A stretch of DNA of 64,000 nucleotides from an uncultured Thermodesulfobacteriota bacterium. Its GTDB lineage: Bacteria > Desulfobacterota > GWC2-55-46 > JADFVP01. Under the pieces are notes generated by a model that worked only from the letters and a program-made list of their open reading frames with translations, was not told the DNA's origin and did no database searches. A program made the translations under genes and the position numbers. The stretch is taken from NCBI GenBank assembly GCA_964510775.1, contig CAZEBZ010000003.1, positions 424 to 64,423 of the forward strand, read 5' to 3'. Position 1 is the first letter of the stretch. The number at the start of each line of letters is the position of its first letter. Shown piece by piece: positions 1 through 64,000 of this stretch.

Positions 1-765
1 CCCTCGTCTATAGTTCCATAAGCAGCTATGGGCACTTGGCAGCCGCCTTCGAGCCTCTTTAGCAGCGCCCTCTCAGCGCGAACAGCACGGGAGGTCTCTC
101 TATGGTCAAAAAAGGCTATAAGCTCATTAGTCTGCTCATCGTCTATGCGCGTCTCTATGCCAATGGCTCCCTGGCCGATAGCGGGAAGAAAGATCTCAGG
201 AGAGAGAAGCTCCGTAATGCGGTCCTGCCAGCCAAGCCTGTTCACCCCGGCGCCTGCGAGCATAATGGCGTCGTACAGACCCTCATCAAGTTTACGAAGG
301 CGTGTATCAAGGTTACCGCGCAGCTGGGATATCTCAAGATCGGGCCTGAGGTTAAGAAGCTGCGCCTGACGGCGAAGACTCGATGTGCCGACCTTTGCGC
401 CCTTTGGCAGGTCTTTTAAGAGGACATTGTTGTTGCTTATAAGTGCGTCTCTTGGATCTTCCCTCTTCGCGATAGCCACAAGAGAGAGCCCCTCTGGAAA
501 CTCCGTAGGCACGTCCTTCATGGAGTGTACGGCGAGATGCACTCTACCGGAGAGCAGCGCCTCTTCAATTTCCTTTACAAAGAGGCCCTTGCCGCCTACC
601 TGCGCCAGAGGCACGTCTGTAATCTTATCTCCCGTAGTCTTTATCTTTTCAAGGCTTACGCTTACAAAAGGGTACTTCTTCTCAAGCTCCGCCTTCACCC
701 ACTCGGCCTGCCATAGGGCAAGCTTACTGCCCCGTGTCCCGATTATCAGTTCTTTTTTTTCCAAT
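1..765 (-). CDS. hemC: Porphobilinogen deaminase (hydroxymethylbilane synthase), C-terminally truncated by the window edge
   Basis: Reverse-strand translation from 765 gives (M)[54 protein letters not shown], the canonical HemC N-terminus. A TTG start lies 9 nt after AGGAGA. The ORF track missed it because it runs off the window. The + strand ORFs at 28..798 are low-complexity shadows. Confidence 0.85.
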
Positions 766-858
766 TTCGAGTATCTCCTTTTGCAGCCCCCCTTCTGAAA
801 AAGGCAGCGGGAGGTCTATTATAATAACTCTCAAACTCACAAGAGCGCGGAGCGCCGC

Positions 859-2166
859 TTAATCTTCTCTTGAACCTGTCTTTAAGATATCCTCGTCCTC
901 GTCAAGATCAAAGAGTTTTCTCGTAGTATCAATATAGGTATCGCCCTCTATCTTGTCTGCATCTTTCTTAAGACGCGATACAGGGCCGTGAAGAATCTTA
1001 TTAACAATAGACTTTGTCATGGAGTCAAGGATCTTTTGCTCCTTGGAGCTAAGTCCCTTCAGGCCTTTCAAGGCCCGCTCCAGCTCGGCCTTTCTTATAC
1101 CGTCGCAGTAGTTGCGAAGCGCAATAATAGTGGGTACAACATCAAGAGACTTTATCCAGCGGTAGAACTTCTCTATTTCCTCATCTATTATACGCTCTGC
1201 CTCATCGGCCTCCTTTGATCTCTCTTTTATATTAGAGGCGACAACGCCCTGCAGGTCGTCTATATCGTAGACATAAGTATTGTCAATATTGTTCACAAGA
1301 GGGTCTACGTTACGGGGCACTGAGATGTCGATAAAGAACATGGGGCGGTTCTTGCGCTCCCTTAAGACTTCGCGTATCTGCTCTTCTCTTATAATAAAGT
1401 TCTTCGCACCCGTAGAGGCGATGACAATATCCACGTTCTTGAGGTGCATGTGGAATTCCCTGAACATTATAGCCGTTCCGCCAAACTCCTTTACAAACTC
1501 AAGGGCCCGCTCATAGGTGCGGTTAGCCACCATTATCTCTCTAATACCGCCGCGAAGCAGATGCTTTGCCGCAAGCTCCGCCATCTCGCCGGCGCCAATA
1601 AGCATGACTGTCTTTCCCGAGAGCTCACCGAATATTTTTTTGGCAAGCTCCACAGCGGCAAAACTTATACTAACGGCGGCCTCGCCTATCTTTGTCTCCG
1701 TCCTGATGCGCTTGGCTACGGAAAAGACCTTATGGTAGAGCTTATTGACGATAACACCTGCTGAATCGGCCTCTACGGCACGGGCGTATGAGTCCTTCAC
1801 CTGGCCAAGTATCTGCGGCTCGCCAAGCACCATTGAATCAAGGCCCGCAGCTACCCTTAATAGATGCCTGACGGCATCAGCTCCGCAGTGCGAGTAAAGA
1901 TGCTCATCAAGGCTAGTAAGTTCAATGCCGCTGCTATCGGCGAGAAAACGCTTTACATGAAGCAGTCCCTTATCAATACCCTCATCATGACTCAGGGCGA
2001 GAACCTCGACACGGTTGCACGTAGAGAGTATAACACCCTCATTTAGACCGTATTCTCTTACAAGGCGGCGCAGCGAATCCTCAAGAGCATCAGAAGAGAA
2101 GGCTACCCTCTCCCTCACCCCAACAGGGGCCGTCTTGTGATTAAGACCAACTATGATGAGTTTCAT
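859..2166 (-). CDS. hemA: Glutamyl-tRNA reductase
   Basis: 435 aa, starting MKLIIVGLNHKTAPVGVRERVAF, with the conserved NADPH-binding region GAGEMAELAAKHL. It is linked to hemC and to siroheme-branch genes. Confidence 0.95.
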   Translation of the reverse strand: MKLIIVGLNHKTAPVGVRERVAFSSDALEDSLRRLVREYGLNEGVILSTCNRVEVLALSHDEGIDKGLLHVKRFLADSSGIELTSLDEHLYSHCGADAVRHLLRVAAGLDSMVLGEPQILGQVKDSYARAVEADSAGVIVNKLYHKVFSVAKRIRTETKIGEAAVSISFAAVELAKKIFGELSGKTVMLIGAGEMAELAAKHLLRGGIREIMVANRTYERALEFVKEFGGTAIMFREFHMHLKNVDIVIASTGAKNFIIREEQIREVLRERKNRPMFFIDISVPRNVDPLVNNIDNTYVYDIDDLQGVVASNIKERSKEADEAERIIDEEIEKFYRWIKSLDVVPTIIALRNYCDGIRKAELERALKGLKGLSSKEQKILDSMTKSIVNKILHGPVSRLKKDADKIEGDTYIDTTRKLFDLDEDEDILKTGSRED

Positions 2167-2198
2167 AAGACCGTCCGTTAATACCTGAGTTTAAGACC

Positions 2199-3023
2199 TT
2201 ACCGCAGCGAGATGCCATGGGCCCCGCCGAGTATTACGTTTATCATTATAAAGGAACCAATAAGCACCATAAAGGCCAGCGCCGAGAGCAAGGCGGCTTT
2301 TTTCCCTCTCCATCCCGCCGTAAGCCTTCCGTGCAGCAGCGCCGCGTAGAGAAACCATGTGATAAGCGACCAGACTTGGCGAGGCCTCCACTGCCAGTAG
2401 GAGCCAAGTGCGTACTCCGACCATACGGCGCCGGTGATAATCGCCAGAGTAAGCAGGGGAAAACCATACTGAAGACATCTGTAGTTAAGCTCATCAATCA
2501 CGTTAAGAGAGGGCAGAATATAAAAAAGCCCCTTGAGCTTTCTTTTTTTAAGGTAATGCTCCTGTATCATGTACATGATGCCGAGAAAGAAGGCGATGGC
2601 GAAAAAGGCGTTGCCGAGAAAAGCAAGCACCACATGTACGGGCAGCCAGTAACTCTCAAGGACAGGGGCAAGGGGTATAATGGTCTTTGGGAAAAAAGAA
2701 GACGTCATTATAAGGGCAAGGGCAAAGGGCGTTACAAATGCCCCGAGGACCCTCTGCTTGAACTTTACGAGCATAATCATGTACAGCGCCACCGTAAGCC
2801 ATGAGAAAAAAAGCAGCGACTCGTGCAGGTTAACGACAGGCGTCCTGCCTGCCCAAGCCCAGCGCACGATTATGACAATGGTATGAAGGACAAAAGAGGC
2901 CGTCAGCACACCTACGGCCGCCTTCACCACACGCTCGTTATGGCTAATGAGATAGACTACGAAGATGCACGTGGCTATAAAGTACCCGGCTATGGCCGTA
3001 TGAAAGAGAATATCCGTCAGCAT
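2199..3023 (-). CDS. CcsA/ResC/HemX-like cytochrome c assembly family membrane protein
   Basis: 274-aa polytopic membrane protein with a W-rich CcsA-like core (WAWAGRTPVVNLHESLLFFSW ... WSEYALGSYWQW). Its position between hemA and the precorrin-2 dehydrogenase matches the hemA-hemX arrangement. Confidence 0.8.
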   Translation of the reverse strand: MLTDILFHTAIAGYFIATCIFVVYLISHNERVVKAAVGVLTASFVLHTIVIIVRWAWAGRTPVVNLHESLLFFSWLTVALYMIMLVKFKQRVLGAFVTPFALALIMTSSFFPKTIIPLAPVLESYWLPVHVVLAFLGNAFFAIAFFLGIMYMIQEHYLKKRKLKGLFYILPSLNVIDELNYRCLQYGFPLLTLAIITGAVWSEYALGSYWQWRPRQVWSLITWFLYAALLHGRLTAGWRGKKAALLSALAFMVLIGSFIMINVILGGAHGISLR

Positions 3024-3712
3024 TCGCCCTCTTCATTACCAGAAGAAAATATCTTTTCGCAGTTAAGTCCAAGGGCCGAGAGGCTCACCCCCGCAGCATC
3101 GTTAAGCACCCTGTTAAGGCCCTCAATGTCCCCTGCCTTTATCAGCGCGGGGATCTCCGAGTCTAACAACTCGTTAATAATCCTGTCTTTTTTATCACCT
3201 TTAAGTCCATTTTTCAATAACTTCTCACGCAGTGCGGCCATTATCTCCAGAAAAGGTGCGTACTCTTCGCCTATAATGTTCTCTATCTCAAGACGAGTTC
3301 TCTTAGCAAGGGCCGGGGAGCCGCCTGCCGTGGAGATGGCGATTAAGAGCTCTCCCCTTCTCACCGTGGAGGGTACTATAAAGGACGAACCCGCGGGGTC
3401 GTCCACTACATTGACGGGTATTTTAAGGGCGCGTGCCTCGCGGCGTACTTCTTCGTTTACGGCCCTATCTGACGAGGCGGCTATAACAAGGCCCGCCCCT
3501 TTAAGATCCCCTGACTTAAAACGCCGCCTTAAGAGGCGTACTTTCTTATTATCAACAAGTTCACTTATCTTTTCTGTGACTAAAGGGCTAATAACCGTAA
3601 CAACCGCCCCGGCATTTAAAAGACCCAGAGCCTTTCGCTCCGCAACGGCTCCTCCGCCTATTACAAGACAGTGCGTATCTGTAATCTCAAGAAATAACGG
3701 GTAATAACCCAT
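3017..3712 (-). CDS. Precorrin-2 dehydrogenase / sirohydrochlorin ferrochelatase (siroheme synthase N-terminal domain type)
   Basis: 231 aa, starting MGYYPLFLEITDTHCLVIGGGAVAERKALGLLNAGAVVTVISP, a Rossmann fold typical of SirC/CysG-N/Met8. It overlaps the ccsA-like gene by 7 nt. Confidence 0.85.
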   Translation of the reverse strand: MGYYPLFLEITDTHCLVIGGGAVAERKALGLLNAGAVVTVISPLVTEKISELVDNKKVRLLRRRFKSGDLKGAGLVIAASSDRAVNEEVRREARALKIPVNVVDDPAGSSFIVPSTVRRGELLIAISTAGGSPALAKRTRLEIENIIGEEYAPFLEIMAALREKLLKNGLKGDKKDRIINELLDSEIPALIKAGDIEGLNRVLNDAAGVSLSALGLNCEKIFSSGNEEGEC

Positions 3713-4033
3713 AGAGGTCCACTGAGGTAAGAGACAGGGAGGTGGGAGCCCTTCGCGTTAAACCATTAAGGCAAAACGCTAAGGCCCCCGAGGATAAAGC
3801 CCCCTCTTGATATATATGAAATGAAAAGATCTTTAGTACGTCGCCATAATTATTATCTCGCAAAAAGATTAAAATAAGGTAAATTATTCCTTTAAAAGAT
3901 TTTTAATCTTCTCCACCCCATAATCTCTTCACCTTGGAGTCGTTTCGCGGGAAGTGTAAGGCCCTTACATCTATCAACTTATCGTAACTGTAGCATTAAT
4001 ACTAAAATCAAAAAGACCAAAAAGGAGACACTC

Positions 4034-4546
4034 ATGGATATTAAAGAAAAGAACGATGTGATACTCACCGCTGTTAAGGAAAAATTCGGCTTTGTACCTA
4101 ACCTCTTCAGGACTCTCTCAATCAGCCCCGCTGTCTCAGATGTCTACCTGAAGGCCAATGCGGCTATGGAGGAGGCCTCTGTCTCGGCGCAGGAGACGCA
4201 TGGCGTAAACCTCGCCGTATCAGTTGAGAACGGCTGCAAGTACTGCGTTGCCGCCCATAGCGTCATGTGCAAGATGGTTGGTATCGAGGTTGATGAAATA
4301 GACCTTATTAAACAAGGTAAGCTGCCTGAGGAAAAAACCCTCGCCGCCGCCGTAAAGGCTGCGCTCCTTATAATGGAAAAAAAGGGCTGGCTCAATGACG
4401 GGGAGCTCTCAGAGCTTGAGAGTCAAGGCGTAGGGCGTGGAAAAATCTACGAGATAATCGCCCTAATAGGCATTAAGACAATAGCCAACTACGTTAACCA
4501 CATAGGAAAGACTGTGATTGACGATGAGTTTAAAGAGCAGGCCTAA
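4034..4546 (+). CDS. Carboxymuconolactone decarboxylase / AhpD-like family protein
   Basis: 170 aa with the ENGCKYCVAAHS CxxC-H core of the AhpD-like fold. AGGAG lies 8 nt upstream of the ATG. Confidence 0.75.
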   Translation: MDIKEKNDVILTAVKEKFGFVPNLFRTLSISPAVSDVYLKANAAMEEASVSAQETHGVNLAVSVENGCKYCVAAHSVMCKMVGIEVDEIDLIKQGKLPEEKTLAAAVKAALLIMEKKGWLNDGELSELESQGVGRGKIYEIIALIGIKTIANYVNHIGKTVIDDEFKEQA

Positions 4547-4713
4547 GCTTATACCAAAGCTCATAAGAGAGCAGAGCGATAAAGGCCCTCTCACAAGGCA
4601 GGGTTTATACGCCAAGGGCCGCTCTACGACGAAAACCCCTTAAAGGCAACGCCCACTTATCTACAAAAAGCCGCGATTCAAAGGCGCCTTTTTTTACGCC
4701 CCCACCGATGCCC

Positions 4714-5064
4714 CTACTTAAAGGCCTCGGCGATGTCCTCAAAAGAAGCGTCTACTACAGAGACGTTTGTGTACCCCATCTGCCGAAGAGCACATGCTGA
4801 GAGGGCCGCACGACCGCCTCTGGCACAGTGAAGCAGCAGTGGCGTACTCGCAGCTGGAGCGGTCTTCTCTATCTTCATCTCCAGCACACCTCTTGGTATA
4901 TTCACAGAGCCCTTTATAGAGCCCTCCGCCGCCTCGCCGGGCTCCCTTACATCTATGAGAAGGGCGCCCTCAGTTTCTTTCAAGACATCAACTGCCTCTT
5001 GCGGAGTAATAAGCCTGCACTGTTTTTTCACCTCGGCTACAAGGTCGCCGGCGGATCTTATCAT
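4714..5064 (-). CDS. Rhodanese-like sulfurtransferase domain protein
   Basis: 116 aa with a catalytic loop HCARGGRA and typical rhodanese spacing (LIDVREPGE ... GYTNVSVV). Confidence 0.8.
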   Translation of the reverse strand: MIRSAGDLVAEVKKQCRLITPQEAVDVLKETEGALLIDVREPGEAAEGSIKGSVNIPRGVLEMKIEKTAPAASTPLLLHCARGGRAALSACALRQMGYTNVSVVDASFEDIAEAFK

Positions 5065-5327
5065 TTTCTCACCCTGCTTTTTCTTGGAGCCGCCGCGGGG
5101 CTCTTCTTTACAGTCCTGCGTCTCTTAACAGGTTTACTACCTGCGAGCAACTCTTGTTCCGCCGCGAGCCAGTTAGCCTCATCTCTACCCGCCACCCAGC
5201 CGCTCTTCTCATAAAGAAAGTACGCCGCCTGTGAGATCTCCTCATGTCTGTTATCCATTTTTTTCACCCTCCCGGATTTGAAGAACCAAGTACTTATGAA
5301 TAACACCTCTATACTTATAAAATACAC
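5061..5327 (-). CDS. DUF2934 domain small protein
   Basis: 88 aa. ISQAAYFLYEKSGWVAGRDEANWLAAEQEL matches the DUF2934 signature. A K/R-rich C-terminus follows. It overlaps the rhodanese gene by 4 nt. Confidence 0.6.
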   Translation of the reverse strand: MYFISIEVLFISTWFFKSGRVKKMDNRHEEISQAAYFLYEKSGWVAGRDEANWLAAEQELLAGSKPVKRRRTVKKSPAAAPRKSRVRK

Positions 5328-5351
5328 CTCTTTGAGGCCTTGTCAAGTGGA

Positions 5352-7352
5352 TTAAGATACACCGAGCTGTCTGTCCTCAAGCTCTCTGATTCTGTCTCTA
5401 AATCCGGCGGCCTTCTCAAAGTCAAGCTTCTTCGCGGCACGGGCCATCTCTTTACGAAGGGCCTTTATAAGGGCTGGTATTTCATGGGGAGGAATATACT
5501 CCTCGGCCTCCTCTGCAGCCACTGGCACGGTGTAATAATCCCCCTCGTATATAGTGGAGAGTATGTCTTTAATACTGCTCTTTATGCTAACAGGGGTGAT
5601 ACCCTCTTTTTGATTATATTTCTCCTGAAGCCCTCTTCTTCTATCTGTCTCATCCATAGCTCGGCGCATGGAGCCTGTAACCCTGTCGCCGTATAGCAGA
5701 ACACGTCCGTTTACATTACGGGCAGCGCGGCCAAAGGTCTGCACAAGAGAGCGCTCGGAGCGTAAAAATCCCTCCTTATCGGCATCAAGTATGGCTACGA
5801 GTGAGACCTCGGGCAGATCAAGGCCCTCTCGGAGCAGATTTATGCCCACGAGCACATCAAACTCGCCCTCTCTGAGGTTACGTATTATCTCCACCCTCTC
5901 AAGGGTATCAATATCAGAGTGCAGGTACTTTACCCTCACGCCAAGCTCGCTGTAGTACTGCGTAAGATCCTCGGCGCTCCTCTTCGTAAGGGTAGTCACA
6001 AGGACACGCTCGCCTTGTTTTACGCGCTCTCTTATCTCACCAAGAAGATCGTCTACCTGATGCGTAGCGGGGCGCACCTCAATGGGCGGGTCAAGTAGAC
6101 CTGTGGGCCTAATTATCTGCTCTACGATATTTTTATCTCCTGCGAGGTCCTTCTCATAATCAGCGGGCGTGGCAGAGACATAGACGCCCTGAACAACCCT
6201 ACCCTCAAACTCATCAAACTTCAGGGGCCTGTTATCAAGGGCAGATGGGAGACGAAAGCCAAAGTCCACGAGGTTCTGCTTACGGGATCTGTCTCCCTTG
6301 TACATGGCCCCAACCTGGGGCACGGTTATGTGAGATTCGTCGGCAAATAGGAGGAAATCATGGGGAAAGTAATCAAGGAGCGTATAGGGCGGCTCACCGG
6401 GAAGGCGGCCTGTAATGTGGCGCGAGTAATTCTCAATACCCGGGCAAAAGCCCATCTCATCAAATAACTCAAGGTCGTAGAGCGTACGCTGCTCAAGACG
6501 CTGGGCCTCTACGTTACTACCCGCCTCCTTGAGCTCACGAAGACGCTCGCCAAGCTCGGCACGTATTGAGTTAACGGCCCTCTTCAGGTTATCCTCTGTA
6601 GTAACAAAGTGAGAAGCAGGGTGAACGAGTACCTTGCTGATACTCCTTAAGACCCTGCCCCGCATGGTGTCTATCTCGGAAATCTCCTCAATAGTATCGC
6701 CGAAGAACTCAAGCCTCAGCGCCGAGGCCGTCTCATATACAGGAAATATATCCACCACATCGCCGCGTACACGAAAGGTGCCGCGGTGAAAATCAAAGTC
6801 ATTTCTCTTATAACGCATGGCCACAAGGCGTTTTAGCACCTCGTCCCTATCAACGGTCATGTCTTTTTCCACATAGAGCTTTATCGTGCCGTAGGCATCA
6901 GGCGAGCCGATGCCGTATATGCACGAGACTGAGGCCACTATTATTACATCACGCCTTGTAAGGAGGGAGTGAGTGGCGCTGTGGCGGAGTTTGTCTATCT
7001 CGTCATTTATGGAGGCGTCTTTCTCTATATATACATCTGATGCGGGCAGATAGGCCTCGGGCTGGTAGTAGTCGTAGTATGAGACAAAGTACTCTACGGC
7101 GTTCTCAGGGAAGAGATCTCGAAACTCGGCGTAGAGCTGCGCCGCAAGCGTCTTGTTGGGTGCGATGATAAGTGATGGCCTCTGAAGCTCTTCTATGACC
7201 TTTGCAACGGTAAAGGTCTTTCCAGAGCCTGTTACGCCAAGAAGCACCTGCGCGCCCTCGCCTCTCTTTATGGCGGAGCAGAGTTTTTTAATTGCAGCGG
7301 GCTGATCTCCGCGCGGAGTAAACTCAGAATCTATCTTAAATACACCTTTCAT
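5352..7352 (-). CDS. uvrB: Excinuclease ABC subunit B
   Basis: 666 aa. Starts [24 protein letters not shown], has a Walker A motif GVTGSGKTF, helicase motifs, and the C-terminal UvrB/UvrC-interaction motif [14 protein letters not shown]. Confidence 0.97.
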
Positions 7353-7583
7353 AACCTCTCCATCTATCTTAATCCCGATTACCCTAACTTAAAAGGATAC
7401 CACGAAGGGAGGTTCCATGTAAACTCAGGCAGAGGAAGGAGCGGGAAAAGCTCCTTAAGATAAAAAGGGGCGCCTCTATTGGATAAAAATATTTTATTTT
7501 TCCTGCCCTTATGTTATTAATATTCGTTGGATATTTTTACAACAACACCACAACTAACGACCTTGCGAGGTTTCAAAAAAGAC

Positions 7584-10427
7584 ATGGAAAAGATAGATTA
7601 TAAGGATACGCTTAACCTGCCGCGGACAGAGTTCGCCATGAAGGCCCGTCTCAGCGAGAGTGAGCCAGAGAGGCTCCGTGAGTGGGAGGCAACGGGGCTA
7701 TACGAGCAAATAATGAGGGCGGGAGCGGGCAGGGAAAAATTCATACTCCATGACGGCCCTCCCTATGCCAACGGCCACATACACATGGGGCACGCTCTTA
7801 ATAAGATATTAAAAGACATAATCGTAAAAAACGCCTTTATGTCAGGCTTTTCGGCGGACTATGTGCCCGGGTGGGATTGTCACGGCCTGCCTATTGAGCT
7901 GCAGGTGGAAAAAGAGCTCAAAAAAGAGAAGATCGAGTTCTCAAAGTCTGAGATAAGAAGGCGCTGCCGCAGGTACGCCGAAAAATTCGTGGCCATTCAG
8001 CGAGATGAGTTCAAGAGGCTCGGCATCTTCGGCCAGTGGGACTCGCCCTACCTCACGATGAACTATACCTATCAGGCAGCCATCATGGAGGAGCTTGGAA
8101 AATTCCATGAGAACGGCCTTATCTACAAGGGCAAGAAACCTGTTCACTGGTGCGCCTCGTGCAGGACGGCCCTCGCCGAGGCCGAGGTGGAGCATGGGGA
8201 TAAGACCTCGCCCTCAGTATACGTTGCATTTCCCGTTGATAAAGAAGAACTGGAAAAAAGACTAAGCATAAAAATAAGTGATAAAAAGGCAGCCGTAATT
8301 ATCTGGACGACTACGCCCTGGACATTGCCGGCAAACCTCGCCGTAGCCATACACCCTGACCTCGACTACGTACTCGCCTCCTTTAATGGCGCCTCTTACA
8401 TCTTCGCCGAGGGACTTTTAGAGAGTCTTGCAGGGGCTATTGGTTTAGAAAAAGAAGACATCAGAATAATAAAAAAATTCCGTCATAATGATATCAGTGG
8501 CCTAAAGGCGCGCCACCCCTTTATAGATAGGGACTCGCCCATACTTCCTGGCTCCCATGTAACCCTTGAGGCGGGCACGGGCTGCGTTCACACGGCGCCT
8601 GGCCACGGTCAGGACGACTACGAGCTTGGCCTTCAACACGGCCTCGATGTCTACGCCCCTGTTGATGACGGCGGAAAATTCACTGATGAGGTGCCTGAAT
8701 TTACTGGCCAATTCGTCTTCAAGGCCAACAAAGGCGTAATCGAATTATTAGAAGAGAGAGGGGCGCTCCTCGCCACAGAAGAGATACGTCACTCATACCC
8801 CCACTGCTGGCGCTGCAAGCGCCCAGTTATATTTCGGGCTACAGAGCAGTGGTTCGTCTCCATGGAGGCAGGTGACCTTCGCGGCAAGGCCCTAAGGGCA
8901 ATAGATAATAAGATAGAATGGATACCCGCCTGGGGGCGTGAGCGTATTCACAAGATGATAGAGAACCGTCCGGACTGGTGCCTCTCAAGGCAGCGCGTCT
9001 GGGGTGTTCCCATACCTGCCGTAAGATGCACAGAGTGCGAGAAGAGCTTTTTGGATGAGGGCCTTATAACGGGGCTCGCCGCGGCCTTCGAGGACGAGGG
9101 CGCCGATATATGGTACGAGAGAGAGCTAAGGGAGCTGCCCAAAGGCACGGGGCTAAGATGCCCGGAGTGCGGCGGTACGGAGCTAAAAAAAGAAGAGGAT
9201 ATACTCGACGTCTGGTTTGACTCAGGCGTAAGCTACGCAGCCGTCCTTGAGGGTCGCACCAACCTGAAGTTTCCCGCAGACCTATACCTTGAGGGCAGCG
9301 ATCAGCACAGGGGCTGGTTTCACTCATCGCTTCTAACCTCCATAGGCACACGCAACGAGCCTCCATACAGGGCGGCGCTAACGCACGGCTTTGTCGTAGA
9401 CGGCAAGGGTAAGAAGATGAGCAAGACTCAGGGTAATGTCATAGCCCCTGAGAGCATTATAAAAAAGTACGGCGCCGAGGTACTAAGGCTCTGGGTCGCC
9501 GCCGAGGACTACCGCGACGATATCAGGGTATCAGAGGAAATATTAAGACGCCTCTCTGAGGGATACAGGCGTATACGCAATACCTTCAGGTATATCCTCG
9601 GTAACCTCTATGATTTTGACCCTGAAAAAGACAGCGTGCCTTACAGAGACCTCGGAGAGCTTGAGAGGCTTACCCTTCATAAACTCTTCGAACTTAACAA
9701 GGGCGTAGGTGATGCATATAAAAACTACGAGTTTCATAAAATCTACCACTCTGTACACAACTACTGCGCGGTGGACTTAAGCGCCCTCTACCTTGACGCC
9801 ATTAAAGACCGCCTCTATACCTCAAAGCCCGCCTCACAGGAGCGCCGCGCTGCTCAGACGACTATATACTACGTCCTTGACCACCTGCTGCGTCTCATGG
9901 CTCCAATACTTGTCTTTACCACAGAAGAGGCCTGGCAGAGTCTTCCAGGCGTGCGTGAAAAGAGCGTTCACCTCGCCGCCATGCCTGCCCTGCCAGAGCA
10001 GTGGGAGGACGATAAACTTACTAAGGAGTGGAAACTGCTCCTTGAGATAAAGGATGAAATATCAAAAGCCCTTGAGGGGGCGAGAAAGGCAAAGCTCATA
10101 GGCCACCCCCTTGACGCGAGGGTGATAATCAAGCACAGTGAACAATTTAAGGACGTACTTGAGGCAAAAGGGAAATACCTTAAAGAAATACTTGTAGTAT
10201 CGCTGGTGGAGGTAAGCGGTACAGAGGGAGCAGGCGGGACTGAAGGTCTTAATGAGAAGGGCGATAGATTTACCTTTATCTCAAAAGACCTGCCGGGCAT
10301 TGAAGTCGCCGTAAAAAAAGCCGCGGGGGAAAAATGCGAGAGGTGCTGGAACTACAGCGAGAGCGTAGGAGGAGATAAGAAAGCCCCCAGGATATGCGAA
10401 AGATGCAGCAAGGCCCTTGAGGGGTAG
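7584..10427 (+). CDS. ileS: Isoleucine--tRNA ligase
   Basis: HMGHALNKILKD (HIGH motif), KMSKTQGNVI (KMSKS motif) and a C-terminal Zn-ribbon CERCWNY...CERC. The start is chosen at the in-frame MEKIDYKDTLNLPRTEF typical of IleS; the ORF-track start at 7527 is less likely. Confidence 0.95.
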   Translation: MEKIDYKDTLNLPRTEFAMKARLSESEPERLREWEATGLYEQIMRAGAGREKFILHDGPPYANGHIHMGHALNKILKDIIVKNAFMSGFSADYVPGWDCHGLPIELQVEKELKKEKIEFSKSEIRRRCRRYAEKFVAIQRDEFKRLGIFGQWDSPYLTMNYTYQAAIMEELGKFHENGLIYKGKKPVHWCASCRTALAEAEVEHGDKTSPSVYVAFPVDKEELEKRLSIKISDKKAAVIIWTTTPWTLPANLAVAIHPDLDYVLASFNGASYIFAEGLLESLAGAIGLEKEDIRIIKKFRHNDISGLKARHPFIDRDSPILPGSHVTLEAGTGCVHTAPGHGQDDYELGLQHGLDVYAPVDDGGKFTDEVPEFTGQFVFKANKGVIELLEERGALLATEEIRHSYPHCWRCKRPVIFRATEQWFVSMEAGDLRGKALRAIDNKIEWIPAWGRERIHKMIENRPDWCLSRQRVWGVPIPAVRCTECEKSFLDEGLITGLAAAFEDEGADIWYERELRELPKGTGLRCPECGGTELKKEEDILDVWFDSGVSYAAVLEGRTNLKFPADLYLEGSDQHRGWFHSSLLTSIGTRNEPPYRAALTHGFVVDGKGKKMSKTQGNVIAPESIIKKYGAEVLRLWVAAEDYRDDIRVSEEILRRLSEGYRRIRNTFRYILGNLYDFDPEKDSVPYRDLGELERLTLHKLFELNKGVGDAYKNYEFHKIYHSVHNYCAVDLSALYLDAIKDRLYTSKPASQERRAAQTTIYYVLDHLLRLMAPILVFTTEEAWQSLPGVREKSVHLAAMPALPEQWEDDKLTKEWKLLLEIKDEISKALEGARKAKLIGHPLDARVIIKHSEQFKDVLEAKGKYLKEILVVSLVEVSGTEGAGGTEGLNEKGDRFTFISKDLPGIEVAVKKAAGEKCERCWNYSESVGGDKKAPRICERCSKALEG

Positions 10428-10923
10428 TATGAACAGAGGCCTAAAAATATTTCTTCTTACCACCGCCTCCGTTGCTGTTCTCGATCAGCTCAGCAAGGCC
10501 CTTATAACGACTCGTCTGGGCCTTGGCTCAGTAGTGGAGGTAATTCCAGGGCTATTAAATATCGTCTACTTTCGAAACACGGGCTCGGCCTTCGGTCTTA
10601 TGCAAGGCGCCTCATCTATTAAGACTATCCTAATGGCCGCACTCACCATAGGCGCTATCATAGTCATTGCCTTTATGGCGCGCCAGAGCCGCGGTAAACT
10701 CCATGCCCTTGCCCTCTCACTTATAAGCGGCGGCGCAGCCGGCAACCTCATAGACCGCCTTACGAGCGGCTCTGTCGTGGATTTTATAGACATCTTCATC
10801 GGCGCCTATCACTGGCCCGCCTTCAACATCGCCGACTCGGCCATTACCACAGGAGTAGCAGCATATATTATACTCATGTACAAGAAGAGACCCCCGGTCG
10901 GTACAAGAGGGGGATTAAATTAA
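10417..10923 (+). CDS. lspA: Lipoprotein signal peptidase (signal peptidase II)
   Basis: Roughly 165-aa membrane protein directly overlapping the ileS stop, in the conserved ileS-lspA order. It carries NRGLKIFLLTTASVAVLDQLSK, the FRNTGSAFG motif and the NIADSAIT motif. The start is either 10417 or the ATG at 10429. Confidence 0.9.
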   Translation: MRGSMNRGLKIFLLTTASVAVLDQLSKALITTRLGLGSVVEVIPGLLNIVYFRNTGSAFGLMQGASSIKTILMAALTIGAIIVIAFMARQSRGKLHALALSLISGGAAGNLIDRLTSGSVVDFIDIFIGAYHWPAFNIADSAITTGVAAYIILMYKKRPPVGTRGGLN

Positions 10924-11005
10924 TATCACCTTGGCAGATAGAGAAAAGGGCAAGACAAGAGAGAGGGGATAATAAAGAAAAGGAGAGAACTATAAGCCAA
11001 AAAAA

Positions 11006-11746
11006 TTATTCCAGACCGAACTTAGCCGCCTCAACCTTAATAAACTCCAGTATAGAATCCTGATCTTCCTGAGAAATATCAGAGAACATTACACCTGAAC
11101 CGCTAAAGAGAGTCGCCTCCTCATCATTACTCGTCGTCCACCTGACAAGGGCGTTCATCTTCATCACCGTCTCGCTATGGGGCAGGGCAAAAACAAGGCG
11201 CACAAGGGTACCCTCAAGAAGCTCTTCTTTTGTATGGAGGAAGAGGCCGTTATCGCTGATATTTAAGATAAATCCCGTAAGAGACCTCTCGCCTACCTTA
11301 AAATCTACGGGTATGGAGACGGGTACACGCACCCTCTTTTGTCCCTTGGCGGCAAAGTCGCTGTAGAGCACGTTATTTACCATAAAGATTATATGCTCCG
11401 GCGTATAGGCCTTTGAGATAAGCCTTGAGACACCAAGCCCTTTAAGCCTTCCAATAACCTCCATAGGGTCGTAAACACTCGTTATTATAAGAATTGGAAA
11501 CTTTCCAGTGTATCCATTGCTCTTAATCCACTCAAGAACCTCAAAACCATCCATATCAGGCATGTGCAGGTCGAGTATAAGAATATCTATACCCTCAGAA
11601 TCATTCACTATATTCGCTATAAGCTCTCTTCCGTCCTTTGCGGAAGTGACCTCGTGGCCGCCGTCAGTGAGAATCTCACTGAGCCTCATCCTGAAAAAGA
11701 GTGAATCATCAGCGATAAAGACCCGTTTTTTACGCACATCACCCAT
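11006..11746 (-). CDS. Response regulator receiver domain fused to a C-terminal PilZ (c-di-GMP binding) domain
   Basis: N-terminal CheY-like region with the phospho-acceptor D in ILDLHMPDMDG. The C-terminal part carries PilZ signatures QKRVRVP (RxxxR) and NISDNGLFL (D/NxSxxG). Confidence 0.75.
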   Translation of the reverse strand: MGDVRKKRVFIADDSLFFRMRLSEILTDGGHEVTSAKDGRELIANIVNDSEGIDILILDLHMPDMDGFEVLEWIKSNGYTGKFPILIITSVYDPMEVIGRLKGLGVSRLISKAYTPEHIIFMVNNVLYSDFAAKGQKRVRVPVSIPVDFKVGERSLTGFILNISDNGLFLHTKEELLEGTLVRLVFALPHSETVMKMNALVRWTTSNDEEATLFSGSGVMFSDISQEDQDSILEFIKVEAAKFGLE

Positions 11747-11961
11747 ATAAACTCTCCCGTTGAGCTTGAATCTGTATTGTTTTTTTATGTTTTTATGGAG
11801 GTGAAGCAGCCAGTGTGTATATTAAGCTGCAAGGGCGTGATAAAAAAATAAACGCCACTATTTAATTTTACAATAGCAGCGTCGTTTTTTCAATATATTT
11901 TAAAGAAAGGGACTATAAATTAATGAAGCGCCTTAGACACTCTCGCCTCGCAGAGGTACGG

Positions 11962-14145
11962 TTATTTCTTCGGGAGTTTCCACGTTGCGTGCTTGCAGTC
12001 CGGGTACTTGGAGCAGCCGTAAAAGACGCGGCCTTTCTTGGTGCGGCGCTCAACGAGTGTACCGCCGCAGCCCTCCTCAGGACAGTCTACGCCAGTTGAG
12101 TATGGCAGTGTGCTCTTGCAGTCAGGGTATTTCGAACAGGCGAGAAAACGGCCGAACCTCCCGCTCTTAATCACCATGGGGCTCTCACACTTGGGGCATT
12201 TTTCATCTGTCTCGGCCGTCTTATCGGCTTTTTTTACGGCGCCGCTCTCATCAGTAGTAAAATCCCCTGTATTCTTGCACTCAGGGTAACCCGTGCAGGC
12301 GAGGAACTTACCACGCCTTCCCCACTTTATCACCATGGGCTTGGAGCATTTCTCGCAGAGAAGATCCGTAGGCGTCACATCTTCCTTGACGCTCCTCATC
12401 TCCACCTTTGCTTTTTCAAGCCTCTTGCTGAAAGGCGTGTAAAACTCCGCCATGAGCTCGCGCCACTTAACCTTGCCTTCCTCTACCATATCAAGCTCTT
12501 CTTCCATATGAGCGGTAAACTCGGCATTCAAAATCTCGGGAAAACTCTCAACAAGCAGGCCGTTTACAAGAGTTCCAAGTTCCGTGGGGTGGAGCCTGCG
12601 CTCCTCTTTTTCCACATATCCCCTGTCCTGAATGGTACTGAGGATAGTGGCGTAAGTAGAGGGACGTCCAATGCCGTTCTCTTCGAGTTCCTTTACAAGA
12701 GTAGCCTCCGTAAACCTCGGCGGGGGCTGAGTAAAGTGCTGAGAGGGGTCTATATCAAGGAGACCAACCTCCTCGCCCTTATTAATAGGCGGCAGCAGCG
12801 CGGATTTGCCCTTACCCTTTGCCTTCTCATTCTCTTTATCCTTATCCGAGGCCTTCTCGGCAGTCTCAACACTTACCTCGTAGACACGGGTAAACCCCGG
12901 GAACTTCATCACAGAGCCTGACGTCGTCAGGGTATATGTGCCGCCAGTTATCTCTACCCTTGTCTGATCCATAATGGCCGGGGCCATCTGACAGGCCACA
13001 AACCTCTTCCAGATAAGGCCGTATAATTTCCACTGATCAAGAGTAAGCAGACTCTTAATACTATCAGGCCTGTACTCCATAGACGTGGGCCTTATGGCCT
13101 CATGGGCGTCCTGCGTCTTGGATTTACCTTTTTTCTTCTTATATACATTGGCCTTGGCGGGAAGATACTCCTTGCCGTACTCCTTCTCAATAAATCCCCT
13201 TACCGCCGTAACAGCACTATCGGCGAGCCTCGTAGAATCTGTCCTTATATAAGTAACAAGACCTACGGGGCCTGCGCTGCCAAGCTCTACGCCCTCGTAT
13301 AACTGCTGGGCTATCATCATCGTTCTCTTTGCCGTAAAGCCGAATTTACGCGAGGCGTCCTGCTGCAGCTTGCTTGTAGTAAAAGGCGGCAGCGGATTTC
13401 TTCTCACCTCTTTTTTCTCAACACCGGCTATCTTATACTGCAGCTCTCGCAGCTCTGCCACGATGCCCTCAGACTCGGTCTTCGTCGCCGGCACAAGCTT
13501 CTTGCCATCTTTTTTGGCGAGCCTCGCCGTAAACTCGTCACCACCCGCCGACTGGAATAACACGTCTATATGCCAGTACTCAACAGTCTTAAAGGCATTA
13601 ATCTCGGCCTCACGCTCGCAGATAAGCCTCACGGCAACAGACTGCACACGGCCTGCGCTAAGGCCCATACGCACCTTCTTCCAGAGCACGGGGCTTACCT
13701 GATAACCTACTATGCGGTCAAGAATTCTTCTCGCCTGCTGGGCCTCGTATTTTTTCCGGTCAAGGTCTATGGGTTTGGCTATTGCGGCCTTAATGGCGTC
13801 TTTTGTAATCTCATTAAAGAGCACACGGCGCGTCTTCACCCCGTCCTTGTCTATCTCCTCTGCAATATGCCAGGCAATAGCCTCACCCTCTCTATCAGGG
13901 TCAGGTGCGAGATAGATGGTCTCGGCCTCTTTGGCGGCGCTCTTCAGCTCTCGAATAGTCTTCTGCTTTGCCTTTATCCTTACATAACTCGGCTCGAAAC
14001 CATTCTCTATATCCACGCCAAGGGCGCTCTTTGGCAGGTCCTTGATATGACCCACTGAGGCAAGCACGGTAAAGCCGCGGCCAAGATACTTGTTGATGGT
14101 GCGGGCCTTTGCCGGCGACTCAACTATTACCAGTGATTTTCCCAT
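11962..14145 (-). CDS. topA: DNA topoisomerase I
   Basis: The start is placed at MGKSLVIVESPAKARTINKY, the canonical TopA N-terminus, with GGAGG upstream. It has a Toprim domain, the catalytic Tyr region, and C-terminal tandem C4 zinc ribbons (CEKCSKPMV..., CPKCESPMV..., CPEEGCGG...). It follows dprA. Confidence 0.95.
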   Translation of the reverse strand: MGKSLVIVESPAKARTINKYLGRGFTVLASVGHIKDLPKSALGVDIENGFEPSYVRIKAKQKTIRELKSAAKEAETIYLAPDPDREGEAIAWHIAEEIDKDGVKTRRVLFNEITKDAIKAAIAKPIDLDRKKYEAQQARRILDRIVGYQVSPVLWKKVRMGLSAGRVQSVAVRLICEREAEINAFKTVEYWHIDVLFQSAGGDEFTARLAKKDGKKLVPATKTESEGIVAELRELQYKIAGVEKKEVRRNPLPPFTTSKLQQDASRKFGFTAKRTMMIAQQLYEGVELGSAGPVGLVTYIRTDSTRLADSAVTAVRGFIEKEYGKEYLPAKANVYKKKKGKSKTQDAHEAIRPTSMEYRPDSIKSLLTLDQWKLYGLIWKRFVACQMAPAIMDQTRVEITGGTYTLTTSGSVMKFPGFTRVYEVSVETAEKASDKDKENEKAKGKGKSALLPPINKGEEVGLLDIDPSQHFTQPPPRFTEATLVKELEENGIGRPSTYATILSTIQDRGYVEKEERRLHPTELGTLVNGLLVESFPEILNAEFTAHMEEELDMVEEGKVKWRELMAEFYTPFSKRLEKAKVEMRSVKEDVTPTDLLCEKCSKPMVIKWGRRGKFLACTGYPECKNTGDFTTDESGAVKKADKTAETDEKCPKCESPMVIKSGRFGRFLACSKYPDCKSTLPYSTGVDCPEEGCGGTLVERRTKKGRVFYGCSKYPDCKHATWKLPKK

Positions 14146-14314
14146 TATATAAGACAATGCCTCCGTTGTATTTGAAATAAGCTCAAAAAACCTTTTACAG
14201 TTTAAGGAGAGTAATTTCAACTCTTTTTTTATTTTTTATCAGATAGAGCCGCTTATGAGACTACAGGCCCCTCTATACATCTGTAAAATATGAGAGACAA
14301 AATTGGGGCGGCAA

Positions 14315-15457
14315 TTAAAAAATTCTCGTAAAAATCTTTCCCGGCCCCTGTGAGACAAGGCCTTTCAACTCCATCTCAAGAAGCACTCCGCCAAGCTCCG
14401 CCGTATTTATCCCAAGGAGTGAGGCAAGTTCATCTATGGACAGAGGGCCCTCTTCAAGACCCTTGAATACAAGGGCCTCATTACCCTCGGCGGGGCTGTC
14501 CTTTCCCTCATTCCTTCCAACCCCGCAGGTCTTCATAGTGCCAGGTGAGAGGCCCCACTCAGCCAAGACATCGCCTGCGGCCTCAACAAGGACGGCGCCG
14601 CTCTTAATTAGGCTGTTTGGCCCCTTGCTCTTATAGGAAGTAAGGGGGCCCGGTACGGCAAAGACGTCGCGGTTCTGCTCAAGAGCAAGCCTCGAAGTCA
14701 TCATAGCACCGCTCCTAAGTGGCGCCTCAACAACGATAAGGCCTCGTGAGAGGCCGCTTATTATCCTGTTTCTCCGTGGAAAATTATAGGCCTTTGGCCC
14801 GGCGCCCATTGGAAACTCCGATAGAAGAAGGCCCTTAACGCCTAATTGCTCATAGATTTGCCGTGCCTCGCCAGGGTAGCAGCGGTCTACACCTGTGCCA
14901 AGCACTGCAACAGTAGCGCCGCCTGCCTCAAGAGCGCCTTTATGCGCCGCACTGTCGCAGCCCTTTGCCATGCCGCTTACAATGAGAATTCCAAGAGAGG
15001 CCAGGTCGCTGCCAAGAGACTGGGCAACCCTCAACCCGTAATGAGTGGGCCGCCTTGTACCCACTATGGCCACTGACTCAGTAATGGCAAGTAGAGATAA
15101 ATCACCTCGATAGTAAAGAAAAAAAGGCGGATCAGGTATTTCTTTAAGGCGGGCTGGGTAGAGGGGGTCATTAAGGGTTAAGAGCCCCGCGCCGGCCTCG
15201 TCCATAAGGGCAAGTTCACCATCAACCCACGCCCAGTCATCAAAGCCCTTTATAGACTGGGCAAGGCGCGGCTCGAGGGCCAAGTCAGGAGCAGACTCGG
15301 CAAAAGTGCCAAAGAGGGCCTCGGGCCCCTCATTGATAATGGCATCGACAAGGCGCGGCCTGTACCCTCGTGGAATTTTCAGCCTTCTAACGGCAAGCCA
15401 GTATCTAATATCAACCTCTTCCATAGAGAAAAAGGCCGCTCTCATAAATATCTCCAA
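14315..15457 (-). CDS. dprA: DNA processing protein DprA (Smf)
   Basis: 380 aa with a Rossmann-like DprA core (GTRRPTHYG, VVEAPLRSGAMMTSRLALEQNRDVFAVPG) and a C-terminal winged-helix-like tail. It lies in the conserved dprA-topA arrangement. Confidence 0.9.
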   Translation of the reverse strand: MEIFMRAAFFSMEEVDIRYWLAVRRLKIPRGYRPRLVDAIINEGPEALFGTFAESAPDLALEPRLAQSIKGFDDWAWVDGELALMDEAGAGLLTLNDPLYPARLKEIPDPPFFLYYRGDLSLLAITESVAIVGTRRPTHYGLRVAQSLGSDLASLGILIVSGMAKGCDSAAHKGALEAGGATVAVLGTGVDRCYPGEARQIYEQLGVKGLLLSEFPMGAGPKAYNFPRRNRIISGLSRGLIVVEAPLRSGAMMTSRLALEQNRDVFAVPGPLTSYKSKGPNSLIKSGAVLVEAAGDVLAEWGLSPGTMKTCGVGRNEGKDSPAEGNEALVFKGLEEGPLSIDELASLLGINTAELGGVLLEMELKGLVSQGPGKIFTRIF

Positions 15458-15552
15458 GAGAGGGCCTCAAGACCGTCGCCGCTCTGCAAATCCTCGCAAG
15501 AGGGGCAAAGAATAATTGTATCATTAACAATACAGGACTTAACCTCAACAAC

Positions 15553-16650
15553 CTACAGGGCGGACTTTGCCAGCACAGTATCGCCCGTCTTTATGGCCCT
15601 GATGCTCTTTATTACTATGCACGACGATGTGCCTTTACCTGCCTCAACAACGACTACGGAACCTATCTCCTCATCGGGAATAGCAACTTTTTTTCCTGTA
15701 AGAGGGTTGCGAAGACTCCCCTTATTCCTCATCACCTTAAGGAGCCTGCCCTGCTCAATTCCATCATCAGAACCCTTGTCTATATAGAGTATATCTCCCT
15801 TTGAAAGAAACTCATTTTCAAGAGAGGCTATGACAACACCCTCTATGGCAGCATCGGAAAATCTAATCCGCACCTCTTTAGGGGGCTCACTGTACTTCAT
15901 AAGCCTGTTGCCGGCTCCTATTTCCTCAAAAGAATTATCTACCCTGCCCTCAACAACGCTATTTGTTCCCGTAACGACGAGGCTGCCGAGGATCTCTATG
16001 GTATGGCCCATTACTTTTCCCGTAAGGGGGTGCTTTATAATGTCACCCTCTTTGAAGATAGTATAACGGTCTCCCTCGCTGACCTCTTGCCCCTCATTAA
16101 AGGAGAGGTATACCTCATCACCGCGGTGCAGGAGCATCTTCTCATCATCCTTTGCCTTCAGTATAATACCCGCTCCCTTAGGGGTTTTTTCAGAGATAAA
16201 ACCCTTTTTACGTAAGGGTGCGCTGCCGTAGGCAGGCCCTTTTGGGGCCTCCGGTTTAACAGCAGAGACTTCAGGCTGCAGCCTTACAACAGGCAGCCCG
16301 TCTTCAGTGAGACTCACAACAGGGAGGGAATCAATATCAAGACCAGCAGGTCTCTTCGCGCCCTCTTCGGCCCCGAATGGCACAACCTTTACCACATCGC
16401 CGGGGTATATAAGGTCGGGGTTTTTTATGTATGAGTTAAGCTTCCAGAGATATGGCCACTTAAAGGGGTCTTTCAGAAACCTCTCGGAGATGTCCCAGAG
16501 GGTATCGTGCCTGATGATGGTATAATAAACGGCATTCTCATCGCCGCGCGTCTTGCCGGCGCCCTTGTCGCCAGGTACGGCACGGGCGGGCACAGATGAG
16601 AACAGGCACAGAATTAATAAAACATAAAAGGCCTTGAGATAATTTTTCAT
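15553..16650 (-). CDS. Secreted LysM domain-containing protein
   Basis: Signal peptide MKNYLKAFYVLLILCLFSSVPARA. The LysM motif is YYTIIRHDTLWDISERFLKDPFKWPYLWKLNSYIKNPDLIYPGDVVKV. The C-terminal part is beta-rich and its function is unknown. Confidence 0.65.
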   Translation of the reverse strand: MKNYLKAFYVLLILCLFSSVPARAVPGDKGAGKTRGDENAVYYTIIRHDTLWDISERFLKDPFKWPYLWKLNSYIKNPDLIYPGDVVKVVPFGAEEGAKRPAGLDIDSLPVVSLTEDGLPVVRLQPEVSAVKPEAPKGPAYGSAPLRKKGFISEKTPKGAGIILKAKDDEKMLLHRGDEVYLSFNEGQEVSEGDRYTIFKEGDIIKHPLTGKVMGHTIEILGSLVVTGTNSVVEGRVDNSFEEIGAGNRLMKYSEPPKEVRIRFSDAAIEGVVIASLENEFLSKGDILYIDKGSDDGIEQGRLLKVMRNKGSLRNPLTGKKVAIPDEEIGSVVVVEAGKGTSSCIVIKSIRAIKTGDTVLAKSAL

Positions 16651-16670
16651 AATATGCCTTCCTTCTCTTA

Positions 16671-17537
16671 TTATAACTTCAACCTCTTTAACGCGCTCTT
16701 AGCCGCAGATGACTCAGGATAATCTCTCTCAATCCTCTTAAATGCCGCTCTTGCCTTCTCAGACTCGCCGAGCTTATCATAAGTGGCTCCAAGCCCCATC
16801 AGGGCGTCGGCGGCCTTGTTGCCGCGAGGATACCTGTCTATTACAACTTTATAGAGGACAACTGCGTCCCTGAAATCCTTCTTTCGATAATAACTCTCGG
16901 CGCTCCAGTAAAAGGCGTTATCAGCAAGGTCGCTCTCAGGGTAGGCCGTTGTTAGTCTCAAAAAGAGAGTCCGCGCGTCACTGAACTTTCCTGCCAGGAA
17001 CAAGGCGCGGGCTTTTTCGTACATAACCTTTGCCGAGGTGAGCTTCGAGGCAGCGGGAGCGGAGACCGAGGGCTTCGCAGCACCGCCAGACCTTCCCCTA
17101 TTATCTTTAATCTCAACGGAAGGGGGTTTTGCCAGCTTGGCAGGGCCTTTTTTTACGGCTAACGGCCCTTTTTGCGCCTGACTCACCGGACTCTCAGACA
17201 ACCCCTTTATTCTAAGGACGCCTTTCTCACCAAGCCTGATAACCCTCAGCCCCGCAGGCGGGGTTATAGCTGCAGACTTAGACTCTCGCTCCGCCGAAGC
17301 GTCTCTGGCGCCTGACTCTGAGTCGAGCTTATCGCGAAGGAGATGAAACTTGTTCTCAAGTTCTTCGAGCTTAGCTCCGCGCTCATCAAGAGACCTCTCC
17401 AGAGAGGCTATCCTCTTATTAAGGCCCTCCACCACAACTGCATCAGGCGTGGCCGCGCACCCGTAAAGAGATAAAAAAGCAAGGGCAAATATGACTTGAT
17501 ACTTATGCTTCACTGTTGCAAGATTAATCGCTACCAC
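16671..17537 (-). CDS. YbgF/CpoB-like Tol-Pal-associated periplasmic protein (coiled coil plus C-terminal TPR)
   Basis: Signal/lipobox region (SLYGCAA), a coiled-coil (LERSLDERGAKLEELENKFHLLRDKLD), and C-terminal TPR repeats (ADNAFYWSAESYYRKKDFRDAVVLYKVVIDRYPRGNKAADALMGLGATYDKLGE). Confidence 0.7.
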   Translation of the reverse strand: MVAINLATVKHKYQVIFALAFLSLYGCAATPDAVVVEGLNKRIASLERSLDERGAKLEELENKFHLLRDKLDSESGARDASAERESKSAAITPPAGLRVIRLGEKGVLRIKGLSESPVSQAQKGPLAVKKGPAKLAKPPSVEIKDNRGRSGGAAKPSVSAPAASKLTSAKVMYEKARALFLAGKFSDARTLFLRLTTAYPESDLADNAFYWSAESYYRKKDFRDAVVLYKVVIDRYPRGNKAADALMGLGATYDKLGESEKARAAFKRIERDYPESSAAKSALKRLKL

Positions 17538-17714
17538 CTTGTTTTGTCAAGCCTTTTTTACGTGCGCAGAAGTTCAGATGAGTACTTCTAAAGGCTCATA
17601 AAGATAATTCAGAGGCCATATTACAGAACGCCATCATTATTATTAATACAATTATGGGGCCGCTCTGTCAGTGACGTCTATCACCGCAGCCTTTACAGGG
17701 ATAGAGAAAAGACC

Positions 17715-18377
17715 TCAGCCCCCTGCTGTTTTTTTCACTCTTTTATAGACAAAAGGCACAAGGGAGACGAGTAGAACAAGGAGAATACCTATAATAAATG
17801 CAGGGGAGACGCGGCCGTGGAATATATCCAGTATGGAGCTGGAAAAAACCACATAGGCCGTAATACCGGGAAGCATAAAGATAAGGGTAGCGAGGAAATA
17901 AGGAGCGAGGCCTATCTTAGTAAGGCCAAAGGCGTAGTTAAGAAAGTTAAATGGAAATAAAGGGATAAGCCTCGTAAAGGCCACAATCTTCCAGCCCTTT
18001 TTCTCTACGGACTCGTCTATCTCCCTCATACGGCCGCCCTTTACAAGGCCCTCTACCCACTCGCGCCCCATCTTTCTCGCGATAATAAAGGCAAGTGTAG
18101 CGCCTGTGGTAGCGCCGACGGCCACATAAACAACACCCCAAAAGGGCCCAAAAAGCACGCCGCCAACTACGGTAATGGGCAGCCCCGGAAGCATGAGACT
18201 CGGCGCGAGGGCATAAAATAGCATATAGACCACAGGGCCCCATACCCCAAAACCGCCTATCCACCCTCGCATTACGTCCTGGTCAAGGTATCTTCCAAGG
18301 CCGAGGTATCTTACGAGAAAAAAAGCGCCGCCTATAAAAAGCAGTAAGATTACGAATTTTATTGTTTTCTTATTCAT
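17715..18377 (-). CDS. DedA / TVP38-TMEM64 family membrane protein
   Basis: 220 aa with multiple TM helices and the family core motifs LMLPGLPITVVGGVLFGPFWGVVYV and FTRLIPLFPFNFLNYAFGLT. Confidence 0.8.
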   Translation of the reverse strand: MNKKTIKFVILLLFIGGAFFLVRYLGLGRYLDQDVMRGWIGGFGVWGPVVYMLFYALAPSLMLPGLPITVVGGVLFGPFWGVVYVAVGATTGATLAFIIARKMGREWVEGLVKGGRMREIDESVEKKGWKIVAFTRLIPLFPFNFLNYAFGLTKIGLAPYFLATLIFMLPGITAYVVFSSSILDIFHGRVSPAFIIGILLVLLVSLVPFVYKRVKKTAGG

Positions 18378-18384
18378 GGCATTT

Positions 18385-18935
18385 TTTCCAAAGTTGCGAA
18401 GGAGGCGTAAAAGACCTTAAAGGTTTGGAAGTTACCACCCCCCTCCCCACACCATTGGTTTTCTTTGTCCATTTTTTTTGGTGGGCAGTGCCCACCCTAC
18501 AAGTATCTCTAAGTTTTTAAATAATCAGCATAGAACCCCGCCGATGTTGGTTGTGCTTACTGCATAGCGAGCAAAAAACCTTTTTCCAAAGCCACGAGGG
18601 ACGCCTGAAACACTTTAAAGGTTTGGAAGTTACCCCGCCTCCCCCCATTGGTTTTCTTTGCCCATACTCTCTTAGCGACCGTCCTGCATATGACCTGCGC
18701 TATATCCCCCAGGGACATAGAAAAAATGCAAAATAAATAAAAAACTTTTTTCCGAGGCTATGCGGGGCGTACCGACACCTTAAATGCTCTAAGTTCTTTC
18801 CGGCCAATTGGTTTTCTTTGTCCTACTTTCTTTTTTCCGAGGCTATGCGGGGCGTACCGGCACCTTAAATGCTCTAAGTTCTTTCCCCCTTTGGTTTTCT
18901 TTGCCCAGCTTTCTTTTTTCCAAAAGAAAGTTTTT
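18385..18935. repeat. Cluster of four ~85-90 bp direct repeats (two near-identical pairs) of an intergenic repeat family with core ATTGGTTTTCTTTG and adjacent hairpins
   Basis: Units lie at about 18390-18475 and 18580-18665 (TTTTTCCAAAG...CCTTAAAGGTTTGGAAGTTACC...CCCCATTGGTTTTCTTTGYCCAT) and at about 18745-18830 and 18830-18912 (TTTTTTCCGAGGCTATGCGGGGCGTACCGRCACCTTAAATGCTCTAAGTTCTTTCC...TTGGTTTTCTTTG). The embedded hairpins are GGTGGGCAGTGCCCACC and CTTTCTTTTTTCCAAAAGAAAG. The same core recurs at 21483-21735 and 40100-40530. Confidence 0.8.
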
Positions 18936-19013
18936 TATCTCTTGCGCCGTGCCCTGCGCCTTCAACCCGCCTTTATCTCCAAGTGAAGAGAGTATTTTAA
19001 TGCCGGCTCTTGT

Positions 19014-20444
19014 CTACTTACCCCTTCTGATAAGCCAGCGTGAGACCGTTGGAAACCACCCTGAGAAGAGTTTCTCCGTATAATAGGCGTCGCAGGCGCG
19101 TTTTAGCCCCTGCGCCACAGTGGGGTAGACGTGAATCGTCCCTGAAATGGCCGTTATGGGGAGCTTTGCCTTCATGGCAAGCACGTACTCGTGTATTAGC
19201 TCGCCTGCTCCGGGGCCAAGAATATGAGCGCCCAGTATCTGCTTTTTCTTGCTCACAACTATCTTTATAAGGCCCTTACCCTCGCCCTCAAGAAGGGCCC
19301 TGTCCACCTCGGCAAAGGGCACACGAAAGACAGAGACCTTATCGAACTTGGCGCGGGCCTCGGCCTCTGTAAGGCCAACTCTCGCAAGCTCAGGGTCGGC
19401 AAAGGTCACCCAGGGAGTTACCCTGTAATCGGCCCTTCTCTTTATAACAGGAAATAGGGCGTTTGATACGACAAGGCCCGCCTGATACTCGGCCATGTGC
19501 GTAAACTTAAATGGCCCCGTTACGTCTCCGGCGGCGTAGATATGACCCTGCGTGGTCTTCATTGAGAGGTCGGACTTTATACCCCTTCGTTTATCATACT
19601 CAATGCCTGCGTTAGAAAGGTCAAGGCCCTCTACATTAGGAGACCTGCCGATTGCGGACATTATCTCCTCAGCCTCATAGACCTTATCTCCATCAGAGCG
19701 GGCCGCGAGCACTCTCTTACCCCTCTCACTTCGCCCTATCTCCTTAAACTCCTTGCACGTCTCTATCTTTATACCCTCTTCTACAAGAAGGGCATGAAGG
19801 GCGGCGGAGAGCTCTTTATCTTCTCGAGGCAGTATCTGCCCTTTTTTCTCAAGTATGGTAACTTCCGCGCCAAGACGGCTGAAGATCTGGGCGAACTCTA
19901 TGCCTATGGGGCCGCCGCCGAGGATAATAATGCTTGAGGGCAGACTCGTAAGGCCAAGGGCCGTAATATTAGTAAGCGCACCGACTTCTTTTAGTCCGGG
20001 TATAGGTAAGATAGCGGGGCTTGAGCCCGAGGCTATAAGAAACTTTCTTCCAAGAAGCCTCTGCCCCTCTACGTTAAATACATGGTCGTCCTCAAAGGCG
20101 CCGCTGCCAAAGATTACATCTACACCCATCTTTCTGAAACGCTCAGGGTCGTCGTTACAGGAGATCTTTGACTGCACAGCCTTCATAGAGGCCATAACTT
20201 CTGCAAAATCCACGGTAACAGGGCCGCACTTTACGCCAAACTCCCCGGCGCGCCGTGCTATCATGGCTACCTTAGCAGAGTGAACGAGCCTCTTTGTAGG
20301 CACGCAGCCCCAGTGCAGGCAATCGCCGCCAAGGGAGGCCGTCTTCTCCACAAGGGCAACTCGCGCGCCGAGCTGCGCGGCGCCGCTTGCCGTAACAAGG
20401 CCCCCAACACCGCCGCCGATTATTATAAGATCGTATTTTTTCAT
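19014..20444 (-). CDS. FAD-dependent pyridine nucleotide-disulfide oxidoreductase (dihydrolipoyl dehydrogenase / mercuric reductase-like class I family)
   Basis: The start is placed at MKKYDLIIIGGGVGG. It has a redox-active disulfide GGDCLHWGCVP, a second NAD Rossmann motif, and a C-terminal dimerisation domain with the HxxxxE region (HVYPTVAQGLKRAC). No HMA domain is present. Confidence 0.85.
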   Translation of the reverse strand: MKKYDLIIIGGGVGGLVTASGAAQLGARVALVEKTASLGGDCLHWGCVPTKRLVHSAKVAMIARRAGEFGVKCGPVTVDFAEVMASMKAVQSKISCNDDPERFRKMGVDVIFGSGAFEDDHVFNVEGQRLLGRKFLIASGSSPAILPIPGLKEVGALTNITALGLTSLPSSIIILGGGPIGIEFAQIFSRLGAEVTILEKKGQILPREDKELSAALHALLVEEGIKIETCKEFKEIGRSERGKRVLAARSDGDKVYEAEEIMSAIGRSPNVEGLDLSNAGIEYDKRRGIKSDLSMKTTQGHIYAAGDVTGPFKFTHMAEYQAGLVVSNALFPVIKRRADYRVTPWVTFADPELARVGLTEAEARAKFDKVSVFRVPFAEVDRALLEGEGKGLIKIVVSKKKQILGAHILGPGAGELIHEYVLAMKAKLPITAISGTIHVYPTVAQGLKRACDAYYTEKLFSGWFPTVSRWLIRRGK

Positions 20445-20560
20445 GACTATCTGCTGTCCCTGTCCTGCATTAACTCCCATGTCTCATCTTTACTCTATAT
20501 GTAATATAACACCAGCGCATATATCCGTAAGTATGATGGCTTACATAAGCCGCCTCATAA

Positions 20561-21466
20561 TTAAATAGTCTTGGCGGACTCCATAAAATCCTTTACAGTT
20601 GAGAGGGCGGGGATACCGGCCCTGCCCCCTAAAGCAATGCATTTTAACGCGGCAAAGGCCGAGGCGAACCTTACAACCTCCTCCATAGGCCACTTTTGCA
20701 ACAGACCAAAGATATACCCGCCGTGAAAGACATCCCCAGCGCCTGTAGTATCAACGGCCTTAACCATAAAGGCCGGGGTAGTAAAGACCCTGCCCCCATC
20801 TTCGCCCACCCACGTCACAGAGCCTCTATCTCCAAGGGTTACGGTAACGGCCTTCGCGCCAGACTCGGCTATTTTTTTTACGGCCTCCTCGGGGTCGGCA
20901 TGAAAATAATTGGAAAAGACCTCAGAGCCTACGATATAGTCCGCCTTTGGCAGCAGCCTCAAGAGGCCCTCTCTCGGCGAGCCGGCATCGAGAACAACGG
21001 GCAGCCCCGCCTCTACGGCAACGTCGGCTATCCTTATCGAGGCCTCCTCCATAAGGCCGTCAAGAAGCAGGCAATCCGTACCCCTTAGCCACTCCCTCTT
21101 AACCTCAGCAGCGCCAAGCTCCGCTCCCGTCGGCCTCTTCCATAGAATAGTCCGCGAAGCGCTCACTGAGTTAACAATAATAAAGGCCAGCTGCGAGACT
21201 CCGCCCTCCCTTACAGCGAGGGCCTCTATATCAACACCCTCATCTATCAGGCCTTGCCTAATCTTGCCGCCTGCATCATCATCATAGACTACACCCCCAA
21301 AGGCCGTCTCTACTCCAAGCCTTGATAAAGAGACAAGGGCCGTTGCCACAGGGCCGCCGCCCTGCTCTGTAAACTCAAGAACCTCTTTTTTCAGATCCTC
21401 CGCAGGAAAACCATCTACCAAAGCGATAAAATCAAAGGAGGCCTGACCAAGACCGAATACTCTCAT
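20561..21466 (-). CDS. PfkB-family carbohydrate kinase (ribokinase-like)
   Basis: The start is taken at MRVFGLGQASFDF. The N-terminal 23 codons of the track ORF are translated from the intergenic repeat. It has a C-terminal DTTGAGDVFHGGYIFGLL anion-hole / catalytic-Asp motif. Confidence 0.85.
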   Translation of the reverse strand: MRVFGLGQASFDFIALVDGFPAEDLKKEVLEFTEQGGGPVATALVSLSRLGVETAFGGVVYDDDAGGKIRQGLIDEGVDIEALAVREGGVSQLAFIIVNSVSASRTILWKRPTGAELGAAEVKREWLRGTDCLLLDGLMEEASIRIADVAVEAGLPVVLDAGSPREGLLRLLPKADYIVGSEVFSNYFHADPEEAVKKIAESGAKAVTVTLGDRGSVTWVGEDGGRVFTTPAFMVKAVDTTGAGDVFHGGYIFGLLQKWPMEEVVRFASAFAALKCIALGGRAGIPALSTVKDFMESAKTI

Positions 21467-21482
21467 AAATTTCAAACCCCCC

Positions 21483-21735
21483 TTACTTTCTTTTAGAAAA
21501 AAGAAAGTAAGACAAAGAAAACCAACGGGGAACACAACGCCGCACTATAAAAAAAAACCTAACTTGCCCCACGAAACTTTCCTGAAAACAAGTGAGACAA
21601 AGACCCCCCTGCTTTCTTTTGGAAAAAAGAAAGCAGGGTAAAGAAAACCAATTATCTATACAAGCTTTTATCTCAAAAACACAGCCTTGCTCTAATCAAC
21701 AAAAAGAAAGCAGGACAAAGAAAACCATACACAGG
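21483..21735. repeat. Second locus of the same intergenic repeat family (three cores in reverse orientation)
   Basis: CTTTCTTTTAGAAAAAAGAAAGTAAGACAAAGAAAACCAA (21483-21525), GCTTTCTTTTGGAAAAAAGAAAGCAGGGTAAAGAAAACCAAT (21610-21652) and AAAAAGAAAGCAGGACAAAGAAAACCAT (21702-21729) are the reverse complement of TTGGTTTTCTTTGTC...CTTTCTTTTTTCYAAAAGAAAG. This locus lies between pfkB and dtd, which are both on the - strand. Confidence 0.8.
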
Positions 21736-21795
21736 GACAAAAACGAAAGTTAATTAGCGAGCAATTAAAAAAACCTCGAGCCGCAGAAAACAAAA

Positions 21796-22242
21796 TCAGG
21801 TATTACGGCTGTTTAGGAGCATAGTTACAGGCCCGTCATTTACGCTCTCCACCTCCATGTGCGCCCCGAACACACCGGCCTCAACTTGAAGACCGCTCTC
21901 TCTTAATTTTGTAATAAAGAGCTTATAAAGGGCCTCGGCCTTCTTTGGCTCCTCGGCCCCTGTAAAACTCGGCCTTCGCCCCTTTCGGCAATCTGCGAGC
22001 AGGGTAAACTGAGATACTACGAGAAGGGCCCCGCCGGCTTCGCCAACATCAAGGTTCATGCGACTAGAGGCGTCAGAGAATAACCGCAGGCCGCGCACCT
22101 TCGAGGCAATATAATCGAGCTCGTCCAAAGAATCACCCTTCTCCACGCCAAGATAAACGAGCAGACCAGACTCAATACTGCCTGTAAGAGCGCCGTCTAC
22201 AGTAACACTCGCCCTCTTCACCCTCTGCAGCACCGCTCTCAT
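21796..22242 (-). CDS. dtd: D-aminoacyl-tRNA deacylase
   Basis: 148 aa with the SQFTL and NDGPVT signature motifs, starting MRAVLQRVKRASV. Confidence 0.95.
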   Translation of the reverse strand: MRAVLQRVKRASVTVDGALTGSIESGLLVYLGVEKGDSLDELDYIASKVRGLRLFSDASSRMNLDVGEAGGALLVVSQFTLLADCRKGRRPSFTGAEEPKKAEALYKLFITKLRESGLQVEAGVFGAHMEVESVNDGPVTMLLNSRNT

Positions 22243-23045
22243 ATCTTTACTATCCTCACCTTCTCACCAACGCCTATGCCAAGCATCTTCGCGGCGTTGG
22301 CCTCACGTGCCGCCGCTTCCATAAACCCGCTGCTGCCCATAAGGGCCCCCGCGCCTGCCTCAGGTATATCGCCGTAGGTACGGTACAAGCCTTTTATTGA
22401 GCGCCCTTTTATGGTCACCTCAACATCGCAGACACCAAGACTCTCCTCCAAATCCCCTGCCTTAATATTGCTTATGAGGTTACCGTAGGTGTCTACATGG
22501 AGAATCTCACCACTTATAACCGCGCCGTCAAAGGTAGGCTCAGGAAGACTTATCATAAAAAAATCTCTTATCTCAAGACCGATTTTTTCAGGAGGTATGC
22601 CAAGGGTAAGGTAAGCGGCAACAGGCCCGAAAATATCTCGGCCATGAAATGTGGCGCTTACGTCTACTCTACAAAAATCGCTCTTTGTTATCTCAAAGAC
22701 ACGCCTTATCCCTGTTTTTTCCGCGGCAAGGCTTAAGAGCCCGTTATCGGGGCCCACAAAAAAACCGCGCCTTGTCTCCACTATTACACCGCGCCGCGAG
22801 GTGCCTACACCTGGGTCTACTACGCCTACATGCACTGCGCCTGAGGGAAAATAAGGACAGGCCCCTGCCATTACAAAGGCCCCCTCCATAATGTCGCCTG
22901 CACTTAGGGAGTGAGAGATATCCACTACCGAGGCGTGGGGGTTCACTCCAAGAATAACGCCCTTCACGGCGCCAACGTAAAAATCCTTAAGACCGAAATC
23001 AGTTGTAAGGGTTATAATCGAGGGCAAAGCCGCCTCCCTTATCGA
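22239..23045 (-). CDS. SAM hydroxide adenosyltransferase / fluorinase-chlorinase-like protein (DUF62 family)
   Basis: The conserved N-terminal block IITLTTDFGLKDFYVGAVKGVILGVNP and the DUF62 C-terminal beta domain are present. The track ORF extends to 23249, but that N-terminal extension has no DUF62 homology and overlaps the + strand DUF2249-NifU gene. The start is probably a GTG or TTG near 23045-23060, and its exact position is uncertain. It overlaps dtd by 4 nt. Confidence 0.75.
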   Translation of the reverse strand, partial: SIREAALPSIITLTTDFGLKDFYVGAVKGVILGVNPHASVVDISHSLSAGDIMEGAFVMAGACPYFPSGAVHVGVVDPGVGTSRRGVIVETRRGFFVGPDNGLLSLAAEKTGIRRVFEITKSDFCRVDVSATFHGRDIFGPVAAYLTLGIPPEKIGLEIRDFFMISLPEPTFDGAVISGEILHVDTYGNLISNIKAGDLEESLGVCDVEVTIKGRSIKGLYRTYGDIPEAGAGALMGSSGFMEAAAREANAAKMLGIGVGEKVRIVKI

Positions 23046-23172
23046 CAAAAAAAATGGCACTATACAATGATTTACAGTATAATCAACATATTGAGGTAAT
23101 GTAGAAAGTATACCATAAATCAGGCCCCGGCGAGGTCGAAGAAGACCTCTCTCGGCGAGCAAAGGAAGATAA

Positions 23173-23664
23173 ATGAATATGAACCCTTCAGTTGCAGTAG
23201 ATCTAAGCGAGCTGCCTGTCTTCAAACGGCATCCGCTGGCATTTGACACCTGGGATGAACTTCCTACAGGGGAGGTAATGCGCCTTACAAACGATTACGC
23301 CCCCGACATCCTGCAGGCCCACTTCGACTCCCTCTACCACGAGATTTTTAAGTGGGAAGTTATAAAGAAAGGCCCTGATACGTGGGTAGTGGATATAAAG
23401 AGGCTTCGCGACCCTGAGCCTGACGTGGGCGAAGATGTGCAGGAGAGAGTGCTTGCCGCCCTCGCCGAGATAAGACCCTTTCTTGAGGGAGACGGCGGAG
23501 ACGTGGAGCTCGTGGAGATAGACAAAGAGGAGCGCACTGTCAGGGTAAAGCTCACCGGGGCCTGCAGCAGCTGTCCCTCATCGTCATCAACCCTTAAGGG
23601 CGGCGTGGAAAAAGCCATCAAGGAGCACGCCCCTGAGATACGCACTGTTGAGAATGTAAAATAA
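23173..23664 (+). CDS. DUF2249 domain fused to a NifU-like C-terminal Fe-S cluster domain
   Basis: The N-terminal region (LPVFKRHPLAFDTWDELPTGEVMRLTNDYAPDIL) fits DUF2249. The C-terminus (IRPFLEGDGGDVELVEIDKEERTVRVKLTGACSSCPSSSSTLKGGVEKAIKEHAPE) is a canonical NifU_C (Nfu) domain with a CxxC motif. Confidence 0.7.
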   Translation: MNMNPSVAVDLSELPVFKRHPLAFDTWDELPTGEVMRLTNDYAPDILQAHFDSLYHEIFKWEVIKKGPDTWVVDIKRLRDPEPDVGEDVQERVLAALAEIRPFLEGDGGDVELVEIDKEERTVRVKLTGACSSCPSSSSTLKGGVEKAIKEHAPEIRTVENVK

Positions 23665-23998
23665 GGGGTAAGTGTGAGAGTGGTGCGAAGAGCAATAATA
23701 CTCTGAAGAGATTACTTGGTAGTCGAGAGTATTAAAAGGCCGCGCTTTTGCCACTCTCTTCTTTTTTGTCCTCGGAAACTACCATGCTCGCCGCCCTCTC
23801 TCTTTACAAAAAAGCCCGCAAAACCATCAAAATGCCTTTACAAGAGAGGTCTTTGGGCTATAATCTATCTTTACGCCTACATAAACTCAGCCATACACAC
23901 TTGAAATATGTAAGACAGCTTACTTCCCGGGCGGCCCATTGATGCTACCTTAAAAAATAACAGGGAAGGTCGGATAATAAAAACTTCAGGAGAATTAT

Positions 23999-25849
23999 AT
24001 GCAGATCGAAGAGGCAAAGAGCGTTACTGTGCCCCTGACGGGTCTATCCACACTGTGGTTTCAGGTCTCAGGCACGCTCTGCAATCTCAAGTGTTCTCAC
24101 TGCTTTATCAGCTGCGGCCCCGGCGTTAGGCGTCATAAGATGCTCTCAAGAGAGAGAGTGCAGAGCTACCTTGAGGAGGCCCGCGCAACGGGCATAAAAG
24201 AGATATACTTTACCGGAGGCGAGCCCATGCTCAACCCCGAAATAATGGGCATAACAGAAGACGCCCTTAAGGACGCAGATGTAACGATACTTACTAACGC
24301 CACGCTTATAAGCGCAGAAGTGGCCTCCAGATTCAAGGGCCTGGCCCTTGCCGCGGACTTTGAACTAACCTTCCGTGTCAGCATGGACAGCCCTGACGAG
24401 GCAAAAAATGACAAGATTCGCGGCGACGGCTCATTCAAAAAAACCTCAGAGGGCATAAAAAACCTAATAGGCGCCGGTTTTGAGCCCATTATTACGGCTA
24501 CGAAGATAGATGATAAGGGGCCCTGCCTTGAGGCCTTTGAGAATTGGCTCCGCACGCTGGGCTCAAAGGCCCCTCATGTAAAGACCCTGCCGCTCCTGCA
24601 TATCGGAAGAGGCGAGAAAAATTACCGTCCCTACAGCGAAGAAGAGAGGCTGCAGGCGGCCCGCCTTGAGTCCGTAAGACCAGAGGCCCTGCAGTGCTCC
24701 AGCGCACGTATGATAACGAGCGAGGGAGTCTTCTGCTGCCCCATTCTCATAGACGAGGACTCGGCGAGAATGGGCTCGACCATTCAGGAGAGCCTGCGCC
24801 CCGTGGCCCTTACCTCGCCTGCATGCTACACCTGCGTAAAAGAAGGTCTAAGCTGCTCCAACGCCTCGTCAACATGCTCTGAGGCTCGCCGCGAGGACGT
24901 TAAGTCCTTTTACGGAGAAGCCGCCGTAGAGCCCCAGCCCGGGCTTTGCTGCCCAACGGCGTACGCAGGCGCAGAGACAGGACACATCCCCGCGGAGGTA
25001 CTTGACGTATCCTACGGCTGCGGCAGCCCCATAACCCTCTCGGGACTCACCGCAGGCGAGACCCTTCTTGACCTTGGAGCAGGAGCCGGCATTGACTGCT
25101 TTATCGCCTCAAAGATAACAGGCCCAAAAGGAAGAGTCATTGGTATTGATATGACTGATGAGATGCTTGGAAAGGCCGAGAAAAACAAGGTGGAGGTGGC
25201 CGCAAGACTTGGCTACAGCAACGTAGAGTTCAAGAAAGGATTCCTTGAGGATATCCCCGTAGAAGAAAAGAGTGTAGATATCGTCACCTCTAACTGCGTA
25301 ATCAACTTAACGGCAGATAAGACCCCTGTCTTTAAAGAGATATACAGAATATTAAAAGACGAGGGCCGATTCGTCATTTCAGATATTATCTCAGAACGGA
25401 GCGTGCCCGCGGCCATGCAGGAGGACAGCGAGCTATGGGGCGAGTGCATCTCCGGCGCCCTTACAACGGAAGAGTTCATCAAAGAGGCGGTTGATGCGGG
25501 CTTTTACGGTATAAGTATTCTATCAGATACATTTTACCGTGAAGCAGACGGCATAAAATTCTACTCCATTACCTTTGACGCCCATAAAATGATAAAGGGC
25601 GAAAAGTGCCTCTACCGAGGGCATCAGGCTACCTACGGGGGGCCCTTCGAGTCTGTAACTGACGACGAGGGTCACGAGTTCCCGCGAGGCCTCGCAATAG
25701 AGGTATGTACAGATACGGCAAAAAAACTCACCGCCGCGCCATACAAGGGGCTCTTCACCGTAACTCCTCCACAAGGTGAAAAAACCGTAAAAGAAGAGGC
25801 CTGCGTGCCTAAGACGAGTAAGGCCGGCGGCAGTTCAGGGTGTTGCTAA
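23999..25849 (+). CDS. Fusion protein: N-terminal ArsS-like radical SAM domain plus C-terminal ArsM-type arsenite S-adenosylmethionine methyltransferase domain, with a Cys-terminated tail
   Basis: The N-terminus carries the radical-SAM cluster motif CNLKCSHCF and downstream Cys-rich segments (CCPILIDED, CYTCVKEGLSCSN). From about aa 300 there is an ArsM-like class I MTase with the conserved As-binding cysteines (CCPTAY, YGCGSP, VTSNCVINL, LWGECISGAL) and the SAM motif LLDLGAGAGIDCF. A ~100-aa extension ends in GGSSGCC. AGGAG lies 8 nt upstream of the ATG. Confidence 0.75.
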   Translation: MQIEEAKSVTVPLTGLSTLWFQVSGTLCNLKCSHCFISCGPGVRRHKMLSRERVQSYLEEARATGIKEIYFTGGEPMLNPEIMGITEDALKDADVTILTNATLISAEVASRFKGLALAADFELTFRVSMDSPDEAKNDKIRGDGSFKKTSEGIKNLIGAGFEPIITATKIDDKGPCLEAFENWLRTLGSKAPHVKTLPLLHIGRGEKNYRPYSEEERLQAARLESVRPEALQCSSARMITSEGVFCCPILIDEDSARMGSTIQESLRPVALTSPACYTCVKEGLSCSNASSTCSEARREDVKSFYGEAAVEPQPGLCCPTAYAGAETGHIPAEVLDVSYGCGSPITLSGLTAGETLLDLGAGAGIDCFIASKITGPKGRVIGIDMTDEMLGKAEKNKVEVAARLGYSNVEFKKGFLEDIPVEEKSVDIVTSNCVINLTADKTPVFKEIYRILKDEGRFVISDIISERSVPAAMQEDSELWGECISGALTTEEFIKEAVDAGFYGISILSDTFYREADGIKFYSITFDAHKMIKGEKCLYRGHQATYGGPFESVTDDEGHEFPRGLAIEVCTDTAKKLTAAPYKGLFTVTPPQGEKTVKEEACVPKTSKAGGSSGCC

Positions 25850-25965
25850 GGGCTCTTAACCCCTTTTACGCCTCATGGCGTAGGGCCTTGCGTCATACTG
25901 CAAGGCCCTACCATCAAAAAAAGTTATCATCAAAAAAACCTAACACAGCCCGAAATAAGTTGCAT

Positions 25966-27210
25966 ATGCGGCACTCTCATCTCTTTTTCACCGCAATCAC
26001 CGTTTTTTTTCTCCTCTTCACTACTTTCTCGGCAACATCTCAAGGAGCACAATGGCCTCCACGGATACGCTCCTTGCTCACGGCCCTTACCTACGTCAGT
26101 GAAGACCCCTCTGACTTTGGGGCAGAGACGAGCAAGAGCGACAAGACCCTCCTCAGTACATTCAAGCCCCGCATATTTATCGCCCCGGGCGGACGAAGGC
26201 CCGTTGATTTTTACGGATTTTATCTACCAAAAACCGCAGTAAAGAACGAGAAAGGGGCGATTGTAAAAAAAAATCCTACGAGGGCTTATCTAAAAACCAT
26301 TGAGCGAAATGCAGGCTTTTACCTCGATTATGAGGGCCCTGATAGGCCCTGTGAGGGTAGAGCCTGCGAGGGTTACGTAGGCACCGGATACGGCAGGGTC
26401 TATAGAGAGGACGCTCGCTTTTTCACAAAGGAGGGCGTAAGAAAAATACCCCTTACTATACTAAAATACAACTTCGCCTTTACTTACAGCGGCCTTCCCG
26501 CAGCTGTAGGGCAGTTGAAAGAACTGCCTCTTAGCCTCTTTATAGACCCGGCAAAAATTCATGAACTCGATATACACGGCGCCGTGCATATCGTACTAAA
26601 TGGACAAAAGAGACCCATCGCCCTGATTCTCGCCGAGCATAATTACTTCAGGACTTTTGTCTTTGGAGACAGTATCTCAAAGATGCCAAGAGACAAGCGC
26701 GTAAAAATATGCTTTGCCCAACGCTCAAACGAGCCCTATCCATGCCCTGCAGGGGCCGCTCCATTGAGGCGTCGCACAGTTGGCAGCCCCGCTGATATAA
26801 GTTACGTTATAAACGGCGGGGAAAAACCCTTTTTCTCAGGAGAGGACATTATCTACGGCCCAGAGTCCGGCGCGCAACAAGTGAAGTACGTACTGAAATC
26901 TCTACCAAAAAAAGACCCCCTCTACGTAAGCTGGATACCCCTTGGCAATAAAGAGAAGATCCTCTTTTACAAGAGTTACTACATACAAGGCCCGCCGGGC
27001 ATGGATATGAACACATGGCCCAAGAAGAAGAAATACTCTGATATTATGCAGTTCTGGTACTTTCGAGAGGACAGCAGCGAGGATGCCGCACTCATGGGGC
27101 AATATCTTCACACCCTAAGCGATGGAGATCTCAAGAGAGTGCTTGAGCATAACGGCGAAAGGCTTTATAATGATATCGCTATAGCAGAGCGCAAGGGCGG
27201 CAGAGACTAA
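25966..27210 (+). CDS. Hypothetical secreted/membrane-anchored protein
   Basis: The start is taken at MRHSHLFFTAITVFFLLFTTFSATSQG (a signal or anchor helix). No recognisable domain is present. It lies immediately downstream of the ArsS-ArsM fusion on the same strand. Confidence 0.5.
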   Translation: MRHSHLFFTAITVFFLLFTTFSATSQGAQWPPRIRSLLTALTYVSEDPSDFGAETSKSDKTLLSTFKPRIFIAPGGRRPVDFYGFYLPKTAVKNEKGAIVKKNPTRAYLKTIERNAGFYLDYEGPDRPCEGRACEGYVGTGYGRVYREDARFFTKEGVRKIPLTILKYNFAFTYSGLPAAVGQLKELPLSLFIDPAKIHELDIHGAVHIVLNGQKRPIALILAEHNYFRTFVFGDSISKMPRDKRVKICFAQRSNEPYPCPAGAAPLRRRTVGSPADISYVINGGEKPFFSGEDIIYGPESGAQQVKYVLKSLPKKDPLYVSWIPLGNKEKILFYKSYYIQGPPGMDMNTWPKKKKYSDIMQFWYFREDSSEDAALMGQYLHTLSDGDLKRVLEHNGERLYNDIAIAERKGGRD

Positions 27211-27329
27211 CTCTCTTCATATCTCTTGCAGGGCGGCTTCCCCCTCATCACCGGAAAAAAGCCTAACTAAATAGCCGCCTTCACAAGACTCGTCTTCACG
27301 ATTAAGCCAACGCCGTCAATTAAAATATC

Positions 27330-27357
27330 TTGACTTAAATAGCTTGGCCATGATAAT
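27330..27357 (+). promoter_or_regulatory. Sigma70-like promoter (TTGACT-16-GATAAT) upstream of the response regulator
   Basis: TTGACT lies at 27330-27335 and GATAAT at 27352-27357 with a 16-nt spacer, 35 bp upstream of the ATG at 27393. The RBS is AAGGGGA. Confidence 0.45.
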
Positions 27358-27392
27358 TTTTTTAAAATTCTAATTAAAAAAAGGGGACTTTC

Positions 27393-28859
27393 ATGATAAA
27401 GACCATTCTTCTCGCTGACGACAGCATCACCATGCAGAAGGTCATAAGGCTTACCTTTGCCTCCGGTGGTTACGAGCTATGCTGCGCAGACAACGGTGAT
27501 GAGGCGCTTAAAAAAGCCGAGGATCTAAAGCCGCACATTGTCCTTGTAGATGCCGCACTGCCGGGAAAAAACGGTTATGAGGTCTGCCGAGGCATAAAAG
27601 ACAATCCAAGGCTAAAAAATACCCCTGTCATTATACTTGCCGGAACCTTCAACCCCCTTGACGATGATAAAGCAACAAAGGCAGCGTGCGACGACTCCAT
27701 CGTAAAACCCTTTGAGTCAAGACAGCTTGTAGAAAAAGTAGAGAACCTCTTACGAAAATATCCTGCATCTGAGGCAACCCCTGCTGAGGAGGCGATTACG
27801 GGCGAGACTACGGGCTGGGCCGAGGACGATGTCATAAGAGCGCCTGAACCCTCACCCCTTGCAGGTGTCTCTTCCCTATCCTTTACTGAAGAGACCGTAA
27901 AGAGAGAGAATGTTCCTGACCTTGAGGTACTTGAAGGCCGCGGCAGTATAGAAAAACCTGACGAAGGCATAACTTCTGAGCAAAATGAGGAGGCAGAGAG
28001 CGCACCGCCAAAAATGGAGACAGCCCCTGGAGAATTAGAGGGAGAGGGGGGCTTTGACATAGAGGGCTTTGAGATTAATCCCTTTAAATCCGAGGCGTTA
28101 CGAGATACTGCCCCCATTGAGGAAAGAGGCAAAGGCATTAATGCCTGGAATGTTGAAGAGAAGGACCTCATAACCTTTGAGGACGGAGAGAGTGAGCTTG
28201 AGATAGAGACAGAGTCATACGCGGGCGCTGCGGCAGAGGATGAAGTATTAATTGATGAACCCATTAAAGCAGATGAAGGGCCCGCAGAGGACGTAATCGA
28301 GGCAGAAGAAGAGGGCGTCACTAAGGAGTCTACAGAGACTTTAGAGGGCGAGGCTCCTGCTGAGAGTAGTAATATAGCAGATGAGGCATGGATCTGTGAG
28401 ATTGTAAAGAAGATAAGCCTTGAGATAATGGAAGGGGCGGTGCGTGAAAAAGCCCCCGAGCTTGTACAAGAGGCCGTAGATGAGGCGGTGCGTGAAAAGG
28501 CGCCCGAGCTTGTAAAAGAGGCTGTAGAAGGAATAGCGAGAGAAAAAGCCCCCGAGCTTGTACAAGAGGCCGTAGATGAGGCCGTGCGTGAAAAGGCGCC
28601 CGAGCTTGTAAAAGAGGCTGTAGCAGAGATAGCGAGAGAAAAAGCCCCCGAGCTTGTACAAGAAGCCGTAGCTGAGGCCGTGCGTGAAAGAGCGCCGGAG
28701 CTTGTAAAAGAAGCCGTAGCAGAGATAGCGAGAGAAAAAGCCCCCGAGCTTGTAAAAGAGGCCGTAGAAGGGATAGCGAGAGAAAAAGCCCCTGAGCTCA
28801 TAAAAGAGGCCGTAGAAGAAGAGATGGAGAAAATCAAGGAGGCCATAAGAGGATTATAG
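27393..28859 (+). CDS. CheY-like response regulator with an acidic linker and a C-terminal array of 16-residue repeats
   Basis: Receiver domain MIKTILLADDSITMQKVIRLTF...VLVDAALPGKNGYEV...K. An E/D-rich low-complexity region follows, then roughly 8 repeats of the REKAPELVKEAVEGIA / REKAPELVQEAVDEAV type. Confidence 0.8.
   Translation: MIKTILLADDSITMQKVIRLTFASGGYELCCADNGDEALKKAEDLKPHIVLVDAALPGKNGYEVCRGIKDNPRLKNTPVIILAGTFNPLDDDKATKAACDDSIVKPFESRQLVEKVENLLRKYPASEATPAEEAITGETTGWAEDDVIRAPEPSPLAGVSSLSFTEETVKRENVPDLEVLEGRGSIEKPDEGITSEQNEEAESAPPKMETAPGELEGEGGFDIEGFEINPFKSEALRDTAPIEERGKGINAWNVEEKDLITFEDGESELEIETESYAGAAAEDEVLIDEPIKADEGPAEDVIEAEEEGVTKESTETLEGEAPAESSNIADEAWICEIVKKISLEIMEGAVREKAPELVQEAVDEAVREKAPELVKEAVEGIAREKAPELVQEAVDEAVREKAPELVKEAVAEIAREKAPELVQEAVAEAVRERAPELVKEAVAEIAREKAPELVKEAVEGIAREKAPELIKEAVEEEMEKIKEAIRGL
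28441..28824 (+). repeat. Eight in-frame tandem 48-bp repeats (alternating two variants) inside the response-regulator gene
   Basis: GTGCGTGAAAAAGCCCCCGAGCTTGTACAAGAGGCCGTAGATGAGGCG alternates with GCGAGAGAAAAAGCCCCCGAGCTTGTAAAAGAGGCTGTAGAAGGAATA, with point variants. The array causes the long antisense ORF 27575..28846. Confidence 0.9.
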
Positions 28860-29208
28860 AACTACCTTAACCACATTACTACCCCGCCGCAGCAGTAGGC
28901 CTCTTCTGCCGAAATACCCTATGTATTACAGGTTCTTTCTCTTCCCTCAAGTGCCATTGGGCCTAAAAGAGGGAAGTGAGTCTTTCCTATACTCTTTAAG
29001 AGCGATAACTGCGCCCTCCCTTCTATGCCGCCTTATCAGCCATTGCTTACTCACAGACAACTACTCCTTAAGAAGGTCTTTCATACACCCTCCTCAGGAC
29101 TCTTGCATGGGAATAGAGGCAGGACTTATATTTTTAGGGCTTTTTTGGCCCTTTTATGGTAGATTTTAAACCCTATCTTATAGATAAAGCTGAGGAAAAG
29201 GATATTTT

Positions 29209-31890
29209 ATGAGCAAGACAACAACAAAGATACCGGAGCCGCGATACGATCCCCTTGAGGTAGAAAAGAGATGGCTTGGATACTGGGAAGACTCAGGCCT
29301 TACAAGGGCCGAGGCCTCTTCAGATAAGCCCGCCTTCTCTATGGTTATACCGCCGCCAAATATCACAGGTGCGCTCCACGTAGGACACGCCCTTAACTCC
29401 ACGCTGCAGGATATACTGGCGAGATACAAGAGGATGAAGGGCTTTAACGTGCTCTGGATCCCCGGCATTGACCACGCGGGCATCGCCACGCAGAACGTCG
29501 TTGAGAGAGAGCTTGCCGCCGAGGGCACAGACCGCCACGCCACGGGCAGAGACAACTTCATCGAGCGGGTATGGCAGTGGAAACAGGAGTACGGCGATAC
29601 CATACTTAACCAGCTCTCCCGCCTTGGCGCCTCATGCGACTGGTCGCGCCTTCGCTTTACAATGGACGAGGGCCTAAGCAAGGCCGTACGCGAGGTCTTT
29701 GTCACCCTTTACTCCGAGGGCCTCATATACAGGGGTGATTATATTATCAACTGGTGTCCCCGCTGCAGGACTGCGCTATCTGACCTTGAGGTAACCTTTG
29801 AGGAGACTGACGGACACCTCTATTATATGAGATACCCCGTAATAGACCCGCCCGCAGGCTCGCCTGAGGCCATTATTGTTGCCACCACTCGTCCTGAGAC
29901 CTTGCTCGGCGATACAGCCGTAGCCGTAAACCCAGAGGACGACAGATACGCAAAGCTCATAGGCTCTAAGATAAGCCTGCCCTTTACAGAGCGTGAGATA
30001 CCGATAATAGCAGACGAGCACGTAAGTGTAGAGTTCGGCACAGGCGCCGTAAAGATTACGCCCGCCCATGACTTTGACGACTTTGATATGGGTAAAAGAC
30101 ACAACCTTGAGTCCATTACAGTAATGGATCTTGGCGGTATTATGAACGAGCAGGGCGGCAGGTTCGAGGGTCAAGACCGTCTCGATGCGAGAAAAAACAT
30201 AATTGAGGCCTTAGAGGCCGACGGACTTCTTGAGAAGACAGAGCCTCACAAACTCATGCTCGGCTCCTGCTACAGGTGCGGCACCGTCGTGGAGCCTACA
30301 CTCTCAAGGCAGTGGTTTGTAGATGTCAAACCCCTCGCAGGGCCTGCCATAAAGGCCGTTGAGAAGGGCGATGTTCGCTTTATACCGAAAAACTGGGAGA
30401 ACCTCTACTTTGACTGGATGCACAATATCCGCGACTGGTGCATCTCAAGGCAAATCTGGTGGGGACACCGCATACCTGCCTGGCACTGCGCCGATTGCTC
30501 GCACACTACTGTCGCAAAAATCGACCCCGCTGCCTGCGAAAAATGCGGGGGAAAAAATATCGAGCAGGATCACGACGTTCTGGACACATGGTTCAGCTCA
30601 GCTCTCTGGCCCTTCTCCACACTGGGCTGGCCTGATAAAACAACGGAGCTGGCGAGTTTTTACCCTACAAACGTACTCTCAACGAGTTTTGACATAATAT
30701 TTTTCTGGGTAGCGCGCATGATAATGATGGGCCTTAAATTCATGGACGAAGTACCCTTCCGTGACGTATACATACACGCCCTCATACGCGACTCCGAGGG
30801 TCAGAAGATGAGCAAGAGCAAGGGTAATGTAATCGACCCCCTTGTTATGATTGAAGAATTCGGCACTGATGCCTTCAGGTTCACCCTCGCAGTACTTGCG
30901 GCACAGGGCCGTGACATAAAGCTCGCCCCGGAGCGCATCGAGGGGTACCGCAATTTTTGCAATAAACTCTGGAACCTCACGCGCTTTACACTTATGAATA
31001 TCGACGGCCCTGTTGAGGCGCTCTCAGAAGATACACCCCTTAGCGACGCTGATAAGTGGATACTCACACGCCTCTCGGTCACAGTCTCAGGCGTTAACGA
31101 GTCCCTTGATACGTACCGCTTTGACGAGGCGGCGCGCCTGCTCTACGGCTTTGTCTGGCACGAGCTATGCGACTGGTACGTGGAATTATCCAAAAAAGAC
31201 CTTCGCGGCGAGGGCACAGCCGAGAGTAAGGCCAGCTGCCTTACTGTGCTGACTGCTGTCCTCAAAGATACTGTAAAACTCCTGCACCCATTCATGCCCT
31301 TTATTACAGAGGAGATTCACTCGTTCCTGCCCGGCGAATCCGGCTCCCTACTTGGCGAGTCCTACCCCGAGGCGGGCAGAAGGTATGAAGAAGAGGCAGC
31401 GGGCATGGAGCTTGTCATGGAGCTTATAAAGGCCGTGAGAAATATAAAGACAGATATGAACGTTAAGATTAAGACGGCCGTACCTGTGTACTGCTACTCA
31501 AAGGACAGACTCTCTCTTGAGAGTCTGAAGCAGGGGCTTCCCTATATAGAGAATCTTGCAGGCGTCTCTGAACTAATTATAAATGAATCCGGCGAGGCCC
31601 CTGCCGACTCTGTCTCGGCAAGAGCAGGCGCCGCCAACTCCCTTGTGGAGATTTTTATACCAATGGAGGGCCTTGTAGACGTAGAGGTAGAGGGACGGCG
31701 GCTGAATAAGGCCCTTGAAAAGGCAACTAAGGAGTATGAGTCTCTGGAGAAGAAACTCTCAAATCAGGCCTTTCTTGAGAGAGCGCCTGCGGCCATAGTT
31801 GATAAAGAGAGGGCAAAACTAAAGGAGCTTCTGGAAAAAAAATCCAGCATCGAGGCTGGTCTAAGACGCCTCGGCCCCAAGAGGGCTTAA
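29209..31890 (+). CDS. valS: Valine--tRNA ligase
   Basis: PPPNITGALHVGHALNSTLQD (HIGH motif), KMSKSKGNVIDP (KMSKS motif) and a C-terminal coiled-coil tRNA-binding arm. AGGAAAAGGA lies upstream. Confidence 0.97.
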   Translation: MSKTTTKIPEPRYDPLEVEKRWLGYWEDSGLTRAEASSDKPAFSMVIPPPNITGALHVGHALNSTLQDILARYKRMKGFNVLWIPGIDHAGIATQNVVERELAAEGTDRHATGRDNFIERVWQWKQEYGDTILNQLSRLGASCDWSRLRFTMDEGLSKAVREVFVTLYSEGLIYRGDYIINWCPRCRTALSDLEVTFEETDGHLYYMRYPVIDPPAGSPEAIIVATTRPETLLGDTAVAVNPEDDRYAKLIGSKISLPFTEREIPIIADEHVSVEFGTGAVKITPAHDFDDFDMGKRHNLESITVMDLGGIMNEQGGRFEGQDRLDARKNIIEALEADGLLEKTEPHKLMLGSCYRCGTVVEPTLSRQWFVDVKPLAGPAIKAVEKGDVRFIPKNWENLYFDWMHNIRDWCISRQIWWGHRIPAWHCADCSHTTVAKIDPAACEKCGGKNIEQDHDVLDTWFSSALWPFSTLGWPDKTTELASFYPTNVLSTSFDIIFFWVARMIMMGLKFMDEVPFRDVYIHALIRDSEGQKMSKSKGNVIDPLVMIEEFGTDAFRFTLAVLAAQGRDIKLAPERIEGYRNFCNKLWNLTRFTLMNIDGPVEALSEDTPLSDADKWILTRLSVTVSGVNESLDTYRFDEAARLLYGFVWHELCDWYVELSKKDLRGEGTAESKASCLTVLTAVLKDTVKLLHPFMPFITEEIHSFLPGESGSLLGESYPEAGRRYEEEAAGMELVMELIKAVRNIKTDMNVKIKTAVPVYCYSKDRLSLESLKQGLPYIENLAGVSELIINESGEAPADSVSARAGAANSLVEIFIPMEGLVDVEVEGRRLNKALEKATKEYESLEKKLSNQAFLERAPAAIVDKERAKLKELLEKKSSIEAGLRRLGPKRA

Positions 31891-31959
31891 TTTGAACTTA
31901 ACGCGCTATTTTCAGAGAAAAAAACTATAACCGCAAGACAATCAACAGACTCAGGAGTC

Positions 31960-32820
31960 ATGAAAAGTCTCATTAAGGAGAGCAGGGCCCTTATAAAGGC
32001 CGCCCTTGCCGAGGACATAGGCACAGGAGACATAACCACAGCGGCAACTGTACCTGCGAGAAAAAAAGGCCGCGCCCGCATTATCGCCAAAGAAGACCTC
32101 GTGCTTGCCGGCCTATTTCTTGTTAAAGAGGTATTCAGCCAGCTTGATAAGGGAATAAGTATAACTACCCTAAAAGAAGACGGCGAAGGGATAAAAAAAG
32201 GCCGCACCATTGCCCTCTTAAGGGGCCCTCTCGCACCTCTGCTTACAGGCGAGCGCGTGGCCCTTAATATCCTTGCCCGCCTAAGCGGCATAGCCACTAT
32301 GACCGCGGCCTTTGTAGAGAAGGCACCAGAAGTCGCTGTCCTTGATACAAGAAAGACAACGCCTTGCCTTCGCTCCTTCGAGCGTTACGCCGTAAGTATT
32401 GGCGGCGGAATTAACCACCGAAGCGGCCTCTATGACGCCGTGCTCATAAAAGACAATCACATAAAAGCCGCTGGAAGCATAACAACGGCCATAAAAAAAG
32501 CCCGTAAATACTGCGGCTCTAAGGCGGTTATAGAGGTTGAGACAACTACCTTAAAAGAGACTAAAGAAGCCCTTGCAGCTGGGACAGATATTATACTCCT
32601 TGATAACATGGATGCTTCGAAGATAAAAAAAGCCGTGGTAATTATCGGCGGCAGGGCCTTAAGTGAGGTATCAGGGGGCGTTAACCTCGCTAACATAAAG
32701 GAGTACGCCGCCACGGGCGTAGACCGCATCTCAGTTGGGGCGCTAACGCACTCGGCGCCATCAGTTGATATAAGCATGAAGGTAATAGACAGCAATGGCA
32801 GGGAAAAAAACAGAGGGTGA
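31960..32820 (+). CDS. nadC: Nicotinate-nucleotide pyrophosphorylase (carboxylating)
   Basis: 286 aa with LLRGPLAPLLTGERVALNILARLSGIAT and the C-terminal TIM-barrel motifs of quinolinate phosphoribosyltransferase. Confidence 0.93.
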   Translation: MKSLIKESRALIKAALAEDIGTGDITTAATVPARKKGRARIIAKEDLVLAGLFLVKEVFSQLDKGISITTLKEDGEGIKKGRTIALLRGPLAPLLTGERVALNILARLSGIATMTAAFVEKAPEVAVLDTRKTTPCLRSFERYAVSIGGGINHRSGLYDAVLIKDNHIKAAGSITTAIKKARKYCGSKAVIEVETTTLKETKEALAAGTDIILLDNMDASKIKKAVVIIGGRALSEVSGGVNLANIKEYAATGVDRISVGALTHSAPSVDISMKVIDSNGREKNRG

Positions 32821-33781
32821 GATACTGCGCCGTCTCCAGAGCCCGCAGGGCGCCTTTATCTCCGGTGAGACCCTCGCCGCAGAGCTTGGCATATCCCGCA
32901 CCGCTATATGGAAGCGTATAAGAAGCCTTAAATCAGAGGGTTTTCCCATAATAGCCCTGCCATCAAAGGGCTACCGCCTGAGCGCGCCCATAGAGCCCTT
33001 TAACGAGACGAGCATATCAGCGGGGCTGACCACAGAGTTCATCGGACAAAAAATTCATTTTTTTAATACCCTCTCATCTACTAACGAAAAAGCTACTCAT
33101 CTCGCGCAGGCAGGCGAGGACGAGGGCAGTGTTGTTGTCTGCGACTCTCAATCCAATGGACGGGGCAGACTGGGACGAAGCTGGTCCAGTCCGCCGGGAG
33201 TAAACCTCTATACCTCTATAATCCTTCGCCCGCAGCTAACGGCCCATGAGCTGCAGGGTTTTACACTGCTTGCCGCCGTAGCCGTAGCCGAGACAATTGC
33301 GGGCTACTGTAAAAAAGCGCCTGCCGTAAAATGGCCTAACGACGTCCTCATAGACTCAAAAAAAGTAGCGGGTATACTCATGGAGATGCATACAGAGGGC
33401 GAGATGGCCCGTTTTGTCATCGTGGGCATTGGAGTAAATCTCAACATAGACCCGACTCTGCTGCCGCCCCCTGTAAGAGATCTGGCTACCTCTATTAAAA
33501 ATGAGAACAACGCCGCCGTAAAAAGAGCTGACTTTGCGCGCGCCCTCTTTCTCACTTTTGAGTTCTGGTATAAGACCTTTTTAAATAAGGGACTTTCCGC
33601 TATAATAGATGCTTGGCGCAGTCACTTCACTGCAGAGGGAAAAGACGTAACGATTCGCTCTTTTGATAAGACAATAAAAGGGATATGCCTCGGCATAGAC
33701 AGCTCGGGCGCACTTCTCATACGAGACTACAGTGGAGAGACAAAAAAAATCCTCTCCGGCGACCTTATAAGAGGCGCCTAA
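32795..33781 (+). CDS. birA: Bifunctional biotin--[acetyl-CoA-carboxylase] ligase and transcriptional repressor BirA
   Basis: N-terminal HTH (ISGETLAAELGISRTAIWKRIRSLKSEG), catalytic GRGRLGRSW and KWPNDVL motifs, and a C-terminal SH3-like domain. It overlaps nadC. Confidence 0.93.
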   Translation: MAGKKTEGEILRRLQSPQGAFISGETLAAELGISRTAIWKRIRSLKSEGFPIIALPSKGYRLSAPIEPFNETSISAGLTTEFIGQKIHFFNTLSSTNEKATHLAQAGEDEGSVVVCDSQSNGRGRLGRSWSSPPGVNLYTSIILRPQLTAHELQGFTLLAAVAVAETIAGYCKKAPAVKWPNDVLIDSKKVAGILMEMHTEGEMARFVIVGIGVNLNIDPTLLPPPVRDLATSIKNENNAAVKRADFARALFLTFEFWYKTFLNKGLSAIIDAWRSHFTAEGKDVTIRSFDKTIKGICLGIDSSGALLIRDYSGETKKILSGDLIRGA

Positions 33782-33832
33782 GACCGCCTTTACTCAAGAG
33801 CAGAGAGTATTTCGTGAGAAGGAGAAAAGAAA

Positions 33833-34606
33833 ATTAAAAAACTTCTTACCGTTGACATAGGCAACAGCGAGACCGTACTCGGTCTCTTCGAGGGCAATGC
33901 CCTCACCCTCCACTGGAGGTTCAGCACAGTAAGACAGAGAACTACTGACGAGTTATTTATTATGCTAAGCGGCCTCTTCTCCTCAGTGGATATTAGGGCC
34001 GCGGATATTGAAGGGGCCGTTATCTGCTCCGTAGTACCGCCTGTGGATAAGGAGATTAAAGAGGCCCTCGGCCGCCTTCTTGATAAAGAGGTAAACTTTG
34101 TAGGCGAGGATATTACCGTCGCCATGCCTGTCATAACGGATAACCCCCATGAAGTGGGGGCAGACAGGATTGTAAACGCCGTCGCAGCCCACGCCCTTTT
34201 CAAGGGCGCCGCCATAATAGTGGATTTTGGCACTGCCATTACAGTAGACCTTGTTACCGACAAGGGCGAGTACGCAGGCGGGGCCATCGCGCCTGGCGTA
34301 GGCATCTCCACAGAGGCCCTCTTCACACGCACAGCTCTCTTACCTCGCGTGGAGCTGAAGAGGCCCGCACACGTACTTGGCACAAATACTATAGAGGCCA
34401 TTCAGAGCGGTATTTATTACGGATTCTCCGGTCTTGTCGACGGGATAATAAAGGGTATTATAGAGGAGTACGGCTCAAGGCCGCCCGTTGTGGCCACAGG
34501 CGGGCTCTCAGGGGCTTTTAGAGGTGGAAGCGAGTTCATTACGGATATGGACGAGTTTCTCACACTCAAAGGACTTAACCTCATATATAAAGGAAGGGCG
34601 CAGTGA
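33833..34606 (+). CDS. coaX: Type III pantothenate kinase
   Basis: The CoaX N-terminal motif LLTVDIGNSETVLGLF is in frame upstream of the first ATG (33962). No ATG/GTG/TTG start is available after the in-frame stop at 33812, so an ATT start (33833, 12 nt after AGGAG) or a sequencing error is implied. The downstream motifs are GADRIVNAVAA and VVATGGLS. Confidence 0.8.
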   Translation: MKKLLTVDIGNSETVLGLFEGNALTLHWRFSTVRQRTTDELFIMLSGLFSSVDIRAADIEGAVICSVVPPVDKEIKEALGRLLDKEVNFVGEDITVAMPVITDNPHEVGADRIVNAVAAHALFKGAAIIVDFGTAITVDLVTDKGEYAGGAIAPGVGISTEALFTRTALLPRVELKRPAHVLGTNTIEAIQSGIYYGFSGLVDGIIKGIIEEYGSRPPVVATGGLSGAFRGGSEFITDMDEFLTLKGLNLIYKGRAQ

Positions 34607-35055
34607 GTAAAGAAGAAGCCAGTAAATACTTTGCCGAGGGCATACGGCTCATGCAGAAAGAACGCCTCGACCGTGCCATGAGGGCCTTTGGCAAGGCCCA
34701 CAGAGAGGATAGGAACAACCCCTCCTATATGTCCTATTACGGGCTCACAAAGGCCCTTAAGGGCGGAGATATCGGCTTTGGCATAGACCTCTGTACAAAG
34801 GCCATAAAAAAAGAGTTCTCAAGGGCCGAGTTTTACTTAAACCTCGGAAAAGTCTATCTCTCAGTAAATAATACAAAAGGCGCCATAAATATCTTCAAGA
34901 AGGGGATAAAGTTCGAACCCGGCAACAAAGAGCTGAAAAAGCACCTCTCTGAGCTTGGCATAACCAAACCATCGGGACAACCCATGGTTGAGGACAAGGT
35001 AAAATCAGGGGGGTTTTTCTCAAGACTCTTCAAGGGTTTAGTAGGAGGCCGTTAA
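34603..35055 (+). CDS. Small tetratricopeptide-repeat protein
   Basis: 150 aa with TPR-like helices (ASKYFAEGIRLMQKERLDRAMRAFGKA... AEFYLNLGKVYLSVNNTKGAINIFKKGIKFEP). Confidence 0.6.
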   Translation: MSKEEASKYFAEGIRLMQKERLDRAMRAFGKAHREDRNNPSYMSYYGLTKALKGGDIGFGIDLCTKAIKKEFSRAEFYLNLGKVYLSVNNTKGAINIFKKGIKFEPGNKELKKHLSELGITKPSGQPMVEDKVKSGGFFSRLFKGLVGGR

Positions 35056-35095
35056 ATCTGAGTAATACCCGTAAGAGGGTGTAGAGGAGGCTGGC

Positions 35096-37189
35096 ATGAG
35101 TAATGACATAGGACAAAAGAGAAACATCGCCGTAATAGCCCACGGCGGAGCCGGTAAGACCACCCTCTGCGAGGCCATGCTCTTTGGCTCCGGTGCCGTT
35201 AAACACCTCGGCAGCGTAGACAAGGGCAACTCCCACTTTGACTTTGAGGCTGAAGAAAAAAAGAGAAAGATAAGTATTACCTCAAGCATCCATCACTACA
35301 GCTGGAAGGGCGAGAGGGTAAATATAATTGATACACCAGGGTACTCTAACTTTCTCGCAGAGACTCGCGGCGCTCTCCGCGTCACAGGCGGCGCCGTTGT
35401 TATAGTAAGCGCCATCTCAGGAGTAAAGGTAGCGACTGAACGGCTCTGGAGTTATGCCGATGATCACGAGATATCAAGAATCGCCTTTGTTAACAAGATG
35501 GATAGAGAGCGGGCAAACTTCTTTCGCGCCATTGACGACCTTGAGCATGTACTTGGCGTACGGGGCGTGGCCATGGAGCTGCCCATAGGCAGCGGCGCGG
35601 ACTTTACGGGAGTAATAGACCTGCTCACAATGAAGGCCTACTATTACAGAGATGACTTAACAGGCGCTTTTGATATAAGAGATATTCCAGAAGAGCTAAG
35701 CGATGAGGCGCAGAGGCTTCGCCAGGTCATGATAGAGTGCATAGTAGAGTCTGATGATGCTCTCCTTGAAAGATACCTTGATGGTGAGGCGCTTTCGACA
35801 GATGAACTTGGGGCTGCGCTTCGAGAAGGTACGCTTACGAAAAAATTCGTCCCTGTTTACGCGGGCTCTGCCAGTAAGAACTTCGGCGTAAACCTCCTTA
35901 TGGACGCTGTTAATACGTGCCTGCCCTCACCTGCCGACAAGGGCGCCATAAAGGGGCACGCAAGAGGCACAGATCCTGAGACAGGCGAGACTATCTTAAG
36001 AGAGCCCGAGGCATCGGCCCCCTTCTCGGCCCTTGTATTCAAGACCCTCATCGACCCCTACACAGGAAAACTCTCGGCCCTTCGCGTATACTCAGGCGCC
36101 ATTACACCTGGCTCCGTTATAATCAACTCCTGTACGGGAACAAAAGAAAAGATCTCTCACATATACGCAATTGAGGGTAAAGAGATAAAAGAAGTCTCAA
36201 AGGCCGAGGCAGGCGACATCGTAACTCTTGCAAAGCTCAAAGACACCTCTACAGGAGATACGCTTTGCGCCGCAGATGCGCAGGTTGTCTTTGACGGCGA
36301 GGCTCGGCCCGCCACAGTACTCTCCTATGCCATACATGCCAAGACCAAGAGCGATGAGGATAAGCTCTCAGTTGCGCTCTCAAAGCTTATGGAAGAGGAC
36401 ATGGCCCTGGACTTCAGACGTGACAAGCAGACAAAGGAGTTCGTAATCGCCGGTGCGGGACAGATGCACCTTGAGGCCAGCGTAGACAAACTCCGGCGCA
36501 AATACCACTGCGAGGTTGAGCTCAAGGCCCCGCGTACACCTTATAAAGAGACAATACTAAAGAGCGCCAAGGTGCAGGGTAAGTACAAAAAGCAGTCCGG
36601 GGGCCACGGCCAGTACGGTGACACATGGCTGGAGCTAAGGCCGCTATCGCGCGGCGAGGGCTTTCGTTTTGTGAACAGCATTAAGGGCGGCGTCATACCG
36701 CGCCAGTTCATACCTGCAGTGGAAAAGGGTATAAAAGAGGCCATGGAGGCGGGGATACTCGCGGGTTTTCCCGTTGAAGACGTAGAGGTCGAGCTTGTAG
36801 ACGGCTCTTTTCACTCCGTAGATTCATCGGAGATGGCCTTCAAGATAGCCGCTGCCATGGGTTTTAGAGATGCCATGGCAAAATGCGGACCCATTATCCT
36901 CGAGCCTTTAATGAATATGAAGATAGTCGTACCCGCTGATAAGCTCGGAGATGTTATCGGAGATATTAACTCAAGAAGGGGTAAGATATTAGGGGCGGAA
37001 CCTACTGCGGGCAGTCAGACAATCAGGGCCCTTGTGCCCATGGCCGAGGTAGTTACCTACGCGCCGGAGCTTCGCGGCATGACAGGGGACCGCGGTATGT
37101 TTACAATGGAATTCTCCCATTATGAGAAAGTGCCGGCATATCTTAGCCAGAAAGTCATCGCCGCGGCGAGCGGCGGCAAAGAAGACTGA
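35096..37189 (+). CDS. Elongation factor G family GTPase (EF-G paralog, not in an str operon)
   Basis: G1 motif AHGGAGKTT, DTPGYSNF, NKMD, and EF-G domains II-V. It is isolated from the rpsL/rpsG/tuf context, so it is likely an EF-G2-type paralog. Confidence 0.9.
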   Translation: MSNDIGQKRNIAVIAHGGAGKTTLCEAMLFGSGAVKHLGSVDKGNSHFDFEAEEKKRKISITSSIHHYSWKGERVNIIDTPGYSNFLAETRGALRVTGGAVVIVSAISGVKVATERLWSYADDHEISRIAFVNKMDRERANFFRAIDDLEHVLGVRGVAMELPIGSGADFTGVIDLLTMKAYYYRDDLTGAFDIRDIPEELSDEAQRLRQVMIECIVESDDALLERYLDGEALSTDELGAALREGTLTKKFVPVYAGSASKNFGVNLLMDAVNTCLPSPADKGAIKGHARGTDPETGETILREPEASAPFSALVFKTLIDPYTGKLSALRVYSGAITPGSVIINSCTGTKEKISHIYAIEGKEIKEVSKAEAGDIVTLAKLKDTSTGDTLCAADAQVVFDGEARPATVLSYAIHAKTKSDEDKLSVALSKLMEEDMALDFRRDKQTKEFVIAGAGQMHLEASVDKLRRKYHCEVELKAPRTPYKETILKSAKVQGKYKKQSGGHGQYGDTWLELRPLSRGEGFRFVNSIKGGVIPRQFIPAVEKGIKEAMEAGILAGFPVEDVEVELVDGSFHSVDSSEMAFKIAAAMGFRDAMAKCGPIILEPLMNMKIVVPADKLGDVIGDINSRRGKILGAEPTAGSQTIRALVPMAEVVTYAPELRGMTGDRGMFTMEFSHYEKVPAYLSQKVIAAASGGKED

Positions 37190-37204
37190 AGAAGGCGGAC
37201 TCCC

Positions 37205-38203
37205 ATGAGGATTAAGAAGAGTCTCCTGAAATTTATCTCACCTGCGAGTGAGCCTCAACAGAGGCTTAACTCGGCAAGGCGCAACGGAGCGGAGTTTCTG
37301 ACCCTATCACCGTCAGATCAGGTCACTTTGCTCTTTGTACTCTCACATGACAGAGATGAGAATGTTGCAGCCGCCGCTTATGAGACACTCGCAGGGGCAG
37401 ATGCCGATTTTATACAAGAAGCCCTTGGCCAGAGACTCAACAACCTTGTCTTAAGAGACCTTTTTGTACGCTTTTACGACAGCGCCTCTGTGCTAAGGGC
37501 GATACTTGGCAACAAAGGCCTTGATGAGGGCCTTGCCCGTACAATAGCAAAATCTGGGTCTCAGGATATTCTCAATATCCTGGAAAAAGATCCCTCAATA
37601 ATTAAGAGAGTTCCCGCCATCATAGATGGGGCAAAAGAAAACCCCCTGGCAGGGGCGGACTTAATCAGGAGATTGGAGTCCGCGGCAGGGGAGCTTATAG
37701 AGGCTCAAGCAAGGGGGGAGACAACTGCCGCTTCTGAAGAAGAATCCATCACCGAGATTATAGCCCAGGGCGACGACTTTGACAGCGACAGATTCAACGT
37801 CTATCAGGCAATATGCAATATGACGGCAGGGGAGAAGATAAAACTCGCCCATACAGGCGACAGGTCTGTAAGAAACCTTCTCATAAAAGACAAGAACAGG
37901 ATAGTAGCCCTCTCTGTGATGCAAAACCCGAAACTCACTGAGCAGGAAGTCGTACGTGTAGCCTCTTCAACGAATACCTCAGAGGAGATTCTACGAGACA
38001 TTAGCAACTCAAGAGAGTGGATGAAGAGTTACAATATAAAGCTTGCCATAGTGCAGAACGCACGTACGCCGCTGGCCTCTTCGCTAAAATTCATCGATTA
38101 TATCCGCGAGCGGGACTTAAAGAATCTTGCCAGAAGCAAAGGCATTCCCGGAGCCCTTAAGAGCGCTGCCGAGAGAAAACTTCAACAGAAGACAAGGCGT
38201 TAA
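37205..38203 (+). CDS. Hypothetical alpha-helical protein
   Basis: 332 aa with no recognisable motif. It starts 16 bp downstream of the EF-G paralog, so it is probably co-transcribed. Confidence 0.45.
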   Translation: MRIKKSLLKFISPASEPQQRLNSARRNGAEFLTLSPSDQVTLLFVLSHDRDENVAAAAYETLAGADADFIQEALGQRLNNLVLRDLFVRFYDSASVLRAILGNKGLDEGLARTIAKSGSQDILNILEKDPSIIKRVPAIIDGAKENPLAGADLIRRLESAAGELIEAQARGETTAASEEESITEIIAQGDDFDSDRFNVYQAICNMTAGEKIKLAHTGDRSVRNLLIKDKNRIVALSVMQNPKLTEQEVVRVASSTNTSEEILRDISNSREWMKSYNIKLAIVQNARTPLASSLKFIDYIRERDLKNLARSKGIPGALKSAAERKLQQKTRR

Positions 38204-38236
38204 TCAAAGCCCTTGTATAGAGAGGATCTTAAAAAT

Positions 38237-39085
38237 ATGTCATTAGGCTGCCATGTATCAACGGCCGGCGGGCTGTACAAGTCCGTGGAAAGAGCGAAGG
38301 AAGCGGGCTGCAGCGCCTTTCAGATATTCGCCCGTAATCCTCGCTCCTGGCAGGTGCGCCCCCTTGACGAAGAAGCGGCAAAGAGGTTTATATCGCTACG
38401 TGAAGAGTCGGAGCTATGGCCCCTTGTGGTGCATACCTCATATCTAATCAACCTCTCTTCGCCTGATGAGGTGATATTTTCTAAATCACTCAACCTCTTC
38501 AAGGAGGAGTTATCTCTTGCCGAGCTGCTTCGCGCCGAGTACCTTGTAACACACCTTGGGAGTCCAAAGGGTAATGGCAAGGCCTTTGCCATGGAACAGG
38601 TAAAAAAAGCCCTTAAAGGTGTAAAAGATGCCGAGATAAACAAAAAAACAACTATTTTATTTGAGAACAGCGCACATAAAGGCATGACAGGCGATGACCT
38701 CGGTGAGATTGGAGACATGATAGAGGCGGCGCATGGCGAGGGATTACTCGCCGGCATGTGCTTTGATACCTGTCACGGCTTTTCCGCAGGTCTTCCCTTA
38801 ACGAATAAGGCAGATGCTGTCAGACTCGCGGCAGCCATTAAGAAAGCAGTAGGCACCGAGGGGCTTCGCCTCATTCACCTTAACGACTCAAAGGGCGAGG
38901 CAGGTTCAGGCATAGACAGACACGCCAACATCGGAGAAGGCCAGATTGGGAATAAGGCTCTAAAGGCCTTCTTAAACGCAGAGGGCATTAAGGGCGTACC
39001 CGTTATCCTTGAGACGCCTCAAAAAGAAGAAGGCGATGAGATAAAAAATCTAAGGGCCGCAAGAAGACTTATCGGCAAGAGATAA
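38237..39085 (+). CDS. nfo: Deoxyribonuclease IV (endonuclease IV, AP endonuclease family 2)
   Basis: The start is taken at MSLGCHVSTAGG (the canonical Nfo start). The TIM-barrel metal ligands are VVHTSYLINL, HLG, FENSAH, DTCH and IHLNDSK. Confidence 0.9.
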   Translation: MSLGCHVSTAGGLYKSVERAKEAGCSAFQIFARNPRSWQVRPLDEEAAKRFISLREESELWPLVVHTSYLINLSSPDEVIFSKSLNLFKEELSLAELLRAEYLVTHLGSPKGNGKAFAMEQVKKALKGVKDAEINKKTTILFENSAHKGMTGDDLGEIGDMIEAAHGEGLLAGMCFDTCHGFSAGLPLTNKADAVRLAAAIKKAVGTEGLRLIHLNDSKGEAGSGIDRHANIGEGQIGNKALKAFLNAEGIKGVPVILETPQKEEGDEIKNLRAARRLIGKR

Positions 39086-39136
39086 TGGCCGAGAGCTGAT
39101 ATTAATAAGCGTACAAAAATCGTGGAGGAGTGAAAA

Positions 39137-40042
39137 ATGTATGACATTGTAATCATAGGCGGCGGGCCAGCGGGGCTTACGGCGGCTATCTACGCCATCA
39201 GGCTTGGGCTAAAGACCGTCATGGTAGAGAAAGAACTCGTCGGAGGCCAGATAGCCCTTAGCGACATAATTGAGAACTACCCGGGTTTTCCATCTATTAG
39301 CGGAGCGGGGCTCATGGAGCACTTCGAGACCCATGCCAAAGGCCTCGGTCTTGAGATAATTCTCCGAGAGGTATCAGAGATAAAGAGAGAAGATAAGACC
39401 CTGGTCTTAAAGACCTCTGAGGGTGATATGGACACAAAGGCCGTTATTGTGGCAACAGGCGCCAAACCTCGCAGGCTCGGCGCCGCGGGCGAGGTGGAGT
39501 TTACAGGCAAGGGCGTCTCCTACTGCGCCACCTGCGACGGGCCCTTTTTTAAAGGCCTTAACGTCCTTGTAGTTGGTGGCGGCGACACGGCCCTAAAAGA
39601 AGCCGTCTATCTATCAAAGATCGCCAAGAAAGTATACATCGTCCACAGGCGTGACGAGTTCAGAGGAGAAAAAATCCAGCAGGACCGAGCAGAGGCCGCC
39701 GAGAACATCGAGTTTCTAAGAAGTCATGCCTTAAAGGAGATTAGCGGCGAGATGGTTGTGACTGAGGCCCTCGTAGAGGATCTTAAGACTGGAGAGACAA
39801 AGACTCTCGCCGTAGACGGGGCATTTATCTTCGTAGGCATTACTCCAACAACTGGATTTATCGAGGCCGAGAAAGATGAGAGCGGTTTTATCAAGACAAA
39901 CCAGAACATGGAGACAAATCTGCCTGGAATATTCGCCGCAGGAGACTGCCGTACAACACCTCTGCTGCAGGTTGCAACTGCCGTAGGCGACGGCGCCATT
40001 GCCGCCTACAAGGCCGCCGAGTATGTGGCGGATTTGGAGTAA
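39137..40042 (+). CDS. trxB: Thioredoxin-disulfide reductase
   Basis: MYDIVIIGGGPAGLTAAIYA, the redox-active CATCDG, the NADPH motif VVGGGDTA, and a C-terminal GDCRT motif. Confidence 0.95.
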   Translation: MYDIVIIGGGPAGLTAAIYAIRLGLKTVMVEKELVGGQIALSDIIENYPGFPSISGAGLMEHFETHAKGLGLEIILREVSEIKREDKTLVLKTSEGDMDTKAVIVATGAKPRRLGAAGEVEFTGKGVSYCATCDGPFFKGLNVLVVGGGDTALKEAVYLSKIAKKVYIVHRRDEFRGEKIQQDRAEAAENIEFLRSHALKEISGEMVVTEALVEDLKTGETKTLAVDGAFIFVGITPTTGFIEAEKDESGFIKTNQNMETNLPGIFAAGDCRTTPLLQVATAVGDGAIAAYKAAEYVADLE

Positions 40043-40099
40043 AGACAGCTCCCTTATCTTAGCGGGAGATTTTACAAGACCTTAGATGTAACAATCATC

Positions 40100-40530
40100 G
40101 CTCCCCATTGGTTTTATTAACCCCGCTTTTTTTCGATAGGGTGAGAGAAAGACCGCTGCGAGCTTGGTCTTCTTATACATTGGTTTTCTTTACCCCCCTT
40201 TCTTTTTTCCAGTGGGGCGATGATGAAGTTTTGTAGCGATAAAATATCAACACCATATTGGTTTTCTTTACCCCGCTTTCTTTTTTCTAAAAGAAAGCGG
40301 GAGGTTTTCTTTGTCTTACTTTTTTGTAAATGGTTAGAGAAAGACCGCTGCGAGCTTGGACTTGTTATACATTGGTTTTCTTTGCCCCCCTTTCTTTTTT
40401 CTAAAAGAAAGGGGGAGGTTTTCTTTGTCTTACTTTCTTTTTTCCAGTGGGACGAAGATGCAGCTAAAGAGAATATGAGCTAATTGCCCCCCATTGGTTT
40501 TCTTTGTCTTACTTTCTTTTTTCCAAAAGA
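40100..40530. repeat. Third and largest locus of the intergenic repeat family (at least 7 cores, mosaic of longer duplicated blocks, perfect hairpins)
   Basis: ATTGGTTTTCTTT(A/G)CC starts near 40107, 40179, 40255, 40370 and 40491, and GGTTTTCTTTGTCTTAC near 40303 and 40418. The perfect palindromes are CCCGCTTTCTTTTTTCTAAAAGAAAGCGGG and CCCCCTTTCTTTTTTCTAAAAGAAAGGGGG. Duplicated ~80-bp blocks AGAGAAAGACCGCTGCGAGCTTGG.CTT.TTATACATTGGTTTTCTTT lie at 40144 and 40336. Spacing between cores is irregular. Confidence 0.85.
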
Positions 40531-40548
40531 AAGTAAGGAGGCGTGGAT

Positions 40549-41484
40549 ATGAAAAAAGTCATTATATCCATTGGCGGAAACGCCCTCATCAGGCGTGATG
40601 AATCGGGGAGTATTACTGAGCAGTTTCATAATGCCAGAGCCGCCTGCGCCCTTGTATCAGAGCTGCTAAGAGATGGCTGCGGTGTAATCATCACACACGG
40701 CAACGGCCCTGTAGTAGGTAATATCGTCATCAGAAATGAGGCGGCAAAGGAGTTTGTGCCTCCCATGCCACTTTACATCTCCGATGCCGACTCCGAGGGC
40801 GGGCTGGGTTTTATGATTCAGCAGACCATATATAATGAACTTGTAAGGGCTAAGGTAGAGGCCGAGGTTGTCACCGTTGTAACTCAGGTCGTGGTAGATA
40901 AAAACGATAAAGCCTTCGCCGCCCCTGATAAACCCGTTGGCCCTTATTATACGAAAGACGAGGCAAAAAGCCTCAGCAAAGAAAAAGGCTGGGTCCTGAG
41001 TGAGGACAGCGGCCGAGGCTTCAGGCGAAGAGTACCCTCACCGAGACCGCGGCGTGTAGTAGAGAGCGCGGTAGTCGAAAAACTCTCAGAGCAAGGCGTA
41101 GTCGTAATAGCTGCAGGCGGCGGAGGCGTGCCCGTAATAGAGAATAAAGAGGGCACGCTACAGGGCATAGAAGCCGTCGTGGATAAAGACCGCACCACTA
41201 CCCTGCTCGCAGGAGACATGGGCGTTAAGACCATACTTAACCTTACGGCCATAGACAGTGTGTACCTTGATTTTGGCGGAGATGAACAGAGACCCCTTCG
41301 TGAGTTAAGTGTAAGAGACGCAGAAAAATATCTAAGAGCGGGCGAGTTCGCCCCTGGAAGCATGGGGCCCAAAGTCGAGGCGGCTATTGAGTTCGTAAAG
41401 GCAGGAGGTCAAGAGGTTATCATCACCACACCGGCCCTTATAGGTAAAGCGCTTAAAGGTCAAGCGGGCACAAGGATTTTTTAG
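40549..41484 (+). CDS. arcC: Carbamate kinase
   Basis: MKKVIISIGGNAL...GVIITHGNGPVVGN...AAGGGGVPV are carbamate kinase signatures. AAGGAGG lies 8 nt upstream of the ATG at 40549; the GTG at 40543 is too close to the RBS. Confidence 0.9.
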   Translation: MKKVIISIGGNALIRRDESGSITEQFHNARAACALVSELLRDGCGVIITHGNGPVVGNIVIRNEAAKEFVPPMPLYISDADSEGGLGFMIQQTIYNELVRAKVEAEVVTVVTQVVVDKNDKAFAAPDKPVGPYYTKDEAKSLSKEKGWVLSEDSGRGFRRRVPSPRPRRVVESAVVEKLSEQGVVVIAAGGGGVPVIENKEGTLQGIEAVVDKDRTTTLLAGDMGVKTILNLTAIDSVYLDFGGDEQRPLRELSVRDAEKYLRAGEFAPGSMGPKVEAAIEFVKAGGQEVIITTPALIGKALKGQAGTRIF

Positions 41485-41574
41485 CCTAAAGATGAATATA
41501 CTAAAAAAACCGCTTCTTCTTGTAAAATAATATATACTTACAGTAGACGCTTAACACTCTTATAATAGGAAAAA

Positions 41575-42855
41575 ATGAGCAAAGATACTATAAGATGCCC
41601 AAGGTGCGATAATACTATACCGCTGACTGAGGCCCTCTCGCGTGAGATTAACGAGGGTTTTGAGCGAGAATATGAGGCGAGAGGAAGGGAGAGGGAAAAG
41701 GAGTTCAAGGAGCGTGAGGAGGCATTAAGCAGAAAAAGCGCGGAAGTAGAGAGGCGTATAGCTGAAGAACTCTCAGCACAGAAAGGCCGCCTTGAACTTG
41801 AGGCAAGAAAGAGGGCAAGAGAAGAGGCGGCGGTAAGAATAACCGCTCTTGAGGAAGAGACTCGTGAGAGTAAGAGGCAGCTCGCCGTGGCCAACGAGAA
41901 GGAGCTCGCCTATCTAAAGGAAAAAAGAGTCCTCGATGAAGAGAAGAGAAATTTTGAGTTAAAGAAGGCCCGCGCCATAGAGGCAGAACGCGAGGCCATA
42001 AGAGAGAAGGCTGAGAAAGACTTTATCGAGGTGCACCGCCTGAAAGACCTTGAAAAAGAGAAGAAGATGCTGGACATGCAGAGGATTATCGAGGATCTAA
42101 AGAGAAAATCCGAGCAGGGTTCCATGCAGACCCAGGGCGAGGTCATGGAGCTTGACCTTGAGGACGCGCTGAAGACACGTTTTCCCTATGACGAGATTGT
42201 ACCTGTGCCAAAGGGTATCAGGGGGGCCGATATTATACAAAAAGTTCACACCAATACCGGTCACTTCTGCGGCAGTATCATCTGGGAGCTGAAACGCACG
42301 AAGGCCTGGAGCAAGGATTGGCTCACAAAACTCAAGGACGACCAGCGCGATGTTAGGGCCGAGATAGCCGTTATCGCCACAGAGGCGCTGCCAAAAGAGA
42401 TAACCTCCTTTGGCTTTATTGAGAGAGTCTGGGTAACAGGCTATCACCTTGCACCGGCCCTCGCCGAGGCTCTGAGAAACAGCCTTGTTCAACTGGCCCG
42501 AGCCCGTCAGGCCTCTGTGGGTAAAGAAGAAAAAAAAGAAGCTATCTATAAGTACGTCTCCGGGGACGAGTTCCGCCAGAAAGTAGAGGCCATAGTTGAG
42601 TCCTTCACCACTATGAGAGCTGAGCTTGAGCAGGAGAAAAGGGCTTATACAAGGCTCTGGGCCAAACGCGAGAAACAGATAGAGCGAGTCTTTAAGAACA
42701 CTGTAAGCATATACGGCGACCTTGAGGGTATTACAGGCGCGGCGCTGCCCCCAATACAGACACTTGAGCTTGAGGAGGGGGCGGAGGTACTGGAAGAGAG
42801 TGAGAGGCAGGCACTTCAAGAAGAAAAAAATGTAAAAAAAGAGGGGCTTTTTTAG
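41575..42855 (+). CDS. DUF2130 family protein (N-terminal zinc ribbon, long charged coiled coil, C-terminal conserved domain)
   Basis: The N-terminus has CPRCDNTIPLTEAL. A roughly 150-aa E/R/K coiled coil follows. The C-terminal block GADIIQKVHTNTGHFCGSIIWELKRTKAWSKDWLTKLKDDQRDVRAEIAVIATEALP is typical of DUF2130. Confidence 0.65.
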   Translation: MSKDTIRCPRCDNTIPLTEALSREINEGFEREYEARGREREKEFKEREEALSRKSAEVERRIAEELSAQKGRLELEARKRAREEAAVRITALEEETRESKRQLAVANEKELAYLKEKRVLDEEKRNFELKKARAIEAEREAIREKAEKDFIEVHRLKDLEKEKKMLDMQRIIEDLKRKSEQGSMQTQGEVMELDLEDALKTRFPYDEIVPVPKGIRGADIIQKVHTNTGHFCGSIIWELKRTKAWSKDWLTKLKDDQRDVRAEIAVIATEALPKEITSFGFIERVWVTGYHLAPALAEALRNSLVQLARARQASVGKEEKKEAIYKYVSGDEFRQKVEAIVESFTTMRAELEQEKRAYTRLWAKREKQIERVFKNTVSIYGDLEGITGAALPPIQTLELEEGAEVLEESERQALQEEKNVKKEGLF

Positions 42856-42910
42856 AATTAATATAAAAAAACCTGTCTTAAGGAAGAATTATTAATAAAA
42901 GGGGTCTCAG

Positions 42911-43174
42911 GTGACGCTTACAACAATTATCGCTATATACGCGGCAGCGGCTATATGCATTGGTATCGCCACGGGAGCTATCGCAAAGAGCAATGACGGC
43001 AGCTTTATCAAGTGGTTCATCTACGGAGCTCTGCTCCCTGTAATAGCCCTGCCTCACGCCATTCTCATTGTACGGGCCATTGGAACAAAAAAATGCATGT
43101 ACTGCCACAAAAAAGTTAAATTCACAGCCACTACATGCCCAAAATGCGGTTTTGAGTTCATAGACCTGAGCTGA
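42911..43174 (+). CDS. Small membrane protein with a C-terminal zinc-ribbon (CxxC...CxxC)
   Basis: 87 aa with a GTG start, two predicted TM helices, then CMYCHKKVKFTATTCPKCGF. It lies 55 bp downstream of the DUF2130 gene. Confidence 0.45.
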   Translation: MTLTTIIAIYAAAAICIGIATGAIAKSNDGSFIKWFIYGALLPVIALPHAILIVRAIGTKKCMYCHKKVKFTATTCPKCGFEFIDLS

Positions 43175-43225
43175 TTTTTTATCTGCCTCCAATACCTCGC
43201 ACCCCGCCTGCCTAAGACCGACTTC

Positions 43226-43990
43226 TTATACCTCCAGCATCATACCGTCATAGGCAAACTCTATGCCCTCGGGCAGTCTTGGGTTATCTTGTGGATAATC
43301 AATGTCGTGGCTAAGGTGCGTAAGTATCGTTCTCTTAGGGCGAAGCTTTTTTACTATATCTACGGCCTGCTCCACAGTCATGTGCGTAGGATGGCTCTTA
43401 TAGCGTAGCGCGCCGAGGACAAGAAGGTCAAGGTCGCGGAGTTTTTCCATGGAAGAAGGCGGAATCTGACTGCAGTCCGTAATATAAGCAAATGAGGCTA
43501 TACGAAAACCCAGCACCAGGCCCCTGCCGTGCCTTACCTCAAGGGGAATTACCTCAACGGGCCCTATAGTGAAAGGGCCGAGTATTTCGGTAATGGAGAG
43601 TTCAGGTTTAAAGCTCTCACCACGCTCGCCGCTAAAAATATAATTAAATAAGAGGGTCAGACGCTCTATGGTCTCGGCGCTGCCAAAGCAGGAGATGGGC
43701 CCCTTCTGAAGCATATTAAAGGAGCGAAGCTCGTCTATTCCATGTACATGGTCGGCGTGAGGGTGTGTAAAAAGTACGGAGTCTATGCGTGTAATGCCTG
43801 TAGAGAGGGCCTGCGAGCGAAGATCAGTAGAGGTATCGATGAGGATATGCGTGCCTTCAACCTCTATAAGGGCAGATGATCTTGTGCGGGAATTACGAGG
43901 GTCATTTGAGGTACATACTGAGCAGGCGCAGCCGATCACTGGCACGCCCGTAGATGTGCCGCAGCCTAATATAAGGAGTTTTATAGCCAT
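43226..43990 (-). CDS. MBL-fold metallo-hydrolase (PhnP-like)
   Basis: LLILGCGTSTGVPVIGCACSVC...FTHPHADHVHGIDELR gives the HxHxDH metal-binding motif. Confidence 0.85.
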   Translation of the reverse strand: MAIKLLILGCGTSTGVPVIGCACSVCTSNDPRNSRTRSSALIEVEGTHILIDTSTDLRSQALSTGITRIDSVLFTHPHADHVHGIDELRSFNMLQKGPISCFGSAETIERLTLLFNYIFSGERGESFKPELSITEILGPFTIGPVEVIPLEVRHGRGLVLGFRIASFAYITDCSQIPPSSMEKLRDLDLLVLGALRYKSHPTHMTVEQAVDIVKKLRPKRTILTHLSHDIDYPQDNPRLPEGIEFAYDGMMLEV

Positions 43991-44216
43991 AATGCCGTGG
44001 CCTCATAGACCTTTTGCCAAAGAAGAACCCGTTAAGAAGGATTACCTGCAATAGAACAGGTCTGCCCTCTTGGCTTACCCCAAGAGGTATAGCCCCAAAA
44101 GAGACAGACTTATAGAGAAGATGCCCTGCCTGAGAGCCTATGGGCATTAAGCACCTGCACCCTCTCCAAAAGAGACACCTCCATTATAGAGTCCACCCTT
44201 AAGACAAGCCCGGAAG

Positions 44217-44450
44217 CTACTCCTCGTACTCACCTACCACTTTAAGCTCTTCTATGACATCGCCCTCGTGGGGAGCGTCGTCCATGTATGGAGTAAGGTC
44301 ACAGCCGGCATAATGCTCAAAGTGCATTCCCTCTACAAAAAGAGGGCTCTTGGTGGCATCGTATACCTTGCCCTTATAGGCAAAATAGATAGGGTCTCCG
44401 TCGTTGGCGCCATCGAATTTTTTCAGTTCTTCTTCAGTAAATTTTTTCAT
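44217..44450 (-). CDS. Cytochrome b5-like haem/steroid-binding domain protein
   Basis: 77 aa, with FTEEELKKFDGANDGDPIYFAYKGKVYDATKS...HFEHYAGCDLT (the b5-like fold with an HxxH-type ligand region). Confidence 0.7.
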   Translation of the reverse strand: MKKFTEEELKKFDGANDGDPIYFAYKGKVYDATKSPLFVEGMHFEHYAGCDLTPYMDDAPHEGDVIEELKVVGEYEE

Positions 44451-44453
44451 AGT

Positions 44454-45314
44454 TTAAACAATATAAAATGGCGTAGGCATGAAAGTCAATATAAAAACCG
44501 ATATGGCAGCTATTGAGGTGAGTCTTCTCCTTCTGTCCATAGGCTGGCGCTGGTCTGCAAGCGGCGGATGGCGAAGCCCTATAATAGTGATAAGGGCCGC
44601 CCAGATAAACCAGCCCGGCCAGGCGAAGTAACCAAGCACGGCCATAACCGCTACGAGCATAAGGGAGATGGGGCGCCCTCTCTCACCAAGAAGGGCATAG
44701 ATAACATGACCGCCGTCGAGCTGGCCAAGGGGAAGGAGGTTCATCGCCGTAACAAAAAAACCAATCCACCCGGCAAAGGCAACGGGGCTGAGAAAGACAT
44801 CAAAACCTACCGGCACAGGTCCTATAGCGAGGTATGTAAGACCTTGAAATATAAGGGAGGAGCCAAACCCCATGGCCCCCGTACCCTGCAGAAGAGGCGT
44901 AACGGAAGAGGTGCGAAGGCCTATGTATGTAACGAGACATGCCATAACAAAGCCGGCAAGGGGCCCTGACGCTCCAATATCCACGAGGGCGTTTTTTGTG
45001 GTAATAGGAGATTTTATCCTTATCACAGCTCCAAATGTCCCTATCATTGGCGGTATTGGCGGCGCGGGGATAAAGAGAGGCCACGTCGTAAGGACGTTAT
45101 GACGCCGAGATGCAATATAGTGACCGAGCTCATGTGTACCGAGTATTAGAAGAAGGGATATGGAAAATGGCAGCCCCAGCATAAGTTCACTGGAATGATT
45201 ACGTAAATCCGCCCCTTGATACAGAGCCCCCGCTATAACAGTCGTACAGAGGGTAGTGGCAAGGAGCAGCAGGGGTATATAGCGGCGTGGGGAGTAAGCG
45301 GCCCTATGACTCAT
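44454..45314 (-). CDS. Site-2 protease family (M50) zinc metallopeptidase
   Basis: Polytopic membrane protein with HELGHYIASRRH (HExxH) and a downstream LDGG-type motif (LPLGQLDGGHVIY). Confidence 0.85.
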   Translation of the reverse strand: MSHRAAYSPRRYIPLLLLATTLCTTVIAGALYQGADLRNHSSELMLGLPFSISLLLILGTHELGHYIASRRHNVLTTWPLFIPAPPIPPMIGTFGAVIRIKSPITTKNALVDIGASGPLAGFVMACLVTYIGLRTSSVTPLLQGTGAMGFGSSLIFQGLTYLAIGPVPVGFDVFLSPVAFAGWIGFFVTAMNLLPLGQLDGGHVIYALLGERGRPISLMLVAVMAVLGYFAWPGWFIWAALITIIGLRHPPLADQRQPMDRRRRLTSIAAISVFILTFMPTPFYIV

Positions 45315-45326
45315 TTACCCCCCATA

Positions 45327-46397
45327 TCAAGAAGACCCGCCCATTGCCGCGGCCTTCTTACTGCCCTTCATAGCGATTCTGTAGATATCAAGGGCGGCCA
45401 TAGCAAGGCTCAATATGATTGGGCCGGCTATTATGCCTATGAAACCAAAGGCATGGACAGCGCCAAGTACGCTGAAAAAAAGCAGCAGAGGGTGCTGATT
45501 GGTCTTACCGCTTATGATTATGGGACGTAAGAGATTATCTACAAGGCCTATGACAAGGGCTCCCCAGAGCAGAAGCAGAAGGGCCTTTAAGAAGGCCCCT
45601 TTTATAAGGAGGAAGAGGATAGCGGGGATAACAACAGCAAGGGTTCCGATACCTGGCAAGAATGAGGTAATGAACATGACAAAGGCCCAGAGAAAGGGCG
45701 AAGGAATGCCGAGGAACCAGAAGGCCAGACCGCCGAGCGCGCCCTGAACGCCCCCGACGAGGACACCGCCCGTAAGGGTAGCGGTAATGATAACCCTGTT
45801 CTTCGAGATGACCTCATCTGTCTGAGTATCATTCAGGGGTATAAGTTCTTTTAGAACGGCAACGAGCTTGTCGCTCTCCATAAATAGAAAGAACATGGTG
45901 AAAAAGGCGAGGACTATATTGAAAAAAAGCTGCGCAAAGTTGCTTACTGCGCCCTTTAAACCCGGCGCGAGGTAAGCGCCTGCCTGCTGCATAGTCGTAG
46001 CGAAGAGTTTCCTTAAATCAATGCCTGATATATCCACATACCTATCGAGAAAACCGGGCATATAATCAAAAAAGTGAAGATTAAGACCGCTCTGCCCGTT
46101 AGAGATATCAGCGGCATAGTGCTGGGCATGAGTGTAGATGGAGATAACCTCGCTCGTGAGCATAGCGGCAAGGATAATCATAGGCACAAGAAAAAAGAGG
46201 GCGATTGTGATACAGGCAAGCGCAGAGGCCGCCGCCTTTACCCTGAGACGCCGTAGCAGCCATGCGTAAAAGGGGTGAAATAATATGACAAAGACTACGG
46301 CCCAGAAGATTGGAACGAAAAAAGGGGCCATAATCCTGTAACTGAGGTATCCTATAATAGCGGCGAAAAACACGCCCACAAGTGTCTCTTTCTTCAA
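45327..46397 (-). CDS. AI-2E family transporter (PerM/YhhT-like permease)
   Basis: 356-aa polytopic membrane protein with the typical AI-2E organisation and motifs (LVGGVQGALGGLAFWFLGIPSPFLWAFVMFITSFLP). Confidence 0.8.
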   Translation of the reverse strand: MKKETLVGVFFAAIIGYLSYRIMAPFFVPIFWAVVFVILFHPFYAWLLRRLRVKAAASALACITIALFFLVPMIILAAMLTSEVISIYTHAQHYAADISNGQSGLNLHFFDYMPGFLDRYVDISGIDLRKLFATTMQQAGAYLAPGLKGAVSNFAQLFFNIVLAFFTMFFLFMESDKLVAVLKELIPLNDTQTDEVISKNRVIITATLTGGVLVGGVQGALGGLAFWFLGIPSPFLWAFVMFITSFLPGIGTLAVVIPAILFLLIKGAFLKALLLLLWGALVIGLVDNLLRPIIISGKTNQHPLLLFFSVLGAVHAFGFIGIIAGPIILSLAMAALDIYRIAMKGSKKAAAMGGSS

Positions 46398-46444
46398 ATC
46401 TCTCTCTTCCTATCCTCGCAGAATATTTTCCGCACTCTGTACCT

Positions 46445-46473
46445 TTGATTTTACTTGCTATTAACAGTATAAT
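46445..46473 (+). promoter_or_regulatory. Sigma70-like promoter TTGATT-17-TATAAT
   Basis: TTGATT lies at 46445-46450 and TATAAT at 46468-46473 with a 17-nt spacer, about 90 bp upstream of the PP-loop ATPase gene start (46565). Confidence 0.5.
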
Positions 46474-46564
46474 TATATTAATTGAAATACAAGAACTTTA
46501 CCCGTCGCCGCCCCCTGGTGTAGAGGTGAGGTTACTTAAAAAAACAGAAGAGAGGTAGCGAAAT

Positions 46565-47575
46565 ATGACAAAGGCCGTGGCCCTGCTCTCAGGGGGCCTT
46601 GACAGCACACTCGCCGTAAAGATGATAATAGACCAGGGTATTGAGGTTCATGCCCTTAACTTCACCTCGGCTTTTTGCACATGCACAACAAGCGCGAGAA
46701 AGGCCGGAGGCTGCAAGAGCGAATCAGTGCGCGTGGCAGAGGAGTTCGGAATACCTATAAAGGTTATGTTAAAGGGTGACGACTACATGGACATTGTCCG
46801 CTCGCCTGCTCACGGCTACGGCAAGGGCATGAACCCCTGCGTGGACTGCCGTATATATATGTTCAAGTCCGCCAAGAAGTATATGGAGGAGATAGGGGCC
46901 TCCTTTATCCTCACAGGCGAGGTACTTGGACAGAGACCAATGAGCCAGAGGCGTGACACCATGAGGATAATCGAGCGTGACAGCGGACTTGAGGGTCTTA
47001 TCCTGAGGCCTCTGTGCGCCGGTCATCTTGAACCTACCATTGCGGAAAAAGAAGGCCTTGTAGACAGGAATAAACTCCTAAGCGTAGCGGGACGGGGGCG
47101 AAGGCCGCAGATGGATCTCGCAGAAGAGCTCGGAGTAAACGACTACCCATGTCCATCAGGGGGCTGCCTCCTAACGGACCGCACTTTTTCCAAAAAAGTG
47201 CGGGATCTCTTTGATAATAAGAGTAAGATTGAGAGGCATGACCTCTCTCTCCTTAGAACAGGCCGGCACCTTCGCTACGAGGGTTTTAAGATAGTAGTAG
47301 GAAGGGACGAGGCCGATAACGCCCGCCTGAAAACCCTCTTAAAGCCCGAGCACATGGCCTTAGAGCCCGTTGACTTTCCAGGCCCCCTTGTACTCATCAC
47401 AGAGAAAGCCCCTGAAGACGTACTGGAGTTCGCCGGAAGACTCATCCTACGTTATGCCTCGGCCAAGTTAGATGGTAATAATAAGGTACGCCTCTCATTC
47501 AACGGGGAGACAAGGGACTTTACACCTGCGGACGCCGTGACTGAAGATGAGCTTATAGAGGCGCGCGTATGCTAA
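46565..47575 (+). CDS. PP-loop ATPase (QueC/ExsB-like N-terminus) with Cys clusters and a ~120-aa C-terminal extension
   Basis: MTKAVALLSGGLDSTLAVKMIIDQGIEVHALNF resembles the QueC N-terminus (SGGxDS PP-loop). The Cys motifs are CTCTTSARKAGGC, CVDCR and CPSGGC. The 336-aa length is well beyond canonical QueC (about 230 aa). Confidence 0.65.
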   Translation: MTKAVALLSGGLDSTLAVKMIIDQGIEVHALNFTSAFCTCTTSARKAGGCKSESVRVAEEFGIPIKVMLKGDDYMDIVRSPAHGYGKGMNPCVDCRIYMFKSAKKYMEEIGASFILTGEVLGQRPMSQRRDTMRIIERDSGLEGLILRPLCAGHLEPTIAEKEGLVDRNKLLSVAGRGRRPQMDLAEELGVNDYPCPSGGCLLTDRTFSKKVRDLFDNKSKIERHDLSLLRTGRHLRYEGFKIVVGRDEADNARLKTLLKPEHMALEPVDFPGPLVLITEKAPEDVLEFAGRLILRYASAKLDGNNKVRLSFNGETRDFTPADAVTEDELIEARVC

Positions 47576-48456
47576 GAGTAAGAGAAGGGGCGTCAATAAA
47601 AAACTCCGCCGAGGCGGACTCGCCCGAATACGCACTCGTGCCTGAGACCACAAAAAAACTCTCACGCCTGAAGGATATTTTAAGAGATATGGGCGATGTT
47701 GTAGTAGCCTTCTCCGGAGGTGTAGACTCTACTCTGCTCCTTAAGACCGCCAAGAGCGTCCTTGGAGAGAGGGCCGCTGCCATAACGGCAACTTCGCCTA
47801 CATACCCCGCTCATGAGTTCAATGAGGCTAAGAGACTGGCAGATGAATTTGGCGCACAACACATTATTGTGCACTCCAATGAACTGGAGATAGAGGGGTT
47901 CTCGGAAAATACGCCACAGAGGTGTTATCACTGCAAGAGCGAGCTCTTCACTATCGCCAAAAAAGAGGCCCTCGCCCTCGGTCTCTCTAATGTAGCTGAC
48001 GGGGCCAACATAGACGACCTCAAGGATTTTCGCCCCGGCAGCAAAGCCGCGCAAGAGCTTGGCGTAAGAAGTCCTCTTCGTGAAGCGGGGCTGACAAAAG
48101 CGGATATTCGTGAGATAAGCCGCGCCATGGGCCTTACGACATGGAACAAACCGGCCTTAGCATGTCTCTCATCAAGGTTCCCCTATGGAACAGAAATCAC
48201 CGATAAGAGGCTCGAGGTTATAGCAAAGGCAGAGGACTTCATGAGGACTCTGGGATTTAAGGAATTCAGAGTAAGGTACCACAAAGAGACAGTTCGAATA
48301 GAGACCGCTGCCGCCGAGATGCCGCGCCTCCTTCAAGAGCCCATAAGAAAAAAAATTATCTCGTCCATGAAAGGGCTTGGATTTATCTATGTAACCATAG
48401 ACCTCGAGGGCTACAGGACAGGAAGCATGAACGAGGTTCTCGAAAAATTTTTTTAA
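47569..48456 (+). CDS. LarE-like PP-loop ATP-dependent sulfur transferase family protein (TIGR00268-type)
   Basis: LKDILRDMGDVVVAFSGGVDSTLLLKTAKSVLGERAAAITATSPTYP and the conserved Cys in LACLSSRFPYG match the LarE active-site context. It overlaps the upstream PP-loop gene by 7 nt. Confidence 0.75.
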   Translation: MLRVREGASIKNSAEADSPEYALVPETTKKLSRLKDILRDMGDVVVAFSGGVDSTLLLKTAKSVLGERAAAITATSPTYPAHEFNEAKRLADEFGAQHIIVHSNELEIEGFSENTPQRCYHCKSELFTIAKKEALALGLSNVADGANIDDLKDFRPGSKAAQELGVRSPLREAGLTKADIREISRAMGLTTWNKPALACLSSRFPYGTEITDKRLEVIAKAEDFMRTLGFKEFRVRYHKETVRIETAAAEMPRLLQEPIRKKIISSMKGLGFIYVTIDLEGYRTGSMNEVLEKFF

Positions 48457-48531
48457 TGTATAACGAAGGGTGATGAGGGGGGGCTAAGCTGGACTCTTCG
48501 CAGGCCTCTGGTCTTTCACGGCCTCTCCTCA

Positions 48532-51273
48532 TCAGAGAGGTTCGTCGCCGGCCTCTCGGGCCTCGTCAATCCACTTCTCAACATGGAGCTCTAGGAGGCT
48601 CTTAAAAAATTCTCCTTCAGGGTTCAGCATCTCATATATACCGCGAGGCGGGTCGGCCTCAAAACCACGGAACACAAGCTCACCGGAGCGGTAAAAAATC
48701 TCGGCAAAAGTATTATTAGGGCCTGCGGTAAAGATAAATTCCATACGCTCCTGAGGGAGAAAAAAAGAATTTAGTATGCTCCCATGAAGACCTTCTCGCC
48801 CCGTTATCTTCCTGTAAAAAGTCTTATCTCCCCTGCTCTCCTTTATGTACGCAAAGAGGGCCTCATCGCTAAGTGCCTGGCCCTTGTTATATATATCCGT
48901 AATAGTAGAGATGAGCCTTAATGAAGAAAAAGACTCTCCGTCGATTATCTTATTAAAGTCCTTGAGGTAGTTCTCAGTAATCAGCCTCGTAAGGGCCTTG
49001 GCGTTAGATAATTTTCTTCCTGATATGAGTTTCTCAAAGGCGTGTTCCAGATCAGGGGGCATCCTCAGCGTATAGGCAGTATGGATATAGACATCAAAGG
49101 GGTACTCTATGTCCTTGTTTCTGCGCCTCTCTCTATCACCTGAGAGAAGTATCTCCAGATAGGCCTTAACCATTGTATTTCTAAAGGTGCCACGCGCCGA
49201 CTCGTTTATCTTCTCTCCTATGGATACGTTCACCGGGCCCTGATACCCCTTTATATGACCAAGCTCGATTATCTCGGCCCTCGCTCCGTAAGTTATAAAG
49301 AGCCCTGCCTCCATCTCACGCTTAATTGCAGCCGTAAGCTCATCCTTGTATACGCTCTCAAGGCGGCCTTCTTCCTCACCTATCTTGAGAATTGCCTCAG
49401 CAGAGTCATCAAGACCGTCATCAGTCTCAAGAATCATCTCCAGCCTCTTCCTCTTAAGGGCCTCTCTGCGCTCCTCGAATTTTTTATGAACCTCGTCCAT
49501 AACCTCCCTGCCGCTGCCGGGCGGAAGTCTCTGCTCCAGCTCACTGCCGGATTCCTCGATTATCCTTCGAATATCACGGGCCAGCGCCACAAGAGAGCGC
49601 ATGCCTCCGGAAAAAATAATAGCGTCTCCCGGAATATTAGTAAGCCTTATGCCCATCTCATCTTCTGAGAGCCCCATGCCATCGGCATAGCCCTGTGCAG
49701 CGTCAAGTATGGGTTTAAAAAAATACTCCTTCATGAAATCAGCCATAGCTACTTCTTTAATCTTATGCGTCTTACGGCTAAAGTCCTTCATATCAACAAA
49801 TAACTGACCTTCTTTTCTACTCTGCAGTATATTTATCATAGGCCGCTTATCCGTTGAAAAACGGTAAAGACGGCCCTTCATATATTCATCGCGGAGCATC
49901 TTATTCGCGAGTTCAAGTCGTCTATCTGAGAGTCTGTTCATCATAAGAGAGACGCTATCGCTCACCATGGCATCAAGGGTAGCGGCATAATAACCCTCTA
50001 CTACGGAGACAAGGGCCTCACGGCTCTGCTCTCGACCGCCACCTGCGATGCCTTTTAAGACAGACCTCTTCTTACTAAACTCAAGGACAAGACCTCGCAG
50101 CCCATTCAGTCTGTCAGTCCTCAATCTATCCTTTGAGACAACCTCCATTAGCGCCTCAATAGACCTTGCGAGCCTCAACGCATAAGGGCCGTCATTTAGC
50201 AGATTTGTAATAAGACGATCCTCGCTGTAGAGGTCAAAAAACTCTTTTCGAAGCTCCATATCAGGCACATCATATGCCGTCATATAATCAAGTATCTTCT
50301 CCCTGAAAGTCCCTATCTTTACCTGCTCTACGACTGTCTTCATCAGCCTCTTATCACTCTTTACACGCCTTACCCCCTCTTCCACAAGAAGGCGCAGAGA
50401 CTCTGTCTGTACGCTAAGAGGAACAAGATGAGAGGATAAAACCTCGAAGGTATGGCGGCAGATACGATATGGGTTATGAGAAGAGCCTAAGAGAGCGGAT
50501 TTAACGACTATGAAGTGCTCGGGTACAAAGGCCGCCCTCAAGACAAAGGCCACGCCTTTTTCATCAGACCAGGCGGCGGTGAGATCTCTAATGACAGCAG
50601 AAAAAACATTATAAAAACAGAGGCCCACAGAGAGATCCAGTTTGTCGTAACCAAGGCCTTTTACACGAAAGGTCTTAAGAGCCCGCTGATATTTTCTTAC
50701 AGTATTTACGAGCGCAAGAAGTGTCAGGTAGGAGGTCTGCTCCTGCAGACCGTTATACATTTCGTCACCTCGCGCCTTATTCATCATGCCCTTTAGCCAG
50801 GAGATAAACTTTGCGCCGCTCTCGCCGTGAGCGAACCAGGCATAAAGCACAGAGCTGTCAAGATAGGGGGTACTCTCAAGTATCCTCGCGGCAAGTTCTC
50901 TCTCAAAAGACTGTGCCACAAATATATCCAGCCTGCAGGTCTTCTCACGCAGATCCGGAGTAGCTACAAAAACAGTACTCTCACGATTATGCTCATCTTC
51001 TTTACTGGGAGCCTTCAAAGACTCGTAGCGTTTCTTAATAAGGGCCGCGAGCCCTTTTACCGCGGCCTCTACAATAGCCTCATCATCAGAGCCAAGATGG
51101 TAAGGCACCTTTAGCTCCGCTACGTTAAGGCCGTACTTGAACCTAAGAGACTTCGGAGACAATGTCCACAGCGATCCCTTGAGGACTGCCTCAAGGCGGT
51201 CCGGTAGGTCCTCAAAAAAATCTATCCGCTCTTTTGCATAATCAAAGTTCATAACAGGGTCGCAGCTCTCCAT
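48532..51273 (-). CDS. Large (913 aa) soluble hypothetical protein with a central class III nucleotidyl cyclase / GGDEF-like palm-domain motif set
   Basis: No TM helix or signal peptide. Ordered motifs are LFVDMKDFSRKT (aa ~491-502), IPGDAIIFSGG (aa ~547-557), and GLFITYGARAEIIELGHIKGYQGPVNVSIGEKINESARG (aa ~657-695). They parallel the cyclase-domain blocks FxDIxGFT, IGDAxMAVxG and GxxxGxxxxGxxG...GDxVNxASR. The flanking regions of about 490 aa (N) and about 215 aa (C) have no recognisable domains. Confidence 0.6.
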   Translation of the reverse strand: MESCDPVMNFDYAKERIDFFEDLPDRLEAVLKGSLWTLSPKSLRFKYGLNVAELKVPYHLGSDDEAIVEAAVKGLAALIKKRYESLKAPSKEDEHNRESTVFVATPDLREKTCRLDIFVAQSFERELAARILESTPYLDSSVLYAWFAHGESGAKFISWLKGMMNKARGDEMYNGLQEQTSYLTLLALVNTVRKYQRALKTFRVKGLGYDKLDLSVGLCFYNVFSAVIRDLTAAWSDEKGVAFVLRAAFVPEHFIVVKSALLGSSHNPYRICRHTFEVLSSHLVPLSVQTESLRLLVEEGVRRVKSDKRLMKTVVEQVKIGTFREKILDYMTAYDVPDMELRKEFFDLYSEDRLITNLLNDGPYALRLARSIEALMEVVSKDRLRTDRLNGLRGLVLEFSKKRSVLKGIAGGGREQSREALVSVVEGYYAATLDAMVSDSVSLMMNRLSDRRLELANKMLRDEYMKGRLYRFSTDKRPMINILQSRKEGQLFVDMKDFSRKTHKIKEVAMADFMKEYFFKPILDAAQGYADGMGLSEDEMGIRLTNIPGDAIIFSGGMRSLVALARDIRRIIEESGSELEQRLPPGSGREVMDEVHKKFEERREALKRKRLEMILETDDGLDDSAEAILKIGEEEGRLESVYKDELTAAIKREMEAGLFITYGARAEIIELGHIKGYQGPVNVSIGEKINESARGTFRNTMVKAYLEILLSGDRERRRNKDIEYPFDVYIHTAYTLRMPPDLEHAFEKLISGRKLSNAKALTRLITENYLKDFNKIIDGESFSSLRLISTITDIYNKGQALSDEALFAYIKESRGDKTFYRKITGREGLHGSILNSFFLPQERMEFIFTAGPNNTFAEIFYRSGELVFRGFEADPPRGIYEMLNPEGEFFKSLLELHVEKWIDEAREAGDEPL

Positions 51274-51547
51274 TCGCCGTAGACGTATAGTTTATACTAA
51301 AAAACTTCAAAAACAAAGATGGATAATCCTTGTATTTGATTATAATAATAAGTTAAAATAAATAGTTAAGTCAAGGTCATTACCTGTAGCGGCTGCTTAC
51401 CGCACCATAAACAGACCCCTTGAAGAGTCATCTCTCATGATTAGCCTCTTTGTATCAGATAAAAAAACTACTACCAACACAAACCAGCCCCCTGCAAAAC
51501 GTTCACCGCGGGGATCTTACCTACATTAAAAAAATGGGATTTAAGCG

Positions 51548-53407
51548 TTGCTAATCAAAAAAATCTTAAGAGCCAGGTATATCCTACCCTCTCTTGTCTT
51601 CATCATACCCCTTATCGTCTACTCCATAACCCTCATGGGAGGCTTTGTCTACGATGATAATCTACAAATAATCAGAAACCCCTGGATAAGGGACTTAGAT
51701 AATATCCCAAAACTCTTTGTCTCCTCGACTATGAGTTTTCTAAATGGTCAGCCTGCAAATACTTACAGGCCGGTATTCTACCTCGTGTACATGGCCGAGT
51801 ACCTCACCTTCGGGCTGAGACCATGGGCGTGGCACCTCGTCAACATACTCCTCCACTCCATGAACGCACTAATGGTTTATTTTCTCGCCTCTCTCTTCAT
51901 CACAACAGAAAAAAAACCAAGAGCTGATAATCGCGGCCCTTTAGCGCTTACCATGACAGCCCCCTTCATCGCAGGTCTTGTCTTTGCCCTCCATCCCATA
52001 AACAGCGAGGTAGTCTCATGGGCCGGAACCATACCGGAACTTATATTCACCTTGCTAGTACTCTGCGCCTTTACCCTTTACATCCTTGCCGAGAGAGCGC
52101 CGCAAAGAGCTGCGGCATACCTCGCATGCTCTGCTGCCTGCTTCTCAGTGGCGCTATTCTCAAAAGAGACGGCCATGGCCCTTATTATTATCATACCGCT
52201 CTATGAGTTTACGAAGAGGGGTTGGCAGAGTCTTAGACGCTGGAAAATTTTTATAATTTACCTTATACCAGCTGTAATATATATGGTCATGAGAACCTCT
52301 GCCCTTGGCGGAATGACGCAGATGAGTCTTATTAAGATGACCTTCTACGAGGGGCTGCTGAACGTATTCCCGCTCATTGCGAGATACCTTGGTAAACTCA
52401 TCTTACCCATAAATCTAAGCATCATCTACTCCTTTACTCCTGTCCATTCCGCCTTTGAGATGATGTTTATCATTGGTCTGATAGCCTGCGCGGCGTTTGC
52501 AGCCTTAATATTGTTACTGAGGAAAAAAAGAAAGGAGATCTTTTTTCTCATCTGGATACTAATCCCCCTGCTGCCCGTTCTCTACATGCCTATACTCTCA
52601 GTGGGAGGCTTTGCCGACCGCTATCTATATCTCTCCACCGCCGGCGCCGCCGTCTTCATAGCTCTTATGGTTTCTCGAATGTATAAGAGGCAGCAGAGCA
52701 GTAAAAGACAAAAAACAATTCTCATCGCAACCCTGACGCTTATTCTCGTCATATACTCTGCTGCCTCCATAAAGCGGGCAATTATCTGGAGAAGCGACTA
52801 CTCCCTCTGGTCAGATACCGTTATAAAATCACCGAAAAGCCCAAACGCCCTCTATAACCTTGGATGGGCCCTACAGAGCAGAGGCGGAACGGAGAACCTT
52901 AAAAAAGCCCTCAAAGTTTACAAGGAAACGATCCGGGTAAAACCCAATAAGGAAAACGCACATTACAATGCCGCACTTATTTATCAGAAGATGGGCGATT
53001 ACCCTAATGCCCTTATTCACTACAGAGCATCCTTACGTTTAAAACCTTCCAACGCCACTACCCCATATAACATCGCAATGTTATACCAGAGCATGGGAGA
53101 TATATCTATGGCCATAAAGTTTTACAACCTTGCCATAAGCATAAATCCGCAGTACGAAGATGCCCACTACAACCTGGGCTGGACATATCAAAAGATGGGC
53201 GATTACTCTAATGCCCTTATTCATTTAAAGGAAGTACTTAGACTCAACCCACGCAGCACAGACGCCCATTACATGATAGGCAACATATACGATAACAGGG
53301 GTGAGAGGGAAAAAGCTCTTAGCGAGTTTAGTAAGGCCGTTACCGCGGATCCCTCGTACGGCCCTGCGAAGTCTGAGTTAAAGCGCCTCCTTGACAAAAC
53401 AAGATAA
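51548..53407 (+). CDS. TMTC/PMT-like membrane glycosyltransferase-family protein with a C-terminal TPR array (DUF1736-type)
   Basis: TTG start. The N-terminal polytopic region has the GGFVYDD motif and about 10 TM helices. The C-terminus has at least 5 TPR repeats (ALYNLGWALQSRG, AHYNAALIYQKMGDYPNA, TPYNIAMLYQSMGDISMA, AHYNLGWTYQKMGDYSNA, AHYMIGNIYDNRGEREKA). Confidence 0.8.
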   Translation: MLIKKILRARYILPSLVFIIPLIVYSITLMGGFVYDDNLQIIRNPWIRDLDNIPKLFVSSTMSFLNGQPANTYRPVFYLVYMAEYLTFGLRPWAWHLVNILLHSMNALMVYFLASLFITTEKKPRADNRGPLALTMTAPFIAGLVFALHPINSEVVSWAGTIPELIFTLLVLCAFTLYILAERAPQRAAAYLACSAACFSVALFSKETAMALIIIIPLYEFTKRGWQSLRRWKIFIIYLIPAVIYMVMRTSALGGMTQMSLIKMTFYEGLLNVFPLIARYLGKLILPINLSIIYSFTPVHSAFEMMFIIGLIACAAFAALILLLRKKRKEIFFLIWILIPLLPVLYMPILSVGGFADRYLYLSTAGAAVFIALMVSRMYKRQQSSKRQKTILIATLTLILVIYSAASIKRAIIWRSDYSLWSDTVIKSPKSPNALYNLGWALQSRGGTENLKKALKVYKETIRVKPNKENAHYNAALIYQKMGDYPNALIHYRASLRLKPSNATTPYNIAMLYQSMGDISMAIKFYNLAISINPQYEDAHYNLGWTYQKMGDYSNALIHLKEVLRLNPRSTDAHYMIGNIYDNRGEREKALSEFSKAVTADPSYGPAKSELKRLLDKTR

Positions 53408-53478
53408 AGCCCTCTTCTTGCTTACCTCGAACCAAGGCACTTAAGAGGTACAAAATAATGAGAATATCCTAAAAAAAT

Positions 53479-53507
53479 TTGCTTGATTACCCCATAGCGG
53501 GTATAAT
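53479..53507 (+). promoter_or_regulatory. Sigma70-like promoter TTGCTT-17-TATAAT
   Basis: TTGCTT lies at 53479-53484 and TATAAT at 53502-53507 with a 17-nt spacer, about 130 bp upstream of the HEAT-repeat gene. Confidence 0.5.
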
Positions 53508-53635
53508 ACATGGACTTATAAAAAAAGTGAAACATCTATACCGCCTTACTCTTTTAAGATAGAGAATATATCTCTTAGAAGATTTTTTTAGCTGAAAAGA
53601 CGACGGCAGGTCTTCCTTTGCGGCATTGCCACTAA

Positions 53636-54469
53636 TTGCTAAACAACCCTAAAAGCTGGAAGGATACATTGAACCAATTTGTTGAGAGACTAACGGCCAT
53701 GTTCTCGAAGATAATCGCCGGTACTGTATCAAGGGAAGAAGGCGCCATACTTATTAACCATCTCGTTAAGGAAAGCAGTATTGAGACAATAAGCGCGCTC
53801 ACATACCTTATAGAGAACCCGCCGCGCAATGTATTCCAGAAGACAGTGCTCCATACAATAGCCCTGGCAAGAAACAAGGCCCTTTTCAAGATTATGGCCG
53901 AGAGCATTCACAGTCAAGATGAGGATGTATCCCTTCTGGCCGCCTCAGAGCTTGCGCGCCTTAGAACAGATGGAGCTAAAAAAACCCTTATAGATAACCT
54001 TGACAACGAAGTTTACCATGTAAGAAAGAGCGCTGCTGTGGCTCTGGCCGAAGATTACGGAGATGATGGGCTTAACGTGCTAAAAGAACATATTCTCTCC
54101 CATGAAGAACCCTTTTACCGCGCCACCTCGGCACAAGGGCTTGTCTTTGCAGGAGACAAGGGTATAGATATGCTCTTTGCCATTGTTCAGACAGATAAAC
54201 CCGGCCCGGCCTTCTCATCAGTAGAGGCCCTCACAGGTTTTGAGGGTGAAATTAAAGAAAATCTCATACCGGTAGCCATTGAGGCACTCATGAGAGCTGG
54301 AGACAGAAGAAATATTCCCCTTGTTGTGGAATTATTGAGGCTGCTGGCCCTCTGCAAGAAAGAAGCCCTTAAGTACGAGAGCTTTATCTCCGCCTTTTCC
54401 GATGACAACTCCGAGTCCATACGACTGGAAGCTCAAAAAACCCTCCATACCATCAAAAGAAGCCGCTAA
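53636..54469 (+). CDS. HEAT-repeat (PBS-lyase-like) protein
   Basis: 277 aa with repeated helical-pair motifs of the form LxxLxxDxDxxVRxxAAxAL (EDVSLLAASELARL, NEVYHVRKSAAVALAEDYGDDG, EEPFYRATSAQGL, SESIRLEAQKTL). Confidence 0.65.
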   Translation: MLNNPKSWKDTLNQFVERLTAMFSKIIAGTVSREEGAILINHLVKESSIETISALTYLIENPPRNVFQKTVLHTIALARNKALFKIMAESIHSQDEDVSLLAASELARLRTDGAKKTLIDNLDNEVYHVRKSAAVALAEDYGDDGLNVLKEHILSHEEPFYRATSAQGLVFAGDKGIDMLFAIVQTDKPGPAFSSVEALTGFEGEIKENLIPVAIEALMRAGDRRNIPLVVELLRLLALCKKEALKYESFISAFSDDNSESIRLEAQKTLHTIKRSR

Positions 54470-54657
54470 CAACCTATGCGGAGACTCTCTACTTACCAAA
54501 ATAAATTGAGAGAGAACCTATTACTGAGATAAACATGCTTAGCGGCCAAGTATTTCACCAATGCCCTGAGACACAAAACTGAGTACGCTTCTAAAGGCAC
54601 TATATTACGAAGAACAGACTCTTGCGGTAATTAAAGGAAGGCATTCTTGTTCAGCTA

Positions 54658-56670
54658 CTAATAAAAAATCCTTGCGAACTTACGTGAAGCACTAAAATAT
54701 ATGCGGTTATCGGTATAATCAGTTGAAGACGAATTAGTTATGGAATAAGTGTGATTCATAGAGAATCTCCAGGCCCTCAATTGGTAAGTTAGATCATTGC
54801 CCACTTCAAAGTGGCGGGAAAAAGTATCTTCAACAGTAAAGTCATCATACCGTGTCCTAACAACCCAAGTCATTCGCCGGAGAATAGGCCTGCTGTAACT
54901 CAAATTAGAATAGATAAGACGTGATTTATTAGAGCCTGTTCTAAATGTTGTCATTGTTATGTTGTAACCAAGGTCGGCGTTAAGGTTACCCTTAAATATC
55001 TTACGAGTATAGTGCGCCGAGATATCCCCTGTATTGGAACGGTCAAAACCTGTAATCTCATCAAATAAAACTCTGCGTTCCAACTCAAACTCCCCGCTAA
55101 TTCCTTTTATGGGGTTTGTCCTCACTGTAAAAATTGCATCCTCAGATGTATTCTTGAGGTTCTCATGAGCCACGGTACTGTTCTCTTTTTCATAGGATCC
55201 ATTGACAGAAATATACTTTTGCCAAAATCTGCTGTCAAAACTAATGTTATAGTTGCTGTTTTTTTCCTTAACCTGACCGGAAGTAGACTTCAGTACGGCA
55301 AAGAAAGACCCGCCAACATCAAAGAAGAAGAACCTGTTAAAATCTATTCTGTTAAAGTGAAGAGAGCCGTTGTGGGTTATACCCTGGCCGCCTATGTCAT
55401 TATTATCAACACTTTCTTTATTAAAACGCGTATTCAAAATATAACCAAGACCATAACTTGACCTAAACTTAAAGCGTGAAAAAGTCCTGTAATAATTCAG
55501 ATTAGTGTTGGTACTCAATGACTTGCCATCAGTAAGGTTACGATTAGCCGGATTAGAGGAGCTCGACTCTACAAGAGCTAACATAAAACCTTCAGAGACA
55601 GAAAGATGATCTGTCAGGTTATAGGCAAAAGTACTGCTGGCCCTTGTGCGAGTATCGTCCCGCGAGGTAGTAGGACTCTCGGAGAGATCCTTACTTACAT
55701 TTAATTTAAGGTTTAGATTAACTTTCTTCGAGACATGATAATCCAGAGCCCCGTCGTATGAGGTACGCGTAGATCTCGTCTCTACAATATCAGTACTCTC
55801 ATGGTGAAGTCTGTGTGACTGATGAAAGAAACGACTTGGGTCAGATAAGAGCGACATATCTACATTAAATCTTTTTTCCTGACGACTATTCGTCTGAGTA
55901 TTCTCTAAATTCGAGCGTAATACATCGAGACCAAAGACAGAGTGTCTCGATAGCTGAGTAGAGTTTCCAAAAGTAATGGCACTGCTGCGTAAAGATTCTC
56001 CTGTATTTAAAGTATCAAGGTCTATGTCGTAAGTTAAAGTATTCTTGGTAGGACCATACTCTTTATCGGCCCTATATTGTATACTTATTGTCTTGTCACT
56101 ACCGCCGGTACCGCCCCTATCTGCGTATTGCCTCTCGACAGTAAGACTCATCACAGGCAAGGTAACAAACTTACCGGACCAGGCAAAACCAATAGTGGTA
56201 ATATTCGTTGAAGGAGCGGAAGATCCATTAATAGTACTCCAGCTTGTATCCCTGCTGCCAAAGAGTGTTAGAGGTATACGGCTTCGAGGTATTAGGGTAG
56301 TATTTACGTCAAGAAAGAGGCTATTAAAAGTAGTATCCGTAGTATCCGTGGAATTTGCGCTTAAGATATCGAAGTTCTCACTCCTTCTATCGTACCTTAC
56401 ATTGACATCATATATCATGAGCAGCCGGGATATTGCATTACCATAGAGGGTAAAATCATAATTTTGCCCAAAAGATGAGGTAATCTCGTCACTCTGAGTT
56501 GAATTCCTATCATTAGCCGTACGCTTCTCATGGGAATAATCATAGAAGACCGAGCCTACAATATTAGTATGGGCGTAAGGATCCACCTTAACACACCAAC
56601 CACTCGATGGGACAAAGATAGCCGCCAAGGACAGGATTAATACTAAGCATGCCCTTCTTATGTTTATCAT
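54658..56670 (-). CDS. Outer-membrane beta-barrel protein (putative porin component)
   Basis: Signal peptide MINIRRACLVLILSLAAIFVPSSGW. The 670-aa sequence is S/T/N/Y-rich with alternating amphipathic beta-strand character and a C-terminal aromatic residue (…RIFY). Confidence 0.65.
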   Translation of the reverse strand: MINIRRACLVLILSLAAIFVPSSGWCVKVDPYAHTNIVGSVFYDYSHEKRTANDRNSTQSDEITSSFGQNYDFTLYGNAISRLLMIYDVNVRYDRRSENFDILSANSTDTTDTTFNSLFLDVNTTLIPRSRIPLTLFGSRDTSWSTINGSSAPSTNITTIGFAWSGKFVTLPVMSLTVERQYADRGGTGGSDKTISIQYRADKEYGPTKNTLTYDIDLDTLNTGESLRSSAITFGNSTQLSRHSVFGLDVLRSNLENTQTNSRQEKRFNVDMSLLSDPSRFFHQSHRLHHESTDIVETRSTRTSYDGALDYHVSKKVNLNLKLNVSKDLSESPTTSRDDTRTRASSTFAYNLTDHLSVSEGFMLALVESSSSNPANRNLTDGKSLSTNTNLNYYRTFSRFKFRSSYGLGYILNTRFNKESVDNNDIGGQGITHNGSLHFNRIDFNRFFFFDVGGSFFAVLKSTSGQVKEKNSNYNISFDSRFWQKYISVNGSYEKENSTVAHENLKNTSEDAIFTVRTNPIKGISGEFELERRVLFDEITGFDRSNTGDISAHYTRKIFKGNLNADLGYNITMTTFRTGSNKSRLIYSNLSYSRPILRRMTWVVRTRYDDFTVEDTFSRHFEVGNDLTYQLRAWRFSMNHTYSITNSSSTDYTDNRIYFSASRKFARIFY

Positions 56671-56823
56671 AGCGGTTGTCCTTGTTTAAAAGGCAGAAAG
56701 AGAGATACAAGACCTATTGTCCTGCATTGAGAGGCAGTCCGACCTTATGCACTCATTAGAGCTTAAAATAGAAGAAACTACAAAATCACAACAATGTCTT
56801 TTCAGGTCCCATAAAAGAAGAAA

Positions 56824-57645
56824 TCATTTAACGCACCTGAAACCAACGTCATTATAGGCCCCCTTGGGGTCAGCGATACTGCGAAAAGGCGCAGAGACAT
56901 ATACCTGCATGGTGTAGTGCCCTATTCCACCCCAGCCGCCGCCCCGCAGCACCTTGAACCTCTCGCCGTAATCCTTGTCATCATAGGTATTGCCGGGATA
57001 CTGTCCGTACCAGTCCGCCGTCCACTCAATCACGTTGCCGGCCATATCAAGGACGCCGTAAGGACTCGCTCCCTCGGAAAACTTTCCAACAGCCGTAGTT
57101 CCGCCGTACTTACCGAGTGTGTTTACCTTCTTTAAATCAAAATCATCGCCCCAGGGAAAGATACGTCCATCAGTGCCTCTGGCGGCCTTTTCCCACTCCT
57201 GCTCGCTTGGAAGCCGCGCGCCCCGCCACTTGCAATACTCAGCAGCGTCGAACCAGCTCACAGAGGTAACGGGAAAATCGCCCTTACCCTCAGGAACCTT
57301 TCCTTGCGGCCAGTTTGCCGGCGCTTTTCTCGAAGCAGCGGCGATAAACTTACTGTAAGCGGCATTTGTTACCTCAGTTCTATCAATATAAAATTCCTTT
57401 AAAGAGACCTTTCTCTCCGGGGACTCGTTTGCGAACCATGGTTTTCTCGAACCATACTGCACGGCCTTGGCGTCAGTATCTATCCTGTTGCTCCCCATAA
57501 TAAACTCTCCTGCGGGGATAAGCACCATATTCTCAGGAATACTCTTTGCAGCTTCCTTACACCCTGAAAAAGCCAGAGGAAGAATAAGAAGAATCATTAA
57601 GAAAAAATGCTTTACTACGCTAATATTTCCAGCTCTCAAGGCCAT
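56824..57645 (-). CDS. Formylglycine-generating enzyme (FGE-sulfatase / SUMF1) domain lipoprotein
   Basis: The start is taken at MALRAGNISVVKHFFLMILLILPLAFSGC (lipobox). The FGE-domain blocks are FIMGSN, RKVSLKEFYIDRTEVTNAAY, GARLPSEQEWEKAARGTDGRIFPWG, RGGGW and YNDVGFRC. Confidence 0.85.
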   Translation of the reverse strand: MALRAGNISVVKHFFLMILLILPLAFSGCKEAAKSIPENMVLIPAGEFIMGSNRIDTDAKAVQYGSRKPWFANESPERKVSLKEFYIDRTEVTNAAYSKFIAAASRKAPANWPQGKVPEGKGDFPVTSVSWFDAAEYCKWRGARLPSEQEWEKAARGTDGRIFPWGDDFDLKKVNTLGKYGGTTAVGKFSEGASPYGVLDMAGNVIEWTADWYGQYPGNTYDDKDYGERFKVLRGGGWGGIGHYTMQVYVSAPFRSIADPKGAYNDVGFRCVK

Positions 57646-57731
57646 ACCTCCATGATAATACAAATATTTTTTCACAGAACAAAGCATGAGGAGTGAGCTA
57701 CATTGCTCTAAAAAAACACGCCCTCTTTGCC

Positions 57732-58811
57732 CTACTCCTTATCATCGGCGGCGCACCTGAACCCGAAGTTATTATTCGCCGTATTAGGGTCAAAAAATAT
57801 CCTGTTATAACTCGGTGCGCTTATGCCGCATTTATAATAAGTACAATCATACCACGAACCGCCTCTCAATACCTTAAAGCGCTCGCCGTAGTTCTCATCG
57901 GGGTGCTTGTTGCCCGGGTATGGTTTGAACCAGTTATCCACCCACTCCCAGGCGTTACCGGCCATATCAAAGATACCATAAGGGCTTACGCCATCGGGAA
58001 AGCTGCCTACAGGCATGGTATTGCCAAAACCCAACTGTGGGGTATTGGCCTTTTTTCTGGAAAACCTCTCGCCCCATGGAAAGGCCCTGCCGTCAGTTCC
58101 CCTCGCGGCCTTCTCCCACTGATCTTCACTTGGAAGGCGCTTACCCTCCCATCTGCAAAAAGCATTGGCATCGCTCCAACTCACATAAGTAACAGGGTGG
58201 CCCGCCTTTACCAGCGGCGGCCTTCCATTGCTCCATGTGCGAGGCTGAGCATGACCTGTAGCCCGGACAAAAGCGGCATAACGCTCAACAGTTACCTCGT
58301 ACTTATCTATATAAAAACCCTTTACGTATTTTTTATGCTCGGGCTGAACTTTTGGCCACCAGTCATTAGACCCCTTGGTAAAATACCCTTCAGGTACATA
58401 TACCATGCCCTTCCACTTGTCTGTCTTCTTCGAAAGAATCTTCTTGGCCTGCATACTCTTCTTTGGCACTGGAGCGGCAGCCGAGGCAACGAGTTCAGGC
58501 TCTGGCGTACCGGTGTGCTTCCAGGCGTCCTTACCCTCATAATCGCGGTACTTTTTATTAACAGTAATATATCTCTCGCTTAGACCGGGACCGTGGCATG
58601 AGAAGCATGAGGGCTCCCGCGTATAATCAATAGAGTATTTTTTATCTCCATTATGGCATTTTTCACAGCGAGGCTCACCTGTCTCCAGGTCATAATCACC
58701 TGAAGCGGCAGGAAGTGGTGGAAGGGCGAGACTTCTGCCCGCAAAAGAGAGGACAAAGATAAATATCCAAAGACAGCTCATTAATAATGTATATCTTCTT
58801 CTCATATTCAC
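57732..58811 (-). CDS. Dihaem cytochrome c domain fused to an FGE-sulfatase (SUMF1) domain
   Basis: Signal peptide. The two CxxCH motifs are CEKCH and CFSCH. The C-terminal FGE blocks are FTKGSN, VKGFYIDKYEVTVERYAAF, GKRLPSEDQWEKAARGTDGRAFPWG, RGGSW and NNFGFRC. Confidence 0.8.
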   Translation of the reverse strand: MNMRRRYTLLMSCLWIFIFVLSFAGRSLALPPLPAASGDYDLETGEPRCEKCHNGDKKYSIDYTREPSCFSCHGPGLSERYITVNKKYRDYEGKDAWKHTGTPEPELVASAAAPVPKKSMQAKKILSKKTDKWKGMVYVPEGYFTKGSNDWWPKVQPEHKKYVKGFYIDKYEVTVERYAAFVRATGHAQPRTWSNGRPPLVKAGHPVTYVSWSDANAFCRWEGKRLPSEDQWEKAARGTDGRAFPWGERFSRKKANTPQLGFGNTMPVGSFPDGVSPYGIFDMAGNAWEWVDNWFKPYPGNKHPDENYGERFKVLRGGSWYDCTYYKCGISAPSYNRIFFDPNTANNNFGFRCAADDKE

Positions 58812-59335
58812 ATTTTACCTGTTTTTCTTAACTCGGCGGCCTCAAGCTCGCGGCCTCGCCTCTGGAGCTCTCTTACGTATGCCAAGACATTCCATATATC
58901 TTCGTCGCTAAGTATATGCCCCCACATGGGCATTACCATGGCCTCGCCGCCTATCTTCCTCTTTACGCCATCACGAATGGACTTAAAGAGCTTTTTGTCT
59001 GACTTTAACATCCGCTTTTTGTCATGGACAAAGTCGGCGGGATGCGGCGTAATAGCCGTACCAACAGGGCCGTCTCCATAACCCTTTGTTCCGTGACAAT
59101 AATGGCAGTGTCTCTCATAGATAAGCTTACCAGCGGCCGCGTCGCCGCGGCCCCCTGTTTTAGCCTCCAAGGCTCCATTGACAGCGCCAAAGGCATCGGG
59201 CTGCCAGGGAGGCAAAGCAAAGCAGACTGAGAGAATAAGGGCTAGGGACAGCAAGCCCCACGGCCTTCCCGCACTCCTTATCTTACAGCCCATCTTGCAA
59301 TGAATACTCTTCATATTCTTCCTTATATGGCTCAA
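58808..59335 (-). CDS. Monohaem class I cytochrome c
   Basis: Signal peptide, then CHYCHGTKGYGDG with a downstream Met ligand region (MVMPMWG). It overlaps its neighbours by 4 nt on both sides. Confidence 0.8.
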   Translation of the reverse strand: MSHIRKNMKSIHCKMGCKIRSAGRPWGLLSLALILSVCFALPPWQPDAFGAVNGALEAKTGGRGDAAAGKLIYERHCHYCHGTKGYGDGPVGTAITPHPADFVHDKKRMLKSDKKLFKSIRDGVKRKIGGEAMVMPMWGHILSDEDIWNVLAYVRELQRRGRELEAAELRKTGKM

Positions 59336-60363
59336 ATTTTTCTGAGATACTCCACCTTGGCTTTTTTACGAAGACCATCTACCCAGGAGTTCGTAAGACG
59401 ATTATATTCCTTTGACTGGAGTTCAGACCTTAACTTCTTCTGATTAAGTTCCGAGAACTTTATCTGTTTCGCAGGGCGTTTACCCTCAAGTCTGAAAAGA
59501 TGCACACCATAGATACTTAAGACCGGCGCTGAGATTTCGCCGACCTTGAGGCTTGAGACTGCGCTCTCAACATCAGGGAGAAGACTTCCCACATGGGCCC
59601 AGCCCATGTCTCCGCCCTTAGAGGCATCAGCGGCCTTGGAATGTTTCTTGGCAATAGCCGCAAAATCAGCTCCATCTTTAATCTTTTTCGAGAGCGCAAG
59701 TATGTCTTTTCTTGCCTTATTCCAGACCCGCTGACTTGCCGAAGGCTCAACCTTTACAAGTATTCCTCTAAGATGAAGTTGAGCGGGCACCATGAACTTA
59801 TTAAGGTTCTTATTATAATACTCTCTCATATATTTTACTGTGACTAAGGCCTCGGCCTCTTTCTTTAACTTCTTTCTCGCCTTCTCACTCTCTCTCTCTA
59901 CTACAAAGGTAAAGTTAATGGCCTTTCTGAGACCTTCTATAGTTAGGTTACTTCTCTTTAGAACCTTCTCCAGAGAATCACCCGGGGCAAGTTTCTTCTT
60001 GAGCGCCTCCAGCCTCTCCTTAAACTCCTTATCCCCAATACCCTTCACATTTTTAGCAACAGCATCATTATAAATTATTATGTTAGTGATAAGCTTCTCA
60101 AGGGTCTCTTTACGAATAGCCTTGTACCGCCTGTCAGTTACACTAGTATGAAAACTCTGCATTGGAAGGACGTTATTAACGGCGATACGGAGATTTTCCT
60201 CTGTAATATCCTCGCCGTCTACACGCGCCACGGCATCCTTCTCTGAGCGTATAAGAGGCAAGTCACCGGTCTTACCCTCGGCAAATATAACCGAGGCGCT
60301 CATAAGCAAGAACACAAGTAGCGCCGAGGCAGTAAGAACAGGCCGTTTTAGTGATATTGTCAT
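59332..60363 (-). CDS. Periplasmic peptidyl-prolyl cis-trans isomerase, SurA/PpiD-like (parvulin domain)
   Basis: Signal peptide, SurA-like N-terminal chaperone region, and a parvulin core (LRGILVKV ... GGDMGWAHVGSLLPDVESAVSSLKVGEISAPVLSIYGVHLFRLEG). Confidence 0.8.
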   Translation of the reverse strand: MTISLKRPVLTASALLVFLLMSASVIFAEGKTGDLPLIRSEKDAVARVDGEDITEENLRIAVNNVLPMQSFHTSVTDRRYKAIRKETLEKLITNIIIYNDAVAKNVKGIGDKEFKERLEALKKKLAPGDSLEKVLKRSNLTIEGLRKAINFTFVVERESEKARKKLKKEAEALVTVKYMREYYNKNLNKFMVPAQLHLRGILVKVEPSASQRVWNKARKDILALSKKIKDGADFAAIAKKHSKAADASKGGDMGWAHVGSLLPDVESAVSSLKVGEISAPVLSIYGVHLFRLEGKRPAKQIKFSELNQKKLRSELQSKEYNRLTNSWVDGLRKKAKVEYLRKI

Positions 60364-60554
60364 CTATTTTTCCTCCCTTTGAATTGCATATTTTGTTTGC
60401 TGCGTAGAGACTGCAGACCTAATTGTACAGTACTATTTTATGAATGTTAAATAAAATAAGTGTTATATGAGAATTAAAAATTTTTAACGGGAAAAACGCG
60501 GAGTTATGCATTGATGGTAAATATTAGATAAAGACATTTAAAGAGGCTTATAAT

Positions 60555-60592
60555 AAAAAAAAGAGGGCCGTAAAAGCGGCCCTCTTTTTTGT
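60555..60592 (-). terminator. Rho-independent terminator hairpin (AGAGGGCCG-TAAAAG-CGGCCCTCT) flanked by A and T tracts
   Basis: A perfect 9-bp stem with T5 downstream and A8 upstream, placed 19 bp beyond the stop of the tetrahaem cytochrome gene. It could function bidirectionally. Confidence 0.7.
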
Positions 60593-60610
60593 CTTAAGTG
60601 TTGATGCAAC

Positions 60611-61618
60611 TTACTTATCGTGGCAAGTTCTGCAGACTCCGGAACCTGTGTTGCCGCCGACTCTTCTGAGGAAGAGACCGTCACTCTGGCCTACACCGGT
60701 AAGGAAGGTTGCACCAGCAGTATCATGCTTATAGTCAGGATAGCTTCTGTTGCTGAAGTGCGGGTCATGACAGCTTACGCACTCAACCTTGCTGTTTCTG
60801 AGGAGATCGGAAATGGTACCAGTGGAGCTAATCTTACCATTTACGTCCCACCTGTTCTGTTGCATCCAACCAAAGAGGGTTGTATCAGCGAGGCTTGCAG
60901 AGCTAAGACCGGAAGAGAGGTCGATATCTGCGATTGTTGTGCCTGGAGCCCTCAAGGATGCAAGACCGGCGGTCTGGCTTGTTACGTAGTTTACGCCTAT
61001 TGGATGGTCGTTGGAGAGATCCTGACCGATATCAACCCTTGTTCCAAAGAGAGTGTTGACATGGAGGCCTGTACCAAGAGGAGCACCCTCATCAAAGAGT
61101 GTCCAGCCCTGTGACGCACCACCAGCAGTAACGCCGCCGTTACCAGGAGCGTTTACGAGGTTATCAAGGGTTGTAACACCATCATGACAGCTGAGGCAGG
61201 CGAATGTCGTACCGCTCACATCTGAGGCGGCGATTGTGGTACCACCAAGCGTGGTGCCGTAAGGTGTAAGGTTGGCGCTTGTTGTAGAGAGACCTCTGTT
61301 CCAGAGCGGACCAGCGTTAGTGGCCTCAGTGTGGTGAGGTGTATGACAGAATACACATATCTGTGTAGTACCTGTCACACGGCCGAAGGTTGCGCTGGCG
61401 GTGTCCTGGTCCATCGTTGTAAGGTGGGAACCAAAGGCGCCGAGGTTATGCCTTGACTGTACAACACCGTTGGCGGTATCACCTACGGCGTAACCGGTTC
61501 CGCTAACATCCGCTGATGTTGGTGTAGCTACGGCCATGGTACCTGTAGCGGCGTTGGAGGTGCCTGCATAAAAGAGGCCCATTGTTGCGACTATGGCGAC
61601 GGCTAAAAATCTTTTCAT
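60611..61618 (-). CDS. Tetrahaem c-type cytochrome, Gly/Thr-rich, secreted
   Basis: Signal peptide MKRFLAVAIVATMGLFYAGTSNA. The four CxxCH motifs are CVFCHTPHH, CLSCHDG, CVSCHDPHF and CRTCHDK. The composition is low-complexity and G/T/S-rich. Confidence 0.8.
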   Translation of the reverse strand: MKRFLAVAIVATMGLFYAGTSNAATGTMAVATPTSADVSGTGYAVGDTANGVVQSRHNLGAFGSHLTTMDQDTASATFGRVTGTTQICVFCHTPHHTEATNAGPLWNRGLSTTSANLTPYGTTLGGTTIAASDVSGTTFACLSCHDGVTTLDNLVNAPGNGGVTAGGASQGWTLFDEGAPLGTGLHVNTLFGTRVDIGQDLSNDHPIGVNYVTSQTAGLASLRAPGTTIADIDLSSGLSSASLADTTLFGWMQQNRWDVNGKISSTGTISDLLRNSKVECVSCHDPHFSNRSYPDYKHDTAGATFLTGVGQSDGLFLRRVGGNTGSGVCRTCHDK

Positions 61619-61839
61619 GTCTTGCTCCTTTTCATTTTCAGTTGTCTATAGTTGATACGTTGGAGAGAAGATTTTTTTACACAAAAAAAACCTTCGACAA
61701 CTGCCCTGCATATCCGGGCAGTATCAAGGCATCCATCGCCTCTGGTTGTAACGGAACCCGCCATGAGCCCCTAAACCATTCTAACTTTAACCTTATTATA
61801 CAGCAAAATTAAGAGGTGTCAAGGAAAAAATTAATGTTT

Positions 61840-61880
61840 TTTTAATAAAAACCTGACCGCATTACAATGCGGTTTTTACT
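61840..61880 (-). terminator. Candidate terminator hairpin (ACCGCAT-TACA-ATGCGGT) with flanking T tracts
   Basis: A 7-bp stem at 61856-61873 immediately after the NHL gene stop, with TTTTT on both strands nearby. Confidence 0.4.
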
Positions 61881-62943
61881 TCTTTCCCTTGGCCTTCTCG
61901 CCCTCTCCCGTGCCGGCGGCGGCCTCGCGCGCCTTATGCTTCTCGCCTAAAAACTCATAGACGTTTACACGTTCATTCCAGGAATCAACTACGTATATAT
62001 AGTCATCTTTATCAACAGCTATGCCAGTTGGCAGGATCATATGCCCTCTATCGTTGCCGTAGCCGCCAAAAGCCATTAGAATAGCCCCCTCTTCATCGAA
62101 TATCTGTACATTATTAAAGGCCGCGTCAACGACATAGACATGGCCCTCGCTGTCAATGGCCACGCCCTTGGGACGGGCAAACTCACCGGGCAGATCACCG
62201 AACTTACCATAACCGTAAAGAAACCGACCCTTCACATCAAAGACTTCCACACGCGCGTTCATGGTGTCAACGACATAAATATTACCTTTTTTGTCAACAG
62301 TAATATTAGAGGGAAAATTAAAACTGCCCTCTTCTCTACCTCTGTAGCCTATGGTCTGAAGATATTTAAGGGTCTCAAGGTCAAAGACCTGTACGTTGTG
62401 CAGGTGAGTATCCACGACGTAGAACCTGTTGTTGGCGCTATCCACGGCCATGCCCGTTGGCTGCTTAAAGGGTGTCTCAGGGGTGAGATACCTCATGAGC
62501 CTGCCTTTTGTATCAAGGACAGCCACCTGATCCGTCCTCGTATCAGAGACAAAGGTGCGTCCCTTGTCATCTATCGTTACCCCTATGGGCTTATGAAATA
62601 TCTTCGTCCCAAGGGCGCTCAATGAAGAAAACTTGTTATTTGGCAGATCAAAGATAAAGACATCACCGCGGCCAGTATCAGTGACAAAGACCCTTCCGTC
62701 TTTATCAACGCTTATGCCGTTGGGCTTTCTCATATTAATAGATGTATTGGCTCCGATAAGGGCGCCTGCGATGGCCGATGAACCCGTAAGATCCGATTTT
62801 CCGTGAAATGACCTAACAAACTTTATCCTCGGCGGGTTCGGCTTTGCCGGCCATACGAGGTCAGGCAGTTCCTTTGGCGGGGCGCAGCTTATAAGGAGTA
62901 ACGGTACGGCAAACAGAAGTATAGCCTTAAGTGTCCTGGTCAT
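61876..62943 (-). CDS. NHL-repeat six-bladed beta-propeller lipoprotein
   Basis: Lipobox LLISCAPP. It has repeated NHL-type blades (GVTIDDKGRTFVSDT, GMAVDSANNRFYVVDT, ITVDKKGNIYVVDT, GVAIDSEGHVYVVDA, GIAVDKDDYIYVVDS). Confidence 0.8.
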   Translation of the reverse strand: MTRTLKAILLFAVPLLLISCAPPKELPDLVWPAKPNPPRIKFVRSFHGKSDLTGSSAIAGALIGANTSINMRKPNGISVDKDGRVFVTDTGRGDVFIFDLPNNKFSSLSALGTKIFHKPIGVTIDDKGRTFVSDTRTDQVAVLDTKGRLMRYLTPETPFKQPTGMAVDSANNRFYVVDTHLHNVQVFDLETLKYLQTIGYRGREEGSFNFPSNITVDKKGNIYVVDTMNARVEVFDVKGRFLYGYGKFGDLPGEFARPKGVAIDSEGHVYVVDAAFNNVQIFDEEGAILMAFGGYGNDRGHMILPTGIAVDKDDYIYVVDSWNERVNVYEFLGEKHKAREAAAGTGEGEKAKGKK

Positions 62944-63172
62944 ATTCTTTCTTCTCCGATGAGGATAAATAATTCAGTTCATCTCAGAACCGTTTTTTTC
63001 TTATTTACAAAGTGGTATTAGAGAGGCCTCAAAAGCCTGTCACATCAAAAACCAGCCTGAATTCTACTACGAGGCAATTATTTAGTCAAGTGCGTCAATA
63101 CAATCACAGGTCACTATATAAAAATCTTATCTTACACAGCTCCAAGGGGTCTCGGCAGGGCGGATAAAAAGA

Positions 63173-63802
63173 CTACTTCCAGCTCTCTTTTTCAAGGGAG
63201 CGGCCTTTTAATATGCTGTGACAGCGAAGGCAATTCGCACGAGGCCAGAATGTAAAGGCTACCTTGCCATGACACCTTCCGCACCACTTGCCCTTCCATA
63301 TCTCATCCATGGTAATAGGATTTGCGCCTGTCTCGGCAAGAAAGATCTTCGGGTGACAGTTGCTGCATTTGAGCCAGTATGTATGTATGGAGTGAGGGAA
63401 GATAACATTAGCCATCAAAGGAACCTTGGCCTCGATAAATATATTCAGGTCAAGAGGCGGTTTTTCCTTGTCCTTTGGGTCAAGCGTGCCCTTTGGATTT
63501 ATAAAACCTCCCATAACAGAGGCCGTCCAGTTAACACGGCCCTCTGTGTCCTTTGGAAGGACATTCAGGGCGGGCGGCTCGCCGGGCAGGGTCTTCATAG
63601 AGGCCCTCTGCACCACACTGCGGTAAAAGCGGTCGTAGTAATCCGTCATGTGTCCGCCGGCCTTCTCTACCTGATCGTCTTTTGTCCCCTCATTAAAAGC
63701 AAGAAGGGACTGCGCCTCTTTGCCGCACCCCGACAACAGCAGGACAGAGACCGCGGCAACGACAAGGAACCATGAGATTTTTTCTCTGGCGAAGACCCTC
63801 AC
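63173..63802 (-). CDS. Trihaem c-type cytochrome lipoprotein
   Basis: Signal/lipobox LLLSGCGKE. The three CxxCH motifs are CSNCHPK, CGRCHGK and CLRCHS. Confidence 0.75.
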   Translation of the reverse strand: MRVFAREKISWFLVVAAVSVLLLSGCGKEAQSLLAFNEGTKDDQVEKAGGHMTDYYDRFYRSVVQRASMKTLPGEPPALNVLPKDTEGRVNWTASVMGGFINPKGTLDPKDKEKPPLDLNIFIEAKVPLMANVIFPHSIHTYWLKCSNCHPKIFLAETGANPITMDEIWKGKWCGRCHGKVAFTFWPRANCLRCHSILKGRSLEKESWK

Positions 63803-64000
63803 AATACTAAAAAAACCCCACTCTTCCCCCCTGATGAAGCAAAAACCCCACAGAGGATACTATGATACTGCTGATTTCTTCCATATATTTTACAAAAAAT
63901 TACTATAGACAAACCTCTCTTGTCAAGGCCCTTACCCCTCGAAGAGGCAGTCCCAACAAACTCACGTAACAAAAAAAATTTGCAAAAGGATTACAAAAAG

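Follow-up and report, generated by a model that had tools for sequence, protein, structure and literature searches.

A probable OmcE-type extracellular cytochrome nanowire cluster with a conserved FGE-fold module in a bacterium resembling Thermodesulfobacteriota

Eight consecutive genes on the minus strand of the 64-kb window (the whole stretch of DNA analysed here) very likely constitute an OmcE-type extracellular cytochrome nanowire cluster of a bacterium resembling Thermodesulfobacteriota. The OmcE-like gene is flanked by the kinds of genes that mark published filament clusters, namely a propeller lipoprotein, small periplasmic cytochromes, a SurA-like peptidyl-prolyl isomerase (PPIase) and a very large beta-barrel. 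Taken as a whole, the locus is on balance best explained as an OmcE-type nanowire system to which a module of proteins with the formylglycine-generating enzyme (FGE) fold has been added. The preliminary description had placed these genes in an extracellular electron-transfer setting, which the present analysis supports. All eight open reading frames that it listed lie at the coordinates given below, its domain assignments were confirmed with Pfam and NCBIfam, and the ten CxxCH motifs that it counted are distributed as 3 + 4 + 1 + 2 among the trihaem, tetrahaem, monohaem and dihaem-FGE proteins. The cluster is larger than the window: a second OmcE-like tetrahaem gene is located upstream on the source contig (L001, 3726–4703).

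The tetrahaem protein (335 aa; 60611–61618, minus strand) belongs to the OmcE family and is the presumed filament subunit. A phmmer search against the PDB produced matches to 9yuq_N (E=1.7e-15) and 7tfs_A (E=1.7e-13), the OmcE proteins of Desulfuromonas soudanensis WTL and G. sulfurreducens, respectively, both of which are solved nanowires. OmcE homologues, known from Thermodesulfobacteriota and Nitrospirota, have been described as containing four CxxCH motifs plus four additional histidines; in the protein analysed here, the four CxxCH motifs together with H57, H95, H205 and H287 are invariant among 11 homologues, and all eight cysteines reside within haem motifs. Compared with the solved OmcE proteins, the protein has about 100 additional residues and shows an insertion between haems 2 and 3. 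Its four haem motifs and high content of Thr (14%) and Gly (13%) had been recognised previously; what changes is the reading, from a Gly/Thr-rich tetrahaem cytochrome to a nanowire subunit of the OmcE family that, by homology, would polymerise into filaments. Upstream of the gene there is a sigma-70-like promoter (TTGACA-16-TATAAT; 61795–61822, minus strand), a 12/12 match judged by consensus only, and the terminator previously placed behind the gene was found directly 3' of it as an intrinsic-terminator-like hairpin with a 14-bp stem and a T run (60590–60557, minus strand). Such a promoter and strong terminator are expected for an abundant structural subunit.

The accessory genes on the minus strand include two lipoproteins. 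The c7-type trihaem cytochrome (209 aa; 63173–63802; three CxxCH, lipobox LSGC) matches PF14522 (9e-14) and TIGR04257 (5.6e-19, 68 bits) and is probably a membrane-tethered periplasmic electron carrier; its gene is syntenic in nine loci (L003, L086, L088, L089, L093, L098, L109, L118 and L119). The NHL beta-propeller protein (355 aa; 61876–62943; PF01436, 1.8e-34; lipobox LISC) also matches the DUF5128 six-bladed propeller, and a homologue with 40% identity comes after a related barrel in L121, a locus lacking FGE genes, where a PPIase adjoins this barrel as well. The SurA-like periplasmic PPIase of the cluster (343 aa; 59332–60363; PF00639, 3.3e-20, with SurA_N_2 and SurA_N_3) is presumably a folding chaperone, and in nearly all loci its gene lies upstream of that for a class I monohaem cytochrome c (58808–59335; PF13442, 1.3e-12; PF00034, 5.4e-12; 175 aa as the longest open reading frame vs 168 aa in the public call). 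The monohaem gene, in turn, directly precedes the dihaem-FGE gene in every locus reaching that far. The 4-nt overlaps on which an operon from the PPIase to the FGE genes had been proposed hold for the PPIase/monohaem (TTGA) and monohaem/dihaem-FGE (GTGA) junctions, but only with non-ATG starts; the public gene calls begin at downstream ATGs and leave gaps of 17–26 nt. Between the two FGE genes there is no overlap but a spacing of 44 nt.

One FGE gene encodes a fusion of a dihaem cytochrome c with an FGE-fold domain (the type C paralogue, 359 aa; 57732–58811, minus strand; two CxxCH; PF03781, 2.6e-55), and the other an FGE-fold lipoprotein (the type H paralogue, 287 aa; 56824–57687, minus strand; PF03781, 1.5e-54; lipobox FSGC) that shares 47% identity with the FGE domain of the fusion. 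The nearest solved structures of the fusion protein are FGEs, with human FGE matched at 4e-29 by sequence and at 1e-39 by profile. With regard to the catalytic Cys pair the two paralogues differ: type H lacks it, the corresponding loop containing a conserved GHY in the alignment, whereas in type C a Cx4C motif in the catalytic loop is invariant in 33 aligned homologues. Among the best 120 homologues of the fusion, all 120 possess two CxxCH and 117 the motif GGSWxDCxxxxCG[IL]S. Such near-invariance speaks for a chemical role and against one of scaffolding only. In the alignment, however, the register of Cx4C relative to the catalytic C336/C341 of human FGE is ambiguous.

The Cx4C motif lends itself to an alternative that we consider unlikely, namely that the dihaem-FGE protein is a working oxidase in which the monohaem and dihaem cytochromes supply electrons to a Cu(I) bis-cysteine site activating O2, as in formylglycine-generating enzyme. 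It would modify a component tied to the filament system, either a peptide or protein or else a small thiol or sulfide, and the Cys-less paralogue would act as a regulatory or targeting partner. FGE needs an external reductant, and the built-in electron supply of the dihaem fusion would suit this need. The closeness of true FGEs and the retention of the 'GNAWEW' motif (Ca site, Trp299 equivalent) are consistent with catalysis, as is the conservation of Cx4C even in haem-less relatives paired with a lipoprotein paralogue, such as that in L008. In L009, moreover, the module follows genes for a divergent COX1-like haem-copper oxidase subunit and a UbiA-family protein, which points to an O2-related setting. 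Against this reading, HMMER aligns the cysteines with human C341/C346 instead of C336/C341, albeit with low posterior confidence, and the dihaem fusion of L011 has no Cys pair at all. The exported proteins encoded in the cluster contain neither a CxPxR motif nor free cysteines beyond those of haem motifs, FGE-fold domains, signal peptides and lipoboxes. The predicted structure is unreliable in the loop (pLDDT <50), and the hosts are presumed anaerobes, as judged from taxonomy labels only.

The last of the eight genes encodes a 670-aa protein (54658–56670, minus strand; C-terminus ...ARIFY) of an unannotated family, with no Pfam or NCBIfam match and no named relative. Its earlier assignment as an outer-membrane beta-barrel is borne out by AlphaFold2, which predicts an all-beta structure with 32 strands (mean pLDDT 82.6); structurally, the model matches only generic outer-membrane barrels, SprA among them, with TM-scores of 0.2–0.3. 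An outer-membrane barrel encoded beside c-type cytochromes that move electrons across the envelope is a feature shared with MtrCAB/Pcc systems, and the preliminary description likened the cluster to a porin-cytochrome conduit with an FGE-type catalytic module. Under this reading, cytochromes would be inserted in the barrel and the FGE catalytic unit would be attached. We find this improbable. The tetrahaem protein does match an MtrC/MtrF domain, but weakly and below threshold (21.7 bits vs a cut-off of 30), and it is the largest cytochrome of the cluster and a member of a filament family; neither an MtrA/OmaB-type periplasmic cytochrome with 8–10 haems nor an MtrC/OmcB-type outer-surface multihaem lipoprotein is encoded in the cluster. 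The barrel has 32 predicted strands as against 26 in MtrB and 20–26 in this class of systems, and TonB-dependent receptors and LptD match it equally well. Even less plausible, to the point of being dismissible, is that the FGE genes encode ordinary sulfatase-maturation enzymes placed beside cytochromes only by inherited gene order: both products belong to PF03781 and many of the loci, from related lineages, share long synteny including housekeeping neighbours, but the fused dihaem c domain requires the FGE domain to be periplasmic and links it to electron transfer, the Cys pair is absent from one paralogue, the module stands beside OmcE-type genes in a rearranged order too (L101 and L111), and no sulfatase was detected among the open reading frames of at least 180 aa in the window, as noted before, or in the gene tables of related loci. 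We conclude that the three-gene FGE module is not a sulfatase maturase.

In agreement with its earlier treatment as one unit, the cluster is kept together in many uncultured genomes. The module, consisting of the monohaem cytochrome c, the dihaem::FGE fusion and the Cys-less FGE lipoprotein, lies between the PPIase and the barrel; its genes occur together in about 35 loci, wherever the contig extends far enough, and the fusion and the barrel are both present in 19. It adjoins OmcE-type genes in two gene orders, and an independent start from OmcE homologues retrieves the same cluster. On the far side of the barrel, a gene for a HEAT-repeat protein without signal peptide (277 aa; 53636–54469, plus strand; PF13646, 2.4e-11) follows on the opposite strand in all long loci. 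The next gene, syntenic in most loci, encodes a 619-aa polytopic membrane protein (51548–53407, plus strand) with C-terminal TPR repeats matching TPR families and an N-terminal 420 aa with no match in Pfam or PDB. A 913-aa protein (48532–51273, minus strand) with no Pfam or NCBIfam match has homologues, 38–63% identical, in the same position in L003, L087, L088 and L089. Since the loci stem mostly from related lineages, common inheritance rather than selection may account for part of this 20-kb synteny. The module is also separable: L009 and L011 contain it but neither an OmcE nor a barrel gene, and related barrel/OmcE/NHL clusters exist without it, distant barrel homologues being found in OmcE-like/NHL/PPIase clusters of L121 and L122, as well as in L101. 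In L114, no barrel is encoded within 5 kb of the module. The module may therefore serve a function unrelated to the filament.

Because the tetrahaem protein is an OmcE-family subunit, the best matches of the locus are the omcE, osc and uet filament clusters. Published minimal omcE clusters comprise multihaem cytochromes, beta-propeller lipoproteins, OmcE and a large beta-barrel. The omcE clusters of Desulfuromonadia share with the present one a tetrahaem subunit, homologous between them, that has four additional histidines besides its four CxxCH, as well as small multihaem cytochromes and, compared by gene kind only, a propeller lipoprotein and a large barrel; those of the glycosylation type also have TPR and membrane proteins nearby. 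They differ in their shorter subunit, in having two propeller genes rather than one, and in that the SurA-like PPIase and the FGE module, the latter unmentioned for omcE clusters, are present here. The uetABCDEFGHIJ cluster of 'Ca. Tenderia electrophaga' (bioRxiv 10.1101/2022.05.06.490989) shows the same tetrahaem-PPIase-barrel core with c7 trihaems and NHL proteins, a likeness of gene kind and order. Here, however, three genes are inserted between PPIase and barrel, the undecahaem UetJ and the cupredoxin UetF are missing, the barrel has 32 predicted strands vs 28 for UetC, and the host phylum is different. In the osc (omcS-companion) cluster of G. sulfurreducens, as summarised in PMC13194489, OscH acts in folding, OscEFG in secretion and OscD in morphology (Shen et al. 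2025); FGE-fold proteins are not reported for this cluster. By described roles, both clusters surround a filament cytochrome with a folding factor, channel-like secretion proteins and a morphology factor, although OmcS is hexahaem and the OmcE-like protein tetrahaem. OscH reportedly contains a prolyl isomerase, and OscD is said to be propeller-like.

For the FGE pair itself, SUMF1/FGE and SUMF2/pFGE offer a parallel in the PF03781 fold, in the pairing of a Cys-bearing protein with a Cys-less paralogue and in the Cx4C of the catalytic loop, but the pair analysed here is periplasmic and has no sulfatase or CxPxR client, and the fusion carries an N-terminal dihaem c domain and lacks the HRSY stretch of the catalytic loop. 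The type IX secretion system (T9SS) combines the SprA/Sov barrel, which has a PPIase subunit, with a ring of the FGE-fold lipoprotein PorK/GldK. Both systems combine a giant barrel, a prolyl isomerase and a lipoprotein of the FGE fold, which in the present cluster would likewise lie on the inner side of the outer membrane, but this is a functional analogy only: the FGE proteins match PorK structures and GldK (TIGR03525, 77–89 bits) weakly, the GldK scores being far under the 350-bit cut-off and no better than those for EgtB or SenA, there are no PorL, PorM, PorN or PorV genes here, and the cargo would be a cytochrome without the T9SS C-terminal domain.

Under the nanowire reading, the OmcE-like subunit would be exported by Sec, receive its haems in the periplasm and be kept assembly-competent by the PPIase. 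The 32-strand barrel would then serve it as a passage or an anchor, and on the cell exterior the subunits would polymerise through His-haem ligation between one another. Electron transfer between the filament base and the inner-membrane chain would fall to the monohaem cytochrome and the c7 trihaem lipoprotein. For the FGE module, the most likely role would be that of a redox adaptor tethered to the outer membrane, or of an enzyme, at the barrel. As a best guess, the two paralogues would pair in a heterodimer like that of SUMF1 and SUMF2, with the lipoprotein holding the dimer at the barrel mouth on the inner face of the outer membrane, in a scaffold role likened to that of PorK/GldK beneath SprA. 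At this site, we tentatively propose, the dihaem domain, possibly with a Cu(I)/thiol site at Cx4C, would pass electrons to or from the filament base. A literature search yielded no link between FGE-fold and multihaem proteins, in keeping with the earlier remark that FGE in such a role is undescribed. The monohaem/dihaem::FGE/FGE-lipoprotein module is the new part of this locus, a conserved and hitherto undescribed addition to an OmcE-type cluster.

The eight consecutive genes at 54658-63802 on the minus strand are located exactly where the preliminary description had placed them, and its domain calls were borne out by Pfam and NCBIfam searches. In the direction of transcription, the cluster encodes a c7-type trihaem cytochrome (63173-63802), an NHL propeller protein (61876-62943), a tetrahaem cytochrome (60611-61618), a SurA-like PPIC isomerase (PPIase; 59332-60363), a class I monohaem cytochrome c (58808-59335), two proteins with the formylglycine-generating enzyme (FGE) domain (PF03781; 57732-58811 and 56824-57687) and a 670-aa predicted β-barrel (54658-56670). 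The first PF03781 protein carries two N-terminal CxxCH motifs, whereas the second has a lipobox, as do the trihaem cytochrome and the NHL protein. The CxxCH tally (3+4+1+2) gives the ten haem motifs originally claimed, and the tetrahaem cytochrome is indeed rich in Thr (14 %) and Gly (13 %); its gene is preceded by a sigma-70 consensus (12/12) and followed by the anticipated terminator, which consists of a T run and a hairpin whose stem spans 14 bp. The 4-nt overlaps proposed to run from the PPIase to the FGE gene exist at only two junctions, and solely with TTG/GTG starts, and the two FGE genes are separated by a 44-nt gap.

The window, which corresponds to JGI contig Ga0256727_1000132, encodes housekeeping functions outside the cluster (IleRS, ValRS, EF-G, TopA, UvrB, HemA and DprA, among others). 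The gene for HemA (glutamyl-tRNA reductase) is grouped at 859-3712 on the minus strand with those for a CcsA-type protein of cytochrome c assembly and an NAD-binding protein resembling sirohaem synthase; the contig that carries the cytochrome cluster also has these haem-supply and cytochrome-maturation genes. Elsewhere in the window, we noticed a fusion of a response-regulator receiver with a PilZ domain (11006-11746, minus strand), a receiver-domain protein whose long C-terminal tail is Pro-rich and cornifin-like (27393-28859, plus strand) and a 616-aa protein in which a radical SAM domain is joined to a class I SAM methyltransferase domain (23999-25849, plus strand), followed by a 456-aa ORF (25840-27210) that matched no family.

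Comparison of the tetrahaem cytochrome with the PDB produced hits to the OmcE nanowire bundle of Desulfuromonas soudanensis (9yuq_N, E=1.7e-15) and the OmcE filament of Geobacter sulfurreducens (7tfs_A, E=1.7e-13). Its four CxxCH motifs (residues 88, 141, 280 and 329) use all eight Cys of the protein and are invariant in 11 homologues from related loci, as are four additional His residues, H57 (SRHNL), H95 (CHTPH), H205 (NDHP) and H287 (CHDPH). The signature described in the OmcE literature consists of four CxxCH regions and four other haem-ligating His, which serve bis-His ligation and one of which is expected to come from a neighbouring subunit; the protein from the window bears the eight sequence elements of this signature. 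The same His motifs are found in a 229-aa homologue (31 % identical) from a more distant locus, L122, and the OmcE-like family as a whole comprises 3906 matches, mostly with four CxxCH. A second OmcE-like tetrahaem cytochrome of 325 aa, 40 % identical to the first, is encoded on the source contig (L001 3726-4703) just past window position 64000, upstream of the trihaem gene, and the same extra copy is present in L088. Thus, the window end cuts the cluster, which contains at least 14 haem motifs.

The genomic company of this gene is also that of omcE. A recent preprint takes the presence of a large outer-membrane β-barrel and a β-propeller lipoprotein near OmcE as a criterion (bioRxiv 10.1101/2025.10.22.684050), and the window cluster encodes a predicted 32-strand barrel and an NHL lipoprotein. 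According to the 2025 preprint on omcE clusters, the minimal cluster consists of two multihaem cytochromes, two β-propeller lipoproteins, OmcE and a large β-barrel, many omcE clusters are followed by glycosyltransferase and TPR genes, and OmcE homologues are found in Thermodesulfobacteriota and Nitrospirota. Clusters of the OmcE type, also outside Geobacter, have been published before, and the locus as a whole is therefore of a known type. In the osc cluster (OmcS; Shen et al. 2025, as cited in PMC13194489), OscH is given the role of folding, OscEFG that of secretion and OscD that of determining morphology. The uet cluster of 'Ca. Tenderia electrophaga' encodes, in this order, a tetrahaem cytochrome, a PPIase, a barrel, c7 trihaems, a cupredoxin, NHL proteins and an undecahaem cytochrome (bioRxiv 10.1101/2022.05.06.490989). 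When compared by gene kind and order, the window cluster resembles uet in its tetrahaem, PPIase, barrel, c7 trihaem and NHL genes and shares with it the order tetrahaem-PPIase-...-barrel, into which three genes are inserted; however, no protein with five or more haems and no cupredoxin (UetJ/UetF) is encoded in the window or in the 10 kb upstream on the source contig. For the cbb3-oxidase region of Tenderia, the legend of Figure 2B in the latter preprint also names a 'serine threonine protein kinase' (ALP51736.1) alongside truncated CcoN genes and monohaem cytochromes; FGE-fold proteins are often deposited under this name (e.g., PDB 5NXL and 7SPQ), and ALP51736.1 may be a further FGE-like protein encoded near oxidase and cytochrome genes.

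The preliminary description had likened the locus to porin-cytochrome (MtrCAB/Pcc) conduits, a comparison that does not hold. The cytochromes of the cluster have 3, 4, 1 and 2 haems, with no 8-10-haem periplasmic cytochrome among them; no cluster protein matches the MtrA/DmsE or OmaB families in Pfam or NCBIfam, and for MtrC/OmcA/OmcB-type lipoproteins only sub-threshold partial matches were obtained (PF22113, 21.7 bits with a cut-off of 30; TIGR03507, 17.8 bits with a cut-off of 209). Given the absence of MtrA/OmaB-like and MtrC/OmcB-like proteins, the porin-cytochrome system was rejected as the primary frame and, because parts and gene order match those of described clusters, we read the locus from its sequence as a putative OmcE-type filament or extracellular-cytochrome system.

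For the 670-aa protein, neither Pfam nor NCBIfam gave a family match. An AlphaFold2 model built from an alignment of 16 homologues (mean pLDDT 82.6) agrees with the barrel originally proposed: DSSP assigns 32 consecutive strands after the signal-peptide helix, with the C-terminus ending in ARIFY, the figure of 32 being a count of DSSP strands. Only 194 relatives emerged when 1.84 billion representative proteins were searched with a profile. All ten distant relatives checked by cluster look-ups are unnamed or annotated 'hypothetical protein', and the organism names given for them are metagenome-derived only. The barrel belongs to a small unannotated family, predicted to have 32 strands, that is not described in model organisms.

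The neighbourhood is conserved, as the same gene order recurs in many loci with 40-70 % protein identity: c7 trihaem, NHL protein, OmcE-like tetrahaem, PPIase, monohaem cytochrome, dihaem-FGE fusion, in most relatives a fused MFS/spermidine synthase, FGE lipoprotein, barrel, in most relatives a 270-aa TPR protein, then, on the opposite strand, a HEAT-repeat protein and a TPR membrane protein, and finally a protein of ~900 aa. Syntenic loci were found, among others, in two 409-kb contigs and in a closed genome of 2.75 Mb with the label Thermodesulfobacteriota. A metagenome scan seeded with the dihaem-domain alignment alone yielded 29 loci, and an independent start from OmcE homologues twice recovered the same cluster. 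The monohaem, dihaem-FGE and FGE-lipoprotein genes occur together in every locus whose contig reaches far enough, and are followed in the majority of loci by those for the barrel, HEAT and TPR proteins, an exception being L114, where no barrel gene is present within 5 kb. Fusion and barrel are both encoded in 19 loci, some of which are possibly near-duplicates.

Several neighbours deserve mention in their own right. In L003, one of the syntenic loci, a 'fused MFS/spermidine synthase' (10986-12611; NF037959, 223 bits) lies between the two FGE genes and a ~270-aa TPR protein (15602-16411) is encoded 3' of the barrel; spermidine-synthase and TPR genes are present in most relatives (L003, L006, L086, L087, L093-L098, L104, L109, L118 and L119), whereas the window lacks both and L088 lacks the synthase but retains the TPR protein. 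Upstream of the L003 cluster (1595-4231) are genes for a phosphoribosyltransferase, a protein with a PilZ domain and a MinD/ParA-like ATPase that has a domain of the RomY N-terminal type; this trio, located outside the window, is also found in L086 (except for the PilZ gene), L089, L093, L098, L109, L118 and L119 and may hint at c-di-GMP or polarity control. Within the window, the cluster is flanked by a 913-aa protein (48532-51273, minus strand) that lacks a signal peptide and matches nothing in Pfam or NCBIfam; its homologues (38-63 % identical) occupy the same place beside the cluster in several distant loci. Also co-conserved are, on the opposite strand, a polytopic membrane protein with C-terminal TPR (51548-53407, plus strand) and a cytoplasmic HEAT-repeat protein (53636-54469, plus strand). 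A glycosyltransferase assignment for the polytopic protein was set aside, its N-terminal 420 aa having no Pfam or PDB match; the N-terminal segment GGFVYDDNLQ (FVYDDN) is only reminiscent of TMTC/PMT-type GT-C glycosyltransferases and, if the protein were one, glycosylation of the Thr/Ser-rich subunit would fit.

Both PF03781 proteins are clear members of the family (E=2.6e-55 for the fusion and 1.5e-54 for the lipoprotein). In the PDB, the fusion is closest to human FGE; true FGEs lead its profile matches to solved structures (E=1e-39), and ToxD, pFGE and CalU17 come after them. The lipoprotein shares 47 % identity with the fusion's FGE domain and matches CalU17 and ToxD best, with FGEs next. 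The loop that holds the catalytic, Cu-binding Cys pair of SUMF1 (human C336/C341), which the preliminary description had singled out for checking, differs between the two: in the fusion it contains a Cx4C that hardly varies, but the lipoprotein has no Cys there and a conserved GHY instead, a pairing that recalls SUMF1/SUMF2. The fusion loop, GGSWYD-C-TYYK-C-GISAP, is invariant across 33 aligned homologues; among the 120 best homologues, 117 have the Cx4C motif and all have two haem motifs, whereas generic FGE-domain proteins lack this motif. In human FGE the loop, counted back from the C-terminus, reads C336-HRSY-C341-YRYR-C346. HMMER pairs the two Cys of the fusion with C341/C346 at low posterior probability; the alternative register, C336/C341, requires fewer gaps and fits because the equivalent of C235, the disulfide partner of C346, is Ala in the fusion. 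In the AlphaFold2 model of the fusion (mean pLDDT 59.7, below 50 over the Cys loop and the haem domain) the Cys register is unreadable, so that retention of a Cu(I) bis-thiolate site is no more than possible. His303 (HPDENYG) was considered as a distal haem ligand and dropped because it is not conserved in locus L009.

The three genes for the monohaem cytochrome, the fusion and the FGE lipoprotein behave as a separable module. In L100, L101 and L111, the order is cytochrome, NHL protein, OmcE-like tetrahaem, a 596-aa barrel, NHL protein, monohaem cytochrome, dihaem-FGE fusion, FGE lipoprotein and Fur, with no PPIase; the 596-aa barrel is related to the family found in the window (hhalign probability 91 %, E=1e-6). 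In L009 (685-6812), from a MAG labelled Thermodesulfobacteriota, the module, with a second copy of the lipoprotein, lies directly 3' of a divergent COX1-like protein (PF00115, 4.8e-17) and a UbiA-family prenyltransferase, and OmcE and barrel genes are absent nearby. In L011, housekeeping genes surround the fusion (9866-10888), again without OmcE or barrel; this fusion has the GHY loop of the lipoprotein type instead of Cx4C, so that the haem domain has been joined to both paralogue types. A haem-less FGE protein with the Cys pair is coupled with an FGE lipoprotein in L008 (labelled Nitrospirae). Conversely, FGE genes are missing from L121, which encodes glycosyltransferases, a TPR protein, a SurA-like PPIase, the barrel, an NHL homologue, a decahaem cytochrome and ResB/CcsA, and from L122, where NHL, the 229-aa OmcE-like protein and the barrel are accompanied by more cytochromes and NHL proteins. 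From the rearranged module loci, the module without OmcE or barrel and the barrel clusters without FGE, we conclude that barrel, OmcE-like protein and propeller (plus the PPIase) form the core and that the module is an accessory joined to it in one large lineage.

We take as established which families the proteins belong to, how the genes are ordered and conserved, and which export signals and barrel topology are predicted; on this basis, a mechanism can be proposed. The OmcE-like subunit would be exported and have its haems attached, with the PPIase as chaperone, and would then pass through, or anchor in, the 32-strand barrel and polymerise outside the cell, with the trihaem lipoprotein and the monohaem cytochrome serving as electron shuttles. 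As for the module, we favour the possibility that the two FGE paralogues form an outer-membrane-tethered heterodimer at the mouth of the barrel, in which the dihaem domain, perhaps aided by a metal or thiol site, would link carriers in the periplasm to the base of the filament. In the T9SS, the FGE-fold lipoprotein PorK/GldK sits beneath the SprA barrel, and a PPIase is involved as well. The proposed arrangement would resemble this architecture by analogy, although the matches to PorK/GldK (TIGR03525; 88.6 and 77 bits) are far below the family cut-off of 350.

The main alternative, nearly as likely as such an adaptor, is that the fusion is a genuine haem-fed oxidase, as supported by the conserved Cx4C and by the oxidase neighbourhood in L009. 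In its most novel form, it would be a naturally 'wired' copper/O2 (or thiol) oxidase, fed by its own c-type haems and acting on, or powered by, the cytochrome filament, which we regard as rather unlikely. Such an enzyme might install a modification or cross-link needed in filament assembly or anchoring or, alternatively, might be a catalytic end-point or entry-point for filament-carried electrons. Sulfatase maturation was rejected as a reading: the CxPxR motif is absent from all 11 cluster and flanking proteins, the exported proteins of the cluster have no Cys beyond the haem motifs and those of the FGE proteins themselves (signal peptides and lipoboxes aside), and a domain scan of all window ORFs of at least 180 aa found no sulfatase, as originally reported; given the lack of CxPxR and of a spare Cys, classical Cys-to-formylglycine maturation of any cluster protein appears unlikely as judged from the sequences.

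The claim that an FGE-type module is undescribed in this role agrees with the literature searched, in which nothing relevant linked formylglycine or sulfatase-modifying factor with multihaem cytochromes or extracellular electron transfer. In the incomplete literature searched, we found no description of the three-gene module, of its systematic association with OmcE-type genes or of the 32-strand barrel family; the conserved, separable module is not described in model organisms. Current papers still ask by what route cytochrome nanowires get through the outer membrane, how they are assembled and how they make electrical contact with the periplasm. The natural fusion of an FGE-like domain with c-type haems bears on what reduces FGE-type copper sites in cells and, if the fusion is indeed a wired oxidase, the FGE fold would have a new job and cytochromes would be indicated as a physiological electron source for FGE-type chemistry. 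An OmcE-type system is present in a large group of uncultured bacteria (labelled at source Thermodesulfobacteriota, 'Deltaproteobacteria' and Nitrospirota), and the module associated with it may be a maturation enzyme or the link between periplasm and filament that is still missing.
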